A stretch of 55,136 nucleotides of DNA from assembly GCA_044340335.1 (NCBI GenBank), contig JBIITU010000001.1:1-55136 (forward strand), read 5' to 3'. The notes beneath the pieces were generated by a model that worked only from the letters and a program-made list of their open reading frames with translations, searched no databases and had not been told where the DNA came from. Made by a program: the position numbers and the translations under genes. The stretch comes from Steroidobacteraceae bacterium (GTDB lineage: Bacteria > Pseudomonadota > Gammaproteobacteria > Steroidobacterales > Steroidobacteraceae). This document shows, piece after piece, positions 1-55,136 of this stretch (positions are counted from its first letter, which is position 1; every line of letters starts with the position of its first letter).

Positions 1-61
1 TCACGCAACTAGCCTAGCGCGACGTGCAAGCGTCCGCCACGCCGGGGCCCGGGTTGTCAGT

Positions 62-535
62 ATGATGCCGGCGATGGAACAGCAACGGATCGGATCGGCG
101 GGTGAGCGCTGGCAGTTCGTCGGGGTCGTGCGCTGCCTGCCGGTGGCGGGTCATGGCTGGCGGCTGCTGGGCATGGAGCACGGCGGCTCGGCTGCGGTCG
201 GACCGCAGCACGCAGGTTCGCAGCTCATCATCGATATCGTCGCGGACGACGCCACGTCGCGCGGGCTGGCCGAAGTCGCGACGACCGCACTGCGCGATGT
301 CGTGCTGCAACGGCAGCCCGGGTGCGGCACCGACTGGTGGCTTGAAGCAGGCGGCAAGCGCTGGCTGCTGGCCGCAGTGAAGGTGTTCGCGCACCGGGAT
401 ATCGGCAAGCAGGCAGTCGCGGCGATTCCGCCGCGACGGGTGTCGCTGCGTAAACGCGTGTTCTGGTCGACGCTGCTGACGGTGCTGCGGACCGACGCAG
501 GGCGGCGCTGGGTGCGGCGCCGTTACGGCGTCTGA
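62..535 (+). CDS. hypothetical protein (157 aa)
   Basis: Open frame with strong third-position GC bias. It ends 24 nt upstream of the next same-strand gene. I recognise no family. The antisense ORF 14..541 looks like a GC artefact. Confidence 0.45.
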   Translation: MMPAMEQQRIGSAGERWQFVGVVRCLPVAGHGWRLLGMEHGGSAAVGPQHAGSQLIIDIVADDATSRGLAEVATTALRDVVLQRQPGCGTDWWLEAGGKRWLLAAVKVFAHRDIGKQAVAAIPPRRVSLRKRVFWSTLLTVLRTDAGRRWVRRRYGV

Positions 536-558
536 AGGCAATCTCGGGAGTCAATGCT

Positions 559-999
559 ATGCAATGGGGCTTGGTGCTGCTGATGGTCGCGGCGGGCGCC
601 GGACTGGTGATCCAGACGGCGATGAACGCCAGTCTCGGTAGTGCGCTGGGCCGGCCGATTCTCGGCGCCACGATGAACTTCATCGTCGGTCTCGGTGCGC
701 TGCTGCTTTTCGTGCTCGCAACCCGCACGCCGATGCCGACGCGTGAGATGGTGGGACATGCGCCCGCGTGGGTCTGGTTCGGTGGCCTGATGGGCGCGCT
801 ATACGTGGCGACCCTGACGGTTGCCGGGCCGCGGCTCGGCGCGATCGCGGTGCTGGCGCTGTCCGTGGCAGGTCAGCTCGTCGCGTCAGTGATCGTCGAT
901 CACTTCGGGCTGCTGGGCTTCCCGCAACAGCCGGTAGGTCTCGTGAAAGTCATCGGGGTGCTGCTGGTCTGCGCGGGCGTGCTCCTCGTACTGCGCTAG
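559..999 (+). CDS. DMT-superfamily inner membrane protein, DUF606/YdcZ-like
   Basis: 146 aa and almost entirely hydrophobic, with 4-5 predicted TM helices. GGGAG lies 8 nt upstream of the ATG. Resembles YdcZ/DUF606 transporters. Confidence 0.8.
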   Translation: MQWGLVLLMVAAGAGLVIQTAMNASLGSALGRPILGATMNFIVGLGALLLFVLATRTPMPTREMVGHAPAWVWFGGLMGALYVATLTVAGPRLGAIAVLALSVAGQLVASVIVDHFGLLGFPQQPVGLVKVIGVLLVCAGVLLVLR

Positions 1000-1015
1000 C
1001 GCTTCGGCCAAGCGC
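999..1015. terminator. short GC hairpin in a 20-nt convergent gap (possible bidirectional terminator)
   Basis: GCGCTT-cggcc-AAGCGC is a perfect 6-bp stem lying between the stop codons at 997-999 (+) and 1020-1022 (-). There is no U-tract. Confidence 0.3.
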
Positions 1016-1019
1016 GCGG

Positions 1020-3659
1020 TCAATCCACACGCACCCGCAACTGCAGCTCGAAGCTGGGTTCACCACTGCCGCTGTTGGCCGCCATCGCGCCCGTCGGGCG
1101 CACGCGCAAGTGCGTGACCGCGGCATCACAGCCGTCGGCGTCGGGAGTGGGCACGTAGCCCCAGGTCACACCGCCATCGTTCGAGAAATCGAGCGAATCC
1201 GCACCGCTCGACAGCGCTACGAAACTGTATCCCAACGCGCTGGACGGTGCGCCATCGACGAACTGCACCGGCCCCGAGCCCGGTGCGCCGATATCGAGCA
1301 CGAACAGCTTCGTGTCGACCGGTATCGCATCGATGACCATGATGCTGTCGGCATCGACTGGTCCAGTGCCCTGGTTGGCGACGCGTATCGAGTAGCGCTG
1401 CACCGAGCCGGGAATGCTGCGTGGGTTGGTCGTGCCGTTGAACGGGTCGCTGAGTACCGTCACGGTCTTCGTGTGCACGAGTGCAGGCCCGCCCGTCACG
1501 ATGACATTGCCGGAGAACTCGCTGGTCTGGCCGGCGAGCGTCGCCGTCGCAGTCAAGGTCGTGCCGACCACGACGCCGGGCGGCACAGGCAGGCGGAACG
1601 CGAAGCGCGCTGTCGTATCGCTGCCCTGCGGCAGGCCGTTGATCGGGCCGGGACCATAGCTGCCGGTGCCGGCGTCGAAATCGGCAGCGCTGCCCTCGAG
1701 CAGCGTCACCGTGTAGCCAAGTCCCTCGCCGAAGCCGGTGGGATCGGGTGCCGCGATGTACAGCTCCATGGCGCTGCCCGGGCGCGCGAAGCCGGCGAGC
1801 GACAGCTCGCCGCCGGCGAGCACGGCGCTCGTGATCACCGGGAAGTTCAGCAGCCCGTTGGGCCCGCTGTCGGTGTCGCCAGCATCGTTCAGCGTCACGC
1901 CCTGACCTGCGACGAGTCCGTTCGGGTCGCGCGTGTTGGGGTCCAGGTCGATCGCCAGTCCACCATTGCCGCTGAACGCGTTCTGGCTGGCGATCACGCC
2001 GTTGGCGTTCAGCACGATGAGCCCGGGACCTGCGTTGCCAGTGACGACGTTGCGCGACATCACGACGTTGCTGCCGGTGAAGTTGTAGGCGACGAGACCG
2101 ATAGGTTCCGTGGATGGGGTCGTGCCGCTCGTGAAGCCGTTGTTGCGCACGGTGTTGTTCGACACCAGCACGTTGCTGTAGAGGTTCGATGGGGCGCCGA
2201 AGCCCAGTTCGATGCCGCCGCCGCGCTGGTCGCGCACCAGGTTGTGCAGGATCTGCGTGCCGACGGCGCCGTTGATCAGCAGGATGCCGTCGTAGGTCAG
2301 GGTGTGGCCCGAAGCCGGTCGCGCGACCTCGTTGTGTGAGATCACGCTGCCGTTGCCGCCGCCGTCGCTGCGGATCGCGGAGTTGTTGACCGTGACGAAG
2401 TTGTTGCGAATCGTGACATTGGGCGCAGAGAACGTGATGCCGTAGAAGGCGCCAGCCGTGTCGCTGCTCGAGCCGGTGGCGGTCATGCCGACGAGGTTGT
2501 TGCGCGCGATGCCGTTCGCGCCGGCGAGCGACAGGTAGCCCTGCCGCACGGCAAAGCCATGGATCGCGCTGCCGGCACCGGAGATCGTGACCGGCGCGCC
2601 GCTCGCTGCGGCGTTGATCTGCACTTCGGGCCGCTGCAGCAGCGGCAGGGCTTCCGGAACCACGCCGACTGTGCCGCCGCTGCCGAGGGTGCCGGCGTTC
2701 GTATCGCCGATGTTGACGGTCTGCGTGGTTGCGTCGAGGCGCGTCGCGCCGCTGGTCAGGGTCGGCAACGCCGTGGCCAGCGTGATCTGCGCGATGCCGG
2801 CGCTCAGCTGCGCGGCGGGGATCATGAAGATGCTGGTGTCGGCGCCGGCTGGCACAGTGGTCGTCGTGCCGTCGATGAGCCCGGCACCGGCTTGCGCCAG
2901 CCCGGCATCATCACCGAGCGCGTTCGCGTTGATGATGAACTGCCGCAGCGTGCCCTGGCAGGGAAAGTTCGTGCTGCCGCTGCCGCCAGGCGCGCAACTT
3001 GCGGCATCGCGCGTGCTCGTGATCGTGCTGAAGCTGAAACCGAAGTCGGCCCCATCCACGATCGAAGCATTGGTCACAGGGTCGAACGTCGCGATGGACT
3101 GCGCCGTCTGCGACGCCGTCGTCAACGAGCCGAGCGTCGCGGAGCTGGTGTTCGAGGCGGCGTCCACCAGTGCCGGGTTCTCCCCGCCGACGCGATTGCT
3201 GACGGGCAGTGCCGTATCGCCAGAGCCCGTCGTGCGGAAGGTCTGCACGGCAACGCAGGTCGTGCATGCCGCGCCACCGGCGCGCTCCGAGCGCAGCGTG
3301 CCATTGACGACGCGCACCGTGCGCGGGGTATTGCCAGTGTAGGTGAAGCTGTAGCGACCATCGGCGTCCGTGGTCGTCGCAGTCACGAACGTATTGCCGT
3401 TGTAGAGCTCGACCCGGACGCCGGCCACGCCGGCCACTTGGCCGCCCGCGCTCGCGAGGTCGCGGCCGGCGCCGCCGCCGTAGTTGCGGTCCTCGAAGAC
3501 CGTGCCGCGAATGGTGGCCGCAAACGCCGGGGCGACCACGAACGCCAGCAACAGGCCAAGCGCAGCCGCGCGGCGGGCCGTGGGGCGGCGCGGTCGGGCC
3601 CGCGGTCCGGGCGATGCCAGGGCGGGGGCCATGGCGGTGGGCGTGGCTGGGGTCAGCAT
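1020..3659 (-). CDS. large secreted surface/adhesin-like protein: SdrD-B/Cna-B-like domain, CSLREA-like motif, parallel beta-helix repeats and a C-terminal DUF11-like domain
   Basis: Signal peptide RRAAALGLLLAFVVAPAFAA. TIRGTVFEDRNYGGG...DADGRYSF resembles an SdrD B-type fold. PCQGTLRQFIINAN resembles the CSLREA motif. Many NN-x-V/I-x-x-N beta-helix turns. The C-terminal segment VTVLSDPFNG...YSIRVANQGTGPVD is DUF11-like. The start is uncertain; the maximal ORF reaches 3710. Confidence 0.85.
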   Translation of the reverse strand: MLTPATPTAMAPALASPGPRARPRRPTARRAAALGLLLAFVVAPAFAATIRGTVFEDRNYGGGAGRDLASAGGQVAGVAGVRVELYNGNTFVTATTTDADGRYSFTYTGNTPRTVRVVNGTLRSERAGGAACTTCVAVQTFRTTGSGDTALPVSNRVGGENPALVDAASNTSSATLGSLTTASQTAQSIATFDPVTNASIVDGADFGFSFSTITSTRDAASCAPGGSGSTNFPCQGTLRQFIINANALGDDAGLAQAGAGLIDGTTTTVPAGADTSIFMIPAAQLSAGIAQITLATALPTLTSGATRLDATTQTVNIGDTNAGTLGSGGTVGVVPEALPLLQRPEVQINAAASGAPVTISGAGSAIHGFAVRQGYLSLAGANGIARNNLVGMTATGSSSDTAGAFYGITFSAPNVTIRNNFVTVNNSAIRSDGGGNGSVISHNEVARPASGHTLTYDGILLINGAVGTQILHNLVRDQRGGGIELGFGAPSNLYSNVLVSNNTVRNNGFTSGTTPSTEPIGLVAYNFTGSNVVMSRNVVTGNAGPGLIVLNANGVIASQNAFSGNGGLAIDLDPNTRDPNGLVAGQGVTLNDAGDTDSGPNGLLNFPVITSAVLAGGELSLAGFARPGSAMELYIAAPDPTGFGEGLGYTVTLLEGSAADFDAGTGSYGPGPINGLPQGSDTTARFAFRLPVPPGVVVGTTLTATATLAGQTSEFSGNVIVTGGPALVHTKTVTVLSDPFNGTTNPRSIPGSVQRYSIRVANQGTGPVDADSIMVIDAIPVDTKLFVLDIGAPGSGPVQFVDGAPSSALGYSFVALSSGADSLDFSNDGGVTWGYVPTPDADGCDAAVTHLRVRPTGAMAANSGSGEPSFELQLRVRVD

Positions 3660-3822
3660 GCGCCGGCAGGGTAGGCGGAAAGCCCTTGCCGCACCGTCGC
3701 CGTTGGTCACATTTCGGTAAATCGGGGTCGGTGCTGAATGAAAAACCGGCTACTCCGCCCGGTCACGCCCGCCTGGAGTACGCGCCGCCCGGGGGACCGC
3801 GCGGGAGGGTTGCGGCCCGACG

Positions 3823-5148
3823 TTACGGCGCTGCCGCCATCGGGGCGGCCTGCAGGTACTCGAGCTGCGCGCGGCTCTGGTGCAGCGCGAACCGCGCCCG
3901 CTGCAACGCAGCTTCAGTCGACTGCAGCGCCTGATCGGCGGCGAGCCGATCGGCGAGCGACAGCCGGCCGGCGTCGAAGCCGCGCTGCGTCAGCGCAGCG
4001 GCGGAGCGCGCCGCGGGCGCGGCGCTTTCGTTCAGTGCGCGCAGCTCGCCGGTGGCGGCAGCATGGGCTGAACGCGCGAGCGCGAGCTCGTCGGCCAGTT
4101 CACGCTGCGCCGCGTCGAGTCCGGTCTCGGCGATCACGCGCTCGCGCCGCGCGCTGGCGCGTTCGGCGGTATTGCGATCCCACAGCGGCAGCGGCAGCGA
4201 CACGCCGAGCACGAGGGCACGGTTCTCGCCGGCCGGCGCGTCGCCGAAGCGTCGCGCTCCGAGGCTCAGCACAGGATCAGGAATGGCGCCGCGCTCCTCG
4301 AGGCGCTGCTGCGCCATAGCGGCCGCGAGCGCGGCGCGCTGCGCGCGCAGCCGCGGATGATCATCGAGTACCGCGCGGCCCGACAGCTCATCACCGGCGG
4401 TAGCCTGATCGAACCAGCTGTCGTCGAAGCGGGCCGAAACGCCGTCCGGATCGGATGTACCGAGCCAGCGGGCGAGTGCGCGGCGCGCATTCGCCGCGTC
4501 TGCCTGTGCGCGGTTCAGCGCCGCGGCAGCCTCGGCACCAGCGAGCACTGCCTGTGCGTACTGCAGCTCGGACAGCGCCCCGGCAGCGAGGCGCCGCTCG
4601 CTGGCGGCGCGCAGTGCCTGCGCATCGACGCTGCGTGCACGCGCGAGGACAGCCAGTCGTTCAGCCATGATGGCATTGGCATAGCCGATCGTGACGTCGC
4701 GCCGCGTTGCACGCTGCGCGAGCTCGAGCTCGGCGCGTGCCTGCTCGAAGCGCGCGCGTGCTGCCGCGACGCGTGCGCTGCGCTTGCCGCCGACGGTGAC
4801 GGGCTGGCGCAGGGTCACAGTCGTCTCCGCGGCGTCGAAGTCGGAGAAGGGTCCGCTTCCGAGCACGTTCTCGGTCTCGACCTCGAGCTCCGGATTCTCC
4901 GGCCAGCGGGACTGGCGCGCCGCGGCGGCGCTGGCCTCCAGATTGGCGCGCGCGATCAGCAGCTGCGGTGCGCGCTCGAGCGCCTGAGCGACCGCGGCGT
5001 CCAGCGACAGCGTCTGCGCGTCGGCCGGAGCGTCGGCCGGAGCGACGGCCGGAGCGACGGCCGCTGCGGCGGCGGGTGCCGCCGCAGACGACGCGACGCC
5101 GCACGCGAGTGCAGCCAGCAGCACCGCCGCGATGCGCTCAGTGCGCAT
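3823..5148 (-). CDS. czcC: CzcC/TolC-family outer membrane efflux lipoprotein
   Basis: Lipobox LAALAC. OEP-family repeats (LSLDAAVAQALERAPQLL...). It is the last gene of the RND metal-efflux cluster. Confidence 0.85.
   Translation of the reverse strand: MRTERIAAVLLAALACGVASSAAAPAAAAAVAPAVAPADAPADAQTLSLDAAVAQALERAPQLLIARANLEASAAAARQSRWPENPELEVETENVLGSGPFSDFDAAETTVTLRQPVTVGGKRSARVAAARARFEQARAELELAQRATRRDVTIGYANAIMAERLAVLARARSVDAQALRAASERRLAAGALSELQYAQAVLAGAEAAAALNRAQADAANARRALARWLGTSDPDGVSARFDDSWFDQATAGDELSGRAVLDDHPRLRAQRAALAAAMAQQRLEERGAIPDPVLSLGARRFGDAPAGENRALVLGVSLPLPLWDRNTAERASARRERVIAETGLDAAQRELADELALARSAHAAATGELRALNESAAPAARSAAALTQRGFDAGRLSLADRLAADQALQSTEAALQRARFALHQSRAQLEYLQAAPMAAAP
5018..5063. 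repeat. 12-nt tandem repeat (about 3.8 copies) inside the czcC 5' region
   Basis: Units gcgtcggccgga, gcgtcggccgga, gcgacggccgga and gcgacggccgc. On the minus strand they encode the (A-P-A-V/D)n linker just after the lipobox. Confidence 0.85.
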
Positions 5149-5590
5149 GCTTGCCCGCCTTCGTCGAGGTGAACCGCGCCTGTGCTGGCGGCTGGCCCGG
5201 CACGTTGAGCGCGATCAGCAGCGTCCACTGCTTCGGCAGCGGCTGGGCAGACGTCAGGATGCCCTTGCCCTTGATGGTCAGCGGAATGACGGTGGTCTTG
5301 CCGTCGGCGAGCAGCGTGGCTTTGGTGCGCGCCTTCGAAAGATCCACCGACTCGTGCTTGGCGACGCTGTGCACGTGCACTTCGAACACGTTGCCGACCG
5401 GAATCACGTGCAGATGGAAGGCGCCGACAGTGGCGTCGTAACTCGCCGAGCCGTGGTTGTGATCGTGGTCATCCTTCGGCTTCGCAGCGGCCGGCTTCGA
5501 GGCGGCGGCCGTGCTGGCACTTGCGGTCGTGGGCGCGGTGGCCAGCATCGCGGCCAGGCACAGCAGCACGGACAGTGTGGGCTTCTTCAT
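5138..5590 (-). CDS. small secreted His-rich protein, putative periplasmic metal-binding protein
   Basis: I trimmed the start to MKKPTLSVLLCLAAMLATAP, which has AAGGAG upstream. Signal peptide, then KPKDDHDHNHGS, a beta-rich body and a C-terminal KHAH. It lies between czcA and czcC and overlaps the czcC start by 11 nt. Confidence 0.7.
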   Translation of the reverse strand: MKKPTLSVLLCLAAMLATAPTTASASTAAASKPAAAKPKDDHDHNHGSASYDATVGAFHLHVIPVGNVFEVHVHSVAKHESVDLSKARTKATLLADGKTTVIPLTIKGKGILTSAQPLPKQWTLLIALNVPGQPPAQARFTSTKAGKHAH

Positions 5591-5618
5591 TGCATCACTC
5601 CTTTGATGGGACACGGAA

Positions 5619-8600
5619 TCAGTAGGCAGTCGTCGTGGCGGATTCGCCAGGCTGCGCGACCGCGCGAGCCTCGCGTGCTTCGTGGGCCTCGTCGGCGAGT
5701 CGGCGCACTGCAGCAGCACCGAAGCGCTCGAGCAGCAGCGGCGTGACGAGCGCATCCAGCAGCGTCGCGGTGATCAGTCCGCCGAAGATCGTCACGGCAA
5801 CCGGATGCAGGATCTCCTTGCCGGGTTCGTCGGCGCCGATCAGCAGCGGAATCAGTGCCACGCCAGCGGCAACGGCCGTCATCAGCACGGGCGTCATGCG
5901 CTCGAGGCAGGCGCGACGGATCGTCGCGCGATCAAACGGTTGTCCCTCCAGCAGCACCAGATTCAGCGTGTGGCTGATCTTGAGGATGCCGTTGCGCGCC
6001 GTGATGCCGGTCAGCGTGATGAAGCCAACCATGGTCGCAACGGACAGGTCGAGCCCGGCAATCAGGATCGCCCCGACGGAACCGACGAGCGCCAGCGGCA
6101 CGTTGCCCATGACGATCAGCGCCAGCGGTGCAGACCGGTAGCGTGAGTACAGGACCAGGAAGATCAGCGCGAACGACACCAGCGACAACATCAGGATGGT
6201 GCGCGCGGCCTCCTGCTGGGCGCGGAACTGGCCCTCGATGCGCAGCGTGTAGCCGGGGGGCAGGTCGAGCGCGGTCAGGCGCTGCTGCATGGCGGCGACG
6301 ACGCGATCGGCGCCGCCACCCTCGAGGTTTGCCGACACGACGATGCGACGGCGCCCGTCTTCGCGCTGGATCTGGTTCGGTCCGTCCGCCGCTTCGATGC
6401 TGGCGAGCCGTGCGAGCGGCACGGCGCCGCGCGGCGTATCGATCAGCAGCGATTCGAGCGCTTCGCGGCTGCGTGCATCATCGCCCAGCTGCAGCGTGAC
6501 GCCGAAGCGCCGTGAACCGTCGATGACCTCGGCGACGCGCTCGCCGCCGGCCAGCAGTTCGATCCGTGCACCCACCTGCGCCGGGGTGACGCCGTGCCAG
6601 CGCGCTGCGTCCTCATCGACACGCACGTGGATCTCGGGCGCGCGCACCTGACGCTCGACCCGAAGGTCGACCAGGCCCGGCGTGTCGCTGACCAGAGTTT
6701 CGACCTGCGCTGCCAGTCCCCTCAGTGCATCCAGATCGTCGCCCGCGATCTTGACCACGACCTGCGCCTGCACGCCCGACAGCAGGTGATCGAGGCGGTG
6801 GCTGATCGGCTGGCCGAGCGAGATCGACGCGGGCAACACCCCGAGCCGGTTGCGGATGTCGGCGAGGACGTCGTCATAGTCGCGGCCGCCGTCGGCGATC
6901 TTGACGTCGATCTCGTTGAAGTGCACGCCCTCGGCGTGCTCGTCGAGTTCGGCCCGCCCCGTGCGCCGCCCCACCGAAATGACCTCGGGCACGCCCGAGA
7001 TGATGCGTTCAGCTTCGGTGCCCAGTCGCTCGGAGTCGCTGAGCGCGATCCCGGGCATGAAGATCACCGACACCAGCGCGGAGCCTTCGTTGAAGGCGGG
7101 CAGGAAGCTGCGCGGCAACTGCAGGGCGCCGATGATCGCGATCAGCACCGCTGCCGCCGCGGTCGCGAGCACGCGCAACGGCCGCGGTTGCGCCCAGTCG
7201 AGCAGGCGGTTGTAGCGCCGCTTGAGCCAGCGCACGAGGCCGCTCTCGGATTCCTCGAGGTGCTTGATGCCGGGCAGCAGCCAGTAGCACAGCACCGGCG
7301 TCAGCGTCACGGACACCAGCAGGCTCGCGAGGATGGAAACGATGTAGGCGACGCCGAGCGGGGCGAACAGCTGGCCCTCGATGCCGGACAGCGCGAACAG
7401 CGGTACGAACACCAGCACGATGATCAGCGTTGCGTAGAAGATGCCGGAGCGCACTTCCTGGCTCGCTCCGGCGACGACCTGCAGCAATGGCCGCGGCACT
7501 GCTCGCTCGCGGTTTTCGCGCAGCCGCCGGAACGTGTTCTCGACGTCGACGACGGCATCATCGACCAGCTCGCCGATCGCGATCGCGAGCCCGCCCAGCG
7601 TCATCGTGTTGATCGACAGGTCGAAGAACCAGAACACGATCGCGGTGATCGCGATCGACATCGGAATCGCGAGCAGCGAGATCAGCGTGGTGCGCACGTT
7701 GAGCAGGAAGGCGAACAGCACGATCGTGACGCACAACAGTGCCTCGAACAGCACCTTCTGCACGTTCCAGATCGAGGTCTCGATGAAGTCGGCCTGGCGG
7801 AACTGCACGGCCACGGTCGTGATCTCGGGCGGCATGGCCGTGCGCAGCGTGTCGATCTGGCGCTCGATCTCGCGCGTCAGCGCCACCGTGTCGACGCCCG
7901 GCTGCTTCTGGATGCCGAGGATCACGGCCGGCATGCCCTCGTAGCCGGCGCTGCCGCGCCGCGGGCGGGCGGCGAAGCCGACGTCGGCGACGGCGTTCAG
8001 CAGTACCGGCGCGCCGTTGCGCATCGCGACGACCAGCGCCGCCAGCGACTCGGGGTCGCGGGCGCGGCCGAGCGTGCGGATCACGTACTCCTGCGACAGC
8101 TGGTCGATGAAGCCGCCGCCGGTGTTGCTCGCGAAGCCGCGCACGGCGGCTTCGACTTCATCCAGCGTGATACCCAGCGCGCGCATCCGCGCTGGATCCG
8201 GCGTGATGCGAAACTCACGGACTTCACCGCCGATCGGAATGACCTGCGCCACGCCCGGGATCGCGAGCAGCTTCGGGCGGACGGTGAAGTCGGCGGTCTC
8301 GCGCAGCACCATGGGTTCGGCCTGCGGGCCGGCCAGCGCCAGCAGCATGATCTCGCCCATCACGGAGCTGATAGGTCCGATCGCCGGCACCACTTCTTCC
8401 GGCATCTGCGCAGCGACGGTGCCGAGACGTTCGGCGACCTGCTGGCGCGCGCGGTAGATGTCGTAGTTCCATTCGAACTCGACGAAGATGAACGACAGGC
8501 CGAGGCTCGACGTGGAGCGCACGCGCGTCACGCCGGGCAGACCCTGCATCGCCGTTTCGATCGGGAAACTGACGAGCTGCTCGACTTCCTCGGCCGCGAG

Positions 8601-8765
8601 GCCGTGCGACTCGGTCTGGATGGTGACGGTCGGCCGGTTCAGGTTCGGCAGCACGTCGACCTGCAGCTGCGGGATCACGAGGCTGCCGATCAGCATCAGC
8701 AGCACCGCGCCCGCGAGCACGAACACGCGGTGCCGCAGGCTGGCGGTGACGATCAGGTTGAACAT
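5619..8765 (-). CDS. czcA: CzcA/CusA-family heavy-metal efflux RND permease
   Basis: 1048 aa. The N-terminus MFNLIVTASLRHRVFVL and the 12-TM/large-loop layout are typical of HME-RND pumps. The ORF-track N-terminal extension (to 9008) overlaps czcB and was rejected. Confidence 0.95.
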   Translation of the reverse strand: MFNLIVTASLRHRVFVLAGAVLLMLIGSLVIPQLQVDVLPNLNRPTVTIQTESHGLAAEEVEQLVSFPIETAMQGLPGVTRVRSTSSLGLSFIFVEFEWNYDIYRARQQVAERLGTVAAQMPEEVVPAIGPISSVMGEIMLLALAGPQAEPMVLRETADFTVRPKLLAIPGVAQVIPIGGEVREFRITPDPARMRALGITLDEVEAAVRGFASNTGGGFIDQLSQEYVIRTLGRARDPESLAALVVAMRNGAPVLLNAVADVGFAARPRRGSAGYEGMPAVILGIQKQPGVDTVALTREIERQIDTLRTAMPPEITTVAVQFRQADFIETSIWNVQKVLFEALLCVTIVLFAFLLNVRTTLISLLAIPMSIAITAIVFWFFDLSINTMTLGGLAIAIGELVDDAVVDVENTFRRLRENRERAVPRPLLQVVAGASQEVRSGIFYATLIIVLVFVPLFALSGIEGQLFAPLGVAYIVSILASLLVSVTLTPVLCYWLLPGIKHLEESESGLVRWLKRRYNRLLDWAQPRPLRVLATAAAAVLIAIIGALQLPRSFLPAFNEGSALVSVIFMPGIALSDSERLGTEAERIISGVPEVISVGRRTGRAELDEHAEGVHFNEIDVKIADGGRDYDDVLADIRNRLGVLPASISLGQPISHRLDHLLSGVQAQVVVKIAGDDLDALRGLAAQVETLVSDTPGLVDLRVERQVRAPEIHVRVDEDAARWHGVTPAQVGARIELLAGGERVAEVIDGSRRFGVTLQLGDDARSREALESLLIDTPRGAVPLARLASIEAADGPNQIQREDGRRRIVVSANLEGGGADRVVAAMQQRLTALDLPPGYTLRIEGQFRAQQEAARTILMLSLVSFALIFLVLYSRYRSAPLALIVMGNVPLALVGSVGAILIAGLDLSVATMVGFITLTGITARNGILKISHTLNLVLLEGQPFDRATIRRACLERMTPVLMTAVAAGVALIPLLIGADEPGKEILHPVAVTIFGGLITATLLDALVTPLLLERFGAAAVRRLADEAHEAREARAVAQPGESATTTAY

Positions 8766-8776
8766 GGCGGCGGTCC

Positions 8777-10474
8777 TCAGCGAACCTGGGCGATCAGCCC
8801 GGCGCCCTGCACGACGATGCGCGCGCCAGGCTCGATGCCTGCGAGCACGGCGACGCGGTCGCCCGATATCACGCGAGTTCGCACGGTGCGCGGCACGAAC
8901 ACTTCGGCAGCGCGCTTCTCGAACACCACTGTCTCGCCGTTCGTCAGCCGCACCAGTGCGGCTGCAGGCAGCACGAAGCCGGCGGTGGTGACCGTTTGTT
9001 CGAGCCACGCCGTGACCGGCTGACCAACCGTGATGCCCGGCGCAGCGGACGTGAGCTGCAAGCGCACCGGCAGTGCGCCGCCGCTCTGCGCGGCGCCGAC
9101 GCCCGCGAGCGTTGCTTCCAGGGTCGTGCCATCCCGCAGTGACACCGTCGCGCGGCGTACTGCCGCGCGATCGATCGGCGTGAATGCAAGTGCGTCGACG
9201 CCAAGCCGCGCCGGGTCGATGATCGTGATCAGATCGACGCCGGACTGCACGACTTCACCTGGGCGCACATTGAGTGCCGCGATCACGCCGCTGATCGGCG
9301 CGATGATCAGTTCGCCGCCACTGCCGGCCGTGCCGCGCCAGGCCGCGCGCTGCGCGGTCAGGCTCGTCACGCGCGCGCGGGCGGCTTCGACTTCGGCGCG
9401 CGCGACGATGCCTGTGAGCCCCTCGAGGCGCTCGAGTTCGAGTCGCGCCTGCGTCAGTTCCGCCTCCGCGCGCGCCGTCTCGGCGGACGCGCCGGCGCGC
9501 TCCGACGCCGAGCCGCTCGGGGTCAGGGCCAGCAGCGGCTGGCCGCGTTGCACGCGCGCGCCGAGTTCCGGCCAGCCACGCGGGCCCGCGGCGACGCGGC
9601 CGCCCTGCAGGGTCTGCAGCGACGCGCTGGCGCGCGGGTCACCGCTGATTTCGCCGATCAGCTTGATGGAGATCGGCGCCGGACCCTCAGTCGCGACCAG
9701 CGTGCGCACGGCGAGGATGTGCTGGGTCGGCTTCGGCAGGTAGACGCTGCCGTCCGGGGCGCGCATCGGGCGCTGGCCGGTGGTCCCGGCCATCACCGGT
9801 GCGGCAGCTTCTTCTTCGCCATGATCATGGCCTTCGTGCGCGAGCGCGACGCGCGCGCTGCCGCCGACGAGCACGATGGCGGCGATGCCCAGCGTCAGCA
9901 TCAGTGGCGCGGCACTCGCGAGCGCGGTGCCACGGCCACGGCGCGCGCGCAGCGCGAGCGCCGCGAGCAGCGCCAGCACGATCGCGACGCCGCCGGCGAG
10001 CAGCAGTCCGCGCGTGCCCGCATACCAGTGCGAGTGCGCATGTTCTGCATCGGTCGCCGCATCGAGCGTGCCGCCGAGCAGGTCATCGCCGGGTCCGGCG
10101 GCGATCACGAGCTGGAAGTTGACGGCAGCCGCGGTGTCGAAGCCTTCGGGCAGGTCGACGTCATAAACGCCCGGTTCTGCTTCGCGCGCCTGCAGCGGCG
10201 CGAGTTCATCGAGCGTCACTTCGATCTTCGCGCCCGTGACCGGCTCGTTGGTGTCGTAGCGGTCGAGCCAGATCGCGAAGTGATCGCCGTGCGGTTCTAT
10301 GACCGCTTCGTACAGCTCGGAACTCATGACGGCCACGCGTCGCGCGCCGCCGCCCGCGGCGGCTGCCGGCGTGGGCTGCGCCTCTTCGGCGTGGTCGTGG
10401 CCCTCATGGGCGAGCACGGGCAGGGACTGTGCGATGCACAGCGCGAACAACGCGACACGGATCAGGACGGACAT
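8777..10474 (-). CDS. czcB: CzcB-like membrane fusion protein with a roughly 220-aa N-terminal extension
   Basis: The C-terminal approximately 340 aa is an HlyD/MFP fold (coiled-coil AETARAEAELTQARLELERLE, barrel-sandwich). The N-terminus has a signal peptide, a soluble domain and 2 TM helices. The motif HEGHDH occurs twice. The ATG at 10474 has a GAGG 8 nt upstream; a GTG alternative exists at 10483. Confidence 0.85.
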   Translation of the reverse strand: MSVLIRVALFALCIAQSLPVLAHEGHDHAEEAQPTPAAAAGGGARRVAVMSSELYEAVIEPHGDHFAIWLDRYDTNEPVTGAKIEVTLDELAPLQAREAEPGVYDVDLPEGFDTAAAVNFQLVIAAGPGDDLLGGTLDAATDAEHAHSHWYAGTRGLLLAGGVAIVLALLAALALRARRGRGTALASAAPLMLTLGIAAIVLVGGSARVALAHEGHDHGEEEAAAPVMAGTTGQRPMRAPDGSVYLPKPTQHILAVRTLVATEGPAPISIKLIGEISGDPRASASLQTLQGGRVAAGPRGWPELGARVQRGQPLLALTPSGSASERAGASAETARAEAELTQARLELERLEGLTGIVARAEVEAARARVTSLTAQRAAWRGTAGSGGELIIAPISGVIAALNVRPGEVVQSGVDLITIIDPARLGVDALAFTPIDRAAVRRATVSLRDGTTLEATLAGVGAAQSGGALPVRLQLTSAAPGITVGQPVTAWLEQTVTTAGFVLPAAALVRLTNGETVVFEKRAAEVFVPRTVRTRVISGDRVAVLAGIEPGARIVVQGAGLIAQVR

Positions 10475-10541
10475 CGGCAACACCTCGACAGCGAAACGAA
10501 CACGCGGCCCGCGGACGGGCCCGGAATCGCAGCGAGGCGTG

Positions 10542-10994
10542 CTAGATCAGCAGGTGGGTCGTCTGGCCGACGAGGCGTTCGAGGCCGCGTGCATCGACTG
10601 CAGCGGGCGGACGCAGGAATGCGCTGGCGGTGGGTCCGGCAGACGGCACCAGCCATTGATCCAGGGACAATCGCAGGCCGCCGTGGAACAGCAGCTGGGT
10701 ATCGAGAACTGCCGGTGAGGCCGTCGTGGTGCCCGGCGTCTGCGCATCGAGCATCAGGTGATCGCAGGGTCCGGTCGAATCATGGCAGGGCTGCGTGTGC
10801 TCGACCGGCGCGGGATGGTCGTGATCGCTGCAGTCAGTCAGTGCCGATTCGAGATGCGCGCCGTGGCCGGCGTCGTGCAGGCACCACGCCAGCGCGGGCG
10901 CGCTCGCCTGACCCAGGATCGCGACGACGCACAGCAGCAGCCAGTGCCGCAGCAGCGAACGTCGGGAACGGGGCAGGATGCCGGAGGCGCTCAT
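10542..10994 (-). CDS. small secreted Cys/His-rich protein, CzcI-like
   Basis: Trimmed to MSASGILPRSRRSLLRHWLLLCVVAILGQASAPALA. The mature part contains WCLHDAGHGAH, CSDHDHP and CHDSTGPCDH. It sits immediately upstream of czcB, the position czcI occupies in known czc loci. Confidence 0.55.
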   Translation of the reverse strand: MSASGILPRSRRSLLRHWLLLCVVAILGQASAPALAWCLHDAGHGAHLESALTDCSDHDHPAPVEHTQPCHDSTGPCDHLMLDAQTPGTTTASPAVLDTQLLFHGGLRLSLDQWLVPSAGPTASAFLRPPAAVDARGLERLVGQTTHLLI

Positions 10995-11088
10995 GTCGCA
11001 GACATTACGCCAGATCGCCCGGGCAGGGGCAACCTGCCTCACGTTTTGCGCCGGCGGGGCCCCCGTTGCGCCGGCCCTGCCGTGGCGC

Positions 11089-11886
11089 CTATCTGGCCGG
11101 TTTGCGGAAGCGCAGCGTGAACCGGTCGCTGTAGTTGGCGATCGAGGGCCGCGCCGTGTCGAAGCGCAGTTCGTCGTCGGGGCGGTAGTGGAGGTCGCTG
11201 GTGGCATCGAGCACGAAGCCGGCGTCGAGCGCTTCCTTGATGACGAGCACCGGATCGATGCGGCGCCAGTTCTCCACGGTGGTCGGTTCGTTGTGACGGC
11301 GCGTGTGGTCGACGACGCCATAGACGCCGCCCGGCTTCAGCGCGGCAAATACGGCCTTGTTCAGCTGCGCGCGCGTCTCCGGTGTCAGGTTGTGCACGTT
11401 GCGGAACGTCAGGACCATGTCGAGGTCCTTCACGCCGAGGTCGACACTGTCCATCTTGAACACGCCCATCTGCCCGGACGGCTGCGGCGTGGCCTTGGCG
11501 GGCGCAACCTCGACCTTGTCGAGCTTCCATTCCTTGAGTCGCGGCGCAAGGCGGTCGGCACCGATCGCGAGGTAAAGCTTGCCTTCGTCGGCGAGCACCG
11601 GCGCCAGGATCTTCGTGTACCAGCCGCCGGCCGGGAACAGCTCAAGCACGCGCATGTTCGGCTGCAGGCCGAAGAACTCCAGCGTCTGCACCGGCTTGCG
11701 CTCACGCGCATCGCGGGCGCGCTCTTCCGGCGTGCGGATGTCGCTGGCCATGGCGGCCTCGATGCGCTTCGCCACTTCGCTCTTGGGCGGCGGCGGGCCC
11801 ATCTGGGCGCCGGCCTGGGCCGCGCACAAGGCGATACAGGCGGCGAGCAGCAGGCGTGCGATCGGCGTGGACGTGCGGATGCTCAT
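11089..11886 (-). CDS. class I SAM-dependent methyltransferase-fold protein with an N-terminal signal peptide (COG4798-like)
   Basis: MSIRTSTPIARLLLAACIALCAAQAGA looks like a signal peptide. VLELFPAGGWYT resembles a motif-I loop, and ALKPGGVYGVVDH is also present. Its start overlaps the zur stop (ATGA). Confidence 0.8.
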   Translation of the reverse strand: MSIRTSTPIARLLLAACIALCAAQAGAQMGPPPPKSEVAKRIEAAMASDIRTPEERARDARERKPVQTLEFFGLQPNMRVLELFPAGGWYTKILAPVLADEGKLYLAIGADRLAPRLKEWKLDKVEVAPAKATPQPSGQMGVFKMDSVDLGVKDLDMVLTFRNVHNLTPETRAQLNKAVFAALKPGGVYGVVDHTRRHNEPTTVENWRRIDPVLVIKEALDAGFVLDATSDLHYRPDDELRFDTARPSIANYSDRFTLRFRKPAR

Positions 11887-12368
11887 GATGGTTGACTCCC
11901 GGTCGCGCTGGACTGCGCGCAAGTGTTGCAGAGGCCTTTGATCTCGAGCGGCGAGGGCTCGACGTGGAAGCCGGCGGCGCGACAGCGGTCGGCGAGCGCG
12001 CGCTGCAGCGCCGGATCGTCGATCTCGACGACCTTGTGGCAGGTGCGGCAGACCAGGAACTGGCCGACGTGCTCGCGGCGCGGGGCATCGCAGCCGACGA
12101 AGGCGTTCAGCGAGTCGATGCGGTGCACGAGGCCGGCCTCGATCAGGAACTCGAGCGCCCGGTACACGGTGGGCGGCGCGGCCTTGTCGCGCTCCTTGGC
12201 GAGCTCCGCGAGGATGTCATAAGCGCCGATCGGCTCATGCGAGCGCCAGACGATCTCCAACACGCGTTGCCGCACCGGCGTGAGCTTGAGGCCTCGCGCT
12301 GCGCAGATCTCCTCGGCCGTTGCAACGGCGCGGCTGACGCAGGCGGCATGATCGTGACGGCGTGCCAT
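11883..12368 (-). CDS. zur: Zur (Fur-family zinc uptake regulator)
   Basis: 161 aa. Winged helix (TPVRQRVLEIVW...PIGAYDILAEL...TVYRALEFL), C-x-x-C pairs (CRTCHK, CNTC) and an HxH-type site. Trimmed to MARRHDH. Confidence 0.88.
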   Translation of the reverse strand: MARRHDHAACVSRAVATAEEICAARGLKLTPVRQRVLEIVWRSHEPIGAYDILAELAKERDKAAPPTVYRALEFLIEAGLVHRIDSLNAFVGCDAPRREHVGQFLVCRTCHKVVEIDDPALQRALADRCRAAGFHVEPSPLEIKGLCNTCAQSSATGSQPS

Positions 12369-12472
12369 CGGCGCTAAGGTATGCCGCAGGGCAGTCACGC
12401 GCAACCTCGCGCCGGACGGGTCCCGCAGCTGGCCAAGATATTTGCATCGCACGCCACTAGAATCACATCCCT

Positions 12473-13918
12473 ATGGCATTCAGGGATCGGGTTCCCGTCA
12501 CCGTACTGACGGGCTTTCTGGGTTCGGGCAAGACCACCTTGCTGAACCGCATTCTGTCCGAGAACCACGGCAAGCGAATCGCCGTGATCGAGAACGAGTT
12601 CGGCGAGGTCGGCGTCGACCATCAGCTCGTCATCGGCGCCGAAGAGGAGCTGTTCGAGACCAACAACGGCTGCATCTGCTGCACGGTGCGCGGCGACCTG
12701 CTGCGCATCCTCGGACAGCTGCTGAAGCGGCGCGATCGCTTCGACTACGTGATGATCGAGACGACGGGCATGGCCGACCCCGGCCCGGTCGCGCAGACCT
12801 TCTTCCTCGATGACGACTTCAAGAACCAGTTCGTGCTGGACGCGATCGTCACCGTCATCGATGCCAAGCATGTCGAGCAGCATCTCGAGGAGATGACGGA
12901 ACCCAAGGAGCAGGCGGCTTTCGCCGATGTCATCCTGCTGAACAAGACCGATCTCGTCGCGGCATCCGACCTCGAGCGCATCGAGCGCCGCCTGCGCGCG
13001 ATCAATGGCACCGCGAAGATCTTCCGCACCCGCAACTGCGACGTGCCGATCGAGAAAGTGCTGAACGTCGGCGCCTTCGACCTCGAGCGCGCGCTGTCGG
13101 TCGATGGCGCTTTCCTCGAGCCGCAGTATCCGTTCGAGTGGGGCGGTCTGTACGAGCTCGCGGCGGGGCGCCATGTGCTGCGCACGGGTGCGGAGGCGCA
13201 CGCGCACCACGAGCATCACGCACACGAGCACGGCGAGCACTGCGGCCACGACCACCACGACCATTACGAGCACGAGCATGCCGGGGACGCGCACGCCGGC
13301 CATGCGCATGAGCACGGCGGCGGCCTCGGCATCGTGCTGCTGCCGGCGACGGGAACCACGGCGGAAGCGCTGGCCGCGCAGATCGAACCGGCCGTGCGCG
13401 CTTTCGCCGAGGATGGCGTCAGCGTCGACTGTGGCGGCGAAGTCCGCGCCGGGGCCGGCCTCGCGCGCATCGACGTCGGTCACGACGGCAGCCACTTCGA
13501 GCTGCGGGTCGATCAGCCGGGCATCTACGCGCTGTTCTGCGAACACGCGCCGGCCGAGTTCAACCTGCGCATCGATGGGCTGCAGCCCGTCGCGCAACGC
13601 GCGTTCGCGTCGCATCATCATGATGACGAGATTTCCTCGATCGGCATCAGCGACCCGCGGCAGCTCGATCCGAAGAAGGTCAATGACTGGCTGTCGTACC
13701 TGCTGCAGAGCCGCGGCGCAGACATCTTCCGCATGAAGGGCGTGCTGAACCTGCGCGGCGAAGAGCGTCGCTACGTGTTCCACGGCGTGCACATGATGTT
13801 CGACGGCCAGCTCGAGCGCCCCTGGGCCGGGGCGCCGCGACAGAACAGCCTGGTGTTCATCGGTCGCAAGCTCGATCGACAGGAGCTCGAGGCCGGCTTT
13901 CACTCCTGCCTCGCCTGA
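12473..13918 (+). CDS. COG0523/CobW-family G3E GTPase (ZigA/YeiR-like zinc metallochaperone) with a long His-rich insertion
   Basis: Walker [10 protein letters not shown], CxCC motif GCICCT, NKTD, and a CobW_C end ([11 protein letters not shown]...FHGVH). The His-rich run [42 protein letters not shown] is encoded at 13193..13321. Confidence 0.92.
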
Positions 13919-13923
13919 GCCGC

Positions 13924-14970
13924 ATGCAGTCCGCGTTTCTCGAACCCCGCGCGCGCGTGAAGCTCGACGACTACATCGTCGACTTCGCGTGGTCACCCGA
14001 TTCGAGCGCACTCGCAGTAGCGGGCGGCGAGGGCCGCGTCGCGCTCGCGCAGTTCGAGGGCGAATCCATGACCGCACGCACACTCGGCGAGCACATGATG
14101 GGTGCGCTGGCGGTGTCGTGGCAGCCGCGCGCGGCCGGCCAAGGTGGCGATCGCTTCGCCACCAGCGGCCAGGACGGCGCCATCGTGCTGTGGAGCGGCA
14201 CGGACGGCGCGCAGTTGCGCCGCTGGCGACCTGCAATGGCAGCCACGGAGCATCTCGCCTTCGCGCCCGACGGCGCGCGCCTTGCGTCATCCGCGGGTCG
14301 CGTCGTCACGCTGTGGAGCGCCGCGGGTGACAAGCTGCACGAGTTGCCGGCGGCGCCGTCGACCATCGCCGCGCTCGCTTGGGACAAGCCGGGGCGCGAC
14401 CTGGCGGCGGCGGTCAATGGCGGTCTCGTGCTGCATCGGGTCGATGGACCGCAGCCCACGCGCCGGCTGCTGAAGTGGGAGGGCGCTGCGCTGACAGTCG
14501 CGTTCAGTCCGACCGGCAAGGCTGTCGCCTCGGGCATGCAGGATGGTTCCGTGCACTTCTGGTATCTCGCGAACAACCGCGATTCGCAGATGCGCGGCTA
14601 TCCAGGCCGCGTCACGCAGGCGATCTGGAGCCACAACGGCCGCTGGCTCGCGACCGGTGCGGGCGAGTCCATCGTGATCTGGGATTTCGGCGGCAAGGGT
14701 CCGGAGGGCTCGAAGCCGCTGCAGTTGCGCGGCCACACCGATCGGGTCGAGGCGCTCGCGTTCCAGCCGGCCGGGCCTTACCTGGTGTCCGGCGGCCGCG
14801 ACTGGCGCGTGTCGCTGTGGCTGCCCGGCAAGGCCGAGCAGGCGCTGGATGCCCATCTGGCCGATGCCGAGGTGTCTGCCATTCGCTGGGCGCCCGACAA
14901 CCGCCATGTCGCGGTGGGCGAGCGCGAAGGCATGCTGACGGTCTACGAGCTGGTGCAGGCGGCGCGCTGA
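13924..14970 (+). CDS. WD40-repeat beta-propeller protein
   Basis: Repeated units such as FSPDG/WSPDS...LA(S/T)GG.DG.V.LW. It starts 5 nt after the COG0523 stop. Confidence 0.85.
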   Translation: MQSAFLEPRARVKLDDYIVDFAWSPDSSALAVAGGEGRVALAQFEGESMTARTLGEHMMGALAVSWQPRAAGQGGDRFATSGQDGAIVLWSGTDGAQLRRWRPAMAATEHLAFAPDGARLASSAGRVVTLWSAAGDKLHELPAAPSTIAALAWDKPGRDLAAAVNGGLVLHRVDGPQPTRRLLKWEGAALTVAFSPTGKAVASGMQDGSVHFWYLANNRDSQMRGYPGRVTQAIWSHNGRWLATGAGESIVIWDFGGKGPEGSKPLQLRGHTDRVEALAFQPAGPYLVSGGRDWRVSLWLPGKAEQALDAHLADAEVSAIRWAPDNRHVAVGEREGMLTVYELVQAAR

Positions 14971-15066
14971 AAAGAAATCCGCGCGACGCGTCATGCCGGG
15001 GCTGGCTCGGCCGTCATGTCAGCAGGCGACGCAGTGTCGCCACGCAAGTTCCCAACGGAGAAAGAC

Positions 15067-15420
15067 ATGGCGAAGTTCCTGTTCCTGCTGCATGAGAACC
15101 CGGCCCAGTACGTCGGCATGAGCGCCGCCGAGATGGGCCAGATCATCGAGCGCTACGCGGCCTGGGCCGAGGGCCTCGCGGCGCGCGGCCAGCTTGCCGG
15201 TGGCGAGAAGCTTGCCGACGACGGTGGTCGCCAGCTGCGGCGCACGGCTGCCGGCGTGCTGGCGGTCGACGGTCCGTACACCGAGGCCAAGGACGTGATC
15301 GGCGGCTTCTTCATCGTCGAGGCGCAGTCGCTCGCAGCCGCCGAACTGCTCGCGCACGACTGCCCGCATCTCACCGGTGACAACTGGATCGAAGTGCGTG
15401 CGATCGAGTCCGTCGGCTGA
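15067..15420 (+). CDS. YCII-related / DGPF-domain protein
   Basis: MAKFLFLLHENP...VDGPYTEAKDVIGGFFIVEA is the DGPF(A)ETKE signature. GGAG lies upstream of the ATG at 15067. Confidence 0.85.
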   Translation: MAKFLFLLHENPAQYVGMSAAEMGQIIERYAAWAEGLAARGQLAGGEKLADDGGRQLRRTAAGVLAVDGPYTEAKDVIGGFFIVEAQSLAAAELLAHDCPHLTGDNWIEVRAIESVG

Positions 15421-16723
15421 AGCAGCGGCGCCCGGCGCGCTCGAGGCGGTGTTTCGCCGCGAGCGCGGCCGGCTGGTCGCGTTGCTGACGCGGCGCTACG
15501 GCCTCGGACGCCTCGCTGATGCGGAAGACGCCGTGCAGGGCGCGATGATCGCGGCGCTGCGGCGCTGGCCCTTCGACGGCATCCCGGCCAATCCCGCTGG
15601 CTGGCTGTATCGCGCCGCGTCGCGTCTGCTGATCGACCAGCTGCGCCGTGCTGCACCGCTGCTCGATGGCGACGCGGCGCTCGAAGTCATCGCTGCGCTG
15701 CCGGATGACGCTGCAGCGGATGGCGTGCAGTTCGCTGCGGAACTCGGCGACGACGAGCTGCGCCTGCTGTTCGCGTTGTGCCACCCGAGCCTGCCGCTCG
15801 AGTCGCAGCTCGCGCTGGCACTGCACAGCATGGGCCCGCTCGGGCTGCGCGAGCTCGCCGCGGCGTTGTTCACGACCGAGAGCGCGCTGGCGCAGCGCCT
15901 GGCGCGCGCGCGGCGCGCGTTGCTCGCGGCCGGCGTGTCGCTGGACCTGCCCGCGCCTGCGGCACTGCTGGCGCGACGCCGCGCGGTGCTGACGGCGCTC
16001 TATCTGCTGTTCGGCGAGGGTTACCAGAGCGCTGCAGGCGTGCACTACCTGCGTGCCGACCTGTGCGAGGAAGCGTTGCGCCTTGCGCGTGGGCTGGCCG
16101 AGCATCCGCTGCTCGGCGACGGCGAAGCCGACGCGCTGGTGGCGTTGATGCTGCTGCAGTCGGCGCGACTCGCGACGCGGTTGCCCGCCGACGGACGACC
16201 GCTGCTGCTGGCTGAGCAGGACAGGTCGCAGTGGGACAAGGGACGGATCGCGCTCGCGCACCGCTACCTGGAGCGGGCGCAACGCGCGGGCGAGCTGTCG
16301 AGCCTGCATCTGCAGGCGGCGATCGCCGCCGAGCATGCGACCGCGCCCGCGCTCGATGCGACCCGCTGGGCGCGCATCCTGCACTGGTATGAAACGCTGT
16401 GTCGCATCGACCCATCGCCGCCGGTGCGGCTCGGCCATGCGATCGCCACCGCCGAAGTGCATGGTGCGGCAGCGGGGCTTGAGCTGCTCGACCTGATGCT
16501 GTCGGAGGCGGGCGCTGCGCCCCGCGGGACGGCGGCGCCGTTCCTGCAGGCGGCCCGCGCCGAGTTGCTGGGACGTTTGGGCCACGCCGACGCCGCGCTG
16601 GCGGCCTGCGACGCGGCGATCGCCGCTGCGCGCTCGGCCACGGAGCGCGAGCTGCTGCTGCGCCGTCGCGCGGCGCTTGTCATATCGCCCGGCGCGCGTG
16701 CGCCCGGTCACGAAATGCGCTGA
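15377..16723 (+). CDS. ECF sigma factor with a long C-terminal TPR-like extension (ECF42-type)
   Basis: Sigma-2 region (AEDAVQGAMIAALRRW...NPAGWLYRAASRLLIDQLRR) and sigma-4 region (LREL/ALFTTESALAQRLARARRAL), followed by about 250 aa of helical extension. The start is uncertain and overlaps the DGPF gene. Confidence 0.8.
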   Translation: MTTGSKCVRSSPSAEAAAPGALEAVFRRERGRLVALLTRRYGLGRLADAEDAVQGAMIAALRRWPFDGIPANPAGWLYRAASRLLIDQLRRAAPLLDGDAALEVIAALPDDAAADGVQFAAELGDDELRLLFALCHPSLPLESQLALALHSMGPLGLRELAAALFTTESALAQRLARARRALLAAGVSLDLPAPAALLARRRAVLTALYLLFGEGYQSAAGVHYLRADLCEEALRLARGLAEHPLLGDGEADALVALMLLQSARLATRLPADGRPLLLAEQDRSQWDKGRIALAHRYLERAQRAGELSSLHLQAAIAAEHATAPALDATRWARILHWYETLCRIDPSPPVRLGHAIATAEVHGAAAGLELLDLMLSEAGAAPRGTAAPFLQAARAELLGRLGHADAALAACDAAIAAARSATERELLLRRRAALVISPGARAPGHEMR

Positions 16724-16787
16724 GCCGATCAACCGTCCGCGCGCTGCCGCGTTCCGGTCTGCAACGACACTGAACGGAGCGCCCGCC

Positions 16788-16994
16788 ATGTTGATCCGCA
16801 CGACCCTGGTTCTGCTCGCCGCAACGCTGCTGAGCGGCTGCGTCGTGTCGTTCGCGCCCGAGAGCGCTGCGGCGCCGACCGCGCGTGCGCTCGTGATCGA
16901 GGCGCAGCGGCACGAGGGCCTGCTGGCGCTTGGCGTGCAGTCGGCCGACCCGTCAACCGCCGTCGAGCTCGCTGGCATTGTCGCCGCCCGCTGA
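16788..16994 (+). CDS. small putative lipoprotein (68 aa)
   Basis: MLIRTTLVLLAATLLSGC has a lipobox. Its tail overlaps the convergent CNNM gene by 42 nt. Confidence 0.4.
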   Translation: MLIRTTLVLLAATLLSGCVVSFAPESAAAPTARALVIEAQRHEGLLALGVQSADPSTAVELAGIVAAR

Positions 16995-18284
16995 CGCGCG
17001 GGCGGGAACGACCGCAACCAGGAGCTTGTCGATGCGCGTGCCGTCCATGTCGATGATTTCGACGCGCAGGTCGCGCCACGTGAAGGTGTCGCCGGCGCGC
17101 GGCACGCGCCCGAGCTTGGCGAGCGCGAAGCCTGCCACCGTGTGGTAGTCCGATGGGTGGGTCATGTCGTGGCGCTCGAGCTCGCGCTGCAGGTCGTCGA
17201 TGGCAAGGTGGCCATCGACGAGCCATGAGCCGTCCTCGCGCCGCTGCAGTTCCGCCCGCTCGCGACTGCCGACGTCGGGCCACTCGCCGGCGATCATCCG
17301 CAGGATGTCGGCGGGCGTGACCACGCCTTCGATCGCGCCGTACTCGTCGGTCACGACCGCAAGATGCACGGGTGAATTCTGGAACTGGTCCAGCAGCTGC
17401 AGCACGGTCAGGCTGTCGGGCACGTGCAGCGGCGGTTCGATATCCGCGGCTTCGTCGAGCTGGCCGCGGCGCAATGCCTCGCTGAGCCGCGCCAGCGTGA
17501 TCATGCCGGCGAGCGACTCGAGGTCGCCGCGCGCGACCAGAAAGCGCGCATGGCCGCTGTCGCTGGCCTGCCGCCACAGCGCCTCGAGCGGCTCGTCCAG
17601 ATCCAGCCAGATCACGTCCTGCCGCGGCACCATGATCGCCGTGACGCTGCGATCGGCCAGCGCGAGCGCACCTTCGATCAGGCGGCGTTCCTTGGCATGG
17701 AACACGCCCGACTTCGTGCCTTCCGTGAGCAGCGCGCGCAGCTCGTCTTCGGTCACGGAAGCGGCGGGCGCGGCCGTCACCGGCAGGAGCCGCACGATGG
17801 CCTCGGTCGAGAACCGCAGCAGCCACACGAGTGGCGACAGCGCGCGCGCGAACACCCGCATGATGGGCGCGACGAAGATCGCGATCGTCTCGGCGTGCGT
17901 CAGCGCGACGCGCTTCGGCACCAGCTCGCCGAACACCAGCGATCCATAGGTGACGATCAGCACGACCAGCGTGAAGGCGATTTCCCGGTCATACGGCACG
18001 TCGACCGGCAAGGTGCGGACCCATTCGACCAGAGGTTCGGCGAGTGCGGCGCCACTGTAGACGCCGGTGAAAATGCCGATCAGCGTGATGCCAACCTGCA
18101 CGGCGGACAGCAGCCCGCTCGGATCCTCGAGCAGCGCCAGCGCCATGCGCGCGCCGCGACTGCCTCGCGCTGCGCGCGATTGCAACCGCGCCCGCTTGGC
18201 TGAAACGAGCGCCATTTCGGCCATGGCGAAGAAGCCGTTCAGCAGGATCAGGCCTGCGATGATCAGGATTTCAAACGTCAGCAT
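16953..18284 (-). CDS. HlyC/CorC (CNNM) family transporter: DUF21, CBS pair and CorC_HlyC domains
   Basis: MLTFEILIIAGLILLNGFFAMAEMALVSAKRARL is the canonical DUF21 start. It is followed by a CBS pair and a C-terminal CorC domain. Confidence 0.9.
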   Translation of the reverse strand: MLTFEILIIAGLILLNGFFAMAEMALVSAKRARLQSRAARGSRGARMALALLEDPSGLLSAVQVGITLIGIFTGVYSGAALAEPLVEWVRTLPVDVPYDREIAFTLVVLIVTYGSLVFGELVPKRVALTHAETIAIFVAPIMRVFARALSPLVWLLRFSTEAIVRLLPVTAAPAASVTEDELRALLTEGTKSGVFHAKERRLIEGALALADRSVTAIMVPRQDVIWLDLDEPLEALWRQASDSGHARFLVARGDLESLAGMITLARLSEALRRGQLDEAADIEPPLHVPDSLTVLQLLDQFQNSPVHLAVVTDEYGAIEGVVTPADILRMIAGEWPDVGSRERAELQRREDGSWLVDGHLAIDDLQRELERHDMTHPSDYHTVAGFALAKLGRVPRAGDTFTWRDLRVEIIDMDGTRIDKLLVAVVPARASAGGDNASELDGG

Positions 18285-18290
18285 GCGGTC

Positions 18291-18875
18291 TCAGCGGCGC
18301 GCCACGATGCTCCATACACCGGCGTCGTCGCGGCAGCCGCGCAGTTTCTCCTTGCGGGGCTTGCCGTTGCGGCCGCGGGCCTGAAGTTCGAATTCCCGGC
18401 AGCGTCGGTCGATGTCGCGCAGCGGTCGCAGGCCATAGACGAAGCCGCTCTGCGGATTCTGCCACTCGACGTAGCCGCCGCTGCCGACGAGCTCCAGCGA
18501 GTGCCCCATGCAGGCGCGATCGCGGTCGTCGATCGCATCGCCGATCCGGTTGCCGATCACGCCGCCGATGATGGCACCCGCGACGGTCGCGATCGTGCGG
18601 TTCTCCGGGCGTGCCGTGCGGTTGCCGATCACGCCGCCCGCCACGGCGCCGAGCGCGGTCAGCGCTTCCTCGGTGTTGCAGCGCCCGCTGAGCACGCCAT
18701 AGTCGCGCTGCCACTCTCGCCCGGAGTAGCCGGCATACGCGGCGCCGTCCTTCGCCCGGCGCCCATGCGCGGGCGCCCAGGGCGGCGGATCCGCGAACGC
18801 ATCGGCTGCGAACAGGGCGCAGAGCGCTGCACCCAGCAGCAGTGCGCTGTTCCGTCGCTGTGGGTGGGCTGGCAT
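18291..18875 (-). CDS. glycine-zipper 2TM / 17-kDa-surface-antigen-like outer membrane protein
   Basis: Signal peptide. Glycine zippers GAVAGGVIGN and AGAIIGGVIGN. C-terminal Cys-containing domain. Its stop lies 6 nt upstream of the CNNM start. Confidence 0.8.
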   Translation of the reverse strand: MPAHPQRRNSALLLGAALCALFAADAFADPPPWAPAHGRRAKDGAAYAGYSGREWQRDYGVLSGRCNTEEALTALGAVAGGVIGNRTARPENRTIATVAGAIIGGVIGNRIGDAIDDRDRACMGHSLELVGSGGYVEWQNPQSGFVYGLRPLRDIDRRCREFELQARGRNGKPRKEKLRGCRDDAGVWSIVARR

Positions 18876-18929
18876 GGAGGCATCCTGTCCGAACTGGGGG
18901 AACAGGATACCCGGCCTGCGGGCTGGGCG

Positions 18930-19172
18930 TCAGCCGCTCGAGCCGCCGGCCTGCGCGAGGGCTTCCAGCGCCGCCTCGACCTGCCGATTGACGGTATCGC
19001 GGCGCCGCTCCGCCTGCTCGAGGCGCCGCGCGGCGGCGATCGCAGCGCGCAGGTCCACCAGCGTCGCATCCTGCAGACGCGCCATCTCGTTGCGAGCCGC
19101 GAGCCACTCGCGTGTTGCGTCGCGCCACTGGCGGCGCAGGTGCTGGAGGCCCGGTGAGCTGCCATCGTCCAT
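18930..19172 (-). CDS. hypothetical small coiled-coil protein (80 aa)
   Basis: This is the only coding-looking part of the 453-aa ORF 18930..20291; the rest of that ORF is antisense to the GST gene. Heptad-like Ala/Arg/Glu-rich sequence. Confidence 0.35.
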   Translation of the reverse strand: MDDGSSPGLQHLRRQWRDATREWLAARNEMARLQDATLVDLRAAIAAARRLEQAERRRDTVNRQVEAALEALAQAGGSSG

Positions 19173-19319
19173 GTGCGGATGCCTTTCTGCAGCGGTCTGG
19201 GGCGGCACTGTAGGAGTCGTTGATGACGGCGTGATGTCGTGCCCGCGTGCCGCGCCCAGCCGGACTCGACGCCCGGCGCGTGCGCGGCGATGATGCGAGC
19301 CGTGCAAGGAGGGGCTGAC

Positions 19320-20003
19320 ATGTACGAACTGTATATCGCCAACAAGAATTACTCGTCGTGGTCGCTGCGGCCCTGGGTGCTGATGCGCGAGCGCGACATC
19401 GGCTTCGTCGAGAAGATCATGCCGTTCTCGGATTCCGGCAACTACGAAGCGTTCCGCGCGTTCTCGCCGACCGGCAAAGTGCCTTGCCTGCGCGATGGCG
19501 CGCTCGCGGTGTGGGATTCGCTCGCGATCGCGGAGTACCTGGCCGAGCGGCATCCCGGCGTGTGGCCGGTCGACGCGGTGGCGCGCGCCTGGGCGCGTTG
19601 CGCGGCGGCCGAAATGCATGCCGGCTTCGGCGTGCTGCGCGACCGCTGCTCGATGACGGTCGGGCAGCGCGTGCGCCTGCACGAAGTGCCGGCGGAATTG
19701 CAGCGCGACCTCGATCGCCTCGACGAGCTGTGGGGCGAGGGCCTGCGCCGCTTCGGCGGGCCTTTCCTTGCGGGTGCGGCGTTCACTGCGGTGGACGCGT
19801 TCTTCGCGCCGGTGGCTTATCGCATCCAGACCTACTCGCTCGAACTCAGCAAGCCCGCGCTCGATTATGCGGCGCAGCTGCGCGAGCTGCCGTCGATGCG
19901 CGACTGGAGCGCTGCGGCGCTGCGCGAGACCTGGCGCGAACAGGCGCATGAGGCGGATATCGCGCGCCATGGCACCGTGGTGCAGGATTTGCGCGCGCGC
20001 TGA
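19320..20003 (+). CDS. glutathione S-transferase family protein
   Basis: MYELYIANKNYSSWSLRPW...GKVPCL...VWDSLAIAEYL is a GST N-terminal thioredoxin-like fold. AAGGAGG lies upstream of the ATG at 19320. Confidence 0.9.
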   Translation: MYELYIANKNYSSWSLRPWVLMRERDIGFVEKIMPFSDSGNYEAFRAFSPTGKVPCLRDGALAVWDSLAIAEYLAERHPGVWPVDAVARAWARCAAAEMHAGFGVLRDRCSMTVGQRVRLHEVPAELQRDLDRLDELWGEGLRRFGGPFLAGAAFTAVDAFFAPVAYRIQTYSLELSKPALDYAAQLRELPSMRDWSAAALRETWREQAHEADIARHGTVVQDLRAR

Positions 20004-20026
20004 GCGCGGGCGTGGGAGAGTCGCTG

Positions 20027-21691
20027 GTGCACGCATCGAACCTACATCCAGGCGCGCTCGTCGCGACGCTGCTGGCAGCCCTGCTGGCAGCAGGCTGCGT
20101 GCCGCGCGCGCTCCCTGCTGCGAAACCCGCCGCGTCAGCGGCTGACGAGGTCGAGGCGCCGCAGCGGTTCCGCGGGCTGTATCGCTACTTCGCGGACGCC
20201 GCTGCGATCGAAACCTGCGACGGCGGCAAGCGCTACCCGATCCTGATCGAGGGTGAGCACCTGGCGCTGGAGCGCGCCTGGCTTGCTGCAAGTCCCGGCC
20301 TCGACGCGCGGCGCCTCGCAGAGTTCGAGGCGGTGGTGGAACTGCGCGAGCCCGAGCCCGGAATGCCGCAGCGCGAGTTCCTGCGAGTCACGCGCTTCAT
20401 CTCTCTCGGCGATGCGTCGACTTGCGCGGCCACGACCATGGCAGCGCCAGCCGTCGCGGGCGAGCTCGCGCGCCGCATCGAAGACCTGCAGCCGCGCATC
20501 ATCGAGTGGCGGCGCGACCTGCATCAGAACCCGGAGCTGTCGAACCGCGAGTTCCGCACGTCCAAAGTGGTTGCGGACCACCTGCGTCGGCTCGGCTTGC
20601 CGGTGGAGACGGGCATCGCGAAGACCGGGGTCGTCGCGCTGCTCGAAGGCGGCCTGCCCGGGCCGACGATCGCTTTGCGCGCCGACATGGATGCCCTGCC
20701 GGTCACCGAAAGGACCGACGTGCCGTTCCGCTCGCGGGTCACGACCACCTACCGCGGCGAAACCGTCGGCGTCATGCATGCCTGTGGCCACGATGCGCAC
20801 ACCGCGGTGCTGATGGGAGTTGCCGAAGCGCTGGTCGCCGTGCGCGCGCAGTTGCCGGGCAAGGTGCTGCTCATCTTCCAGCCTGCCGAGGAGGGTGCGC
20901 CCGCGGGCGAGGAGGGCGGCGCGGAACTCATGCTCAAGGAAGGCCTCTTCGCCAGGCACCGCCCCGAGGTTGCGTTCGGCCTGCACGTGCGTTCGACCTT
21001 GCGGGTGAACCAGATCGGCTATCGCGGCGGGCCGATCATGGCCGGGTCCGACTCGTGGCGCATGGTCGTGCGCGGCCGGCAGACCCATGGGGCACGGCCG
21101 TGGGAAGGGGTCGACCCGATCGTCACCGCCGCGCAGATCGTCAACGCACTGCAGACCATCGTCAGCCGCCAGGTCGACATCACGGCGAATCCTGCCGTGG
21201 TGACCGTGGGCGCGATCAAGGGCGGCATCCGCAACAACATCGTGCCGGACGAAGTCGAGATGATCGGCACGATCCGGACGTTCGATCCGCAGCAGCGCGC
21301 CGACATCGTCGAGCGGATGCAGCGCATGGCGCAGAGCATCGCCGCGGCGAACGGCGCGACGGCGGAGTTCGCCGTCGATCCGGGCAGCAATCCCGTGGTC
21401 TACAACAATCCCGAGCTGACGGCGCGGATGCTGCCATCGCTGCGGCGCACGGTGGGCGACGCGAACGTCAGGCCGCTGCCGTTGCTGACGAGCTCCGAGG
21501 ACTTCGCGTTCTACGCGCAGCAGGTGCCGAGCCTGTTCTTCTTCGTCGGCATCACGCCGGCGGACCAGAACCCGTTGCTCGCGCCGGCGAACCACTCGCC
21601 GCTGTTCTACATCGACGAGGCGGGGATCGCAGTCGCGGCGCGCGCCATGGCGAACGTCGCGATCGACTACCTCACGTCAACGCAGCGCTGA
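20027..21691 (+). CDS. lipoprotein fusion: NlpE C-terminal-like domain plus M20/M25/M40 amidohydrolase (hippuricase/aminoacylase type)
   Basis: Lipobox LLAAGC. GLYRYFADAAAIETCDGGKRYPI...LERAWL resembles the E. coli NlpE C-domain. MHACGHDAHTAVLMG and the PAEEG motifs belong to M20D amidohydrolases. GGGAGAG lies 6 nt upstream of the GTG at 20027; an alternative start exists at 20012. Confidence 0.88.
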   Translation: MHASNLHPGALVATLLAALLAAGCVPRALPAAKPAASAADEVEAPQRFRGLYRYFADAAAIETCDGGKRYPILIEGEHLALERAWLAASPGLDARRLAEFEAVVELREPEPGMPQREFLRVTRFISLGDASTCAATTMAAPAVAGELARRIEDLQPRIIEWRRDLHQNPELSNREFRTSKVVADHLRRLGLPVETGIAKTGVVALLEGGLPGPTIALRADMDALPVTERTDVPFRSRVTTTYRGETVGVMHACGHDAHTAVLMGVAEALVAVRAQLPGKVLLIFQPAEEGAPAGEEGGAELMLKEGLFARHRPEVAFGLHVRSTLRVNQIGYRGGPIMAGSDSWRMVVRGRQTHGARPWEGVDPIVTAAQIVNALQTIVSRQVDITANPAVVTVGAIKGGIRNNIVPDEVEMIGTIRTFDPQQRADIVERMQRMAQSIAAANGATAEFAVDPGSNPVVYNNPELTARMLPSLRRTVGDANVRPLPLLTSSEDFAFYAQQVPSLFFFVGITPADQNPLLAPANHSPLFYIDEAGIAVAARAMANVAIDYLTSTQR

Positions 21692-23822
21692 TCGGCAACC
21701 GGCGGATGCGGCGACCGGTGGCGGCGTAGATCGCGCCGCAGACGGCCGCTGCGATCGGCGGCGTGCCCGGTTCGCCGATGCCGCCCAGCGGGCCATCGCT
21801 GTTGACGATATGCACGTCGATGGCAGGGCACTCGGACAGGCGCAGCATCGGATAGGTGTCGAAGTTGGACTGCTGTGGCTCGCCCGCGGTGATGGTGATC
21901 TCGCCGTACAGCGCCGCCGTCAGGCCGTAGACGATGCCGCTCTGCATCTGCGCGACGACCTGGTCGGGATTGATCGCGAGCCCGCAGTCGACCGCGCAGG
22001 TCACGCGGTGCACGCGCACGGCGCTGCCCTCGACCGACACTTCCGCGACCTGCGCGACGATGCTGCCGAAGCTCTCGTGCAGCGCGACACCGTGGAAGCG
22101 GCCCGGCGCCAGCGGCTGGCCATACTTCGATTCGCTGACGGCCTTGTCGAGCACGGCAAGGTGGCGCGGTTTGCCGGCGAGCAGCTCGCGGCGCAGCTCG
22201 GCCGGATCGCGCCCGCCGAGGGCCGCCAGTTCGTCGATCGCAGAGTTGGCGACGAAGCCGTTGATCGAGTGGCCGACCGAACGCCACCAGAGGATCGGCA
22301 CGACTTCGTTCGTCTGGTGCACTTCGACGCGCAGGTTGTCGATGGCGTACGGCATGTCGGCCGAGCCCTCGACGCTGGTCGGATCGAAGCCGTTGCGCAT
22401 GATGCCGGCGGCGAAGATCGACTGCGCCAGCACGGGTTTGCCGATGGAGGTGTGCAGGTACGCGACTGGCCGGCCGGCCGCATCGACGCCACCGCGCACG
22501 CGATTGATGCTGTGCGGACGGTAGTAGCCGCCGCGCATGTCGTCTTCGCGCGTCCAGACCGTCTTGACCGGCTTGCCGACACCGTTGGCGACGTGCACGG
22601 CCTCGACGGTGAAATCCGAATGCGTGCTCGCGCGCCGACCGAAACCGCCGCCGAGGAATTGCGTGTGCAGCGTGATCGCCGACTCTTCGATGCCGAGCGC
22701 CCGCGCGACGAACATGACGTCCTGCGACTGGTTCTGCGTGCCGACCCAGATCTCGCAGCGCCCGTCGGTGACGTGCGCGACGCAATTCAGCGGCTCCATG
22801 CAGGCATGCGCGAGGTAGGGCAGCTCGTACTCGACGTCGAAGCGCCGCGCCGCGCCGCGCAGCGCGCCCGCCGCATCGCCCTGTTCCTTGGCGACGATGC
22901 CTGGCCGCTGCGCCAGCGCGCGCCACTCGGCGCGCTGGGCCTCGGTGGACAGGCTGGCGCCTGCGCCCGGATCCCACTCGATCTTCAGTGCGTCGCGACC
23001 CTGCTTCGCGGCCCAGGTGTGGCGCGCGATGACGGCGACGCCGCTGGGGATCTGCTTGACCTCGACGACGCCAGGCACGGCCAGCGCTGCGGTGGCATCG
23101 AAGCTGCGGATCTGGCCGCCGAACACTGGCGCGCGCGCGACCATGGCCGTCAGCATGTCGGGCAGGTCGACGTCGAGTCCGAACTGCGCGCGACCCGTGA
23201 CCTTCGCGACGCTGTCGAGCCGGCGCTGCGGTTTGCCGATCCAGCGATACTGCTCGCGCGCCTTCATCTCGACCTTGGCAGGCGCGGGCAGTGTCGCCGC
23301 AATCGCCGCGAGCGAGCCGTAGCTCGCGCGGCGCTGCCCGTCGGTGACCACGCCGTCGTCGGTGCGCAGCGTGGCGACATCGACGCCCCAGTCCTGCGCG
23401 GCCGCCGAAAGCAGCATGGCCCGCGCCATCGCACCTGCTTCGCGCAGTGCGTCGAAGGTGCTGGTGGTGCTGTTGCTGCCGCCCGTGAACTGCATCTTCA
23501 TGAACGGATGATTGAACGCCGGATCGACGCCGGCGGTTTCGACGCGCACGCGCTGCGGATCGAGGTCGAGTTCTTCGGCGACGATCATCGGCAGGCCGGT
23601 GTAGATGCCCTGGCCCATCTCCGACTTGCCGATGATGATCGTGACGACGTCGTCGCTCGCGATGCGCACGAAGGCGTGCGGCTTGAAGTCGACCGGGGGG
23701 GCGGATTCGCGCAGCAGTTGCGGCACGAGCTTGATGCCCGCGGCCGTGCCCGCGGCCACGACGCCGATGCCGATCAGGAACTGCCGGCGGCTGGTGCTGG
23801 CATCCAGTTCATCGCGCGCCAT
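21672..23822 (-). CDS. molybdopterin-binding oxidoreductase large subunit (IorB / aldehyde oxidase family) with a Tat signal
   Basis: The twin-arginine motif SRRQFLIGIGVVAAGTAAG is followed by xanthine-dehydrogenase-family Mo-binding domains. Confidence 0.9.
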   Translation of the reverse strand: MARDELDASTSRRQFLIGIGVVAAGTAAGIKLVPQLLRESAPPVDFKPHAFVRIASDDVVTIIIGKSEMGQGIYTGLPMIVAEELDLDPQRVRVETAGVDPAFNHPFMKMQFTGGSNSTTSTFDALREAGAMARAMLLSAAAQDWGVDVATLRTDDGVVTDGQRRASYGSLAAIAATLPAPAKVEMKAREQYRWIGKPQRRLDSVAKVTGRAQFGLDVDLPDMLTAMVARAPVFGGQIRSFDATAALAVPGVVEVKQIPSGVAVIARHTWAAKQGRDALKIEWDPGAGASLSTEAQRAEWRALAQRPGIVAKEQGDAAGALRGAARRFDVEYELPYLAHACMEPLNCVAHVTDGRCEIWVGTQNQSQDVMFVARALGIEESAITLHTQFLGGGFGRRASTHSDFTVEAVHVANGVGKPVKTVWTREDDMRGGYYRPHSINRVRGGVDAAGRPVAYLHTSIGKPVLAQSIFAAGIMRNGFDPTSVEGSADMPYAIDNLRVEVHQTNEVVPILWWRSVGHSINGFVANSAIDELAALGGRDPAELRRELLAGKPRHLAVLDKAVSESKYGQPLAPGRFHGVALHESFGSIVAQVAEVSVEGSAVRVHRVTCAVDCGLAINPDQVVAQMQSGIVYGLTAALYGEITITAGEPQQSNFDTYPMLRLSECPAIDVHIVNSDGPLGGIGEPGTPPIAAAVCGAIYAATGRRIRRLPISAALT

Positions 23823-23824
23823 GG

Positions 23825-24289
23825 TCAATCCTCGCCGCGCGCGAGTTCAGCGGCGCGCTTTACGGCGGCGCGAATCCGCGGATACGTGCCGCAGCGGCAC
23901 AGGTTGCCGTCGAGCGCCGCGTCGATGTCGGCATCGCTGGGGTTGGGGTTGGTGTCGAGCAGCGCGGCGGCCGCCATCACCTGCCCGGACTGGCAGTAGC
24001 CGCACTGGACGACGTCGAGTTCGATCCAGGCGCGCTGCACCGGGTGGCTCGCGTCGCTCGCCAGGCCTTCGATCGTGGTCACGCCAGCCGTGCCGACGGC
24101 GGCCAGCGGCGTCACGCAGGCACGCACCGGCTGGCCATCGAGATGCACCGTGCAGGCGCCGCACAGCGCGGCGCCACAACCGTACTTCGTGCCGGTGAGC
24201 TTCAGCAGATCGCGCAGGGCCCACAGCAGGGGCATGTCTGGATCGGCGTCGACTTCGCGGCGGATACCATTGACGTTCAGGGAAATCAC
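23825..24289 (-). CDS. (2Fe-2S)-binding small subunit (IorA-like)
   Basis: [12 protein letters not shown] and QCGYCQSG cluster motifs. GTG start with GAGGA upstream. Confidence 0.9.
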
Positions 24290-24350
24290 GGCCGAGTCCT
24301 CGTATAGGCTAGAGTCGCAGCAGGTCGACAGGGTAGGCGGCGGATACTAC

Positions 24351-25781
24351 ATGGAAATAGAGTTTTTCGGCGCCGCCGGCGAGGTGACGGGTTCGTGTCA
24401 CGTGGTGCACGTCGGCGGCCGGCAGCTACTGCTCGACTGCGGCATGGTGCAGGGCGGGCGCGACGCCCCGGAACGCAACCGGGAGCCGTTTCCGTTCCAG
24501 GCCCAGGCCATCGACGCCGTGATCCTGAGTCACACGCATATCGACCATTGCGGCCGGCTGCCGCTGCTGGTCAAGCGCGGTTACCGCGGCCCGATCTACA
24601 CGAATGATGCCTGCGCGGACCTGCTGCCCATCCTGCTGCGTGACTCCGCGCATCTCGGCATCCGCGATGCCGAGCGCACCAATCGTCGGCGTGGCCCGGA
24701 TGAGCCACAGGCGCGGCCGCTGTATGACCTCGACGATGTCGAACGCACGCTGACGCTGGTCAAGCGGCTGCCCTACGACATGGTGCGACCGCTGCTGCCG
24801 GGCGTGCAGGTGCGGGTGCGCGATGCGGGCCACATCATGGGATCGTCGAGCATCGAGCTGTGGCTGGCCGAGGGCGAACTGCGGCGCAAACTCGTCTTCA
24901 GCGGCGATCTGGGCCAGTACGACTCGCCGATCCTGCAGGATCCGCATCGGTTCGACACGGCGGATCTCGTGCTGATGGAGTCCACCTACGGCGGCCGCCG
25001 GCACCGTGATCGCAAGGCGACCGAGCTTGAGTTCGGCGAAATCCTCGACGCTGCCTGGCGCGATGGCGGCAACATCATCATCCCGGCGTTCGCGATCGGC
25101 CGCAGCCAGGAAGTGCTGTACCTGCTCGGTGCGAACCGCGAAAGCTGGAAAGTCGACCGCTGGCAGGTGTTCCTCGACAGCCCGATGGCGATCGAGGCGA
25201 GCCGGGTGTACTGGAAGCATGCGGATCGCTATGACGCCGAAGCCCGGCATCTGCGCGCGTCGTTCGCGGACATGCCGCCGCTGCCGAACCTGACGCTGTC
25301 GCGCACCGGCGAGGAGTCGCAGCGCATCAACCGGATCCGCAGCGGCGCGCTGATCATCGCCGGCAGCGGCATGTGCAACGGCGGTCGCGTGCTGCATCAC
25401 CTTAAGCACAACGTGGAACGCCCGGAGTGCCACGTCGTCATCACCGGCTTCCAGGCGCCCGGCACGCTGGGCCGCGCGATCGTCGATCGTCTGCCGACAA
25501 TCCGGATCTATGGTGAAACGCTGCGGCTCGCAGCGCAGGTGCACACGCTGGGCGGACTCTCGGCGCACGGCGACCAGGAAGACCTGCTGCGCTGGTATGG
25601 GGGCTTCGAGCCGCCGCCGCCCGTCTGGCTCGTGCACGGCGAACCCGAGGCCGCGGCCGGTCTTGCGGCGCGCTTTCGCGAACGCGGCGTCGCCGCGACA
25701 CTCGCGCAACCCGGCATGCGTATCGACATGGCGTCGCTGCCGGCGCTGGCACATGATCATCCCCACGACGCACCCATGTGA
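24351..25781 (+). CDS. MBL-fold metallo-hydrolase with beta-CASP and RNA-specificity domains (RNase J/CPSF-like)
   Basis: The HTHIDHCG motif, beta-CASP layout and C-terminal SAHGDQEDL motif are present. Confidence 0.9.
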   Translation: MEIEFFGAAGEVTGSCHVVHVGGRQLLLDCGMVQGGRDAPERNREPFPFQAQAIDAVILSHTHIDHCGRLPLLVKRGYRGPIYTNDACADLLPILLRDSAHLGIRDAERTNRRRGPDEPQARPLYDLDDVERTLTLVKRLPYDMVRPLLPGVQVRVRDAGHIMGSSSIELWLAEGELRRKLVFSGDLGQYDSPILQDPHRFDTADLVLMESTYGGRRHRDRKATELEFGEILDAAWRDGGNIIIPAFAIGRSQEVLYLLGANRESWKVDRWQVFLDSPMAIEASRVYWKHADRYDAEARHLRASFADMPPLPNLTLSRTGEESQRINRIRSGALIIAGSGMCNGGRVLHHLKHNVERPECHVVITGFQAPGTLGRAIVDRLPTIRIYGETLRLAAQVHTLGGLSAHGDQEDLLRWYGGFEPPPPVWLVHGEPEAAAGLAARFRERGVAATLAQPGMRIDMASLPALAHDHPHDAPM

Positions 25782-27067
25782 GCGAAGCGACCGAACGCGA
25801 GCCGCTCAGCGTGCGCCCGCAGGAGCTCGCGGCGGTGGTCGCTGCCTTCCTGCTGCTGTTCTGTGTGCTCGGGGGCTACTTCGCCGTGCGGCCGGTGCGC
25901 GAGACGGTCGGCACCGTCATCGGGCGAGATGCAGTGCGGACCCTCTGGGGATTTACGGCGCTGTTCGCGATCGCGATCGTGCCCTTCTACGCGTGGCTGG
26001 TCTCCAGGGTGCGGCGCAGCCTGTTGTTGCCCGCGACCTATCTCGCGGTGGCGGCCGGTCTCGTGTTCTTCTCGTTCGAGTTCCGCAGCGAAGACGGCAT
26101 CCGCGCCGCGGGCGCGGCGTTCTACGTCTGGATCAGCGTGCTGAACCTGATGCTGGTGTCGGTGTTCTGGAGTTTTCTGCTCGAGATTTTCTCGTCGTCG
26201 CAGTCGAAGCGGCTGTTTGGCCTGATCGCAGCCGGCGGCACGGCCGGCGGATTTCTCGGCCCCATCGTCACGGATCTGACCGTCGGGAGCATCGGCAACG
26301 CGGGCGTGCTGCTGGTCGGCGCGGGCATGTTCATCGTGGCGATTTTCGCGCAGCTCGCGCTGATCGGCGCGGCGCGCCGGATCGCGGAGCGGGATGAAGG
26401 CAGCCCGGCCCCGCAACTGAACGAGGGTCTGGGCGGCAACCCCTTCGAGGGCTTCGCGCTCGTGGCCCGCTCGCGCTACCTGCTGATGATCGCGCTGTTC
26501 GTCGTGCTGCTGTCGGCCGTCAATACCTTTCTCTATTTCGAGCAGTTGAAGCAGGTGGAAGCGGCCTACGAGAGCATCGAGGCCCGCACCAGTGTTTTCG
26601 CCAAGTTCGATTACGTCGTGCAGGGCCTGACGATCCTGACGCAGCTGTTCCTGACGGGGCTGATCGCGACCCGGCTCGGCGTGACGGCGCTGCTGACGAT
26701 CGTGCCGGCCGTGATGGTTGTGGGGTTCTTCGGTCTTGCGGCCCTCGGCAGCTTCTGGGCGCTTGCGGTAGCGATGGTGATCCGTAGCTGGGGCGAGTAC
26801 GCGCTGGTGCGTCCGGGCCGCGAGATGCTGATGAGCCGCTTCGACAGCGTGACCAAGTACAAGGCGAAGAACCTGATCTATGTACCCGTGTATAGGGTCT
26901 CCGACTTCGTGTTCGCGCAGGCGCAGCGGGTGATGGAGGTCATGCTCAGCTCGGCCGGCGCGGCACTGGGCGGCGCGGCGCTCGCGGGTGGCTGGCTGGC
27001 CACCGGCTGGTGGCTCGGGCGGCGCTTCGACCGCGAGAAAGAACGCGCAGCGTCTCCTAAGCCGTAG
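25778..27067 (+). CDS. TLC/AAA-family (ATP:ADP antiporter-like) MFS-type membrane transporter homologue
   Basis: About 12 TM helices. YFAVRPVRE, FWSFLLEIFSSSQSKRLFGLIAAGGTAGG and EYALVRPGREMLM resemble Npt/TLC signatures. The GTG start overlaps the upstream stop (GTGA). Confidence 0.75.
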   Translation: MSEATEREPLSVRPQELAAVVAAFLLLFCVLGGYFAVRPVRETVGTVIGRDAVRTLWGFTALFAIAIVPFYAWLVSRVRRSLLLPATYLAVAAGLVFFSFEFRSEDGIRAAGAAFYVWISVLNLMLVSVFWSFLLEIFSSSQSKRLFGLIAAGGTAGGFLGPIVTDLTVGSIGNAGVLLVGAGMFIVAIFAQLALIGAARRIAERDEGSPAPQLNEGLGGNPFEGFALVARSRYLLMIALFVVLLSAVNTFLYFEQLKQVEAAYESIEARTSVFAKFDYVVQGLTILTQLFLTGLIATRLGVTALLTIVPAVMVVGFFGLAALGSFWALAVAMVIRSWGEYALVRPGREMLMSRFDSVTKYKAKNLIYVPVYRVSDFVFAQAQRVMEVMLSSAGAALGGAALAGGWLATGWWLGRRFDREKERAASPKP

Positions 27068-28328
27068 CGCTGATCGGTGCCGACAGCGCCGCGACGACGT
27101 CGCGCGCGGTGTCATAGCGGTCGTTCGGCTTCTTCGCGAGCAGCCGATCGAGCAGCGGCTGGAAGCCGGCGAGATCCGCCGGCAGTCGCGGCGCGTCCTG
27201 GGCCACGTGCGCCTGCAGGATGTCCATGGCCGTCTCGCCGTGGAACGGCTTATGGCCCGTCAACATCTCGTAGATCATCACGCCGAGGCTGTAGAGGTCG
27301 GAGCGGCCGTCGACAGGCAGCCCCTGCGCCTGCTCAGGGCTCATGAAGTAAGGCGAGCCGCGCAGCATGCCGGTGCGGGTCGAGTTCTGGGTGTTGTTGA
27401 GGTCCTTCGACAGGCCAAAGTCGATCAGCACGATATCGTCGTTCTCGCGCAGCATGACGTTCTGCGGCTTGAGGTCGCGGTGGATCAGGCCGGCTTCATG
27501 CACGACCTGCAGCGCGGCCGCGATGCGGCGCGCGTATTCGACGCTGGCGGCAACCGATAGCGGCTGCTTGATGCGTGCCGCGAGATCGCCGCGCGGAAAG
27601 TACTCCATCGCGAGGTACTCGCGACCGGCGTAGATGCCGTAGTCGTAGATGTCGACGACACAGGGGTGATCGATCGCGGCGATCGCGCGGTACTCGCGCG
27701 AGAGCAGTTCATTGACGGTGGCGTCGTCGAGTTCCTGCTCGGGGCCGACCTTGAGCGCGACGTTCGACTCGCCATCTGGTCCGGTCGCAAGATAGACCGT
27801 GGAAGATTCGGAGCGGCCGATCACGCGCAGGATCTCATAGCGCGGCACGATGCCATTCGCGCGCTCGATATCCGTCTGGGTTTCAGTGGCTGCCTGAGGA
27901 CGCGCGCGGCGCGCGAAGGCGGCGCGCCGTTCGGCGACTTCGAGCGCCTGGCGCAGCATGCCGTCGAGCCGGGCAGGACCCGCCGCGCTGCGCGGCAGGT
28001 AGTCCTCGGCGCCCTGCTTCAGCGCGGCGACCGCCGTCAGTTCGTTGCCGTCGTCGGCGATCACGACGAGGACCGGGCAGTCGGGCGTCTGTCGCAGTCG
28101 GCGCAGCCAGTCGAGGCCTGTGCAATCTGCCTTGGCCGGGTCACCGGCGAACGATGCGTGCAGCAGCAGCACGTCGCAGTGCTCGCGGCTTGCCGGCATC
28201 GCTTCGGGGGTCAGCGCGCCGAGGTCGACCACGCCGATCTCGGCATACGGGCGCACGGTGCCAACCACCTGCGACAACCAGGTTGCGATGGCAGGCTGCA
28301 GGCTGGCGATCGTGATGCGTTCGATCAT
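27057..28328 (-). CDS. Hanks-type Ser/Thr protein kinase with an N-terminal degenerate receiver-like domain
   Basis: Kinase motifs VALK, HRDLKPQN, DFG and SPE. The N-terminal roughly 140 aa has a CheY-like pattern but lacks key residues (DVLLLH, DYLPRS). Confidence 0.9.
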   Translation of the reverse strand: MIERITIASLQPAIATWLSQVVGTVRPYAEIGVVDLGALTPEAMPASREHCDVLLLHASFAGDPAKADCTGLDWLRRLRQTPDCPVLVVIADDGNELTAVAALKQGAEDYLPRSAAGPARLDGMLRQALEVAERRAAFARRARPQAATETQTDIERANGIVPRYEILRVIGRSESSTVYLATGPDGESNVALKVGPEQELDDATVNELLSREYRAIAAIDHPCVVDIYDYGIYAGREYLAMEYFPRGDLAARIKQPLSVAASVEYARRIAAALQVVHEAGLIHRDLKPQNVMLRENDDIVLIDFGLSKDLNNTQNSTRTGMLRGSPYFMSPEQAQGLPVDGRSDLYSLGVMIYEMLTGHKPFHGETAMDILQAHVAQDAPRLPADLAGFQPLLDRLLAKKPNDRYDTARDVVAALSAPISATA

Positions 28329-28335
28329 GGCCGCC

Positions 28336-30339
28336 TCATTGCACGAAGCGCATGCGCATGCGCGCGCGCTGGTCGATGGCGCCGCCGTCGCGCAACACGG
28401 GCTCGAAGCGCCAGCGCGACAGTGCCGCAATGGCCGCCGCGTCGAAGGTGCCGGCCGGCTGCGCAGTCAGGACCCGCACGTCGCCGACACTGCCGTCTGC
28501 ACGCACGACGAACTCCAGGTCGACCCAGCCCTCGATGCCTGCGTCGCGGGCAATGCGTGGATAGTCCGGCTCGACGAAGCGCGTGCGCTTGAGCGTGCTG
28601 ATGCCGACGAACGCAGTCTCGGCGCGTTGCCGTTCGCGCAGCGCGGTGATCTCGCTGGAGAGTCCGCCGAGCTCGGTCGTCGATGCGCCCAGCGCCTCGG
28701 CCTCGGTCAGCAGTCGGCCTGCCGCCGCGATGTCGCCGCGGCCCGCGGCAGCGCGCCCATCCGCGATCACCGTGCGCAGCAGTGACTGGCGTGCGCCGCT
28801 CGTCACCGCACTGCCCGGTTCGATGCGCTGCAGCTCCGTCAGCCAGTGTTTCGCGCTGTCATTCGCGGGCTCGATCAGGCGTCCCTCGCCGATGCGCTGG
28901 GTGATCAGCGCCGCTAGGCGCGTCGCGTCGTTGCCGCGCGCGGCATTCTGGCTGGCCGCGAACTGGGTGCGGATCGCGGTCAGTTCGGCTGGATCTGCGC
29001 CGGCTTCCTGCGCGCCCCGCAGCCAGCGTTCGACTGCGGCGCTGTCGCCGCGGGTCGCGCTCTGCCGCGCTTCGCCGAGCAGGCGGTTGCGCAGCTGCTG
29101 CGTCAGGCGATTCAGGCGCGCGTCACGCGGCGCAAGCGTGCGCGCGCTCTCGAGAAAGAAGCGGGCATTGTCGGACGCAGGTTCGAGCAGCGCGCCGCGC
29201 TGCAGGCGCAGCGCAGCATCGTCGAGCAGTTCCCGGAGCCGTTCGTCGACCTGCTGCCGCTGCAGCGCCCGACGGGTCTCCGACAATGCGGGATCAGCGC
29301 TGTCGCCCGGCGTCGCGCCGTCGAGCGCAGCCAGTGCCGCGCCGACATCGCCGCTCGCTGCGGCCGCGCGGGCCCGGGTCAGCAGCGCGCGTTCGCGCTC
29401 CTTGCCCAGCTGCGCAGTCAGGAACTCGATGCGAACGTTGTCGGGCTGCAGCCCGCGCGCGGCTTCGATGCTGCGCGATGCTGCATCGAGCTGGCCGGCA
29501 AGCATGGCCTGCTCGGCGCTGGTCAGCACGGCATTGAAGACCCGATCGATGCCGCTGCGCGCGCGCGCGTTGTCGGCATCCTGCTCGAGCACGCGCTGGT
29601 AGAGCTCGGCGGCGCTGGCACCGGCCGGAGCCAGCAGTGCGCCGGACTCCAGCGCGGCATCGGCCTGCTCGAGCAACGGCGTCACCGCTGGATCGGCCGG
29701 ACGCGCAGTCGCCGTCGCCCTGGTGCTGTTCGCGGCGGTGCCCGGCGCGTCGTCGCCCCCCAGCAGCCAGATCGCCGCGACGCCGGCAACAGCGAGCAGC
29801 GCTGCCGGCAGCAGCCAGCGCCTGCTCGCCGCGCCGGCGCTGCCGAAAGTCGGTTCGGCGGGTCGCCGGGCCGGCGTGGGGAGGACGGCGTGTTCTTCGT
29901 CGTGGCGCCGCATCGCTGCTTCGATGAACAGGCGCACGCGCTGCTCCGAGACGGGCTTGTGCAGGAAGCGGTAGACCTCGCCGCTCGCGATCTGCGCCGC
30001 GAGTTCGCCCTGATGTTGGGCGTTGCCGGCGACGACGAGCACGAGATCCGGAAACTGCTGGCGCAACCGCTGGGTCAGTCCGGCGAGCGATTCCGCACTC
30101 GCCGCCGCATCGACCAGCGCCACACCGCCGCGTCCGGCGAGGATCTGCTCGGCGAGCACGTCCTCGCTGATGCACAGCGTGATCGCATGATCGGAGGTCA
30201 CGACGCGCTCGAGCGTGTCGATGAGGCCGTCGTCCTTGGACAGCACGACGAGCCCTATCCCGGCGCCCACACCGGCACCAGGCATACGAAGTTCGTCGCG
30301 AGTTCGCTCCGGTGGCACGTTCAGGGCGGGTTTCTCCAA
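28336..30339 (-). CDS. receiver domain - TM - helical repeat region - TonB C-terminal domain protein
   Basis: REC-like LVVLSKDD...VALVDAAA...FLHKPV. TM helix WLLPAALLAVAGVAAIWLL. Three G-x-L-[LI]-x-P-x-x-[DS]-[NS]-A repeats. TonB_C: EPDYPRIARDAGIEGWVDLEFVVRADGSV. TTG start at 30339 with GGAG upstream; an ATG alternative exists at 30285. Confidence 0.85.
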   Translation of the reverse strand: MEKPALNVPPERTRDELRMPGAGVGAGIGLVVLSKDDGLIDTLERVVTSDHAITLCISEDVLAEQILAGRGGVALVDAAASAESLAGLTQRLRQQFPDLVLVVAGNAQHQGELAAQIASGEVYRFLHKPVSEQRVRLFIEAAMRRHDEEHAVLPTPARRPAEPTFGSAGAASRRWLLPAALLAVAGVAAIWLLGGDDAPGTAANSTRATATARPADPAVTPLLEQADAALESGALLAPAGASAAELYQRVLEQDADNARARSGIDRVFNAVLTSAEQAMLAGQLDAASRSIEAARGLQPDNVRIEFLTAQLGKERERALLTRARAAAASGDVGAALAALDGATPGDSADPALSETRRALQRQQVDERLRELLDDAALRLQRGALLEPASDNARFFLESARTLAPRDARLNRLTQQLRNRLLGEARQSATRGDSAAVERWLRGAQEAGADPAELTAIRTQFAASQNAARGNDATRLAALITQRIGEGRLIEPANDSAKHWLTELQRIEPGSAVTSGARQSLLRTVIADGRAAAGRGDIAAAGRLLTEAEALGASTTELGGLSSEITALRERQRAETAFVGISTLKRTRFVEPDYPRIARDAGIEGWVDLEFVVRADGSVGDVRVLTAQPAGTFDAAAIAALSRWRFEPVLRDGGAIDQRARMRMRFVQ

Positions 30340-30455
30340 GCGCCCGGTCTCCGCGGTCAGGTCAAACCGCAGTGTAGGCAGCCGGCGACGGTCGTAAAGC
30401 AGATTCTGTCACATCGAGCCGGTGCTGCCCGGGAAACGCCAACCGGGTCGCAGTT

Positions 30456-30923
30456 TCACTCGCCCCCGGCAGTGACCGGTTCGGCGCGCGACTCGACCAG
30501 ATTCGTGCTGCGGCAGTCGAACACGATCTCGTCGCGCTGGTTCAGCAGCTGGTAGCGGAACACGGTGACGCCGCGCTCCGGCCGGCTGTCGGAGGGGCGC
30601 TTCGACAGGCATTCGGCCCGCGCCCGCAGCCGGTCGCCGGCGCGCACGGCGATCGGGAAGCGCACGTCATCCCAGGCGATGCCGCAGATCCAGGCGATAT
30701 CGTGACTGATCTCGTGGTCGAGGCGGCGCCACAGCGCCATGGTGTAGATGCCCGACGCAATGACCTCGCCGAACACTGAGTCGCGCGCGGCATCCGTGTC
30801 GGTGTGAAAATACTGCGGGTCGTAGCGGCGGGCGAACTCGAGCATCGGCTCGAGCTCGACGGTCAGCGTGCCGCTCTCGCGGGTTTCTCCGATCACCAGG
30901 TCTTCGAGGTAGCGTTTGTTCAT
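30456..30923 (-). CDS. MaoC-family (R)-hydratase hotdog-fold protein
   Basis: YDPQYFHTDTDAARDSVFGEVIASG is a typical MaoC dehydratase motif. Confidence 0.9.
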   Translation of the reverse strand: MNKRYLEDLVIGETRESGTLTVELEPMLEFARRYDPQYFHTDTDAARDSVFGEVIASGIYTMALWRRLDHEISHDIAWICGIAWDDVRFPIAVRAGDRLRARAECLSKRPSDSRPERGVTVFRYQLLNQRDEIVFDCRSTNLVESRAEPVTAGGE

Positions 30924-30966
30924 GGCAGCAGGTCCGGGCAGCGATGGTGCGAGGCGCTTGGTGGCA

Positions 30967-31962
30967 ATGCAAGCCCTGGTGACGGCTGGCGCGGTTGCGC
31001 TCGCGCTGCTGTCACTGCTCGTGCTGGCCGCCGAGCGCCTCTGGTGGGCGGATCTGCTGGTGCATTTCCGCCCGCACTACTGCATCTTCGCGTTGCTGTT
31101 GCTGGGTCTGGCGCAGTGGCTGCGACGACGCGACTGGCTGATCGGCGCGCTGGTCGTGCTGGCTCTGAACGTCCTGCCGCTGGTGCGCGACCTGGGCGCG
31201 CCGTTGCCGATCACGGCTGCGCACGCGGCGACTGACGCAGGTCCCGCACTGCGGATCGCGGCGTCCAACCTGTTGTGGCGCAACCGCGAACACGACGCAG
31301 CGATCGACTGGGCGCGACAGACGCAGGCTGACCTGCTCGTGTTCGTCGAAGTCGACGCGCGCTGGGAGCAGGCGCTCGGCCAGCTGCGCGACACCTATCC
31401 CCACGCGCGCACAGCCCGCCGCGCCGGCTACAGCGGCACGCTGGTGCTGTCGCGCTGGCCGCTGGGCGAGCTGACTCAGCTCGATGCCGGCACACGAGGC
31501 ACGCCCGAGATCGCCATCGACGTCGCGACGCCGGGTGGCAGCCTGCAGCTCATCGCGGTGCACGCGACCTGGCCCCTGGGCGGCGCGATGTCTGCCGCGC
31601 GGGCGCGCGAGTTCGGGACGATCGCGGCGGCGGCGCGCAGTGCCACGCTGCCCGTCGTCGTGATCGGCGACTTCAATGTCACGCCGTTGTCGCCGCATTT
31701 CACGGCACTGGTCGAGCGCGGCCGGCTGCGTGACGCCGCGGCCGGTTTCGGCTGGCAGCCGACCTGGCCCAGCTTCCTGCCGCTGCTGGGTCTGCGGATC
31801 GACCATGCGCTGGTGTCGCCCGACATCCAGGTGAACTCTTTCGCGCGTGGTCGCGTCGAAGGCAGTGACCATCGGCCGATCATCGTTGACCTGCGGTTGC
31901 CGCCGCGGGGAGTATCGGCGCTCCAGCACCGCAGGTCAGGCGACACAGGGGACACCGGATGA
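30967..31962 (+). CDS. endonuclease/exonuclease/phosphatase (EEP) family protein with N-terminal TM helices
   Basis: LLVFVEVD, IAVHATWP, VVIGDFNVTP, RIDHALVS and GSDHRPI motifs. The start is uncertain (30916, 30961 or 30967). Confidence 0.85.
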   Translation: MQALVTAGAVALALLSLLVLAAERLWWADLLVHFRPHYCIFALLLLGLAQWLRRRDWLIGALVVLALNVLPLVRDLGAPLPITAAHAATDAGPALRIAASNLLWRNREHDAAIDWARQTQADLLVFVEVDARWEQALGQLRDTYPHARTARRAGYSGTLVLSRWPLGELTQLDAGTRGTPEIAIDVATPGGSLQLIAVHATWPLGGAMSAARAREFGTIAAAARSATLPVVVIGDFNVTPLSPHFTALVERGRLRDAAAGFGWQPTWPSFLPLLGLRIDHALVSPDIQVNSFARGRVEGSDHRPIIVDLRLPPRGVSALQHRRSGDTGDTG

Positions 31963-32972
31963 GCAGATTTTCGAGCATGCCGGCACGCCGCGCGATGATC
32001 GGCGCGTGGGCCGCCGTGGCTCTGGCACTGGCTGCTGCGGTCACCAGCGCAGCGCAGGCGCAGGATGTCAATGCGGCGCAGCGGCGCGGCGCAGCGGAGT
32101 ATCTCGGCGCGCTCGCGAGCGGCAACGCCCAGGCGGTCGGCTTTGCGATCCATCCGGCGGAGCTCGACAAGCTGCGGCTGACGCTCCTGACCCAGCTGCG
32201 CCAGGAAGCGGCGCGCGGCGACGGTACGGTGCGCGCGCGGCTGTTCGGCCAGGCGACGCCGCTGGCCGAAGTGGAGCGCTGGACGACGCTGGTGTTCTTC
32301 ACGAACCTCGCGCGGCGGCTGGAGTTGCCGCGCGGCCGCGTCTACGACGACCTGAAGGGCGTTGTGACGATACGCGACACGGGCGAGTTGACGCATGTCG
32401 TCGTGCGCGGCCGCCAACCGCGCGACCGTGGCGCGACCCAGGTGCTCGAGATCGTCAGCCTCCTGCCTTACGGCAAGGACTGGAAGGCGGCGCTGCCGAG
32501 CGAACTGGAGGCGCAGATCGAAGACCTGATCGACGGGCGCACGCCTGCGCGGGGCGCAGCGCCGGCCCCGGCGGCCGGCGCTGCCGCTGGTGCTGCCGCG
32601 ACGACGACCCCCGTCGCAGCCGGGGCGGCACCGGCGACGCCGGCAGCCAATCCGCCGGACATCGTCGCGATGCTGGCCGCTGCGGAGAAGTCGCTGGTCG
32701 ATGGCCGCTGCGATGAGTACTACCGCGAATACCTGAGCCCGAACTTCCGGCGTACGCTGTCCAACAGGATGTTCGACACGCTCATTGCAAGTTGCCGCAA
32801 CAGCCTGGGGGCGCGCGAGTCGCTGATTGCCGCGCTGCGCATCGTGCGGCGCACCGCGCCCCGTCTCGAGTACGAAGGCACCCGCGCCAGCTACGACGTC
32901 AGCGGCCAGGGCCTCGCGTTCGACCGCTTCGTGCTCGAGAAGATCGACCGCCGCTGGTACGTGGCCGAGTGA
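31959..32972 (+). CDS. secreted hypothetical protein with two domains joined by an Ala/Pro-rich linker
   Basis: Signal peptide MIGAWAAVALALAAAVTSAAQA. ATGA overlap with the EEP gene. Good GC3 bias. No family recognised. Confidence 0.7.
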   Translation: MSRFSSMPARRAMIGAWAAVALALAAAVTSAAQAQDVNAAQRRGAAEYLGALASGNAQAVGFAIHPAELDKLRLTLLTQLRQEAARGDGTVRARLFGQATPLAEVERWTTLVFFTNLARRLELPRGRVYDDLKGVVTIRDTGELTHVVVRGRQPRDRGATQVLEIVSLLPYGKDWKAALPSELEAQIEDLIDGRTPARGAAPAPAAGAAAGAAATTTPVAAGAAPATPAANPPDIVAMLAAAEKSLVDGRCDEYYREYLSPNFRRTLSNRMFDTLIASCRNSLGARESLIAALRIVRRTAPRLEYEGTRASYDVSGQGLAFDRFVLEKIDRRWYVAE

Positions 32973-32992
32973 TGACAGCCTCTGGAGTCAAG

Positions 32993-33907
32993 ATGAAACT
33001 GAACCCGCGCTTCGCGATTCTCGCCCCGCTGCTGCTGCTGGCCGCCTGCGCCGTATCGCCCGAGAAAGTCACGATCCGTCCGCTGCCAGCGGTCGATCTC
33101 GATCGTTTCATGGGCCCGTGGTACGTCATCGCCAACATCCCGACCTTCATCGAGAAAGGCGCCCATGACGCGATCGAGACCTACCGCCTCGATGACGACG
33201 GCACGATCGCCACGACGTTCACGTTCCGCAAGGGCAGCTTCGATGGTCCCCTGAAGGAGTACAACCCGCGCGGCTTCGTGGTCCCGGGAACGCAGAACGC
33301 GATCTGGGGCATGCGCTTCATCTGGCCGATCAAGGCGGAGTATGTCGTCGCCTGGGTCGATGCCGATTACAGCGAGACCATCATCGCCCGCAGCAGCCTC
33401 GACTATGTCTGGGTCATGGCGCGCACGCCGACACTGCCGCAGGACCGCTACGATGCGCTGCTCGCGCGCGTGCAGGCACTGGGCTACGACATGTCCAAGG
33501 TCGAGAAGGTGCCGCAGAGCAGCCGCGCGGCGCCTGCCGCTGCGACGCCGGCACCGCCGGCCATGCCGGCATTGCCCGATGGCGTTGCGTCGCTCGGTCA
33601 GGCTGAGCTGCGGGCGCGCATCGAACGCCAGGATCCGCGCCTGATCGTGCTCGACGTGCGCACGGCTGAGGAATTTGCCGCCGGTCATGTGCCCGGCGCG
33701 CGCAACATTTCGCATGACCTGCTGGCCGGACGACTCGCCGAGCTCGCTGACGCGCGCGCCAGCGACCTGGTCGTCTACTGTCGCAGCGGACGGCGCGCGG
33801 CGTTGGCCCTCGAGACGCTGCACGCAGCGGGTTTCGAGCGGCTCGCGCACCTCGAGGGCGACTACCTCGCCTGGGAGGCAACCGCCGCGCCGGCGAGCCC
33901 GCCTTGA
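32993..33907 (+). CDS. lipoprotein fusion: bacterial lipocalin (Blc-like) plus rhodanese domain
   Basis: Lipobox LLLAAC. FMGPWYVIANIP...YVWVMARTP is the Blc lipocalin signature. An Ala/Pro linker follows, then rhodanese (LVVYCRSGRRA active-site loop). GGAG lies 7 nt upstream of the ATG at 32993. Confidence 0.85.
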   Translation: MKLNPRFAILAPLLLLAACAVSPEKVTIRPLPAVDLDRFMGPWYVIANIPTFIEKGAHDAIETYRLDDDGTIATTFTFRKGSFDGPLKEYNPRGFVVPGTQNAIWGMRFIWPIKAEYVVAWVDADYSETIIARSSLDYVWVMARTPTLPQDRYDALLARVQALGYDMSKVEKVPQSSRAAPAAATPAPPAMPALPDGVASLGQAELRARIERQDPRLIVLDVRTAEEFAAGHVPGARNISHDLLAGRLAELADARASDLVVYCRSGRRAALALETLHAAGFERLAHLEGDYLAWEATAAPASPP

Positions 33908-35742
33908 GCCGGTGATCCCGGTGTCGTGATCGCGCCTGCCTCGTCGCAGGCTTCGATGGCGACGACCAGCAGGCCGGGGCCGCCGTGCACACCCAGCGCG
34001 GTGCCGAGCGTCGTCAGATGGGCGCTCTCGATGTTCGCGATCCTGGCGCCGAGCGCCGCCAGCAGCGCCTGCGCTTCTGCCTCGGCGCGACCATGCCCGA
34101 CCAGCAGCCGGTAGCGGGGTGCGGGTGGCAGGCGCCGCAGGATGAAATCGGCAAACCGCTCGATGCGGCGGCGGCGCACCCACAGCACGCCGCAGGGACG
34201 CACCAGGCCGTCGCTGGTCGTGTGCAGCACCGGCATGAAACGCAGCAGTCTCGACAGCGTGCGAACCATGGGCGGAACGCGGCCACCGCGCACTGCGAAA
34301 TCGAGCGTCGAGGTCAGCGCCCAGGTCTGGATCCGCGCGCGCGCGGCGCGAGCGCCGCGTTCGACGGCATCGAGATCCGCGCCCGCCATCGCGAGTTCGG
34401 CGGCGCGGATCGCGACCAGCCCTTGTCCGAGCGAAACGCTGGCCGAATCGAGCACGCGGACACGTCCGCCCTCGATGCGCTGCGCAGCGCTGACTGCCGC
34501 GTTGTAGCTGCCGCTGACCCGGCTGGACAGCGAGATCGACAGCACCGACTCGTAATGTGAGGCGAGGAATTCATACAGCCGCCGGAAATCGCCGGGCGGT
34601 GGTTGCGAGGTCTTGGGCGGGTCGGGGTTGTGCTCGATCTCGCGATAGAACTCCTCCGATGTCAGCGTGACCTTGTCGAGGTACGAGCGTCCGCCGAAAT
34701 GCACCCGCACCGGCACCATGTGCAGTTCCAGCGATTCGAGCAGGGAGTCCGGCAGGTCCGCTGCCGAGTCCGTGACGATCGCGACCCGCCGCGAGCTGGC
34801 GTGGTGCGCCGCGCTGCGCTGCGCGCGCATGTCGTCGGCCTTCTGCGCGCTGATGCTGCCGTACTGCGCCACGAACTCGAACAGCTGCTCGGGATCGTTG
34901 GTGTGGATGTGGATGCGCAGCTTGTTGCGCGTGCCGCCAACGACGAGGCTGGAGCCGAACGCGCCGAGACTCTCGCGCACCCGGCGCGGGTCCAGTTCCG
35001 CGCCCGTGATCATGCACTCGGTGCAGTACCGATGGCGCAGGTCACCGGGGCCGCTGTCGACCATCTCTTCGTTGCCGCCATGCACGGGTGCGGCGACGAC
35101 CTGCATCTCGCCGCGCGCCAGCCAGGCGGTCATGCCTTCGATCAAGTCGACGAAGCCCTGTGCGCCGGCATCCACGACGCCGGCGATGCGGGTCTCCTCC
35201 AACACGCCCTGCGTGCCGGCGAGCGAACGGCGCACGGGTTCGATCACGGCGCTGAACAGCGCGCGAAAGTCGGCCGCTTTCGCCTCGCCGACGAGACGCT
35301 CGAGTTCGGCGGCGAAATCCGTCAGCACGGTCAGCAGCGTGCCCTCGCGCGGCTGCGTCAGTGCATCGCGCGCGTAGGTGGCGCCGACGCGCACGGCGGC
35401 CGCGAAACTGGTCGCGTCGAGCCGCTCGAGGTGCCCGACGCGGTCGCCGACGCCGAGCAGGAACTGCGCGAGGATCGCGCCGGAGTTGCCGCGCGCGCCA
35501 TCGAGCGCGGCGTCCGCGATCCGCGTCAGCAGCTGCCCCGCGTGCCGCGGCGTGTCGCGCTCGAGCGTCGGCAGGACGGCCGCGAGCGTCATCGACATGT
35601 TGGTCCCGGTGTCGCCGTCGGGCACGGGGAACACGTTGATCTTGTTGATGTGGTCGGTGCGCGCGAACAGCCGGTAGATGCCGGCGCGCAGCGCGTCGGC
35701 GAGCTGTGGACCGTCAAGCGCTTCGAGGGTCGCGGCGCTCAC
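33862..35742 (-). CDS. DAK2 (DhaL/FakA-N-like) domain fused to a DegV (FakB-like fatty-acid-binding) domain
   Basis: INVFPVPDGDTGTNM is the Dak2 motif. The C-terminal half RVAIVTDSAADLP...KTSQPPPGDF...SISLSSRVSGSYNAA is DegV. The GTG start overlaps the gspB stop (GTGA). Confidence 0.9.
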   Translation of the reverse strand: MSAATLEALDGPQLADALRAGIYRLFARTDHINKINVFPVPDGDTGTNMSMTLAAVLPTLERDTPRHAGQLLTRIADAALDGARGNSGAILAQFLLGVGDRVGHLERLDATSFAAAVRVGATYARDALTQPREGTLLTVLTDFAAELERLVGEAKAADFRALFSAVIEPVRRSLAGTQGVLEETRIAGVVDAGAQGFVDLIEGMTAWLARGEMQVVAAPVHGGNEEMVDSGPGDLRHRYCTECMITGAELDPRRVRESLGAFGSSLVVGGTRNKLRIHIHTNDPEQLFEFVAQYGSISAQKADDMRAQRSAAHHASSRRVAIVTDSAADLPDSLLESLELHMVPVRVHFGGRSYLDKVTLTSEEFYREIEHNPDPPKTSQPPPGDFRRLYEFLASHYESVLSISLSSRVSGSYNAAVSAAQRIEGGRVRVLDSASVSLGQGLVAIRAAELAMAGADLDAVERGARAARARIQTWALTSTLDFAVRGGRVPPMVRTLSRLLRFMPVLHTTSDGLVRPCGVLWVRRRRIERFADFILRRLPPAPRYRLLVGHGRAEAEAQALLAALGARIANIESAHLTTLGTALGVHGGPGLLVVAIEACDEAGAITTPGSPAQGGLAGAAVASQAR

Positions 35743-36482
35743 TGGATCGGCACGAGGAAACGGTTGCCGTTCCAGGACAGCACGGCGCCTTCAGGCACGA
35801 TCTGTTCGATGCGCAGGCCCCCAGGCAGAGTGGTGCCATCGCTGCCGCGCTGGCCGTTGACGAACACGAAACGCTTCGCCGGGTCCGGATCGTAGACATG
35901 CAGGCTGAGCGCGACGTCCGGCACGTTCTGGCCGCGCGCGACCAGGGCGTCGCGGCTTGCGTAGTTCGCATTGCTGCTGCCGCGCGGCGCCGCGTCCGCG
36001 CCGAGCGGCGTGGTTGCGCCTGCTGCGGCAGGTTGCGCCGGCAGGTAGTCGTTCGGATTGAACGGTGCGCCGGCGGGGTTGCGCGCGTTCGCTGCAGTCG
36101 TCGGGTCGGGCGCGCCGGGTTCGGGATCGTTGAGCGCCGGGTCGACGATCAGCGGTGGATTGAACCGCGTCGTCGGTGCGGCCGCGCCAGGCACGGCGGT
36201 CGGGCCGGTCGCGGCGGCGGGTGCGGTTGTCGCAGGCGCCGGGCTCGAGGTCGCCGCCGGGGCAGCGGGCAAGGCCACTGCCGCAGGTGCCGGCGGTGCA
36301 TCGGGGCGCGTCATGACCCACAGCAGGATCAGCAGGTTCACACCGAGCAGCAGGCCGAGCGCCACGGCCCAGACCGGGAACCGCGCGCGTGGCGAAGCGA
36401 TGCGGGGCTGGAACACGCCGGGTCCCGACTGCCGCTGCCGCTCGCTTTCGCTTTTCTTCAGCGCATCGAGGATGAAGGACAT
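35739..36482 (-). CDS. gspB: GspB/ExeB-family general secretion pathway protein
   Basis: MSFILDALKKSESERQ is the canonical GspB N-terminus. It is followed by a single TM helix, a Pro/Ala-rich region and a conserved C-terminal domain. Confidence 0.8.
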   Translation of the reverse strand: MSFILDALKKSESERQRQSGPGVFQPRIASPRARFPVWAVALGLLLGVNLLILLWVMTRPDAPPAPAAVALPAAPAATSSPAPATTAPAAATGPTAVPGAAAPTTRFNPPLIVDPALNDPEPGAPDPTTAANARNPAGAPFNPNDYLPAQPAAAGATTPLGADAAPRGSSNANYASRDALVARGQNVPDVALSLHVYDPDPAKRFVFVNGQRGSDGTTLPGGLRIEQIVPEGAVLSWNGNRFLVPIQ

Positions 36483-36483
36483 C

Positions 36484-38196
36484 TCAGGCTCCCGGCAGCG
36501 GCGTGGGCGGACTGGCGGCCGCGTTCGGTACGGCGTTCGGTGCAGCGTCGGGGGCTGCTTCCTGTGCAGTGACCAGCCGCGGGGATTCTCCCGGCAGCAC
36601 GCTGTCGATCATGACCTGGGTGGGGATGTCGGCGATGCCGTCCGGCTCGAGCCGATGCCGCCGCTGGAACTCCGCGACCAGGCGCATCATCGCGGCGTCA
36701 TAGATGCCGTTCGCAGGCTGCGCCGGCGCATTGCCGGAGGCGCGCAGGCTCTGTTGCAGGCGTTGCACCGCGGTGCCGCGGGCGCCGGGTTCGAGCGGCT
36801 TCGGTTCATCACGACCCGCGCGCCACAGCAGCACGTAGTCGCCGAACCACGCGCGCGACAGATCGGCGAGCGGCACGTCGCGCAACGTGCCGCCGAGACT
36901 CAGCGCGGCCTTGTCGTCGGTCAGCGCCGCGAGCACGACCTGGTGGTCGGTGCCGGTGGCATCACGCAGGATCAGGATCGCAGGCCGGTTGAACTGCAGC
37001 AGCTCGGCGAGCGTGCCGCGCTGCGCGAGGCAGGCGAGGCCCTGCTGTTGCGCCTGTGCGCAGGGCGCGACGTCGCCGACGACATAGCGCGCGTCCCACA
37101 GCGCAAACAGCTTGTTGAACGCATTGTCACCGTCGGTCTCGGTCGCGAAGCGCTGCAGCAGGTCTTCGATGCGCGCGGTGCCGGGTGCAGTCGCCTGGGT
37201 CGGCGCGGCACTGGGCGCGATGTCGGCGGGTTCGACGACTGCCGCGGCGGGCGCCGCCGCCGTCATGCTGTCGGCCGCGGGGTCGTCGGTCGCGCCGAAC
37301 ACGCGCCACAGCACGAACGCGGTCAGCAGCGCGGCGACCACGCCGGCGCCGCCGAAGGCCCAGGGCAACCACGCGGGGGCGATCGGCCGGTCGAAGACCT
37401 CGGTGGCAGCGCGCCGCACGATCGCTGGTGTCACGCGGTGCCGGTCCTGCGTGTAGGCACCCAGCAGCGCGCGGTCGCTGATGACGTTGATCAGGCGCGG
37501 CACGCCGCGCGACAGCCGGTAGGTTTCGCGCAGCGCCGCAGGCGAGAAAATGTCGCTGGTCGCGCCGGCGACGCGCAGCCGGTGGCGGATGTAGGACGCA
37601 GACTCGTCGGCCGACAGCGGGTCCAGATGGTAACGGCCGGTGACGCGCTGCGCGAGCTGCCGCAGCTCGACGCGATCGAGGATGTCGCGCAGCTCAGGCT
37701 GGCCGATCAGGATGATCTGCAGCAGTTTCTGGGTTTCGGTTTCGAGATTGGTCAGCAGCCGCACCTGCTCGAGCACTTCGGGCGCGAGGTTCTGCGCCTC
37801 GTCGACGACCAGCACGACACGCTTGCCCTGCGAATGGGCGCGCAGCAGGTAGCTGTTCAGGATATCGACCAGCTCCTTGACGCTGCCGATGGCCGAATCC
37901 GGCACGCCGACGCCGAGTTCCTCGCAGATCGTCAGCAGGAACTCCGGCGCGCTGATCCGCGGGTTCAGGATCAGCGCGACTTCGGCGTTCTTCGGCGTCT
38001 GCGCCAGCAGCGAGCGGATCGTGGTGGTCTTGCCGGTACCGACCTCACCGGTCAGCTGCACGAAGCCGCCGGCCTCGGTGATGCCGTACAACAGGTGCGC
38101 GAGCGCCTCCGAGTGACGCTCGCTGAGGAACAGGTAGCGCGGATCCGGGGTGATCGCGAACGGTTTTTCGTTGAGGCCGAAAAACGGCAGATACAT
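36484..38196 (-). CDS. exeA: ExeA/GspA-family AAA ATPase with a C-terminal peptidoglycan-binding domain
   Basis: MYLPFFGLNEKPFAITPDPRYLF...GEVGTGKTT is the ExeA signature. TM helix. C-terminal PG_binding_1-like segment (LVAEFQRRHRLEPDGI). Confidence 0.9.
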   Translation of the reverse strand: MYLPFFGLNEKPFAITPDPRYLFLSERHSEALAHLLYGITEAGGFVQLTGEVGTGKTTTIRSLLAQTPKNAEVALILNPRISAPEFLLTICEELGVGVPDSAIGSVKELVDILNSYLLRAHSQGKRVVLVVDEAQNLAPEVLEQVRLLTNLETETQKLLQIILIGQPELRDILDRVELRQLAQRVTGRYHLDPLSADESASYIRHRLRVAGATSDIFSPAALRETYRLSRGVPRLINVISDRALLGAYTQDRHRVTPAIVRRAATEVFDRPIAPAWLPWAFGGAGVVAALLTAFVLWRVFGATDDPAADSMTAAAPAAAVVEPADIAPSAAPTQATAPGTARIEDLLQRFATETDGDNAFNKLFALWDARYVVGDVAPCAQAQQQGLACLAQRGTLAELLQFNRPAILILRDATGTDHQVVLAALTDDKAALSLGGTLRDVPLADLSRAWFGDYVLLWRAGRDEPKPLEPGARGTAVQRLQQSLRASGNAPAQPANGIYDAAMMRLVAEFQRRHRLEPDGIADIPTQVMIDSVLPGESPRLVTAQEAAPDAAPNAVPNAAASPPTPLPGA

Positions 38197-38213
38197 CCGG
38201 CAAGTATTGCATG

Positions 38214-38270
38214 CCCCTCCTGCCGCCGGCAGCAGGGGCGGCCGGCGCCTCCGGGGCAGGCGCCGGCCGG
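38214..38270. other. two tandem GC-rich hairpins between the DUF2892 gene and exeA
   Basis: Hairpin 1 at 38214..38238 is cccctcctgc/gcagcagggg with one mismatch. Hairpin 2 is CGGCCGGCGCC-tccggggca-GGCGCCGGCCG, a perfect 11-bp stem at 38239..38269. There is no U-tract. Confidence 0.4.
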
Positions 38271-38311
38271 TCAGGTGACGTGCGCGCCGCGGGGCGGCAC
38301 GCGGTCCCGGG

Positions 38312-38518
38312 TCAGTGGCCCGCGCGCTGCGCCGGGCAGGTGTTGACGCCGATCAGCGAGTACAGGGGGCAGACGCGCATGAAGCCGGTCGCGAGCGGCA
38401 CGATGCCGATCAGGCCCCACCAGCGGTTCGGCTCCGGCAGCACGAACACCAGGGACAGCAGCCCAAGACCCGCGACGATGCGCAGCACCCGATCGATTCC
38501 ACCTACGTTCGCTTTCAT
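38312..38518 (-). CDS. DUF2892 (YgaP C-terminal-like) small inner membrane protein
   Basis: 68 aa. GGIDRVLRIVAGLGLL...GLIGIVPLATGFMRVCPLYSLIG is typical DUF2892. Strong GAGGAGAGG SD. Confidence 0.85.
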   Translation of the reverse strand: MKANVGGIDRVLRIVAGLGLLSLVFVLPEPNRWWGLIGIVPLATGFMRVCPLYSLIGVNTCPAQRAGH

Positions 38519-38522
38519 GATC

Positions 38523-38551
38523 CTCTCCTCATCTGGTTGGCGTGAGGAGAG
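38523..38551 (-). promoter_or_regulatory. hairpin whose 3' arm is the DUF2892 Shine-Dalgarno sequence
   Basis: CTCTCCTCA-N11-TGAGGAGAG forms a perfect 9-bp stem. On the mRNA the 3' arm ends 4 nt before the ATG. Confidence 0.4.
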
Positions 38552-38576
38552 CTTACGCAGCCGGCGCGCGGCGGTA

Positions 38577-38592
38577 TGTAACCAGGGTTACA
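38577..38592. promoter_or_regulatory. perfect 16-bp palindrome TGTAACCAGGGTTACA (candidate Crp/Fnr-family operator)
   Basis: 7-bp arms separated by 2 nt. It lies 8 nt downstream of the crp-family stop, and its centre is about 66 nt upstream of the DUF2892 ATG. Confidence 0.35.
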
Positions 38593-38599
38593 CAGGGAG

Positions 38600-39313
38600 C
38601 TAGGGACTTTCCGGGGGGTCGGGGCGCTGAGGCTCGCCGGTGTCGCCCGCTGCGATGCGCCGCAGCAGTGCCGCATTGAGGATCTCGATGCGGCCGCGAC
38701 CGAGGCGCAGCGCGCCCCGCTGCGCGAACTCGCCCAGCAGTCGCGAGACGATCTCGCGGACGCTGCCCAGTTCCTGCGCGAGCTGCAGGTGCGAGGTTTC
38801 GATCACGTTGCCATGCCCCAGCAGGCGGTTGGCCAGCCGTTGGTCGAGTTTCTGGAATGCGACCGCGTCGACCAGCGCCATCAGGTCGGTCATCCGCGCC
38901 GCAAACAGTTCGAACACCTCGATGCGGAACGACGGCACGGTGCCGAGCAACTCGAGGAACAGCGCGCGCGGCATCGCGAGCACGTGCACGTCGGTCTCTG
39001 CAACGGCGCTCGCCGTGTAATCCCGCGCGCCGAGCAGGCAGCTGCTGGTCAGGATGCAGCTCTCGCCCGGTTCGACGCGGTACAGCAGCAGCTCCTTGCC
39101 CTGCGGCGACAGCTTGCGGACGCGGACCGTGCCGTCGAGCACCAGCGGAAAGTGCGTGCACTGCGTCGCTTCGGCGAACACGGGCTGCCCGGCGGCGGCG
39201 TGCAGCAGCACCGATTCACCGAGCACGCGGCGCAGCGTTGCATCGCCGGCCGTTGCGCACCAGCGATAACGGGCGCGCAGCGCATCGAGGTCCGGTGCCG
39301 CGCGCTCAGTCAC
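38600..39313 (-). CDS. Crp/Fnr-family transcriptional regulator
   Basis: cNMP-binding beta-barrel (LDGTVRVRKLSPQGKELLLYRVEPGESC) and a C-terminal HTH (LAQELGSVREIVSRLL). The GTG start at 39313 overlaps the dinB stop. No Fnr-type N-terminal Cys cluster is present. Confidence 0.8.
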   Translation of the reverse strand: MTERAAPDLDALRARYRWCATAGDATLRRVLGESVLLHAAAGQPVFAEATQCTHFPLVLDGTVRVRKLSPQGKELLLYRVEPGESCILTSSCLLGARDYTASAVAETDVHVLAMPRALFLELLGTVPSFRIEVFELFAARMTDLMALVDAVAFQKLDQRLANRLLGHGNVIETSHLQLAQELGSVREIVSRLLGEFAQRGALRLGRGRIEILNAALLRRIAAGDTGEPQRPDPPESP

Positions 39314-40530
39314 GATCTTTGTCGCCTCGCGGGTGGATCCGGCTCGCCGCTGCGCAGCGTGCTGCCGCGCGTCACGGCCAGCTGGCCGAACTTCTCGCGG
39401 ATCCGGTCGAGCGCCGAGTCGAGTGGCGCATCCCCGGCAGCGGCCTCGGGCTGCGCGGCGAACAGGTCCGCCTGCGTGCCGGGCGCCGCATCGGCTGGCG
39501 ACAGTTCGCTGGCCCCCACGCCGAGCAGGCGCAGCTTCGCGCCCGGGTTCTGCTCCAGCCAGCGCGACAGCAGCGCGCGCGCGAGGCGACCGAGCACGGC
39601 GGAATCGTTGCTGGCGGGAGCGAAGTGCTTCTGGCGCGTGCAGGTCGTGAAGTCGTGCTCGCGGACCTTGATCGTCACGCAGCGACCCACCAGGCCCTTG
39701 CCGCGCAGCCGCGCGCTCATCCGGTCGCTGAGCGCGAGCAGTTCGGCCTCCAGCCGCGCCGGAGCCGCGATGTCGTCGGCGAAGGTCTCCTCGGCGCTGA
39801 TCGATTTCTCTTCCCAGTCGGCGATCACGGGGCGATCGTCGACGCCCGCGGCGCGCTCGCGCATGCGCGGCGTGTCGCGGCCGAACAGCGGCCACAGCTG
39901 CGCATCGGATGCGCAGCGCAGTTCGCCCAGCGTCTTGATGCCAGCCGCGACGACCTGCTCGCCCTTCTTGCGGCCCAGTCCCGGCAGCCGGCGCACCGGC
40001 AGCGGATCGAGCACTGCATGCACCCGCTCCGGTGTCACGACGGTCAGTCCGTCGGGCTTGTCCAGATCCGAGGCGATCTTGGCGATCAGCTTGTTGGGTG
40101 CAACGCCCACCGATGCGGTGACGCCCGTGCGTTCGCGGATGCGTCGCTTGATCTCGCGCGCGATCGTCAGTTCGTCCCCGAGCAGGCGGCGACTGCCGGT
40201 CACGTCGAGGTAGGCCTCGTCGAGCGACAGGCCCTGTACCAGCGGCGTGAACTCGTGGAACACCGCGAACACCTGGCGCGAGACTTCCTTGTAGCGCGCC
40301 ATGCGCGGCCGCACGCAGATCGCATCGGGGCACAACGCGAGCGCGCGCCGGATCGGCATCGCCGAGCGCACGCCGAAGCGCCGCACCTCGTAGCTCGCCG
40401 CCGCGACGACGCCGCGGCCGCTGGTGCCGCCGACGATCAGCGGTTTGCCGCGCAGCTCCGGGTGATCGAGCTGCTCGACCGACGCGTAGAACGCATCCAT
40501 GTCGACATGCAGTATCGCGCGCGTGCTCAT
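39310..40530 (-). CDS. dinB: DNA polymerase IV
   Basis: MSTRAILHVDMDAFYASVEQLDHPELRGKPLIVGG is the canonical Y-family start. Trimmed from the ORF-track start at 40674. Confidence 0.95.
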   Translation of the reverse strand: MSTRAILHVDMDAFYASVEQLDHPELRGKPLIVGGTSGRGVVAAASYEVRRFGVRSAMPIRRALALCPDAICVRPRMARYKEVSRQVFAVFHEFTPLVQGLSLDEAYLDVTGSRRLLGDELTIAREIKRRIRERTGVTASVGVAPNKLIAKIASDLDKPDGLTVVTPERVHAVLDPLPVRRLPGLGRKKGEQVVAAGIKTLGELRCASDAQLWPLFGRDTPRMRERAAGVDDRPVIADWEEKSISAEETFADDIAAPARLEAELLALSDRMSARLRGKGLVGRCVTIKVREHDFTTCTRQKHFAPASNDSAVLGRLARALLSRWLEQNPGAKLRLLGVGASELSPADAAPGTQADLFAAQPEAAAGDAPLDSALDRIREKFGQLAVTRGSTLRSGEPDPPARRQRS

Positions 40531-41405
40531 AGCGTCAGCGCGCTGTAGACCCCCGTGATCAGCAGCATCAGGCCGCCGAGCACCAGGTAGGCGAAGCCGA
40601 AAGCGAGGTACTTCGCGAACGTGCGGCCGCGGCCCTGCGCGTAAGCGACGCGCAGCGCGCGGAACGGATACCACAGCAGGTAGGCAGCCACGGCAAGGCT
40701 CAACGGCGTCTCGATCAGCGCCGCCCCGGGGACCGCGCTGACGAGCGCCTGCAGTCCGAGCACGACGAACACCGCGGAGTGGTTATGCAGGAAGAAGAGC
40801 AGGTGCTCGACGTAGTACCGCCGCGGTCGCCAGTACAGCAGCATCGCGACGGCAGCGATCAGCGGCAGGAACACGAACAGCGCGCGCGGGACGTTGGTCA
40901 TGAAGGCCTTTGTCAGCCCGGCACCGCCATCCTCGGTGGCCTTGTTGCATGCACGTTTCAAGGCCGGATCGATCCAGGTGTCGCCCGGGCCTTCGTACTT
41001 GATGCCGGTGCAGGTGGCGTCATCGCCGAGCCCGAACCGCACCGGTGCCGGCGCTTCGGGCAGCAGTGCGACCAGCACGAAGTACAGCAGCGACACGACG
41101 ACGTACAGCCGGAACGGCGGCAGGTAGCGCGCGCGTCGGCCGGCCATGAACTCGCGCGTCAGCAGTCCGGGGCGCACCAGCAGATGGCCCAGCGTGCGCC
41201 ACAGGCGCGAGTCCGCGTGCGTCAGCGTCTCCGCAGCCTCGGCGGCGAAGTGCGGCAGCGAATGGATGTGCGGCTCATGCCGCTGGCCGCAGCTCGCGCA
41301 GTACGGCCCGGCGAGCGCTGCGCCGCAGTTCTGGCAGCGCGCCGCGGCGGCATCGACCGCGGCGGGCGCGCGCGCCGGCGCCGCGACCAGCAGCGCCTCG
41401 CTCAT
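40527..41405 (-). CDS. DUF3667 domain membrane protein (N-terminal zinc ribbon)
   Basis: CQNCGAALAGPYCASCGQ zinc ribbon, followed by a conserved region and several TM helices. Confidence 0.8.
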   Translation of the reverse strand: MSEALLVAAPARAPAAVDAAAARCQNCGAALAGPYCASCGQRHEPHIHSLPHFAAEAAETLTHADSRLWRTLGHLLVRPGLLTREFMAGRRARYLPPFRLYVVVSLLYFVLVALLPEAPAPVRFGLGDDATCTGIKYEGPGDTWIDPALKRACNKATEDGGAGLTKAFMTNVPRALFVFLPLIAAVAMLLYWRPRRYYVEHLLFFLHNHSAVFVVLGLQALVSAVPGAALIETPLSLAVAAYLLWYPFRALRVAYAQGRGRTFAKYLAFGFAYLVLGGLMLLITGVYSALTL

Positions 41406-43948
41406 GCCGCCTGGAAGCCGCCCACGCCCTGCGGCGCTGCCGCGCGCGGTGGTGCCGCCGCCATCGTGCCGAGCTCATGTGGTTCGAAGTCGTCGACGTG
41501 GATCAGCTCCATGACCTTGCGATCGTAGTCGCGCAGCTGCGCAGCTTCGGTCTCGGAGATCATGCCGGCCGCCAGCGCCTGGGTGACCTGCCCCGGCACG
41601 TCGAGCGCGGTGACGCGTCCCGTCTTGACGCCCTCGACACGGATGCGCTTCTCGAGCGGCTCGGTGCTCTGCGCGAGTTCGAGCGCTTCCTGCAGCAGGC
41701 CAAGCGGATTGTGCGGCTGCACCTCGCGGTACACGGGGTAGCACAACCGGTCGCGCACGGCGGTCGGGTTCAGCACGAGGTCGGCAAGGTGCCGCCCCGA
41801 ACGATCGCTGGGTGCCGAATACTGCAGGCCGCGTGGGAAGATGAAGAAGCGCATGAAGCCGGCGATGAACGGGCTCGGGAAATTGCGCAGGAAGTCGTGC
41901 AGTTGCTCCTGCGCGCGATACAGCAGGTGGCGGCAGGCCCACTCGACGATGGGCAGGTCTTCGGCGCGGCGGCCCTGGTTCTCCCAGTGCTTGAGCACCA
42001 TCGAGGCGATGTACATGTTCGACAGCACGTCGCCGAGGCGCGCCGAGAGATTCTCTTTCTTCTTCAGGTAGCCGCCAAGGGTCAGCATCGCGACATCGAC
42101 TGCGAACGCGAACGAGGCCGAGAAGCGCACGATGTGCTGGAAGTAGCGCTTCTCCGCGCCCGTACCAGGAACCGGCGTGAAGCGCGCATTGGTCAGCGCC
42201 ATGACGAGCGAGCGCACCGCGTTACTGATCGTGAAGCCGATGTGGCCGAACAACGCGCGATCGAATTCGTCGACGCCGCGGGCGCGATCCGGGTTGCGCG
42301 CGGCTTCCATTTCCTTCAACACGAACGGATGGCAGCGCACGGCACCCTGGCCGAAGATGATCAGGCTGCGCGTCAGGATGTTCGCGCCCTCGACCGTGAT
42401 CGCGACCGGCACGACCTGGTAGCCGCGGCCCAGATAGTTGCGGGGCCCGAGGCAGATGCCCTTGCCGCCCTGCACGTCCATCGCGTCGTTGGCGATCTGC
42501 CGGCTCATCTCGGTGACGTGATACTTCAGCATCGCCGACGGCACAGAGGGCTTCTCGCCGCCGTCGATCGCGCCGGCGGTCACCGAGCGCGCCGCATCCA
42601 TCGCATAGGTGTAGCCGACCATGCGCGCGATGACGGTCTCGACACCCTCGAACTTGCCGACCGGCATGTTGAATTGCCGCCGGATGCGCGCATAGGCGCC
42701 GGTCGCGAACACGGCGGCCTTGGCGCCGCCCGTGCCGTTCGACGGCAGCGAGATGCAGCGGCCGACCGACAGCTGTTCGACCAGCATGCGCCAGCCCTGG
42801 CCCGCCATCTTCGGACCGCCGATGATGAAATCGAGCGGCACGAAGACGTCGCGGCCCTGGATCGGTCCGTTCTGGAACGGGATGTTCAGCGGAAAGTGGC
42901 GCCTGCCGATGGTGACGCCGGCCGTGTCGCGTGGGATCAGCGCGACCGTGATGCCGAGGTCGGCCTTGTCGCCGATCAGCTTGTCCGGGTCGAACATCTT
43001 GAAGGCGAGACCGATGACCGTCGCGACCGGTGCGAGCGTGATGTAGCGCTTCGAGAAATTCAGCTTCACGCCCGTGATCTCGCGACCCTGCCACATGCCT
43101 TTGCAGATGACGCCGGTATCCGGCATCGATGCTGCGTCGGAGCCCGCGCGTGGCCCGGTCAGCGCGAAGCAGGGTACTTCGAGGCCGCTTGCGAGCCGCG
43201 GCAGATAGTGGCTCTTCTGTTCTTCGGTGCCGTAGTGCTGCAGCAGTTCGGCCGGGCCGAGCGAGTTCGGCACCGCGACGGTCGAGCCGACCGTGGCGCT
43301 GCGGCTCGCGAGCTTCGCGAGCACGCAGGAATGCGCGTACGCCGAGAACTCGAGCCCGCCGTACTGCTTCTGGATGATCATCGCGAAGAAGCCCTTCGAC
43401 TTCAGGAAATCCCAGACTTCCGGCGGCAGGTCGCCGCGGCGGTGCGTGATGTCGAAGTCGTCGACCATCCGGCACAGCTCTTCGCAGGGACCGTCGAGAA
43501 AGGCCTGTTCCTCCGCAGTCAGCGTCGGCACTTTCGCCGACATCAGCTTCGACCAGTTGGGGTTGCCGGTGAACAACTCGCCATCCCACCAGACCGTGCC
43601 GGCTTCGAGCGCTTCCTTCTCGGTCTGCGACATCGCCGGCAGCAGCTTGCGATACGTGCGCAGGAACGGGCGCGAGATCAGCGCCTTGCGTAGCGGCCGG
43701 AAGTTCAGCGCCCACAGCGTGCCGAGCAGCACCCACAGGAAGCCTTTCCAGACGCCGGCGGGTGCGCCGACGAACGTGTAGGCCGCGAGCAGCACCGTGA
43801 ACGTCAGCGTGAAGCTGAGCAGGCTCATGCGGCGGTAGGCGAGATACAGCACCGCGACGACGAACAGCAGCGCGATGACGCCGCCGGGCATGGTCAGGGC
43901 ATAGAGCGCGCCGGCGAGCAGCGCGAGGACAACGAGGGCACGAACCAT
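41402..43948 (-). CDS. fadE: acyl-CoA dehydrogenase FadE
   Basis: Colinear by eye with E. coli FadE (TEKEALEAGTVWWDGELF, FFAMIIQKQYGGLEFSAYA, GITVALIP, FPLNIPFQNGP, and others). Trimmed to MVRALVV. Confidence 0.95.
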   Translation of the reverse strand: MVRALVVLALLAGALYALTMPGGVIALLFVVAVLYLAYRRMSLLSFTLTFTVLLAAYTFVGAPAGVWKGFLWVLLGTLWALNFRPLRKALISRPFLRTYRKLLPAMSQTEKEALEAGTVWWDGELFTGNPNWSKLMSAKVPTLTAEEQAFLDGPCEELCRMVDDFDITHRRGDLPPEVWDFLKSKGFFAMIIQKQYGGLEFSAYAHSCVLAKLASRSATVGSTVAVPNSLGPAELLQHYGTEEQKSHYLPRLASGLEVPCFALTGPRAGSDAASMPDTGVICKGMWQGREITGVKLNFSKRYITLAPVATVIGLAFKMFDPDKLIGDKADLGITVALIPRDTAGVTIGRRHFPLNIPFQNGPIQGRDVFVPLDFIIGGPKMAGQGWRMLVEQLSVGRCISLPSNGTGGAKAAVFATGAYARIRRQFNMPVGKFEGVETVIARMVGYTYAMDAARSVTAGAIDGGEKPSVPSAMLKYHVTEMSRQIANDAMDVQGGKGICLGPRNYLGRGYQVVPVAITVEGANILTRSLIIFGQGAVRCHPFVLKEMEAARNPDRARGVDEFDRALFGHIGFTISNAVRSLVMALTNARFTPVPGTGAEKRYFQHIVRFSASFAFAVDVAMLTLGGYLKKKENLSARLGDVLSNMYIASMVLKHWENQGRRAEDLPIVEWACRHLLYRAQEQLHDFLRNFPSPFIAGFMRFFIFPRGLQYSAPSDRSGRHLADLVLNPTAVRDRLCYPVYREVQPHNPLGLLQEALELAQSTEPLEKRIRVEGVKTGRVTALDVPGQVTQALAAGMISETEAAQLRDYDRKVMELIHVDDFEPHELGTMAAAPPRAAAPQGVGGFQAA

Positions 43949-44092
43949 GTGTGCACCATCAGCGAGTGAAACAGATGGTGCCCAATATAGCCCTGCGCTG
44001 CTGGCGCGGTAAGGGACGCGGCGCACGCTGGCGGCCGGGGTCTGCCGCCCCGACGGCGCGTGCCAGCTGCAGTGCGCCAGCCGGCTGCGTTG

Positions 44093-44770
44093 TCAGCGCG
44101 GTGGCGGGGTTTCCCCGCTGTAGCGGATCGGTGTTGCGCCCGTGATTGCCCCCACCGTGGCCCGGTCGCTGACGTACAGCGCGACCGGGTGCTCGAAACG
44201 CAGCCGGCCCGCGACGCTGCAGCCCGGACCGATCACGATGCGCGGCGGCGGCTTGTCGCCCCAGTTCAGGCTCATGGAGGGCTTCTCGACCACCAGGTCG
44301 CCATCGATCCGCGCGCCGTCGGCGAGCTCGATGTCGCCGCGCACCGTCTCGACATTGCCGGCAACGCGCGCGCCCCGCAGTGTCAGTCGGCCGTTGACGT
44401 TCTCGAGGTTGCCGGCGACCGCGCTGTCGGGGCCGATCTCGACGGCGCCGTTGACGGTTTCGACGTTGCCGCTGATCTGCGCGCCCTTGCCAACGCGCAC
44501 GCTGCCGTTGACGACCTCGAGCGACCGCGCCCGGACGCCATCTTCGGCATTGATGCTGCCGTTGACTGTCTCGGCATCGTTGACTTCGGCGCGGGCGCCG
44601 AGCGTGATCGAACCATTGACGGTCTCGACGTCGCCGGCGCGCTCGCCGGCAGCGATGCTGATCGAACCGTTGATGCGCGAACGGTCGCGCGGTGCGTCGG
44701 CTGCCAGCGCGGTGGCACCCAGCAAGGTGGCGGCGACCAGGACGGTCGCGAGCGGGCTGATCCGGATCAT
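44093..44770 (-). CDS. secreted beta-helix repeat protein (seven 18-19-aa [VL]E[TVN]VNG repeats)
   Basis: Signal peptide MIRISPLATVLVAATLLGATALA. Repeated VETVNGSI / LENVNGRL units reminiscent of bactofilin/DUF583-type windings. Confidence 0.75.
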   Translation of the reverse strand: MIRISPLATVLVAATLLGATALAADAPRDRSRINGSISIAAGERAGDVETVNGSITLGARAEVNDAETVNGSINAEDGVRARSLEVVNGSVRVGKGAQISGNVETVNGAVEIGPDSAVAGNLENVNGRLTLRGARVAGNVETVRGDIELADGARIDGDLVVEKPSMSLNWGDKPPPRIVIGPGCSVAGRLRFEHPVALYVSDRATVGAITGATPIRYSGETPPPR

Positions 44771-44774
44771 CGGG

Positions 44775-44804
44775 AACTCCCCATCAAGTCAATGATGGGG
44801 AGTT
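44775..44804 (-). terminator. perfect 11-bp hairpin between mdh and the repeat-protein gene that contains the downstream SD
   Basis: AACTCCCCATC-aagtcaat-GATGGGGAGTT. On the minus-strand mRNA the 3' arm carries GGGGAG 6 nt before the ATG at 44770. Confidence 0.5.
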
Positions 44805-44836
44805 GGATGCGCTGCCCGACGATCCGGTTTGAATGG

Positions 44837-45817
44837 TCAGCCCAGCAGGTCCTTGACGCCGTCGCGCTCCTCGAGCAATTCGGCGTGCGTCGCGTCCATG
44901 CGCTTGCGGCTGAACTCGTCGACCGCGAGGCCCTGGACGATTTCGTACTGACCGCCCTTGCAGACCACCGGATACGAGTAGATGACGCCTTCCGGGATGC
45001 CGTAGCTGCCGTCCGACGGAATGCCCATCGACAGGTAGTCGCCGGCGGCGCTGCCCTTGGCCCAGTCGCGGATGTGGTCGATCGCCGCGGACGCGGCCGA
45101 CGCAGCCGACGACGCGCCACGCGCCTTGATGATGGCCGCGCCGCGTTGCTGCACGGTCGGAATGAAGTTCGTCTCGATCCAGTTCTGGTCGACCAGCGAC
45201 TTGGCCGCCTTGCCGCCGACGAGGCAGTGGCTGAGGTCGGGATACTGCGTCGCCGAGTGGTTGCCCCAGATGATCATCCGCTGGATGTCGTTGACGTGCT
45301 TGCCGGTCTTCTCGGCGAGCTGCGACAGCGCGCGGTTGTGATCGAGGCGCGTCATCGCCGTGAAGCACTTCGGGTTCAGCGACGGCGCGTTCTTCATCGC
45401 GATCAGCGCGTTGGTGTTGGCCGGGTTGCCGACCACGAGCACGCGCACGTCGCGGCTCGCGACGTCGTTCAGCGCCTTGCCCTGCGCCGAGAAGATCTGC
45501 GCATTGGCCAGCAGCAGGTCCTTGCGCTCCATGCCGGGGCCGCGCGGCCGCGCGCCGACCAGCAGGCCGACGTGCAGGTCCTTGAACGCGACGCGCGCAT
45601 CGTCGGTGGCGACGATCTTGTTCAGCGTCGGGAAGGCGCAGTCGTTGAGCTCCATGACCACGCCCTGCAGGGTTGGCAGCGCCGGCGTGATCTCGAGCAG
45701 GTGCAGGTTGACGGGCTGGTCGGGGCCGAGCAGGGCGCCCGAGGCGACACGGAAGGCGAGGGCGTAACCGATCTGGCCGGCGGCACCGGTGATCGCGACA
45801 TTGACCGGGGTTTTCAT
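44837..45817 (-). CDS. mdh: malate dehydrogenase
   Basis: [27 protein letters not shown]...ELNDCAFP is the LDH-like MDH family signature. Confidence 0.97.
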
Positions 45818-45924
45818 GAGATGGGGTGGCTCTGTGGCTGAAAAGGCGCGCGAATTCTAGGCCGTTTTGGCCGCCGTTTCATGCCGCGTGTCGCAGCATC
45901 CGCGGCCCGGCGCGCGCCGGTCGC

Positions 45925-46755
45925 TCAGGGTTCCAGCAGCGGGCGCAGCGCGGGCGGCAGTTCGGTATCCGGATGCTGGTTGCGGAAGGCGGCGAGCTCG
46001 CGCCGTGCGCCATCCAGGTCGCCGGCCGCCCGCAGGGCCTCGATGCGAGCCAGCCAGGCGGCGATGGTCTCGGTCCCGCCTGGGCTCGCCGCGGTCGCGC
46101 CCAGCGCTTCACGGCGCACGGCGCTGTCGGCCACGCTCTCGGCGGCGGCCGCGCGGCGAGGTGCCGGTGGTGCGGCTACCGCGTCCATTGCGGCCACTGG
46201 CGCTGGCGCCGGCACGGGTGGTGCGGCGGGCGCGGGTGGTAGTGCAGGCGGCGGCGACGGTGCCGCACGGGGGGCCGACATGACGACGGGCGGCGCCGCG
46301 ACTGCGGGCACGGGTGCGACCTCAAGCGGCGCCACCTGCACGGGTGCCACTTCGGCGGCCGCGGTCTCGGCAGGTGCGTTGGCCAGCACGGGCATTTCCT
46401 TCTGCATCGCAGATTCCGCAACGCCGGCTGGCACATCGCCGTCGGCAGCGCGCGTCGCGCCGTCGGCCCGTTCGGCGGTGCGCTGCGCGATCACGTCGCG
46501 ACTGTCCATCTGCATGACCAGCGTGAACGACAGCAGCACGGTCGCGGCCAGCGCGAGCGGCACCGTCCAGCGCGGCGCGCGATGGAAGCGCGGTGGCGCA
46601 ACCGGCGGCTGCAGCAGCGTCGCGCGCGCGCGTGCCAGCACGGCGCGGTCGACGGCCTCGTCCGGCCCGTCCAGATCCGCGTCGAATTGCGGCACGAAGC
46701 GCTCCTTGCGCTGCAGCCGCAGTTCGAATTCATCGTCGCGATCCACGGGGTTCAT
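45925..46755 (-). CDS. anti-sigma factor-like membrane protein with a Pro/Ala-rich periplasmic region
   Basis: ATGA overlap with the upstream ECF sigma gene. A cytoplasmic N-terminus is followed by a single TM helix (WTVPLALAATVLLSFTLV) and a low-complexity periplasmic part. Confidence 0.7.
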   Translation of the reverse strand: MNPVDRDDEFELRLQRKERFVPQFDADLDGPDEAVDRAVLARARATLLQPPVAPPRFHRAPRWTVPLALAATVLLSFTLVMQMDSRDVIAQRTAERADGATRAADGDVPAGVAESAMQKEMPVLANAPAETAAAEVAPVQVAPLEVAPVPAVAAPPVVMSAPRAAPSPPPALPPAPAAPPVPAPAPVAAMDAVAAPPAPRRAAAAESVADSAVRREALGATAASPGGTETIAAWLARIEALRAAGDLDGARRELAAFRNQHPDTELPPALRPLLEP

Positions 46756-47345
46756 GATGCGCTGTCCTCGCGCAGCGTCTGCATCGACTCGCGCAGCTTC
46801 GCGACTGCATAGCGCAGTCGGCTCTTGACGGTCTCGCGGCCGACGCCGGTCACGGCGGCGATGTCCTCGAGCGTGAGTCCGGCCTCTTCGTGCAGCAGGA
46901 ACGCGTCGCGCTGATCGGCGGGCAAGGCGTCGAGCGCGGCGCGCAGCCGCTGTTTCAATTCGCCGGTGTGCGCCTGGTGCGCGGGGTCATCCTCGGCCGC
47001 GCCCTGCCAGTCGATTTCAGTGCCATCGGCCTGCGTCGCGGAGCTGACCGGCCGCACAGCGCTGCGGCGGCAGTGATCGATGAAGCAGTGATGCGCGATC
47101 GTGTACAGGAAGGTCTGGAAGCGCGCGCGCGGTTCGTAGCGCAGTCGCGCATCGACGAGCTTGCCCCAGGCCTCCTGGAACAGGTCATGCGCGAGCTCGC
47201 GCTGCCGCGTGTGCCGCATCAGGTAGCGGAACAGCGGCTGGCGATGCCGCGCGTACAGGCGATCGAAGGCCTGCGGATTGCCGGCGGCGTAGGCAAGCAT
47301 CAGTGCCTCATCGGACTCATCGGCCTGGGCATCGCCATCGGGCAT
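46752..47345 (-). CDS. ECF-type RNA polymerase sigma-70 family factor
   Basis: Regions 2 and 4 are present (FDRLYARHRQPLFRYL, DLFQEAW, LPADQRDAFLLHEEAGLTLEDIAAVTGVGRETVKSRLRYA). Trimmed to MPDGDAQ. Confidence 0.9.
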   Translation of the reverse strand: MPDGDAQADESDEALMLAYAAGNPQAFDRLYARHRQPLFRYLMRHTRQRELAHDLFQEAWGKLVDARLRYEPRARFQTFLYTIAHHCFIDHCRRSAVRPVSSATQADGTEIDWQGAAEDDPAHQAHTGELKQRLRAALDALPADQRDAFLLHEEAGLTLEDIAAVTGVGRETVKSRLRYAVAKLRESMQTLREDSAS

Positions 47346-47523
47346 GGGCGCCACTGTACCGCCGCGCCGGGATGCTGCGGCGACCCGATACGAGCCCTGG
47401 CTCAAGGAGTTGTCGAGGCGCATTCCCCCCTTGAACGGCTCGGGCAAGCGACCGGGGTCAAACTATTTTCTTTTTAAAAACATGGACTTGCTAAAAATCC
47501 AGGGCAGCTTGCGTATTTTTCTG

Positions 47524-47561
47524 TTGACTCAGTGTTGGTGTTGTAGTGATATATAACACCA
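47524..47561 (+). promoter_or_regulatory. sigma70-like promoter (TTGACT, N18, GATATA) with an overlapping 7-bp inverted repeat TGGTGTT-N12-AACACCA
   Basis: It lies in the only clearly AT-rich stretch of the window, about 60 nt upstream of the small ORF at 47617. The palindrome brackets the -10 element and is a candidate GntR/YtrA operator. Confidence 0.45.
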
Positions 47562-47616
47562 TGAGCGGGGCGGGCAGTGAGCCAGCCCCGGATGACAAAC
47601 CCCAAGGAGAAGACAA

Positions 47617-47832
47617 ATGGAAACGATCAACAAGAGCAGCGTGCAGGGCATGGCGATGGCAGCGGTGGTCGCGTTGGCGCTGACCTGGAGCATGAGCTAC
47701 GCCTTCGTCGAGTCGACGGCAGTGGCGCGTTGGGTCAATGCCGCGGAACTCGCCGGCGGCGTGGTTGCCAGGGTCTCCGAAGCGGGTCCCGCCAAGGGCG
47801 CCGCAGCGTCGCCTGTTAAAGTAGTGTTCTAG
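47617..47832 (+). CDS. small single-TM membrane protein (71 aa), first gene of the gntR-ABC operon
   Basis: AAGGAG lies 8 nt upstream of the ATG. High GC3. One TM helix (MAMAAVVALALTWSMSYAF). Confidence 0.55.
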   Translation: METINKSSVQGMAMAAVVALALTWSMSYAFVESTAVARWVNAAELAGGVVARVSEAGPAKGAAASPVKVVF

Positions 47833-47859
47833 CCAGCCGCAACACCGCACGGCCCTGGC

Positions 47860-48291
47860 ATGGAGCAGATACTGATGGACCCGCAGTGGGACGACAGCTC
47901 GCCGATCTACCGGCAGCTGCGTGACCGGGTGGTGGCGATGATCCTCGAGGGTGTCCTCAAGGAAGGCGATCCGCTGCCCTCGGTCCGCAACGTCGCTGCG
48001 GAGTTCCGCCTGAATCCGCTGACTGTGCTGAAGGGCTATCAGCAACTGGTGGATGAGCAACTCGTCGAGAAGCGCCGCGGCCGCGGCATGTACGTCAATG
48101 TCGGCGCCCGCGCGGCGTTGATGAAAGACGAGAAGCAGCGCTTCCTCGACGACGAGTGGCCCAGGGTGCACGCGCGCATCGCGCGCCTCGGCCTCGATCT
48201 CGGCGAACTGCTGAAGGTGCCGCTCGCGGCGAGCGATACCCAGGGCTGGACACGGGTGGCCGACGATACCGACAGCGAGCGAGAGACATGA
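47860..48291 (+). CDS. GntR-family transcriptional regulator, short YtrA-like subfamily
   Basis: PIYRQLRDRVVAMILEGVLKEGDPLPSVRNVAAEFRLNPLTVLKGYQQLVDEQLVEKRRGRGMYV is a GntR wHTH, followed by a short helical C-terminus. Confidence 0.9.
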   Translation: MEQILMDPQWDDSSPIYRQLRDRVVAMILEGVLKEGDPLPSVRNVAAEFRLNPLTVLKGYQQLVDEQLVEKRRGRGMYVNVGARAALMKDEKQRFLDDEWPRVHARIARLGLDLGELLKVPLAASDTQGWTRVADDTDSERET

Positions 48292-49154
48292 CGACCCCGG
48301 TAATCGAAGCGCGCGGACTCGCGAAGTCCTATGGCGCGCATCGCGCCCTCGACGGCGTGGACTTCCGCATCGACAGCGGCCGCATCGTCGGCCTGATCGG
48401 CCCGAATGGCGCCGGCAAGACCACCGCGCTGAAGGCGGTGCTCGGGCTGACGCCGTTCGAGGGCGAGCTGCGCGTGCTGGGCCTCGACCCGTTCACGCAG
48501 CGTGACGCACTGATGCGCGACGTCTGCTTCATTGCCGACGTGGCCGTGCTGCCGAAGTGGCTGCGGGTCACGCAGGCGCTCGATTACGTCGAGGGCGTGC
48601 ATCCGCGCTTCCAGCGCGCCACGGCCGAGGAGTTCCTGCGCAAGACCGACATCCGCATGAAAAGCCGGGTGCGCGAGCTGTCGAAGGGCATGGTCACGCA
48701 GCTGCACCTGGCGCTGATCCTCGCGATCGACGCGAAGCTGCTGGTGCTCGATGAGCCCACGCTCGGCCTCGACCTGCTGTTCCGCCGCGCTTTCTACGAC
48801 ACGCTGCTGAACGACTACTTCGACAAGGAGCGCACGATCATCGTGACGACGCACCAGGTGGAGGAAGTCGAGAATCTGCTGACCGACGTCATGTTCATCA
48901 ACCGCGGCAAGGTCGTGCTCGACACGCCGGTCGAGGCGATCGGCGAGCGCTACCTGCAGGTCGTGACGACGCCCGACAAGGCCGAGGCTGCACGCGCGCT
49001 CGGCCCGCTGCACGAGCGCGAGGTGTTCGGGCGCATCGGCATGGTGTTCGAAGGTCGCAGCGCCGCGGAGCTCAAGCCGTTTGGCGACGTGCGACCGCCC
49101 GCGCTGTCGGATCTGTTCGTCGCGCGCATCCAGGGCGCGAGGGTGGCGTCATGA
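48288..49154 (+). CDS. ABC transporter ATP-binding protein
   Basis: Walker A GPNGAGKTT, signature LSKGM, Walker B LLVLDEPT. ATGA overlap with gntR. Confidence 0.92.
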   Translation: MTTPVIEARGLAKSYGAHRALDGVDFRIDSGRIVGLIGPNGAGKTTALKAVLGLTPFEGELRVLGLDPFTQRDALMRDVCFIADVAVLPKWLRVTQALDYVEGVHPRFQRATAEEFLRKTDIRMKSRVRELSKGMVTQLHLALILAIDAKLLVLDEPTLGLDLLFRRAFYDTLLNDYFDKERTIIVTTHQVEEVENLLTDVMFINRGKVVLDTPVEAIGERYLQVVTTPDKAEAARALGPLHEREVFGRIGMVFEGRSAAELKPFGDVRPPALSDLFVARIQGARVAS

Positions 49155-50074
49155 AGTATTGGCAGACGCTGATCCGGCGCGAATTCTGGGAGCACCGGGC
49201 GCTGTGGCTCGCGCCGCTGGTGGTGGCCGGGCTGCTGGTCATCCTGACGCTGCTGAGCGGCGGCGTGCACATCCCTGCCGACGCGCGCGTCGAAATCGAA
49301 GGCGCGCAGGTCGAGTTCGTCAAGGCCTTGACCGAGGAGCGCGCCGCGAAGCTGTTCGGCGTGCTGATCGCCGGACTCTATGTCCCGCAGCTGATCGTCA
49401 TGCTGATCGTGCTCGGCTTCTACATGCTCGATGCGCTCTTCAGCGAGCGCAAGGATCGCAGCATCCTGTTCTGGAAGTCGCTGCCGGTCTCCGATGCGCA
49501 CACGGTGGCTACCAAAGCGCTGGTCGCGCTGCTGATCGTCCCGCTCGGCGTCTGGGCGATCTCGGTGCTGACGAGCCTCGCGATCGTCGGCGCGCTGAGC
49601 CTCAAGCTCGCCGGCGGCCCGTTCGCGACCCTGGTGCAGTGGAACACGCCGATCTGGTTCGGTGTGCAGGGCGCCATGTTCACGGGCACGCTGATCGCGG
49701 CGCTGTGGTATGCGCCGATCGCCGCGGTGTTGCTGCTGATCTCCGCCTGGGCGCGCCGCAACGTGTTCCTGTGGGCGGTGCTGCCACCGGTCGGCCTGAT
49801 GCTGCTGGAGGAGACGGCGTTCAACACCAATCACGTGGCGCGCTTCGTCGAGTACCGCTTCGGCGGTTTCTTCGATGCGCTGGGCATCGGCGTGAACCGC
49901 AGTGACGCGACGATCGGCGTCACCGACCGGCAGTTCGAGAAGATCGGCGAGGTCTACAGCAGGCTCGATGTCACGCCGCTGCTGGCCAACGTCGACCTGT
50001 GGCTGGGCGTGGCCGCGGCGGTCGGCATGCTGTGGGCCACGATGCAGATCCGGCGGCGGCGCGACGACACCTGA
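49151..50074 (+). CDS. ABC-2-type transporter permease
   Basis: 6 TM helices. The ERKDRSILFWKSLPVSD motif is typical of ABC-2 permeases. ATGA overlap with the ATPase gene. Confidence 0.8.
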   Translation: MKYWQTLIRREFWEHRALWLAPLVVAGLLVILTLLSGGVHIPADARVEIEGAQVEFVKALTEERAAKLFGVLIAGLYVPQLIVMLIVLGFYMLDALFSERKDRSILFWKSLPVSDAHTVATKALVALLIVPLGVWAISVLTSLAIVGALSLKLAGGPFATLVQWNTPIWFGVQGAMFTGTLIAALWYAPIAAVLLLISAWARRNVFLWAVLPPVGLMLLEETAFNTNHVARFVEYRFGGFFDALGIGVNRSDATIGVTDRQFEKIGEVYSRLDVTPLLANVDLWLGVAAAVGMLWATMQIRRRRDDT

Positions 50075-50101
50075 GGCTGCGCGCGGCGCGGCTCCCGGGT
50101 A

Positions 50102-50743
50102 TCAGTCCAGCCACTGCCGCAGGCTCAGCACCGCGATCGCGATCATCGCGACGCCGGCCAGCAGCGACAGCCAGCGCTGCAGGTCCGTGATCTGCCGCGC
50201 GGCACGGGCCAGCGGCACCGACAGCAGCATCGCCACCAGCGCCATGCCGACGATCGACCCGGCCGCGAACACGCCGACATAGCCGAGCGCATAGGCAGGC
50301 TGCCCCGTCGTGTCGATCGCGAGCAGCATCAGCGCGCCCGTGCCGGCGAGGCCCTGGATGAAGCCGATCAGCAGCGAGCGCCAGCGCGAGGGTTCAGGGC
50401 CCGGCTGTGCCGCGACGGGCGAGTCGGCGGCGCGCGAGCCGCCGGCGGAAGTCGGTGAGAGGCCGCGCCGCAGCGCCGCCGCGCCGAGCAGCAGCAGCAG
50501 CACGCCGACGACTATGTGCAGCGCCCGATCCCAGTCGGCGGGCAGGTTGCGGCCGGCCGCCAGCACGATGATCGCCAGCAGCAGCATCGACAGCGAATGC
50601 CCCAGCGCCCAGGCGAGGCCGTGCCGCAGGAAGCCGCGGGCCGGATCGCTGCGCGCCGCGAGCGCCGCGACGACCGCGAGGTGGTCGGGCTCGAGTGCAT
50701 GGCGCAGGCCCAGCACGAAGCCCGCGGAGAGGACGGTGAGCAA
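50102..50743 (-). CDS. NicO/NiCoT-like metal (Ni/Co-type) transporter homologue
   Basis: GLRHALEPDHLAVV resembles the RHA-x-D-x-DH NiCoT/RcnA signature. 6 TM helices. TTG start with an in-frame stop 2 codons upstream. Confidence 0.6.
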   Translation of the reverse strand: MLTVLSAGFVLGLRHALEPDHLAVVAALAARSDPARGFLRHGLAWALGHSLSMLLLAIIVLAAGRNLPADWDRALHIVVGVLLLLLGAAALRRGLSPTSAGGSRAADSPVAAQPGPEPSRWRSLLIGFIQGLAGTGALMLLAIDTTGQPAYALGYVGVFAAGSIVGMALVAMLLSVPLARAARQITDLQRWLSLLAGVAMIAIAVLSLRQWLD

Positions 50744-50829
50744 CGGTCACCCGCGAAGAAAAGGTAGGAACAATCGGCACATTCTGCATAACATTCGCGA
50801 CGGCTGACAGGCCGGACGGAGAACAATGA

Positions 50830-51474
50830 ATGCGCCCTGACCCGATCACCGCCACGCGGCCTCGCCAGTCGCAGCAACGCCCCGCGCGCCTGCCTACCGT
50901 GCTGCTGTGCCTCGCGGCGCTGGTCGCGGCGCCGGCGTTTGCGCACGGTTCACATGGCACGGCCGATGGCTTCCTCGCCGGCCTGCTGCATCCGGTCACC
51001 GGTCTCGATCACCTGCTGGCGATGATCGCAGTGGGGATCTGGAGCGCCTTCCTCGGGCGCGCGCTGGCCTGGCAACTGCCGGTCGCGTTCCCGCTGGTGA
51101 TGGTCGTCGGCGGTGCGCTCGGCATCGCCGGCGTGATGCTGCCCTACGTCGAACTCGGCATCGCGCTGTCGGTCGTCGTGCTCGGCGTCGCGATCGCAGC
51201 GCGCTGGGCTGCGCCGACCGCAGCGGCACTCGCGATCATCGTCGTGTTCGCGATCTTCCACGGCCACGCGCATGGCACGGAACTGCCGTCGGCCGCCGAA
51301 CCGCAGGGCTATGCCGCGGGCTTCGTGCTGTCCACCGGGCTGCTGCACCTGGCCGGCATCGGCATGGCGCAGCTCGCGCTGCGCCGCGCCGTGCCCGCGG
51401 TGCTGCGCGCCTGTGGCGGCGCCATCGCGCTCGCTGGGGTGTGGTTCGTCGGCGGGTTGTTCGGGCTCGGCTGA
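50830..51474 (+). CDS. hupE: HupE/UreJ-family metal transporter
   Basis: The signal peptide ends AFAH, giving a mature N-terminal HGSHG. HPVTGLDHLLAMIAVG and FAIFHGHAHG motifs are present. Confidence 0.85.
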   Translation: MRPDPITATRPRQSQQRPARLPTVLLCLAALVAAPAFAHGSHGTADGFLAGLLHPVTGLDHLLAMIAVGIWSAFLGRALAWQLPVAFPLVMVVGGALGIAGVMLPYVELGIALSVVVLGVAIAARWAAPTAAALAIIVVFAIFHGHAHGTELPSAAEPQGYAAGFVLSTGLLHLAGIGMAQLALRRAVPAVLRACGGAIALAGVWFVGGLFGLG

Positions 51475-52046
51475 TGCGCCGCGCTGCGGCGCTGCTGCTC
51501 GCGCTGCCCTGCACGCCCGCGTTCGCGCATGCGAACTTCGGCGACATCGCGCCGTTCTGGGCGGGCGCCCTGCATGTGCTGGTCACGCCGCTGGCGCTGG
51601 CGGCCCTGCTGGCGCTCGCGTGCAGCGTGGTCGCGCTCCCCGACGCGCAGCAGTTTCGGCTCGCCGCTCTGGCGGGCCTCGGCGTCGCGGCGATCTCGAT
51701 CGTGCTGGCACTGTTACCGGCCTCGTTCGCCGCGGCGGCGCTGCTGGCCGCGGCAGGTGCGCTGCTGCCGGCGCTGGTCGCGGCGTTCGCGCTGCCGGTG
51801 TCGCGCGCGAGCGCCGGGCTGCTGGCGGCGGCCGCAACCGGCGCGGTGAGCCTGGCCGCCGCGCCCGAACCCGGGGCGTGGGGCGCAGCGCTCGGCGCTG
51901 GCGCGTGCGCGAGCGTCGTGCTGCTGTGGTTGCAGGAGGGGCTGCGCCGCCTGGCGCAGCGATTGCCATTGACGCCGCGCGTGCTGGGCGCGTGGGTCGC
52001 CGCGATCGCCGTGCTGCTAGGTGCCCTGGAGCTGCACGCCCGCTGA
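51474..52046 (+). CDS. HupE-like hydrophobic membrane protein (second copy, divergent)
   Basis: TGATG junction with hupE. The signal peptide also ends AFAH. Highly hydrophobic and Ala/Leu-rich. Its last 30 nt overlap the convergent purT. Confidence 0.5.
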
Positions 52047-53213
52047 CAGTGTCTCGACCATGCGGCGTGCCGTCGCCCGCGCCGCATCGAGCGTTGCGCC
52101 GCGCGCGAGCGCGACACCCATGCGCCGCTTGCCGTGCACTTCGGGCTTGCCGAACAGTCGCAGCGCGGTATCCGGCTCGGTCAGCGCGGCGGCGACATTC
52201 CCGAAGCGCACGTTCGCGCTGTCGCCTTCCACCAGCAGCGCGCAGGATGCCGACGCGCCATGCTGCGCGATGTTCGGGATCGGCAGGCCCAGGATCGCGC
52301 GCACGTGCAGCGCGAACTCGGACAGGTCCTGCGAGATCAGCGTGACGAGACCGGTGTCATGCGGGCGCGGCGACACTTCGCTGAACCAGACGCGATCGCC
52401 TTTGACGAACAGTTCGACGCCGAACAGGCCGCGGCCGCCGAGGTTCGCCGTGACCGCGGCGGCAATGCGCTGCGACTCGGCCAGCGCGGCATCCGTCATC
52501 GGGTGCGGCTGCCAGGACTCGCGGTAATCGCCGTCGATCTGCAGGTGGCCGATGGGAGCGCAGAACGAGGTGCCGCCGGCATGCCGCACGGTCAGCAGCG
52601 TGATCTCGTAATCGAAGTCGATGAAGCCCTCGACGATGACCTTGCCCGCGCCGGCGCGGCCGCCGCCCTGGGCGTAATCCCAGGCGGCGTCGATCTGCTC
52701 CGCGCTGCGCACGACGCTCTGGCCCTTGCCGGAGCTCGACATCACGGGCTTGACGACGCAGGGCAGGCCGAGCGCGGCGACCGCAGCGCGATACTCATCC
52801 TGCGTGGCTGCGAAGCGATACGGCGACGTCGGCAGGCCGAGCTCTTCGGCGGCCAGGCGGCGGATGCCCTCGCGATCCATGGTCAGGCGCGCCGCGCGCG
52901 CAGTCGGAATCACCGTGTAGCCTTCACTCTCGAGCGCCAGCAGTTCGGGCGTCGCGATCGCTTCGATCTCGGGCACGATGAACGCCGGCCGCTCGCGTTC
53001 GACGACGGCGCGCAGCGCGCCAGCATCGAGCATGCTGATGACATGCGAGTGATGCGCAACCTGCATCGCCGGCGCGTTGGGGTAGCGATCCACGGCGATG
53101 ACCTCCAACCCGAGGCGCTGCGCCTCGATCGCGACTTCCTTGCCGAGTTCGCCCGAACCGAGCAGCAGCAGGCGGGTGGCTGAATCCGACAGGGGAGTAC
53201 CGATGGTCGTCAT
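52017..53213 (-). CDS. purT: formate-dependent phosphoribosylglycinamide formyltransferase
   Basis: Colinear by eye with E. coli PurT ([53 protein letters not shown]). Trimmed from 53555. Confidence 0.95.
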
Positions 53214-53291
53214 GGAGCGCCTCGCGTTAGACTCGCGCCAGTTTAGCCGACGCCGGCGTGCTGTACGCCGCGCGCAATCAGGGAGAGAGTC

Positions 53292-53537
53292 GTGAGTGAA
53301 CCCGTCGTAGCCGGCCGCGTGCCGATGCCCGTCGATGTCGAAGCCGGCAAGTCGTACTGGTGGTGCCGTTGCGGGCTGTCGAAGAACCAGCCGTTCTGCG
53401 ATGGCGCCCACAAAGGCAGCGAATTCACGCCGCTGAAGTACGACGCCGAGACCACCGGCAAGGTCTGGTTCTGCGCCTGCAAGCAGACGGCGCACGCGCC
53501 GCTCTGCGACGGCGCGCACAAGAAGCTGCCGGCGTAG
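53292..53537 (+). CDS. CDGSH-type iron-sulfur domain protein (two CDGSH motifs)
   Basis: [16 protein letters not shown] and [19 protein letters not shown] start. Confidence 0.9.
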
Positions 53538-53561
53538 CGCTGCGCGGGCGCGCATCGCGAC

Positions 53562-54695
53562 ATGCCCTACGCGCTCGAATCGGCTGGTCCGACGCTGCGG
53601 CTGGCGCTGGACGGCGACTGGCGCGCCGCCGATGTCGGCGCGCTGGTCGCGCCGCTCGAGTCGCTCGCGTTCGACGGCAGCGAGGAACTCGCGATCGACA
53701 CGTCGCGGCTCGGCGTGCTGGACCTGTCCGGTGCGTGGCTGCTGCGGGATGTCGTCCGTCGCGCGCTCGCACGCGGCCTGCGCGTCAGCTGGTCGGGTGG
53801 TGAGCCGGAGCTGGTGCGGCTCGTCGGTGCGACGCTGCAGGCTGCCGATCTCGAGCAGCTCGGCGGCGGCCCGCGCGGCGGCGCGTTCAGGCGGCCCGCG
53901 GAGATCGCGACCGCAGCCGTCGGTCGCCGCGTGCTGCGCAGCCGTGATTCACTGCAACAGGGCCTGGGATTCATCGGTCAATCGGCGGCGACACTGGTCG
54001 GCAACCTGCCGCAGCCGCGCCGCTGGCGCTGGACTTCGATCACGCGGCATGTCTACGACACCGGCATCACGGCGATCCCGATCGTTTCGCTGATCGCCTT
54101 CCTGATCGCCGTGATCACCTCGTACATGGGTGCGCAGCAGCTGCGCAAGTTCGGCGCCGACATCTTCGTCGTCGACCTGATCACGGTCGGCACGCTGCGC
54201 GAAATGGCGGTGCTGCTGACGGCGATCATCGTCGCGGGCCGGTCCGGCAGCGCTTTTGCAGCCGAGATCGGCGCGATGAAGTTGAACGAGGAGATCGACG
54301 CGCTGAAGGCGACGGGCGTCAATCCCTTCGAAGTGCTGATCCTGCCGCGGATCATCGGGCTCGTGATCGCGCTGCCGCTGCTGACCGTGATCGCCAATGC
54401 CGTGGGTCTGACCGGCGGCGCGCTGCTGTGCCGCTTCCTGCTCGACATGCCGTTCATCCAGTTCATCACCCGCATGCAGGAGGCCATCGGGCCTTACACG
54501 TTCTGGGTCGGCCTCTGGAAGGCGCCGGTGTTCGCGATCCTGATCGCGGCCGCGGGCTGCTATCGCGGGTTGCAGGTGCGCGGCTCGTCGCGCGAGCTCG
54601 GGCGTCTGACCACCGTCGCCGTGGTGCAGGCGATTTTCCTCGTGATCCTCGCGGATGCGCTGTTCGCCGTGCTGTTCATGGAGCTGGACATCTGA
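53562..54695 (+). CDS. MlaE-family ABC transporter permease with an N-terminal STAS-like domain
   Basis: The N-terminal roughly 100 aa resembles an anti-sigma-antagonist fold. The C-terminal MlaE/Ttg2B permease core includes [36 protein letters not shown]. Confidence 0.9.
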
Positions 54696-55136
54696 TGTCG
54701 ACGCCGGTCATCGCAGTGCGTGGCATCGTCAATCGCTTCGGCGCGCAGGTCGTCCACGACAGCCTCGACATGGAAGTTGCCGCGGGCGAGGTGTTCGGCA
54801 TCGTCGGTGGGTCGGGGTCGGGCAAGTCGGTCCTGCTGCGCACCATCCTGGGTTTGCAGAAGCCGAACGCCGGCGAGGTGCGACTGCTCGGCCGCGACAT
54901 CACGCAGATGTCCGAAGCGGAGCTGCGCGCGGTCAAGGCAACCTACGGCGTGACCTTCCAGGCAGGCGCGCTGTACACGTCGCTGACGGTGCTGCAGAAC
55001 GTGCAGCTGCCGATGATCGAGTTCCTCGACCTGCCGGAGCGGGCGCTGGATGAGCTCGCGATGCTGAAGGTGCGCCTCGTCGGCCTGCCCGCGGAGGCGG
55101 CCTTCAAGTTCCCGTCGCAGCTGTCCGGCGGCATGA
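54695..55136 (+). CDS. MlaF-like ABC transporter ATP-binding protein (3'-truncated by the window end)
   Basis: I translated this myself because it is absent from the ORF track (no stop in the window). [16 protein letters not shown]..., Walker A GGSGSGKS, signature LSGGM at the window edge. TGATG junction with the permease gene. Confidence 0.9.
   Translation, partial: MSTPVIAVRGIVNRFGAQVVHDSLDMEVAAGEVFGIVGGSGSGKSVLLRTILGLQKPNAGEVRLLGRDITQMSEAELRAVKATYGVTFQAGALYTSLTVLQNVQLPMIEFLDLPERALDELAMLKVRLVGLPAEAAFKFPSQLSGGM

Follow-up and report, generated by a model that had tools for sequence, protein, structure and literature searches.

TonB is a single-pass inner-membrane protein with a short N-terminal stub in the cytoplasm, a periplasm-spanning middle part and a C-terminal domain carrying a YP motif; the SxxxH motif of its transmembrane (TM) helix is essential for motor coupling (PMC12204202). 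TonB-like proteins can also have non-transport roles, as in the case of SjdR of Anabaena, whose role is structural (PMC8262864). In the Agl-Glt gliding machinery of Myxococcus, the single-pass TonB-like proteins GltJ and GltG reportedly have cytoplasmic N-terminal domains that work as a regulatory switch and a periplasmic part that reaches an outer-membrane complex (PMC11135422); a TonB_C protein can thus carry a cytoplasmic regulatory input. In LapD, a signalling domain on the cytoplasmic side governs a periplasmic output domain, by which a partner in the periplasm or the outer membrane is captured; the input is c-di-GMP acting on a degenerate EAL domain, transmitted via HAMP and two TM helices, and the output is a LapG-binding domain (PMC3032553, PMC3032545).

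Other terms of comparison are chemosensory pathways with alternative cellular functions and response regulators with a Ser/Thr kinase as output. A further one is FecR, a single-pass inner-membrane protein that physically joins a TonB-dependent transporter of the outer membrane to a regulator in the cytoplasm; FecR contacts the N-terminal signalling domain of the transporter, is proteolytically processed and controls an ECF sigma factor.

The locus described here lies in a stretch of 55,136 nucleotides, hereafter the window, from a soil bacterium of the Steroidobacter group, and comprises two adjacent genes, named A and B (Table 1). Protein A shares with TonB the single-pass inner-membrane topology, the N-terminal cytoplasmic end, the periplasm-spanning middle and the canonical C-terminal domain with the YP motif; where TonB has a short stub, however, A carries a cytoplasmic receiver of ~150 residues, and it further differs from TonB in having no SxxxH, a TPR superhelix in place of a Pro-rich spacer, and kinases rather than exbBD as operon partners. 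GltJ, whose cytoplasmic modules are reportedly zinc-ribbon and GYF domains binding MglA-GTP and AglZ and which is said to work with the AglRQS motor, differs from A in that it is not known to have a receiver or partners of the kinase or Che type, and comes from another phylum. LapD is, like A, an inner-membrane protein and works inside-out, but involves neither phosphorylation nor TonB_C. The likeness to FecA-FecR-FecI matches an alternative, outside-in reading of the locus; A differs in its TonB_C head and in having a receiver and kinases as the cytoplasmic side. Databases label the protein "TonB family protein" and no paper on its architecture was found in the literature, in agreement with the preliminary description, which had proposed a candidate undescribed module; gene A appears to be an undescribed link between cytoplasmic signalling and the outer membrane.

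Table 1. Features of the A-B locus (positions in the window; residues refer to the encoded protein)
Feature	Position	Strand	Details
Gene A, receiver - TM - TPR-like rod - TonB_C protein	28336..30339	(-)	667 aa ORF
GGAG Shine-Dalgarno-like element	30349..30352	(-)	9 nt 5' of the gene A TTG start at 30339
Cytoplasmic receiver (REC) of A	29890..30258	(-)	residues ~28-150; profile and fold match
Single Gly/Ala-rich TM helix of A	29758..29817	(-)	residues 175-194
Periplasmic all-helical TPR-like superhelix of A	28615..29685	(-)	residues ~219-575, about 360 residues
Motif copy 1, G-A-L-L-A-P-A-G-A-S-A-A	29608..29643	(-)	residues 233-244; motif scan
Motif copy 2, G-A-L-L-E-P-A-S-D-N-A	29164..29196	(-)	residues 382-392; motif scan
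Motif copy 3, G-R-L-I-E-P-A-N-D-S-A	28852..28884	(-)	residues 486-496; motif scan
TonB C-terminal domain of A, with YP motif	28345..28572	(-)	residues 590-665; Pfam, TIGR01352
Spacer GGCGGCC between A stop and B ATG	28329..28335	(-)	7 nt, read from sequence
Gene B, pseudo-receiver and Hanks Ser/Thr kinase	27057..28328	(-)	423 aa, no TM helix
Pseudo-receiver of B	27903..28319	(-)	residues 4-142; acceptor = Leu/His, Lys -> Arg
Kinase catalytic domain of B	27111..27839	(-)	residues 164-406

Domain Architecture of Protein A

Gene A has >500 full-length homologues, and its family is restricted to Steroidobacterales; homologues open with the same MEK(R/P) N-terminus as the window protein. The architecture is confirmed by three independent lines, namely HMMs, profile comparison with the PDB, and an AlphaFold model (pLDDT 88.8) searched with Foldseek.

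The receiver is the best-conserved stretch of the whole protein. Its earlier assignment as CheY-like holds by profile and fold and fails by Pfam: Response_reg gives no match to the window gene A even at E<=1, and thus does not reach the gathering threshold, whereas a 33-sequence profile matches the solved receivers 3kcn (E 6.8e-10), 3hv2 and HupR, and the model shows the (beta/alpha)5 strand and helix order of CheY, with Foldseek matches to 3kcn, 2jk1, 3hv2 and 2rjn (target-normalised TM-scores 0.74-0.83). The acidic pocket, acceptor Asp and Lys-Pro first read in the window sequence correspond to D36, D77 and K128-P129, which are invariant in alignments of 18 and 33 sequences and fall on the canonical sites when aligned to 3kcn; all three sites typical of a receiver are kept, and the domain may be phosphorylated. 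The beta4-beta5 face is strictly conserved in the window's family. The Thr/Ser switch position at the end of beta4 is Ala in the window (LVVAG); in the Povalibacter/Steroidobacter orthologues it is the canonical Thr (LATG), and their receiver is fully canonical. In the sister clade with a five-gene cassette, described below, the receiver has lost the Lys and, at least there, probably serves for binding and not for accepting phosphate. Many remote relatives have a degenerate receiver; three remote relatives (P0281, P0283, P0341) pass the Response_reg threshold by means of a second, N-terminal receiver. In a related tandem-receiver clade a pseudo-receiver is fused directly N-terminal to an A-type receiver, so that an A-type receiver is able to work alongside a non-phosphorylatable one; this pseudo-receiver has no detectable relationship to that of B.

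The single TM helix proposed earlier is found again; its sequence is poorly conserved across the family, and no His or SxxxH occurs in or beside it in any of 76 members. The periplasmic stretch is helical as first described (pLDDT >90) and Foldseek relates it to the TPR superhelices of P58IPK, SPY and OGT; this rod has 1608 relatives in a representative library, and no proline-rich extended spacer is present in A, residues 219-575 being predicted all-helical. A scan for G-x-L-x-x-P-x-x-x-[NS]-A recovers the three motif copies noticed at the outset, against a mean of 0.05 in shuffled sequences, and 52 of the 76 relatives have three copies as well.

The C-terminal head is a genuine TonB_C domain, as had been claimed: it matches Pfam TonB_C (PF03544) with E 5.5e-19 (68.8 bits, cut-off 24.6), the C-terminal domain of Pseudomonas aeruginosa TonB in the PDB with E 2e-14 and 35% identity, and the fold of 6i97_D with a target-normalised TM-score of 0.87. 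It is predicted to be able to dock TonB boxes of outer-membrane proteins by beta-strand pairing. The window was said to lack exbBD, a TonB-dependent receptor and a histidine kinase, and none of ExbB, ExbD, TonB-dependent receptor or histidine kinase is found in the 24 ORFs scanned with Pfam (A, B, three neighbours and 19 others) among ~35 candidates; of the other roughly 12, five are identified only through the gene tables of relatives. Likewise, ExbB (MotA_ExbB) and ExbD do not appear in the gene tables of 11 loci. A was considered as a classical energy-transducing TonB and rejected on these grounds, with no SxxxH in 76 of 76 members, no Pro-rich spacer and no exbBD nearby.

Gene B and Its Association with Gene A

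Gene B encodes a Hanks kinase preceded by a receiver-like domain without acceptor, as originally recognised. The kinase matches Pfam Pkinase with E 4e-45 (154.7 bits) and has a PknB-like fold by Foldseek (32-33% identity); K193, E212, H283-R-D285 (HRDLKPxN), N290, D303-F-G and the S-P-E motif are invariant in 28 orthologues, while the Gly-rich loop is degenerate (GxSxxxxVY). By its residues, the kinase is likely to be active. In the AlphaFold model (pLDDT 82.6) the N-terminus shows a (beta/alpha)5 fold; Response_reg is sub-threshold on it (20.6 bits), and precomputed Pfam assignments include this family in many distant orthologues. The acceptor column contains H, S, A, G, L, V or T and never D in the 28 aligned orthologues, and members of the window's clade have Arg where the Lys would be; the pseudo-receiver is accordingly predicted to be unable to accept phosphate. 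The order of a receiver fold followed by a Hanks kinase is that of receiver-Ser/Thr kinase fusions; in contrast to these, B has a receiver without the acceptor Asp in every orthologue aligned, and the apparently functional receiver sits on the adjoining membrane protein A.

The TGA of A occupies 28338-28336 and the ATG of B is at 28328, so that the gap measures exactly 7 nt, as reported before; this spacer implies co-transcription of the two genes. B lies directly downstream of A in 56 of 70 informative loci, with gaps of 10-45 nt, and the two are neighbours down to ~40% identity and, in the sister clade, at ~30% identity, which bears out their expected conservation as neighbours. Contrary to what the initial pairing had implied, the kinase is not an obligatory partner: it is absent from the Steroidobacter/Povalibacter clade, and the other 14 of the 70 loci lack it downstream of A, among them that of the cultured Povalibacter uvarum, where the same MFS gene directly follows A and the kinase slot is empty with its flanks intact. 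Conservation around A extends to its flanking genes (MFS, beta-CASP, EEP phosphatase and a 337-aa protein of unknown function), and this strong regional synteny could account for part of the A-B adjacency. In the sister clade the A-kinase pair is found again, its genes 3-45 nt apart, in loci sharing none of eight window neighbour genes tested. A and B may be in contact; a comparison of alpha5 conservation did not discriminate on this point.

The CheA-CheY-CheX Cassette in Relatives

A result new to this analysis is that the A-B pair of the window represents a larger cassette in reduced form. In the sister clade, which is large, each of the 28 loci that extend for at least 6.5 kb downstream of A contains A, the kinase, a CheA-class histidine kinase bound to the membrane, CheY and CheX, in one fixed order in 27 of them, and gene calls and Pfam confirm this content; the kinase is present in 57 of the 58 loci with at least 1.5 kb downstream. 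Povalibacter and Steroidobacter have the order CheA-like, CheY, CheX, A, and two further loci (L036 and L081) have A, kinase, CheA-class protein; in L036 this set occupies the syntenic slot of the window pair and ends just before the same MFS gene. Gene A is persistently found amid phospho-signalling genes, in three different operon layouts. The statement that the window has no histidine kinase stands for the ORFs scanned; relatives have a CheA-class kinase in the same operon.

The CheA-class kinase, single-domain CheY and CheX phosphatase recall chemosensory pathways with alternative cellular functions. Unlike its counterpart in a canonical Che pathway, the CheA-like protein consists of an Hpt and a CheA-type catalytic domain with two TM helices and a periplasmic sensor loop, and ends at the catalytic domain with no P5/CheW-like domain; the gene tables of the 11 loci, which for the most part cover 6-9 kb either side of gene A or of the CheA-like gene, contain no MCP, CheW, CheR or CheB. 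The presence of the CheA-class kinase, CheY and CheX in the operon of A in relatives makes His-to-Asp transfer a more natural phosphate source than the Hanks kinase. The 55-kb window contains no CheA-like, CheY or CheX homologue.

Proposed Mechanism and Alternative Explanations

Protein A is most likely the envelope-spanning arm of a Steroidobacterales-specific phospho-signalling cassette and not an energy-transducing TonB. Its working as a phosphorylation-controlled arm that contacts outer-membrane proteins in an inside-out direction is the most probable, though tentative, reading, to which we give a probability of about 0.45. The CheA-class kinase, where there is one, would set the phosphorylation state of the receiver through His-Asp transfer, and this state would be modulated by the Ser/Thr kinase, which may bind via its pseudo-receiver or phosphorylate the disordered juxtamembrane linkers. 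The receiver state would then govern how the periplasmic arm dimerises or which conformation it adopts, and in this way whether or not the TonB_C head engages an outer-membrane target; with no coupling to the proton-motive force, the head would not pull on TonB boxes, but bind to them, occupy them or report on them. Several points speak against this scheme: the Ala at the switch position of the window receiver, together with its lack of a Pfam Response_reg match; the lost Lys in the five-gene clade; the kinase dispensable in one clade; the lack of Che homologues in the window; and the regional synteny, which may explain part of the adjacency. Taken as a whole, the preliminary interpretation is partly supported: the domain assignments, the conserved neighbourhood and the novelty in the literature all hold, the kinase as a fixed partner and the lack of a histidine kinase call for correction, and the sequence is compatible with the inside-out direction that it implied as well as with the reverse.

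Signalling in the opposite direction, in which A and B form a two-part receptor kinase, is possible, though rather doubtful. The rod and head would sense the state of the periplasm or of the outer membrane, such as the exposure of TonB boxes by transporters loaded with ligand, and the receiver would relay it to the soluble kinase by pairing with the pseudo-receiver of B; A would be the missing transmembrane sensor subunit of B, by analogy with FecA-FecR signalling. This would suit a kinase without a TM helix or sensor domain of its own, tightly co-operonic with A, and the fact that both proteins have receiver-type domains, which commonly dimerise; the Lys-less receiver of the five-gene clade looks like a binding module, a fusion of pseudo-receiver and A-type receiver exists, and the head closely resembles those to which exposed TonB boxes bind. 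However, the acceptor Asp and the Lys are kept across the window's family, and the receiver is fully canonical where a CheA-like kinase adjoins and the Ser/Thr kinase is absent, which fits an input and not an output. Moreover, the CheA-class kinase of the cassette already has a periplasmic sensor loop, the pseudo-receiver of the tandem clade shows no detectable kinship with that of B, and one TM helix of unconserved sequence is poorly suited to passing on conformational signals.

That A is a structural tether or scaffold between the inner membrane on one side and peptidoglycan or the outer membrane on the other, like TolA or SjdR, with a receiver serving localisation or assembly only and a co-expressed but mechanistically separate kinase, is unlikely: structural TonB-like proteins are known (SjdR, PMC8262864), the rod is predicted to be long and rigid, the receiver is degenerate in many remote relatives and one clade lacks the kinase, but the strict conservation of the acceptor Asp, the Lys and the beta4-beta5 face in the window's family and the persistence of A among phospho-signalling genes speak against it. 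Even less probable is a genuine TonB paralogue energising some TonB-dependent transporters via ExbB-ExbD encoded elsewhere, with the receiver gating energy transduction; the database name and the resemblance of the canonical head to P. aeruginosa TonB would suit it, whereas the unconserved, His-free TM helix, the superhelical linker and the absence of exbB/exbD from every neighbourhood examined oppose it. Least credible, and very improbable, is a mere adjacency of A and B within a syntenic chromosomal region, since the pair recurs in a sister clade with none of the eight window neighbours and its order is kept at ~30-40% identity, in spite of the conserved flanking genes and of the empty kinase slot in Povalibacter that would agree with it.

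As for outer-membrane partners of A, the loci examined contain no linked gene for one save in a single case, in which a tandem-receiver relative of A is followed by a TonB-dependent receptor gene.

Organization of the Gene Pair

Genes A and B are co-transcribed and encode, respectively, a protein in which a receiver, a single transmembrane (TM) helix, a TPR-like rod and a TonB C-terminal domain (TonB_C) follow one another, and a pseudo-receiver joined to a Hanks Ser/Thr kinase. A starts with a TTG at position 30339, with GGAG 9 nt upstream, and ends with TGA at 28338-28336, which the 7-nt spacer GGCGGCC separates from the ATG of B at 28328. The coordinates of the pair in the preliminary description are correct, since homologues begin with the same N-terminus, MEK(R/P), in agreement with the TTG and its upstream GGAG. 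The window has a G+C content of about 70%, and a scan of 26800-31100 found no promoter or terminator consensus. The last 11 nt of the kinase gene, at 27057-27067, are shared with the convergent MFS gene, and no terminator-like hairpin was found between these two genes.

Coordinates of the gene pair and of other features in the window
Feature	Position	Strand	Description
Gene A	28336-30339	minus	ORF, 667 aa
Gene B	27057-28328	minus	ORF, 423 aa
MFS gene	25778-27067	plus	convergent with gene B
EEP gene and 337-aa gene	30916-32972	plus	divergent from A; membrane-anchored EEP-family phosphatase/nuclease (348 aa) and secreted protein
Lipocalin-like and rhodanese ORF	32792-33907	plus	single ORF
GspA/ExeA-like gene and following ORF	35739-38196	minus	AAA_22 + AAA_16 + PG_binding_1, 570 aa; then 247-aa ORF
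Fur-family regulator and CobW GTPase	11883-13918	minus; plus	divergent; CobW/CobW_C
YCII-domain gene and sigma factor	15016-16723	plus	sigma factor with Sigma70_r2 + DUF6596
Second ECF-type sigma factor	46752-47447	minus	

Domain Architecture of Protein A

Residues 590-665 of A form a TonB_C domain (Pfam, E 5.5e-19), an assignment with which TIGR01352 (NCBIfam) agrees and which extends to the C-terminal domain of P. aeruginosa TonB (6fip, 6i97), matched over the whole domain length with E 2e-14; a Foldseek comparison of the AlphaFold model gives this head a target-normalised TM-score of 0.87 and 35% identity to 6i97_D. No other Pfam domain is found in A at E<=1, the receiver being undetected by Pfam. 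When a profile of the N-terminal 125 residues, made from 33 orthologues, was searched against solved structures, it matched the receivers 3kcn (6.8e-10), 3hv2 (2.8e-8) and HupR (2.5e-7), together with 2rjn and receivers of the NtrC type. D36, D77 and K128-P129 are invariant in the alignments and fall on the canonical acidic-pocket, acceptor and Lys sites of 3kcn, while the same alignment places an Ala of the window's A at the Thr/Ser site. A has, in short, the fold and the catalytic residues of a receiver and lacks the Thr and a Pfam match above threshold.

The model of A (pLDDT 88.8, from 76 sequences) begins its numbering at Met19, so that ORF numbering equals model numbering plus 18, and it presents in order a (beta/alpha)5 domain, a short hydrophobic helix between two disordered linkers, a rod that is unbroken helix at 201-557 in model numbering, and a C-terminal alpha/beta domain. 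Foldseek divides it into three parts, matching a receiver (3kcn, 2jk1, 3hv2, 2rjn), a TPR superhelix (P58IPK, SPY, OGT) and the TonB C-terminal domain; Pfam, run on the rod alone, returned only sub-threshold TPR matches. The motif G-x-L-x-x-P-x-x-x-[NS]-A occurs three times, at residues 233-244, 382-392 and 486-496, against a mean of 0.05 copies in shuffled sequences, and 52 of 76 relatives of A carry all three copies. The receiver-TM-repeat-TonB_C order that had been proposed for A is thereby borne out by Pfam and NCBIfam for the head, by profile search and Foldseek for the receiver, and by the model and the motif scan for the rod.

Comparison with Classical TonB

TonB C-terminal domains are known almost exclusively as the heads through which ExbBD motors deliver force. 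TonB itself combines a Pro-rich spacer with a motor-coupling TM segment bearing SxxxH, whereas the spacer of A is a helical rod with no proline-rich stretch and the single TM helix of its family is Gly/Ala-rich, poorly conserved, and devoid of His and of SxxxH in 76/76 members. A survey of periplasmic force transducers, in which receiver or kinase fusions are unmentioned, describes docking on the ExbB/TolQ motor as strictly dependent on SxxxH (PMC12204202). No exbB or exbD gene appears in any gene table of the relatives' loci examined. The same absence, previously reported for the window, holds for the 24 ORFs scanned with Pfam, out of roughly 35 candidates. With three of the four defining features of TonB absent, protein A falls outside the classical TonB type: it is TonB-like and non-transducing, spans the envelope and is connected to phospho-signalling, carrying a TonB head without the motor-coupling motif, together with a conserved phospho-acceptor domain and alongside two kinds of protein kinase.

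Protein B

The kinase domain of B is recognized by Pfam with 154.7 bits (Pkinase) and its receiver-like domain only below threshold, with 20.6 bits (Response_reg); many remoter orthologues have a recorded Response_reg match. In the model (pLDDT 82.6, pTM 0.61) a receiver-like fold is connected by a disordered linker to a PknB-like kinase, and no TM segment was found in B. K193, E212, HRDLKPxN, DFG and SPE are invariant in 28 orthologues, and the Gly-rich loop is reduced to GxSxxxxVY. The loss of phospho-acceptor and Lys attributed to this domain in the preliminary description stands, as the acceptor column holds Asp in 0/28 orthologues and Arg replaces the Lys in the window's clade, with Lys in other clades. 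Judged by these residues, the catalytic apparatus of the kinase is intact and its own receiver is predicted to be unable to be phosphorylated. A and B receiver domains are only distantly related (hhalign E 3e-3, 18% identity), and an origin as recent paralogues was rejected on these values.

Distribution and Synteny of the Family

More than 500 homologues of A were found, and those listed are almost all full-length and named 'TonB family protein', a database label that conceals a distinct family. Scanning one genome per species gave 110 loci, many labelled only Gammaproteobacteria or Pseudomonadota; where a family- or genus-level name exists, nearly all belong to Steroidobacteraceae or Steroidobacterales. 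The system is frequent in Steroidobacteraceae from soil metagenomes, and the loci include Povalibacter uvarum DSM 26723 and a Steroidobacter MAG; the occurrence in cultured strains (Povalibacter uvarum DSM 26723, Steroidobacter) makes the hypothesis directly testable. One A and kinase pair lies in a MAG labelled Acidobacteriaceae (locus L064, PLUI01000061.1); as the range is otherwise strictly Steroidobacterales, this probably results from faulty binning and not from horizontal transfer.

The pairing of the two genes as neighbours is conserved: the pseudo-receiver kinase lies directly 3' of A in 56 of the 70 loci that include 1.5 kb or more of downstream sequence, its start is visible in five shorter loci, and it is missing in 14/70. 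In Povalibacter and Steroidobacter, A is followed directly by the convergent MFS gene that comes after the kinase in the window, the kinase slot being empty. The surroundings are syntenic across relatives as well (EEP phosphatase, the 337-aa protein of unknown function, MFS, beta-CASP), and adjacency within this family is for this reason weaker evidence than it looks. The 337-aa gene, whose product has no Pfam match, is present in 47/80 and the EEP gene in 33/80 genome loci of the family, usually just upstream of A, kinase-less loci included.

A Larger Cassette in Relatives

A full-library search with the TPR rod of A alone retrieved 1608 relatives, which fall into many proteins of the A architecture, a tandem-receiver clade, a group whose receiver-like domain lacks the Lys, and unrelated long TPR arrays. 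In the tandem-receiver clade (proteins P0281, P0283, P0305, P0315 and P0341) a pseudo-receiver is fused N-terminally to an A-type receiver, which is followed by TM, TPR rod and TonB_C. These proteins have 830-930 aa (L084:3190-5679, L085:6320-9106), and the fused pseudo-receiver is without Asp and has Arg for Lys; the gene of P0281 overlaps the stop of a relA/spoT gene, and a TonB-dependent receptor gene lies 3' of that of P0305. The HMM of B gave no match to the fused pseudo-receiver, whose likeness to B is a loose analogy only.

The Lys-less proteins have about 680-720 aa and an N-terminal domain that is still receiver-like. Two of them are found in an operon of A, a receiver-like Ser/Thr kinase, a protein with Hpt and HATPase_c, CheY and CheX, and a metagenome scan seeded with this group gave 80 loci. 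All five genes are present in 28/28 loci with at least 6.5 kb downstream of A, in the order A, kinase, CheA-like, CheY, CheX in 26 and with the kinase preceding A in the other two; shorter loci keep the order as far as the sequence reaches, and only locus L147 is without the kinase. The operon is borne out by gene calls on contigs of 0.9-1.6 Mb, and the ORF ends in locus L108 show its first four genes overlapping or separated by at most 8 nt. The eight neighbour genes of the window that were searched for were all absent from these loci. Upstream, on the same strand, part of the clade encodes two secreted proteins, one of 501 aa with two CxxCH haem motifs and one of 123 aa (L169:3293-5225, L108:6623-8574), in 26/80 and 41/80 metagenome loci respectively; the di-haem protein was rejected as a cassette member, being confined to a subclade and judged a matter of synteny.

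NCBIfam CheA models place the catalytic domain of the cassette's histidine kinase in the CheA class; the protein has an Hpt domain, the P5/CheW-like domain being absent. Two TM helices around a periplasmic loop of about 180 residues precede a PAS-like region, the Hpt and the CheA-type catalytic domain, the layout of a self-sensing CheA (L108:12351-14561, also L169:9001-11211 and L076:2562-4985) with more than 2000 relatives, of which the three bearing an organism name are all Steroidobacteraceae. In Povalibacter and Steroidobacter, where the receiver of A has the canonical Thr, genes for CheA-like protein, CheY and CheX lie directly upstream of A, and in two loci of the window's own family (L036, L081) A and the kinase are followed by a soluble CheA-class protein, which in L036 ends just before the same MFS gene as in the window. 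The remark that the window has no histidine kinase is correct for the window, where no CheA-like, CheY or CheX gene was found, but does not extend to the operons of relatives, which do include a CheA-class kinase. Since sister layouts carry CheA, CheY and CheX and the window none, its two-gene unit is most plausibly a reduced version of a modular cassette.

Proposed Mechanism and Alternative Readings

The reading that we favour, with a probability of roughly 45%, is inside-out signalling. The receiver of A would be the phospho-acceptor of the CheA-class kinase, with CheY and CheX acting as a competing phosphate sink as in multi-CheY systems, and kinase B would add a Ser/Thr input, either by docking through its pseudo-receiver or by phosphorylating the disordered juxtamembrane linkers; the cytoplasmic state so set could then determine how the TonB_C head engages the TonB boxes of the outer membrane. 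It is preferred because receivers are input modules, because the receiver of A comes closest to the canonical form precisely in loci where a histidine kinase adjoins, and because the cassette histidine kinase already has its own sensor. Conservation of alpha5 of A specific to the kinase-containing lineages was looked for, and the difference is no larger than for other segments.

In the opposite direction of signalling, A would serve kinase B, which has no sensor of its own, as its sensing subunit; this agrees with the tandem-receiver fusions and with the loss of Lys from receivers in the five-gene clade, and is rather unlikely on balance, though the strongest of the competitors. A purely structural tether, for a protein whose receiver keeps its catalytic residues, is improbable, and a true TonB, which the head alone would suggest and the rod and the TM helix contradict, is more improbable again. 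Least credible of all is a coincidental adjacency of A and B, in spite of the regional synteny that surrounds the pair.

All parts of the system are known domain types, and the expectation that their combination is undescribed agrees with literature searches, which turned up no account of either a receiver-TonB_C protein or the five-gene cassette. The closest functional analogues are the TonB-like GltJ of Myxococcus, with cytoplasmic switch domains (PMC11135422), and the inside-out signalling protein LapD, whose output is periplasmic (PMC3032553); unlike A, neither is known to use a receiver or kinases. It is a tentative proposal that A is the first response-regulator-type protein with a periplasmic output domain touching the outer membrane, in which a CheA/CheY/CheX-like phosphorelay and a Hanks kinase would set the engagement of a TonB_C-tipped rod with TonB boxes, as a new class of trans-envelope signalling. 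If true, cytoplasmic phosphorylation would be a direct means of gating TonB-dependent transporters or of reading them out, independent of ExbBD, in a class seen so far in Steroidobacterales only. Binding of TonB boxes by the head would mean that phosphorylation could regulate or monitor outer-membrane transporters, and that His-Asp, Ser/Thr and Che-like signalling are merged in one operon.

Other Features of the Window

The 247-aa ORF that follows the GspA/ExeA-like gene has as its equivalent in the related locus L001 a T2SSB/GspB-like gene, and an AAA_22 ATPase recurs in the relative P0255 (1482 aa), fused to a long array of the TPR-like repeat of gene A. Lipocalin-like and rhodanese parts are apparently joined in one ORF in the window and are two separate adjoining genes (Lipocalin_2 and Rhodanese) in L001 and L003; the window's ORF may be a fusion or have a miscalled upstream start. 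The divergent arrangement of the Fur-family regulator and the CobW GTPase is typical of Zur-controlled zinc-homeostasis pairs, and the sigma factor that follows the YCII-domain gene is accompanied elsewhere in the window by a second one of the ECF type.
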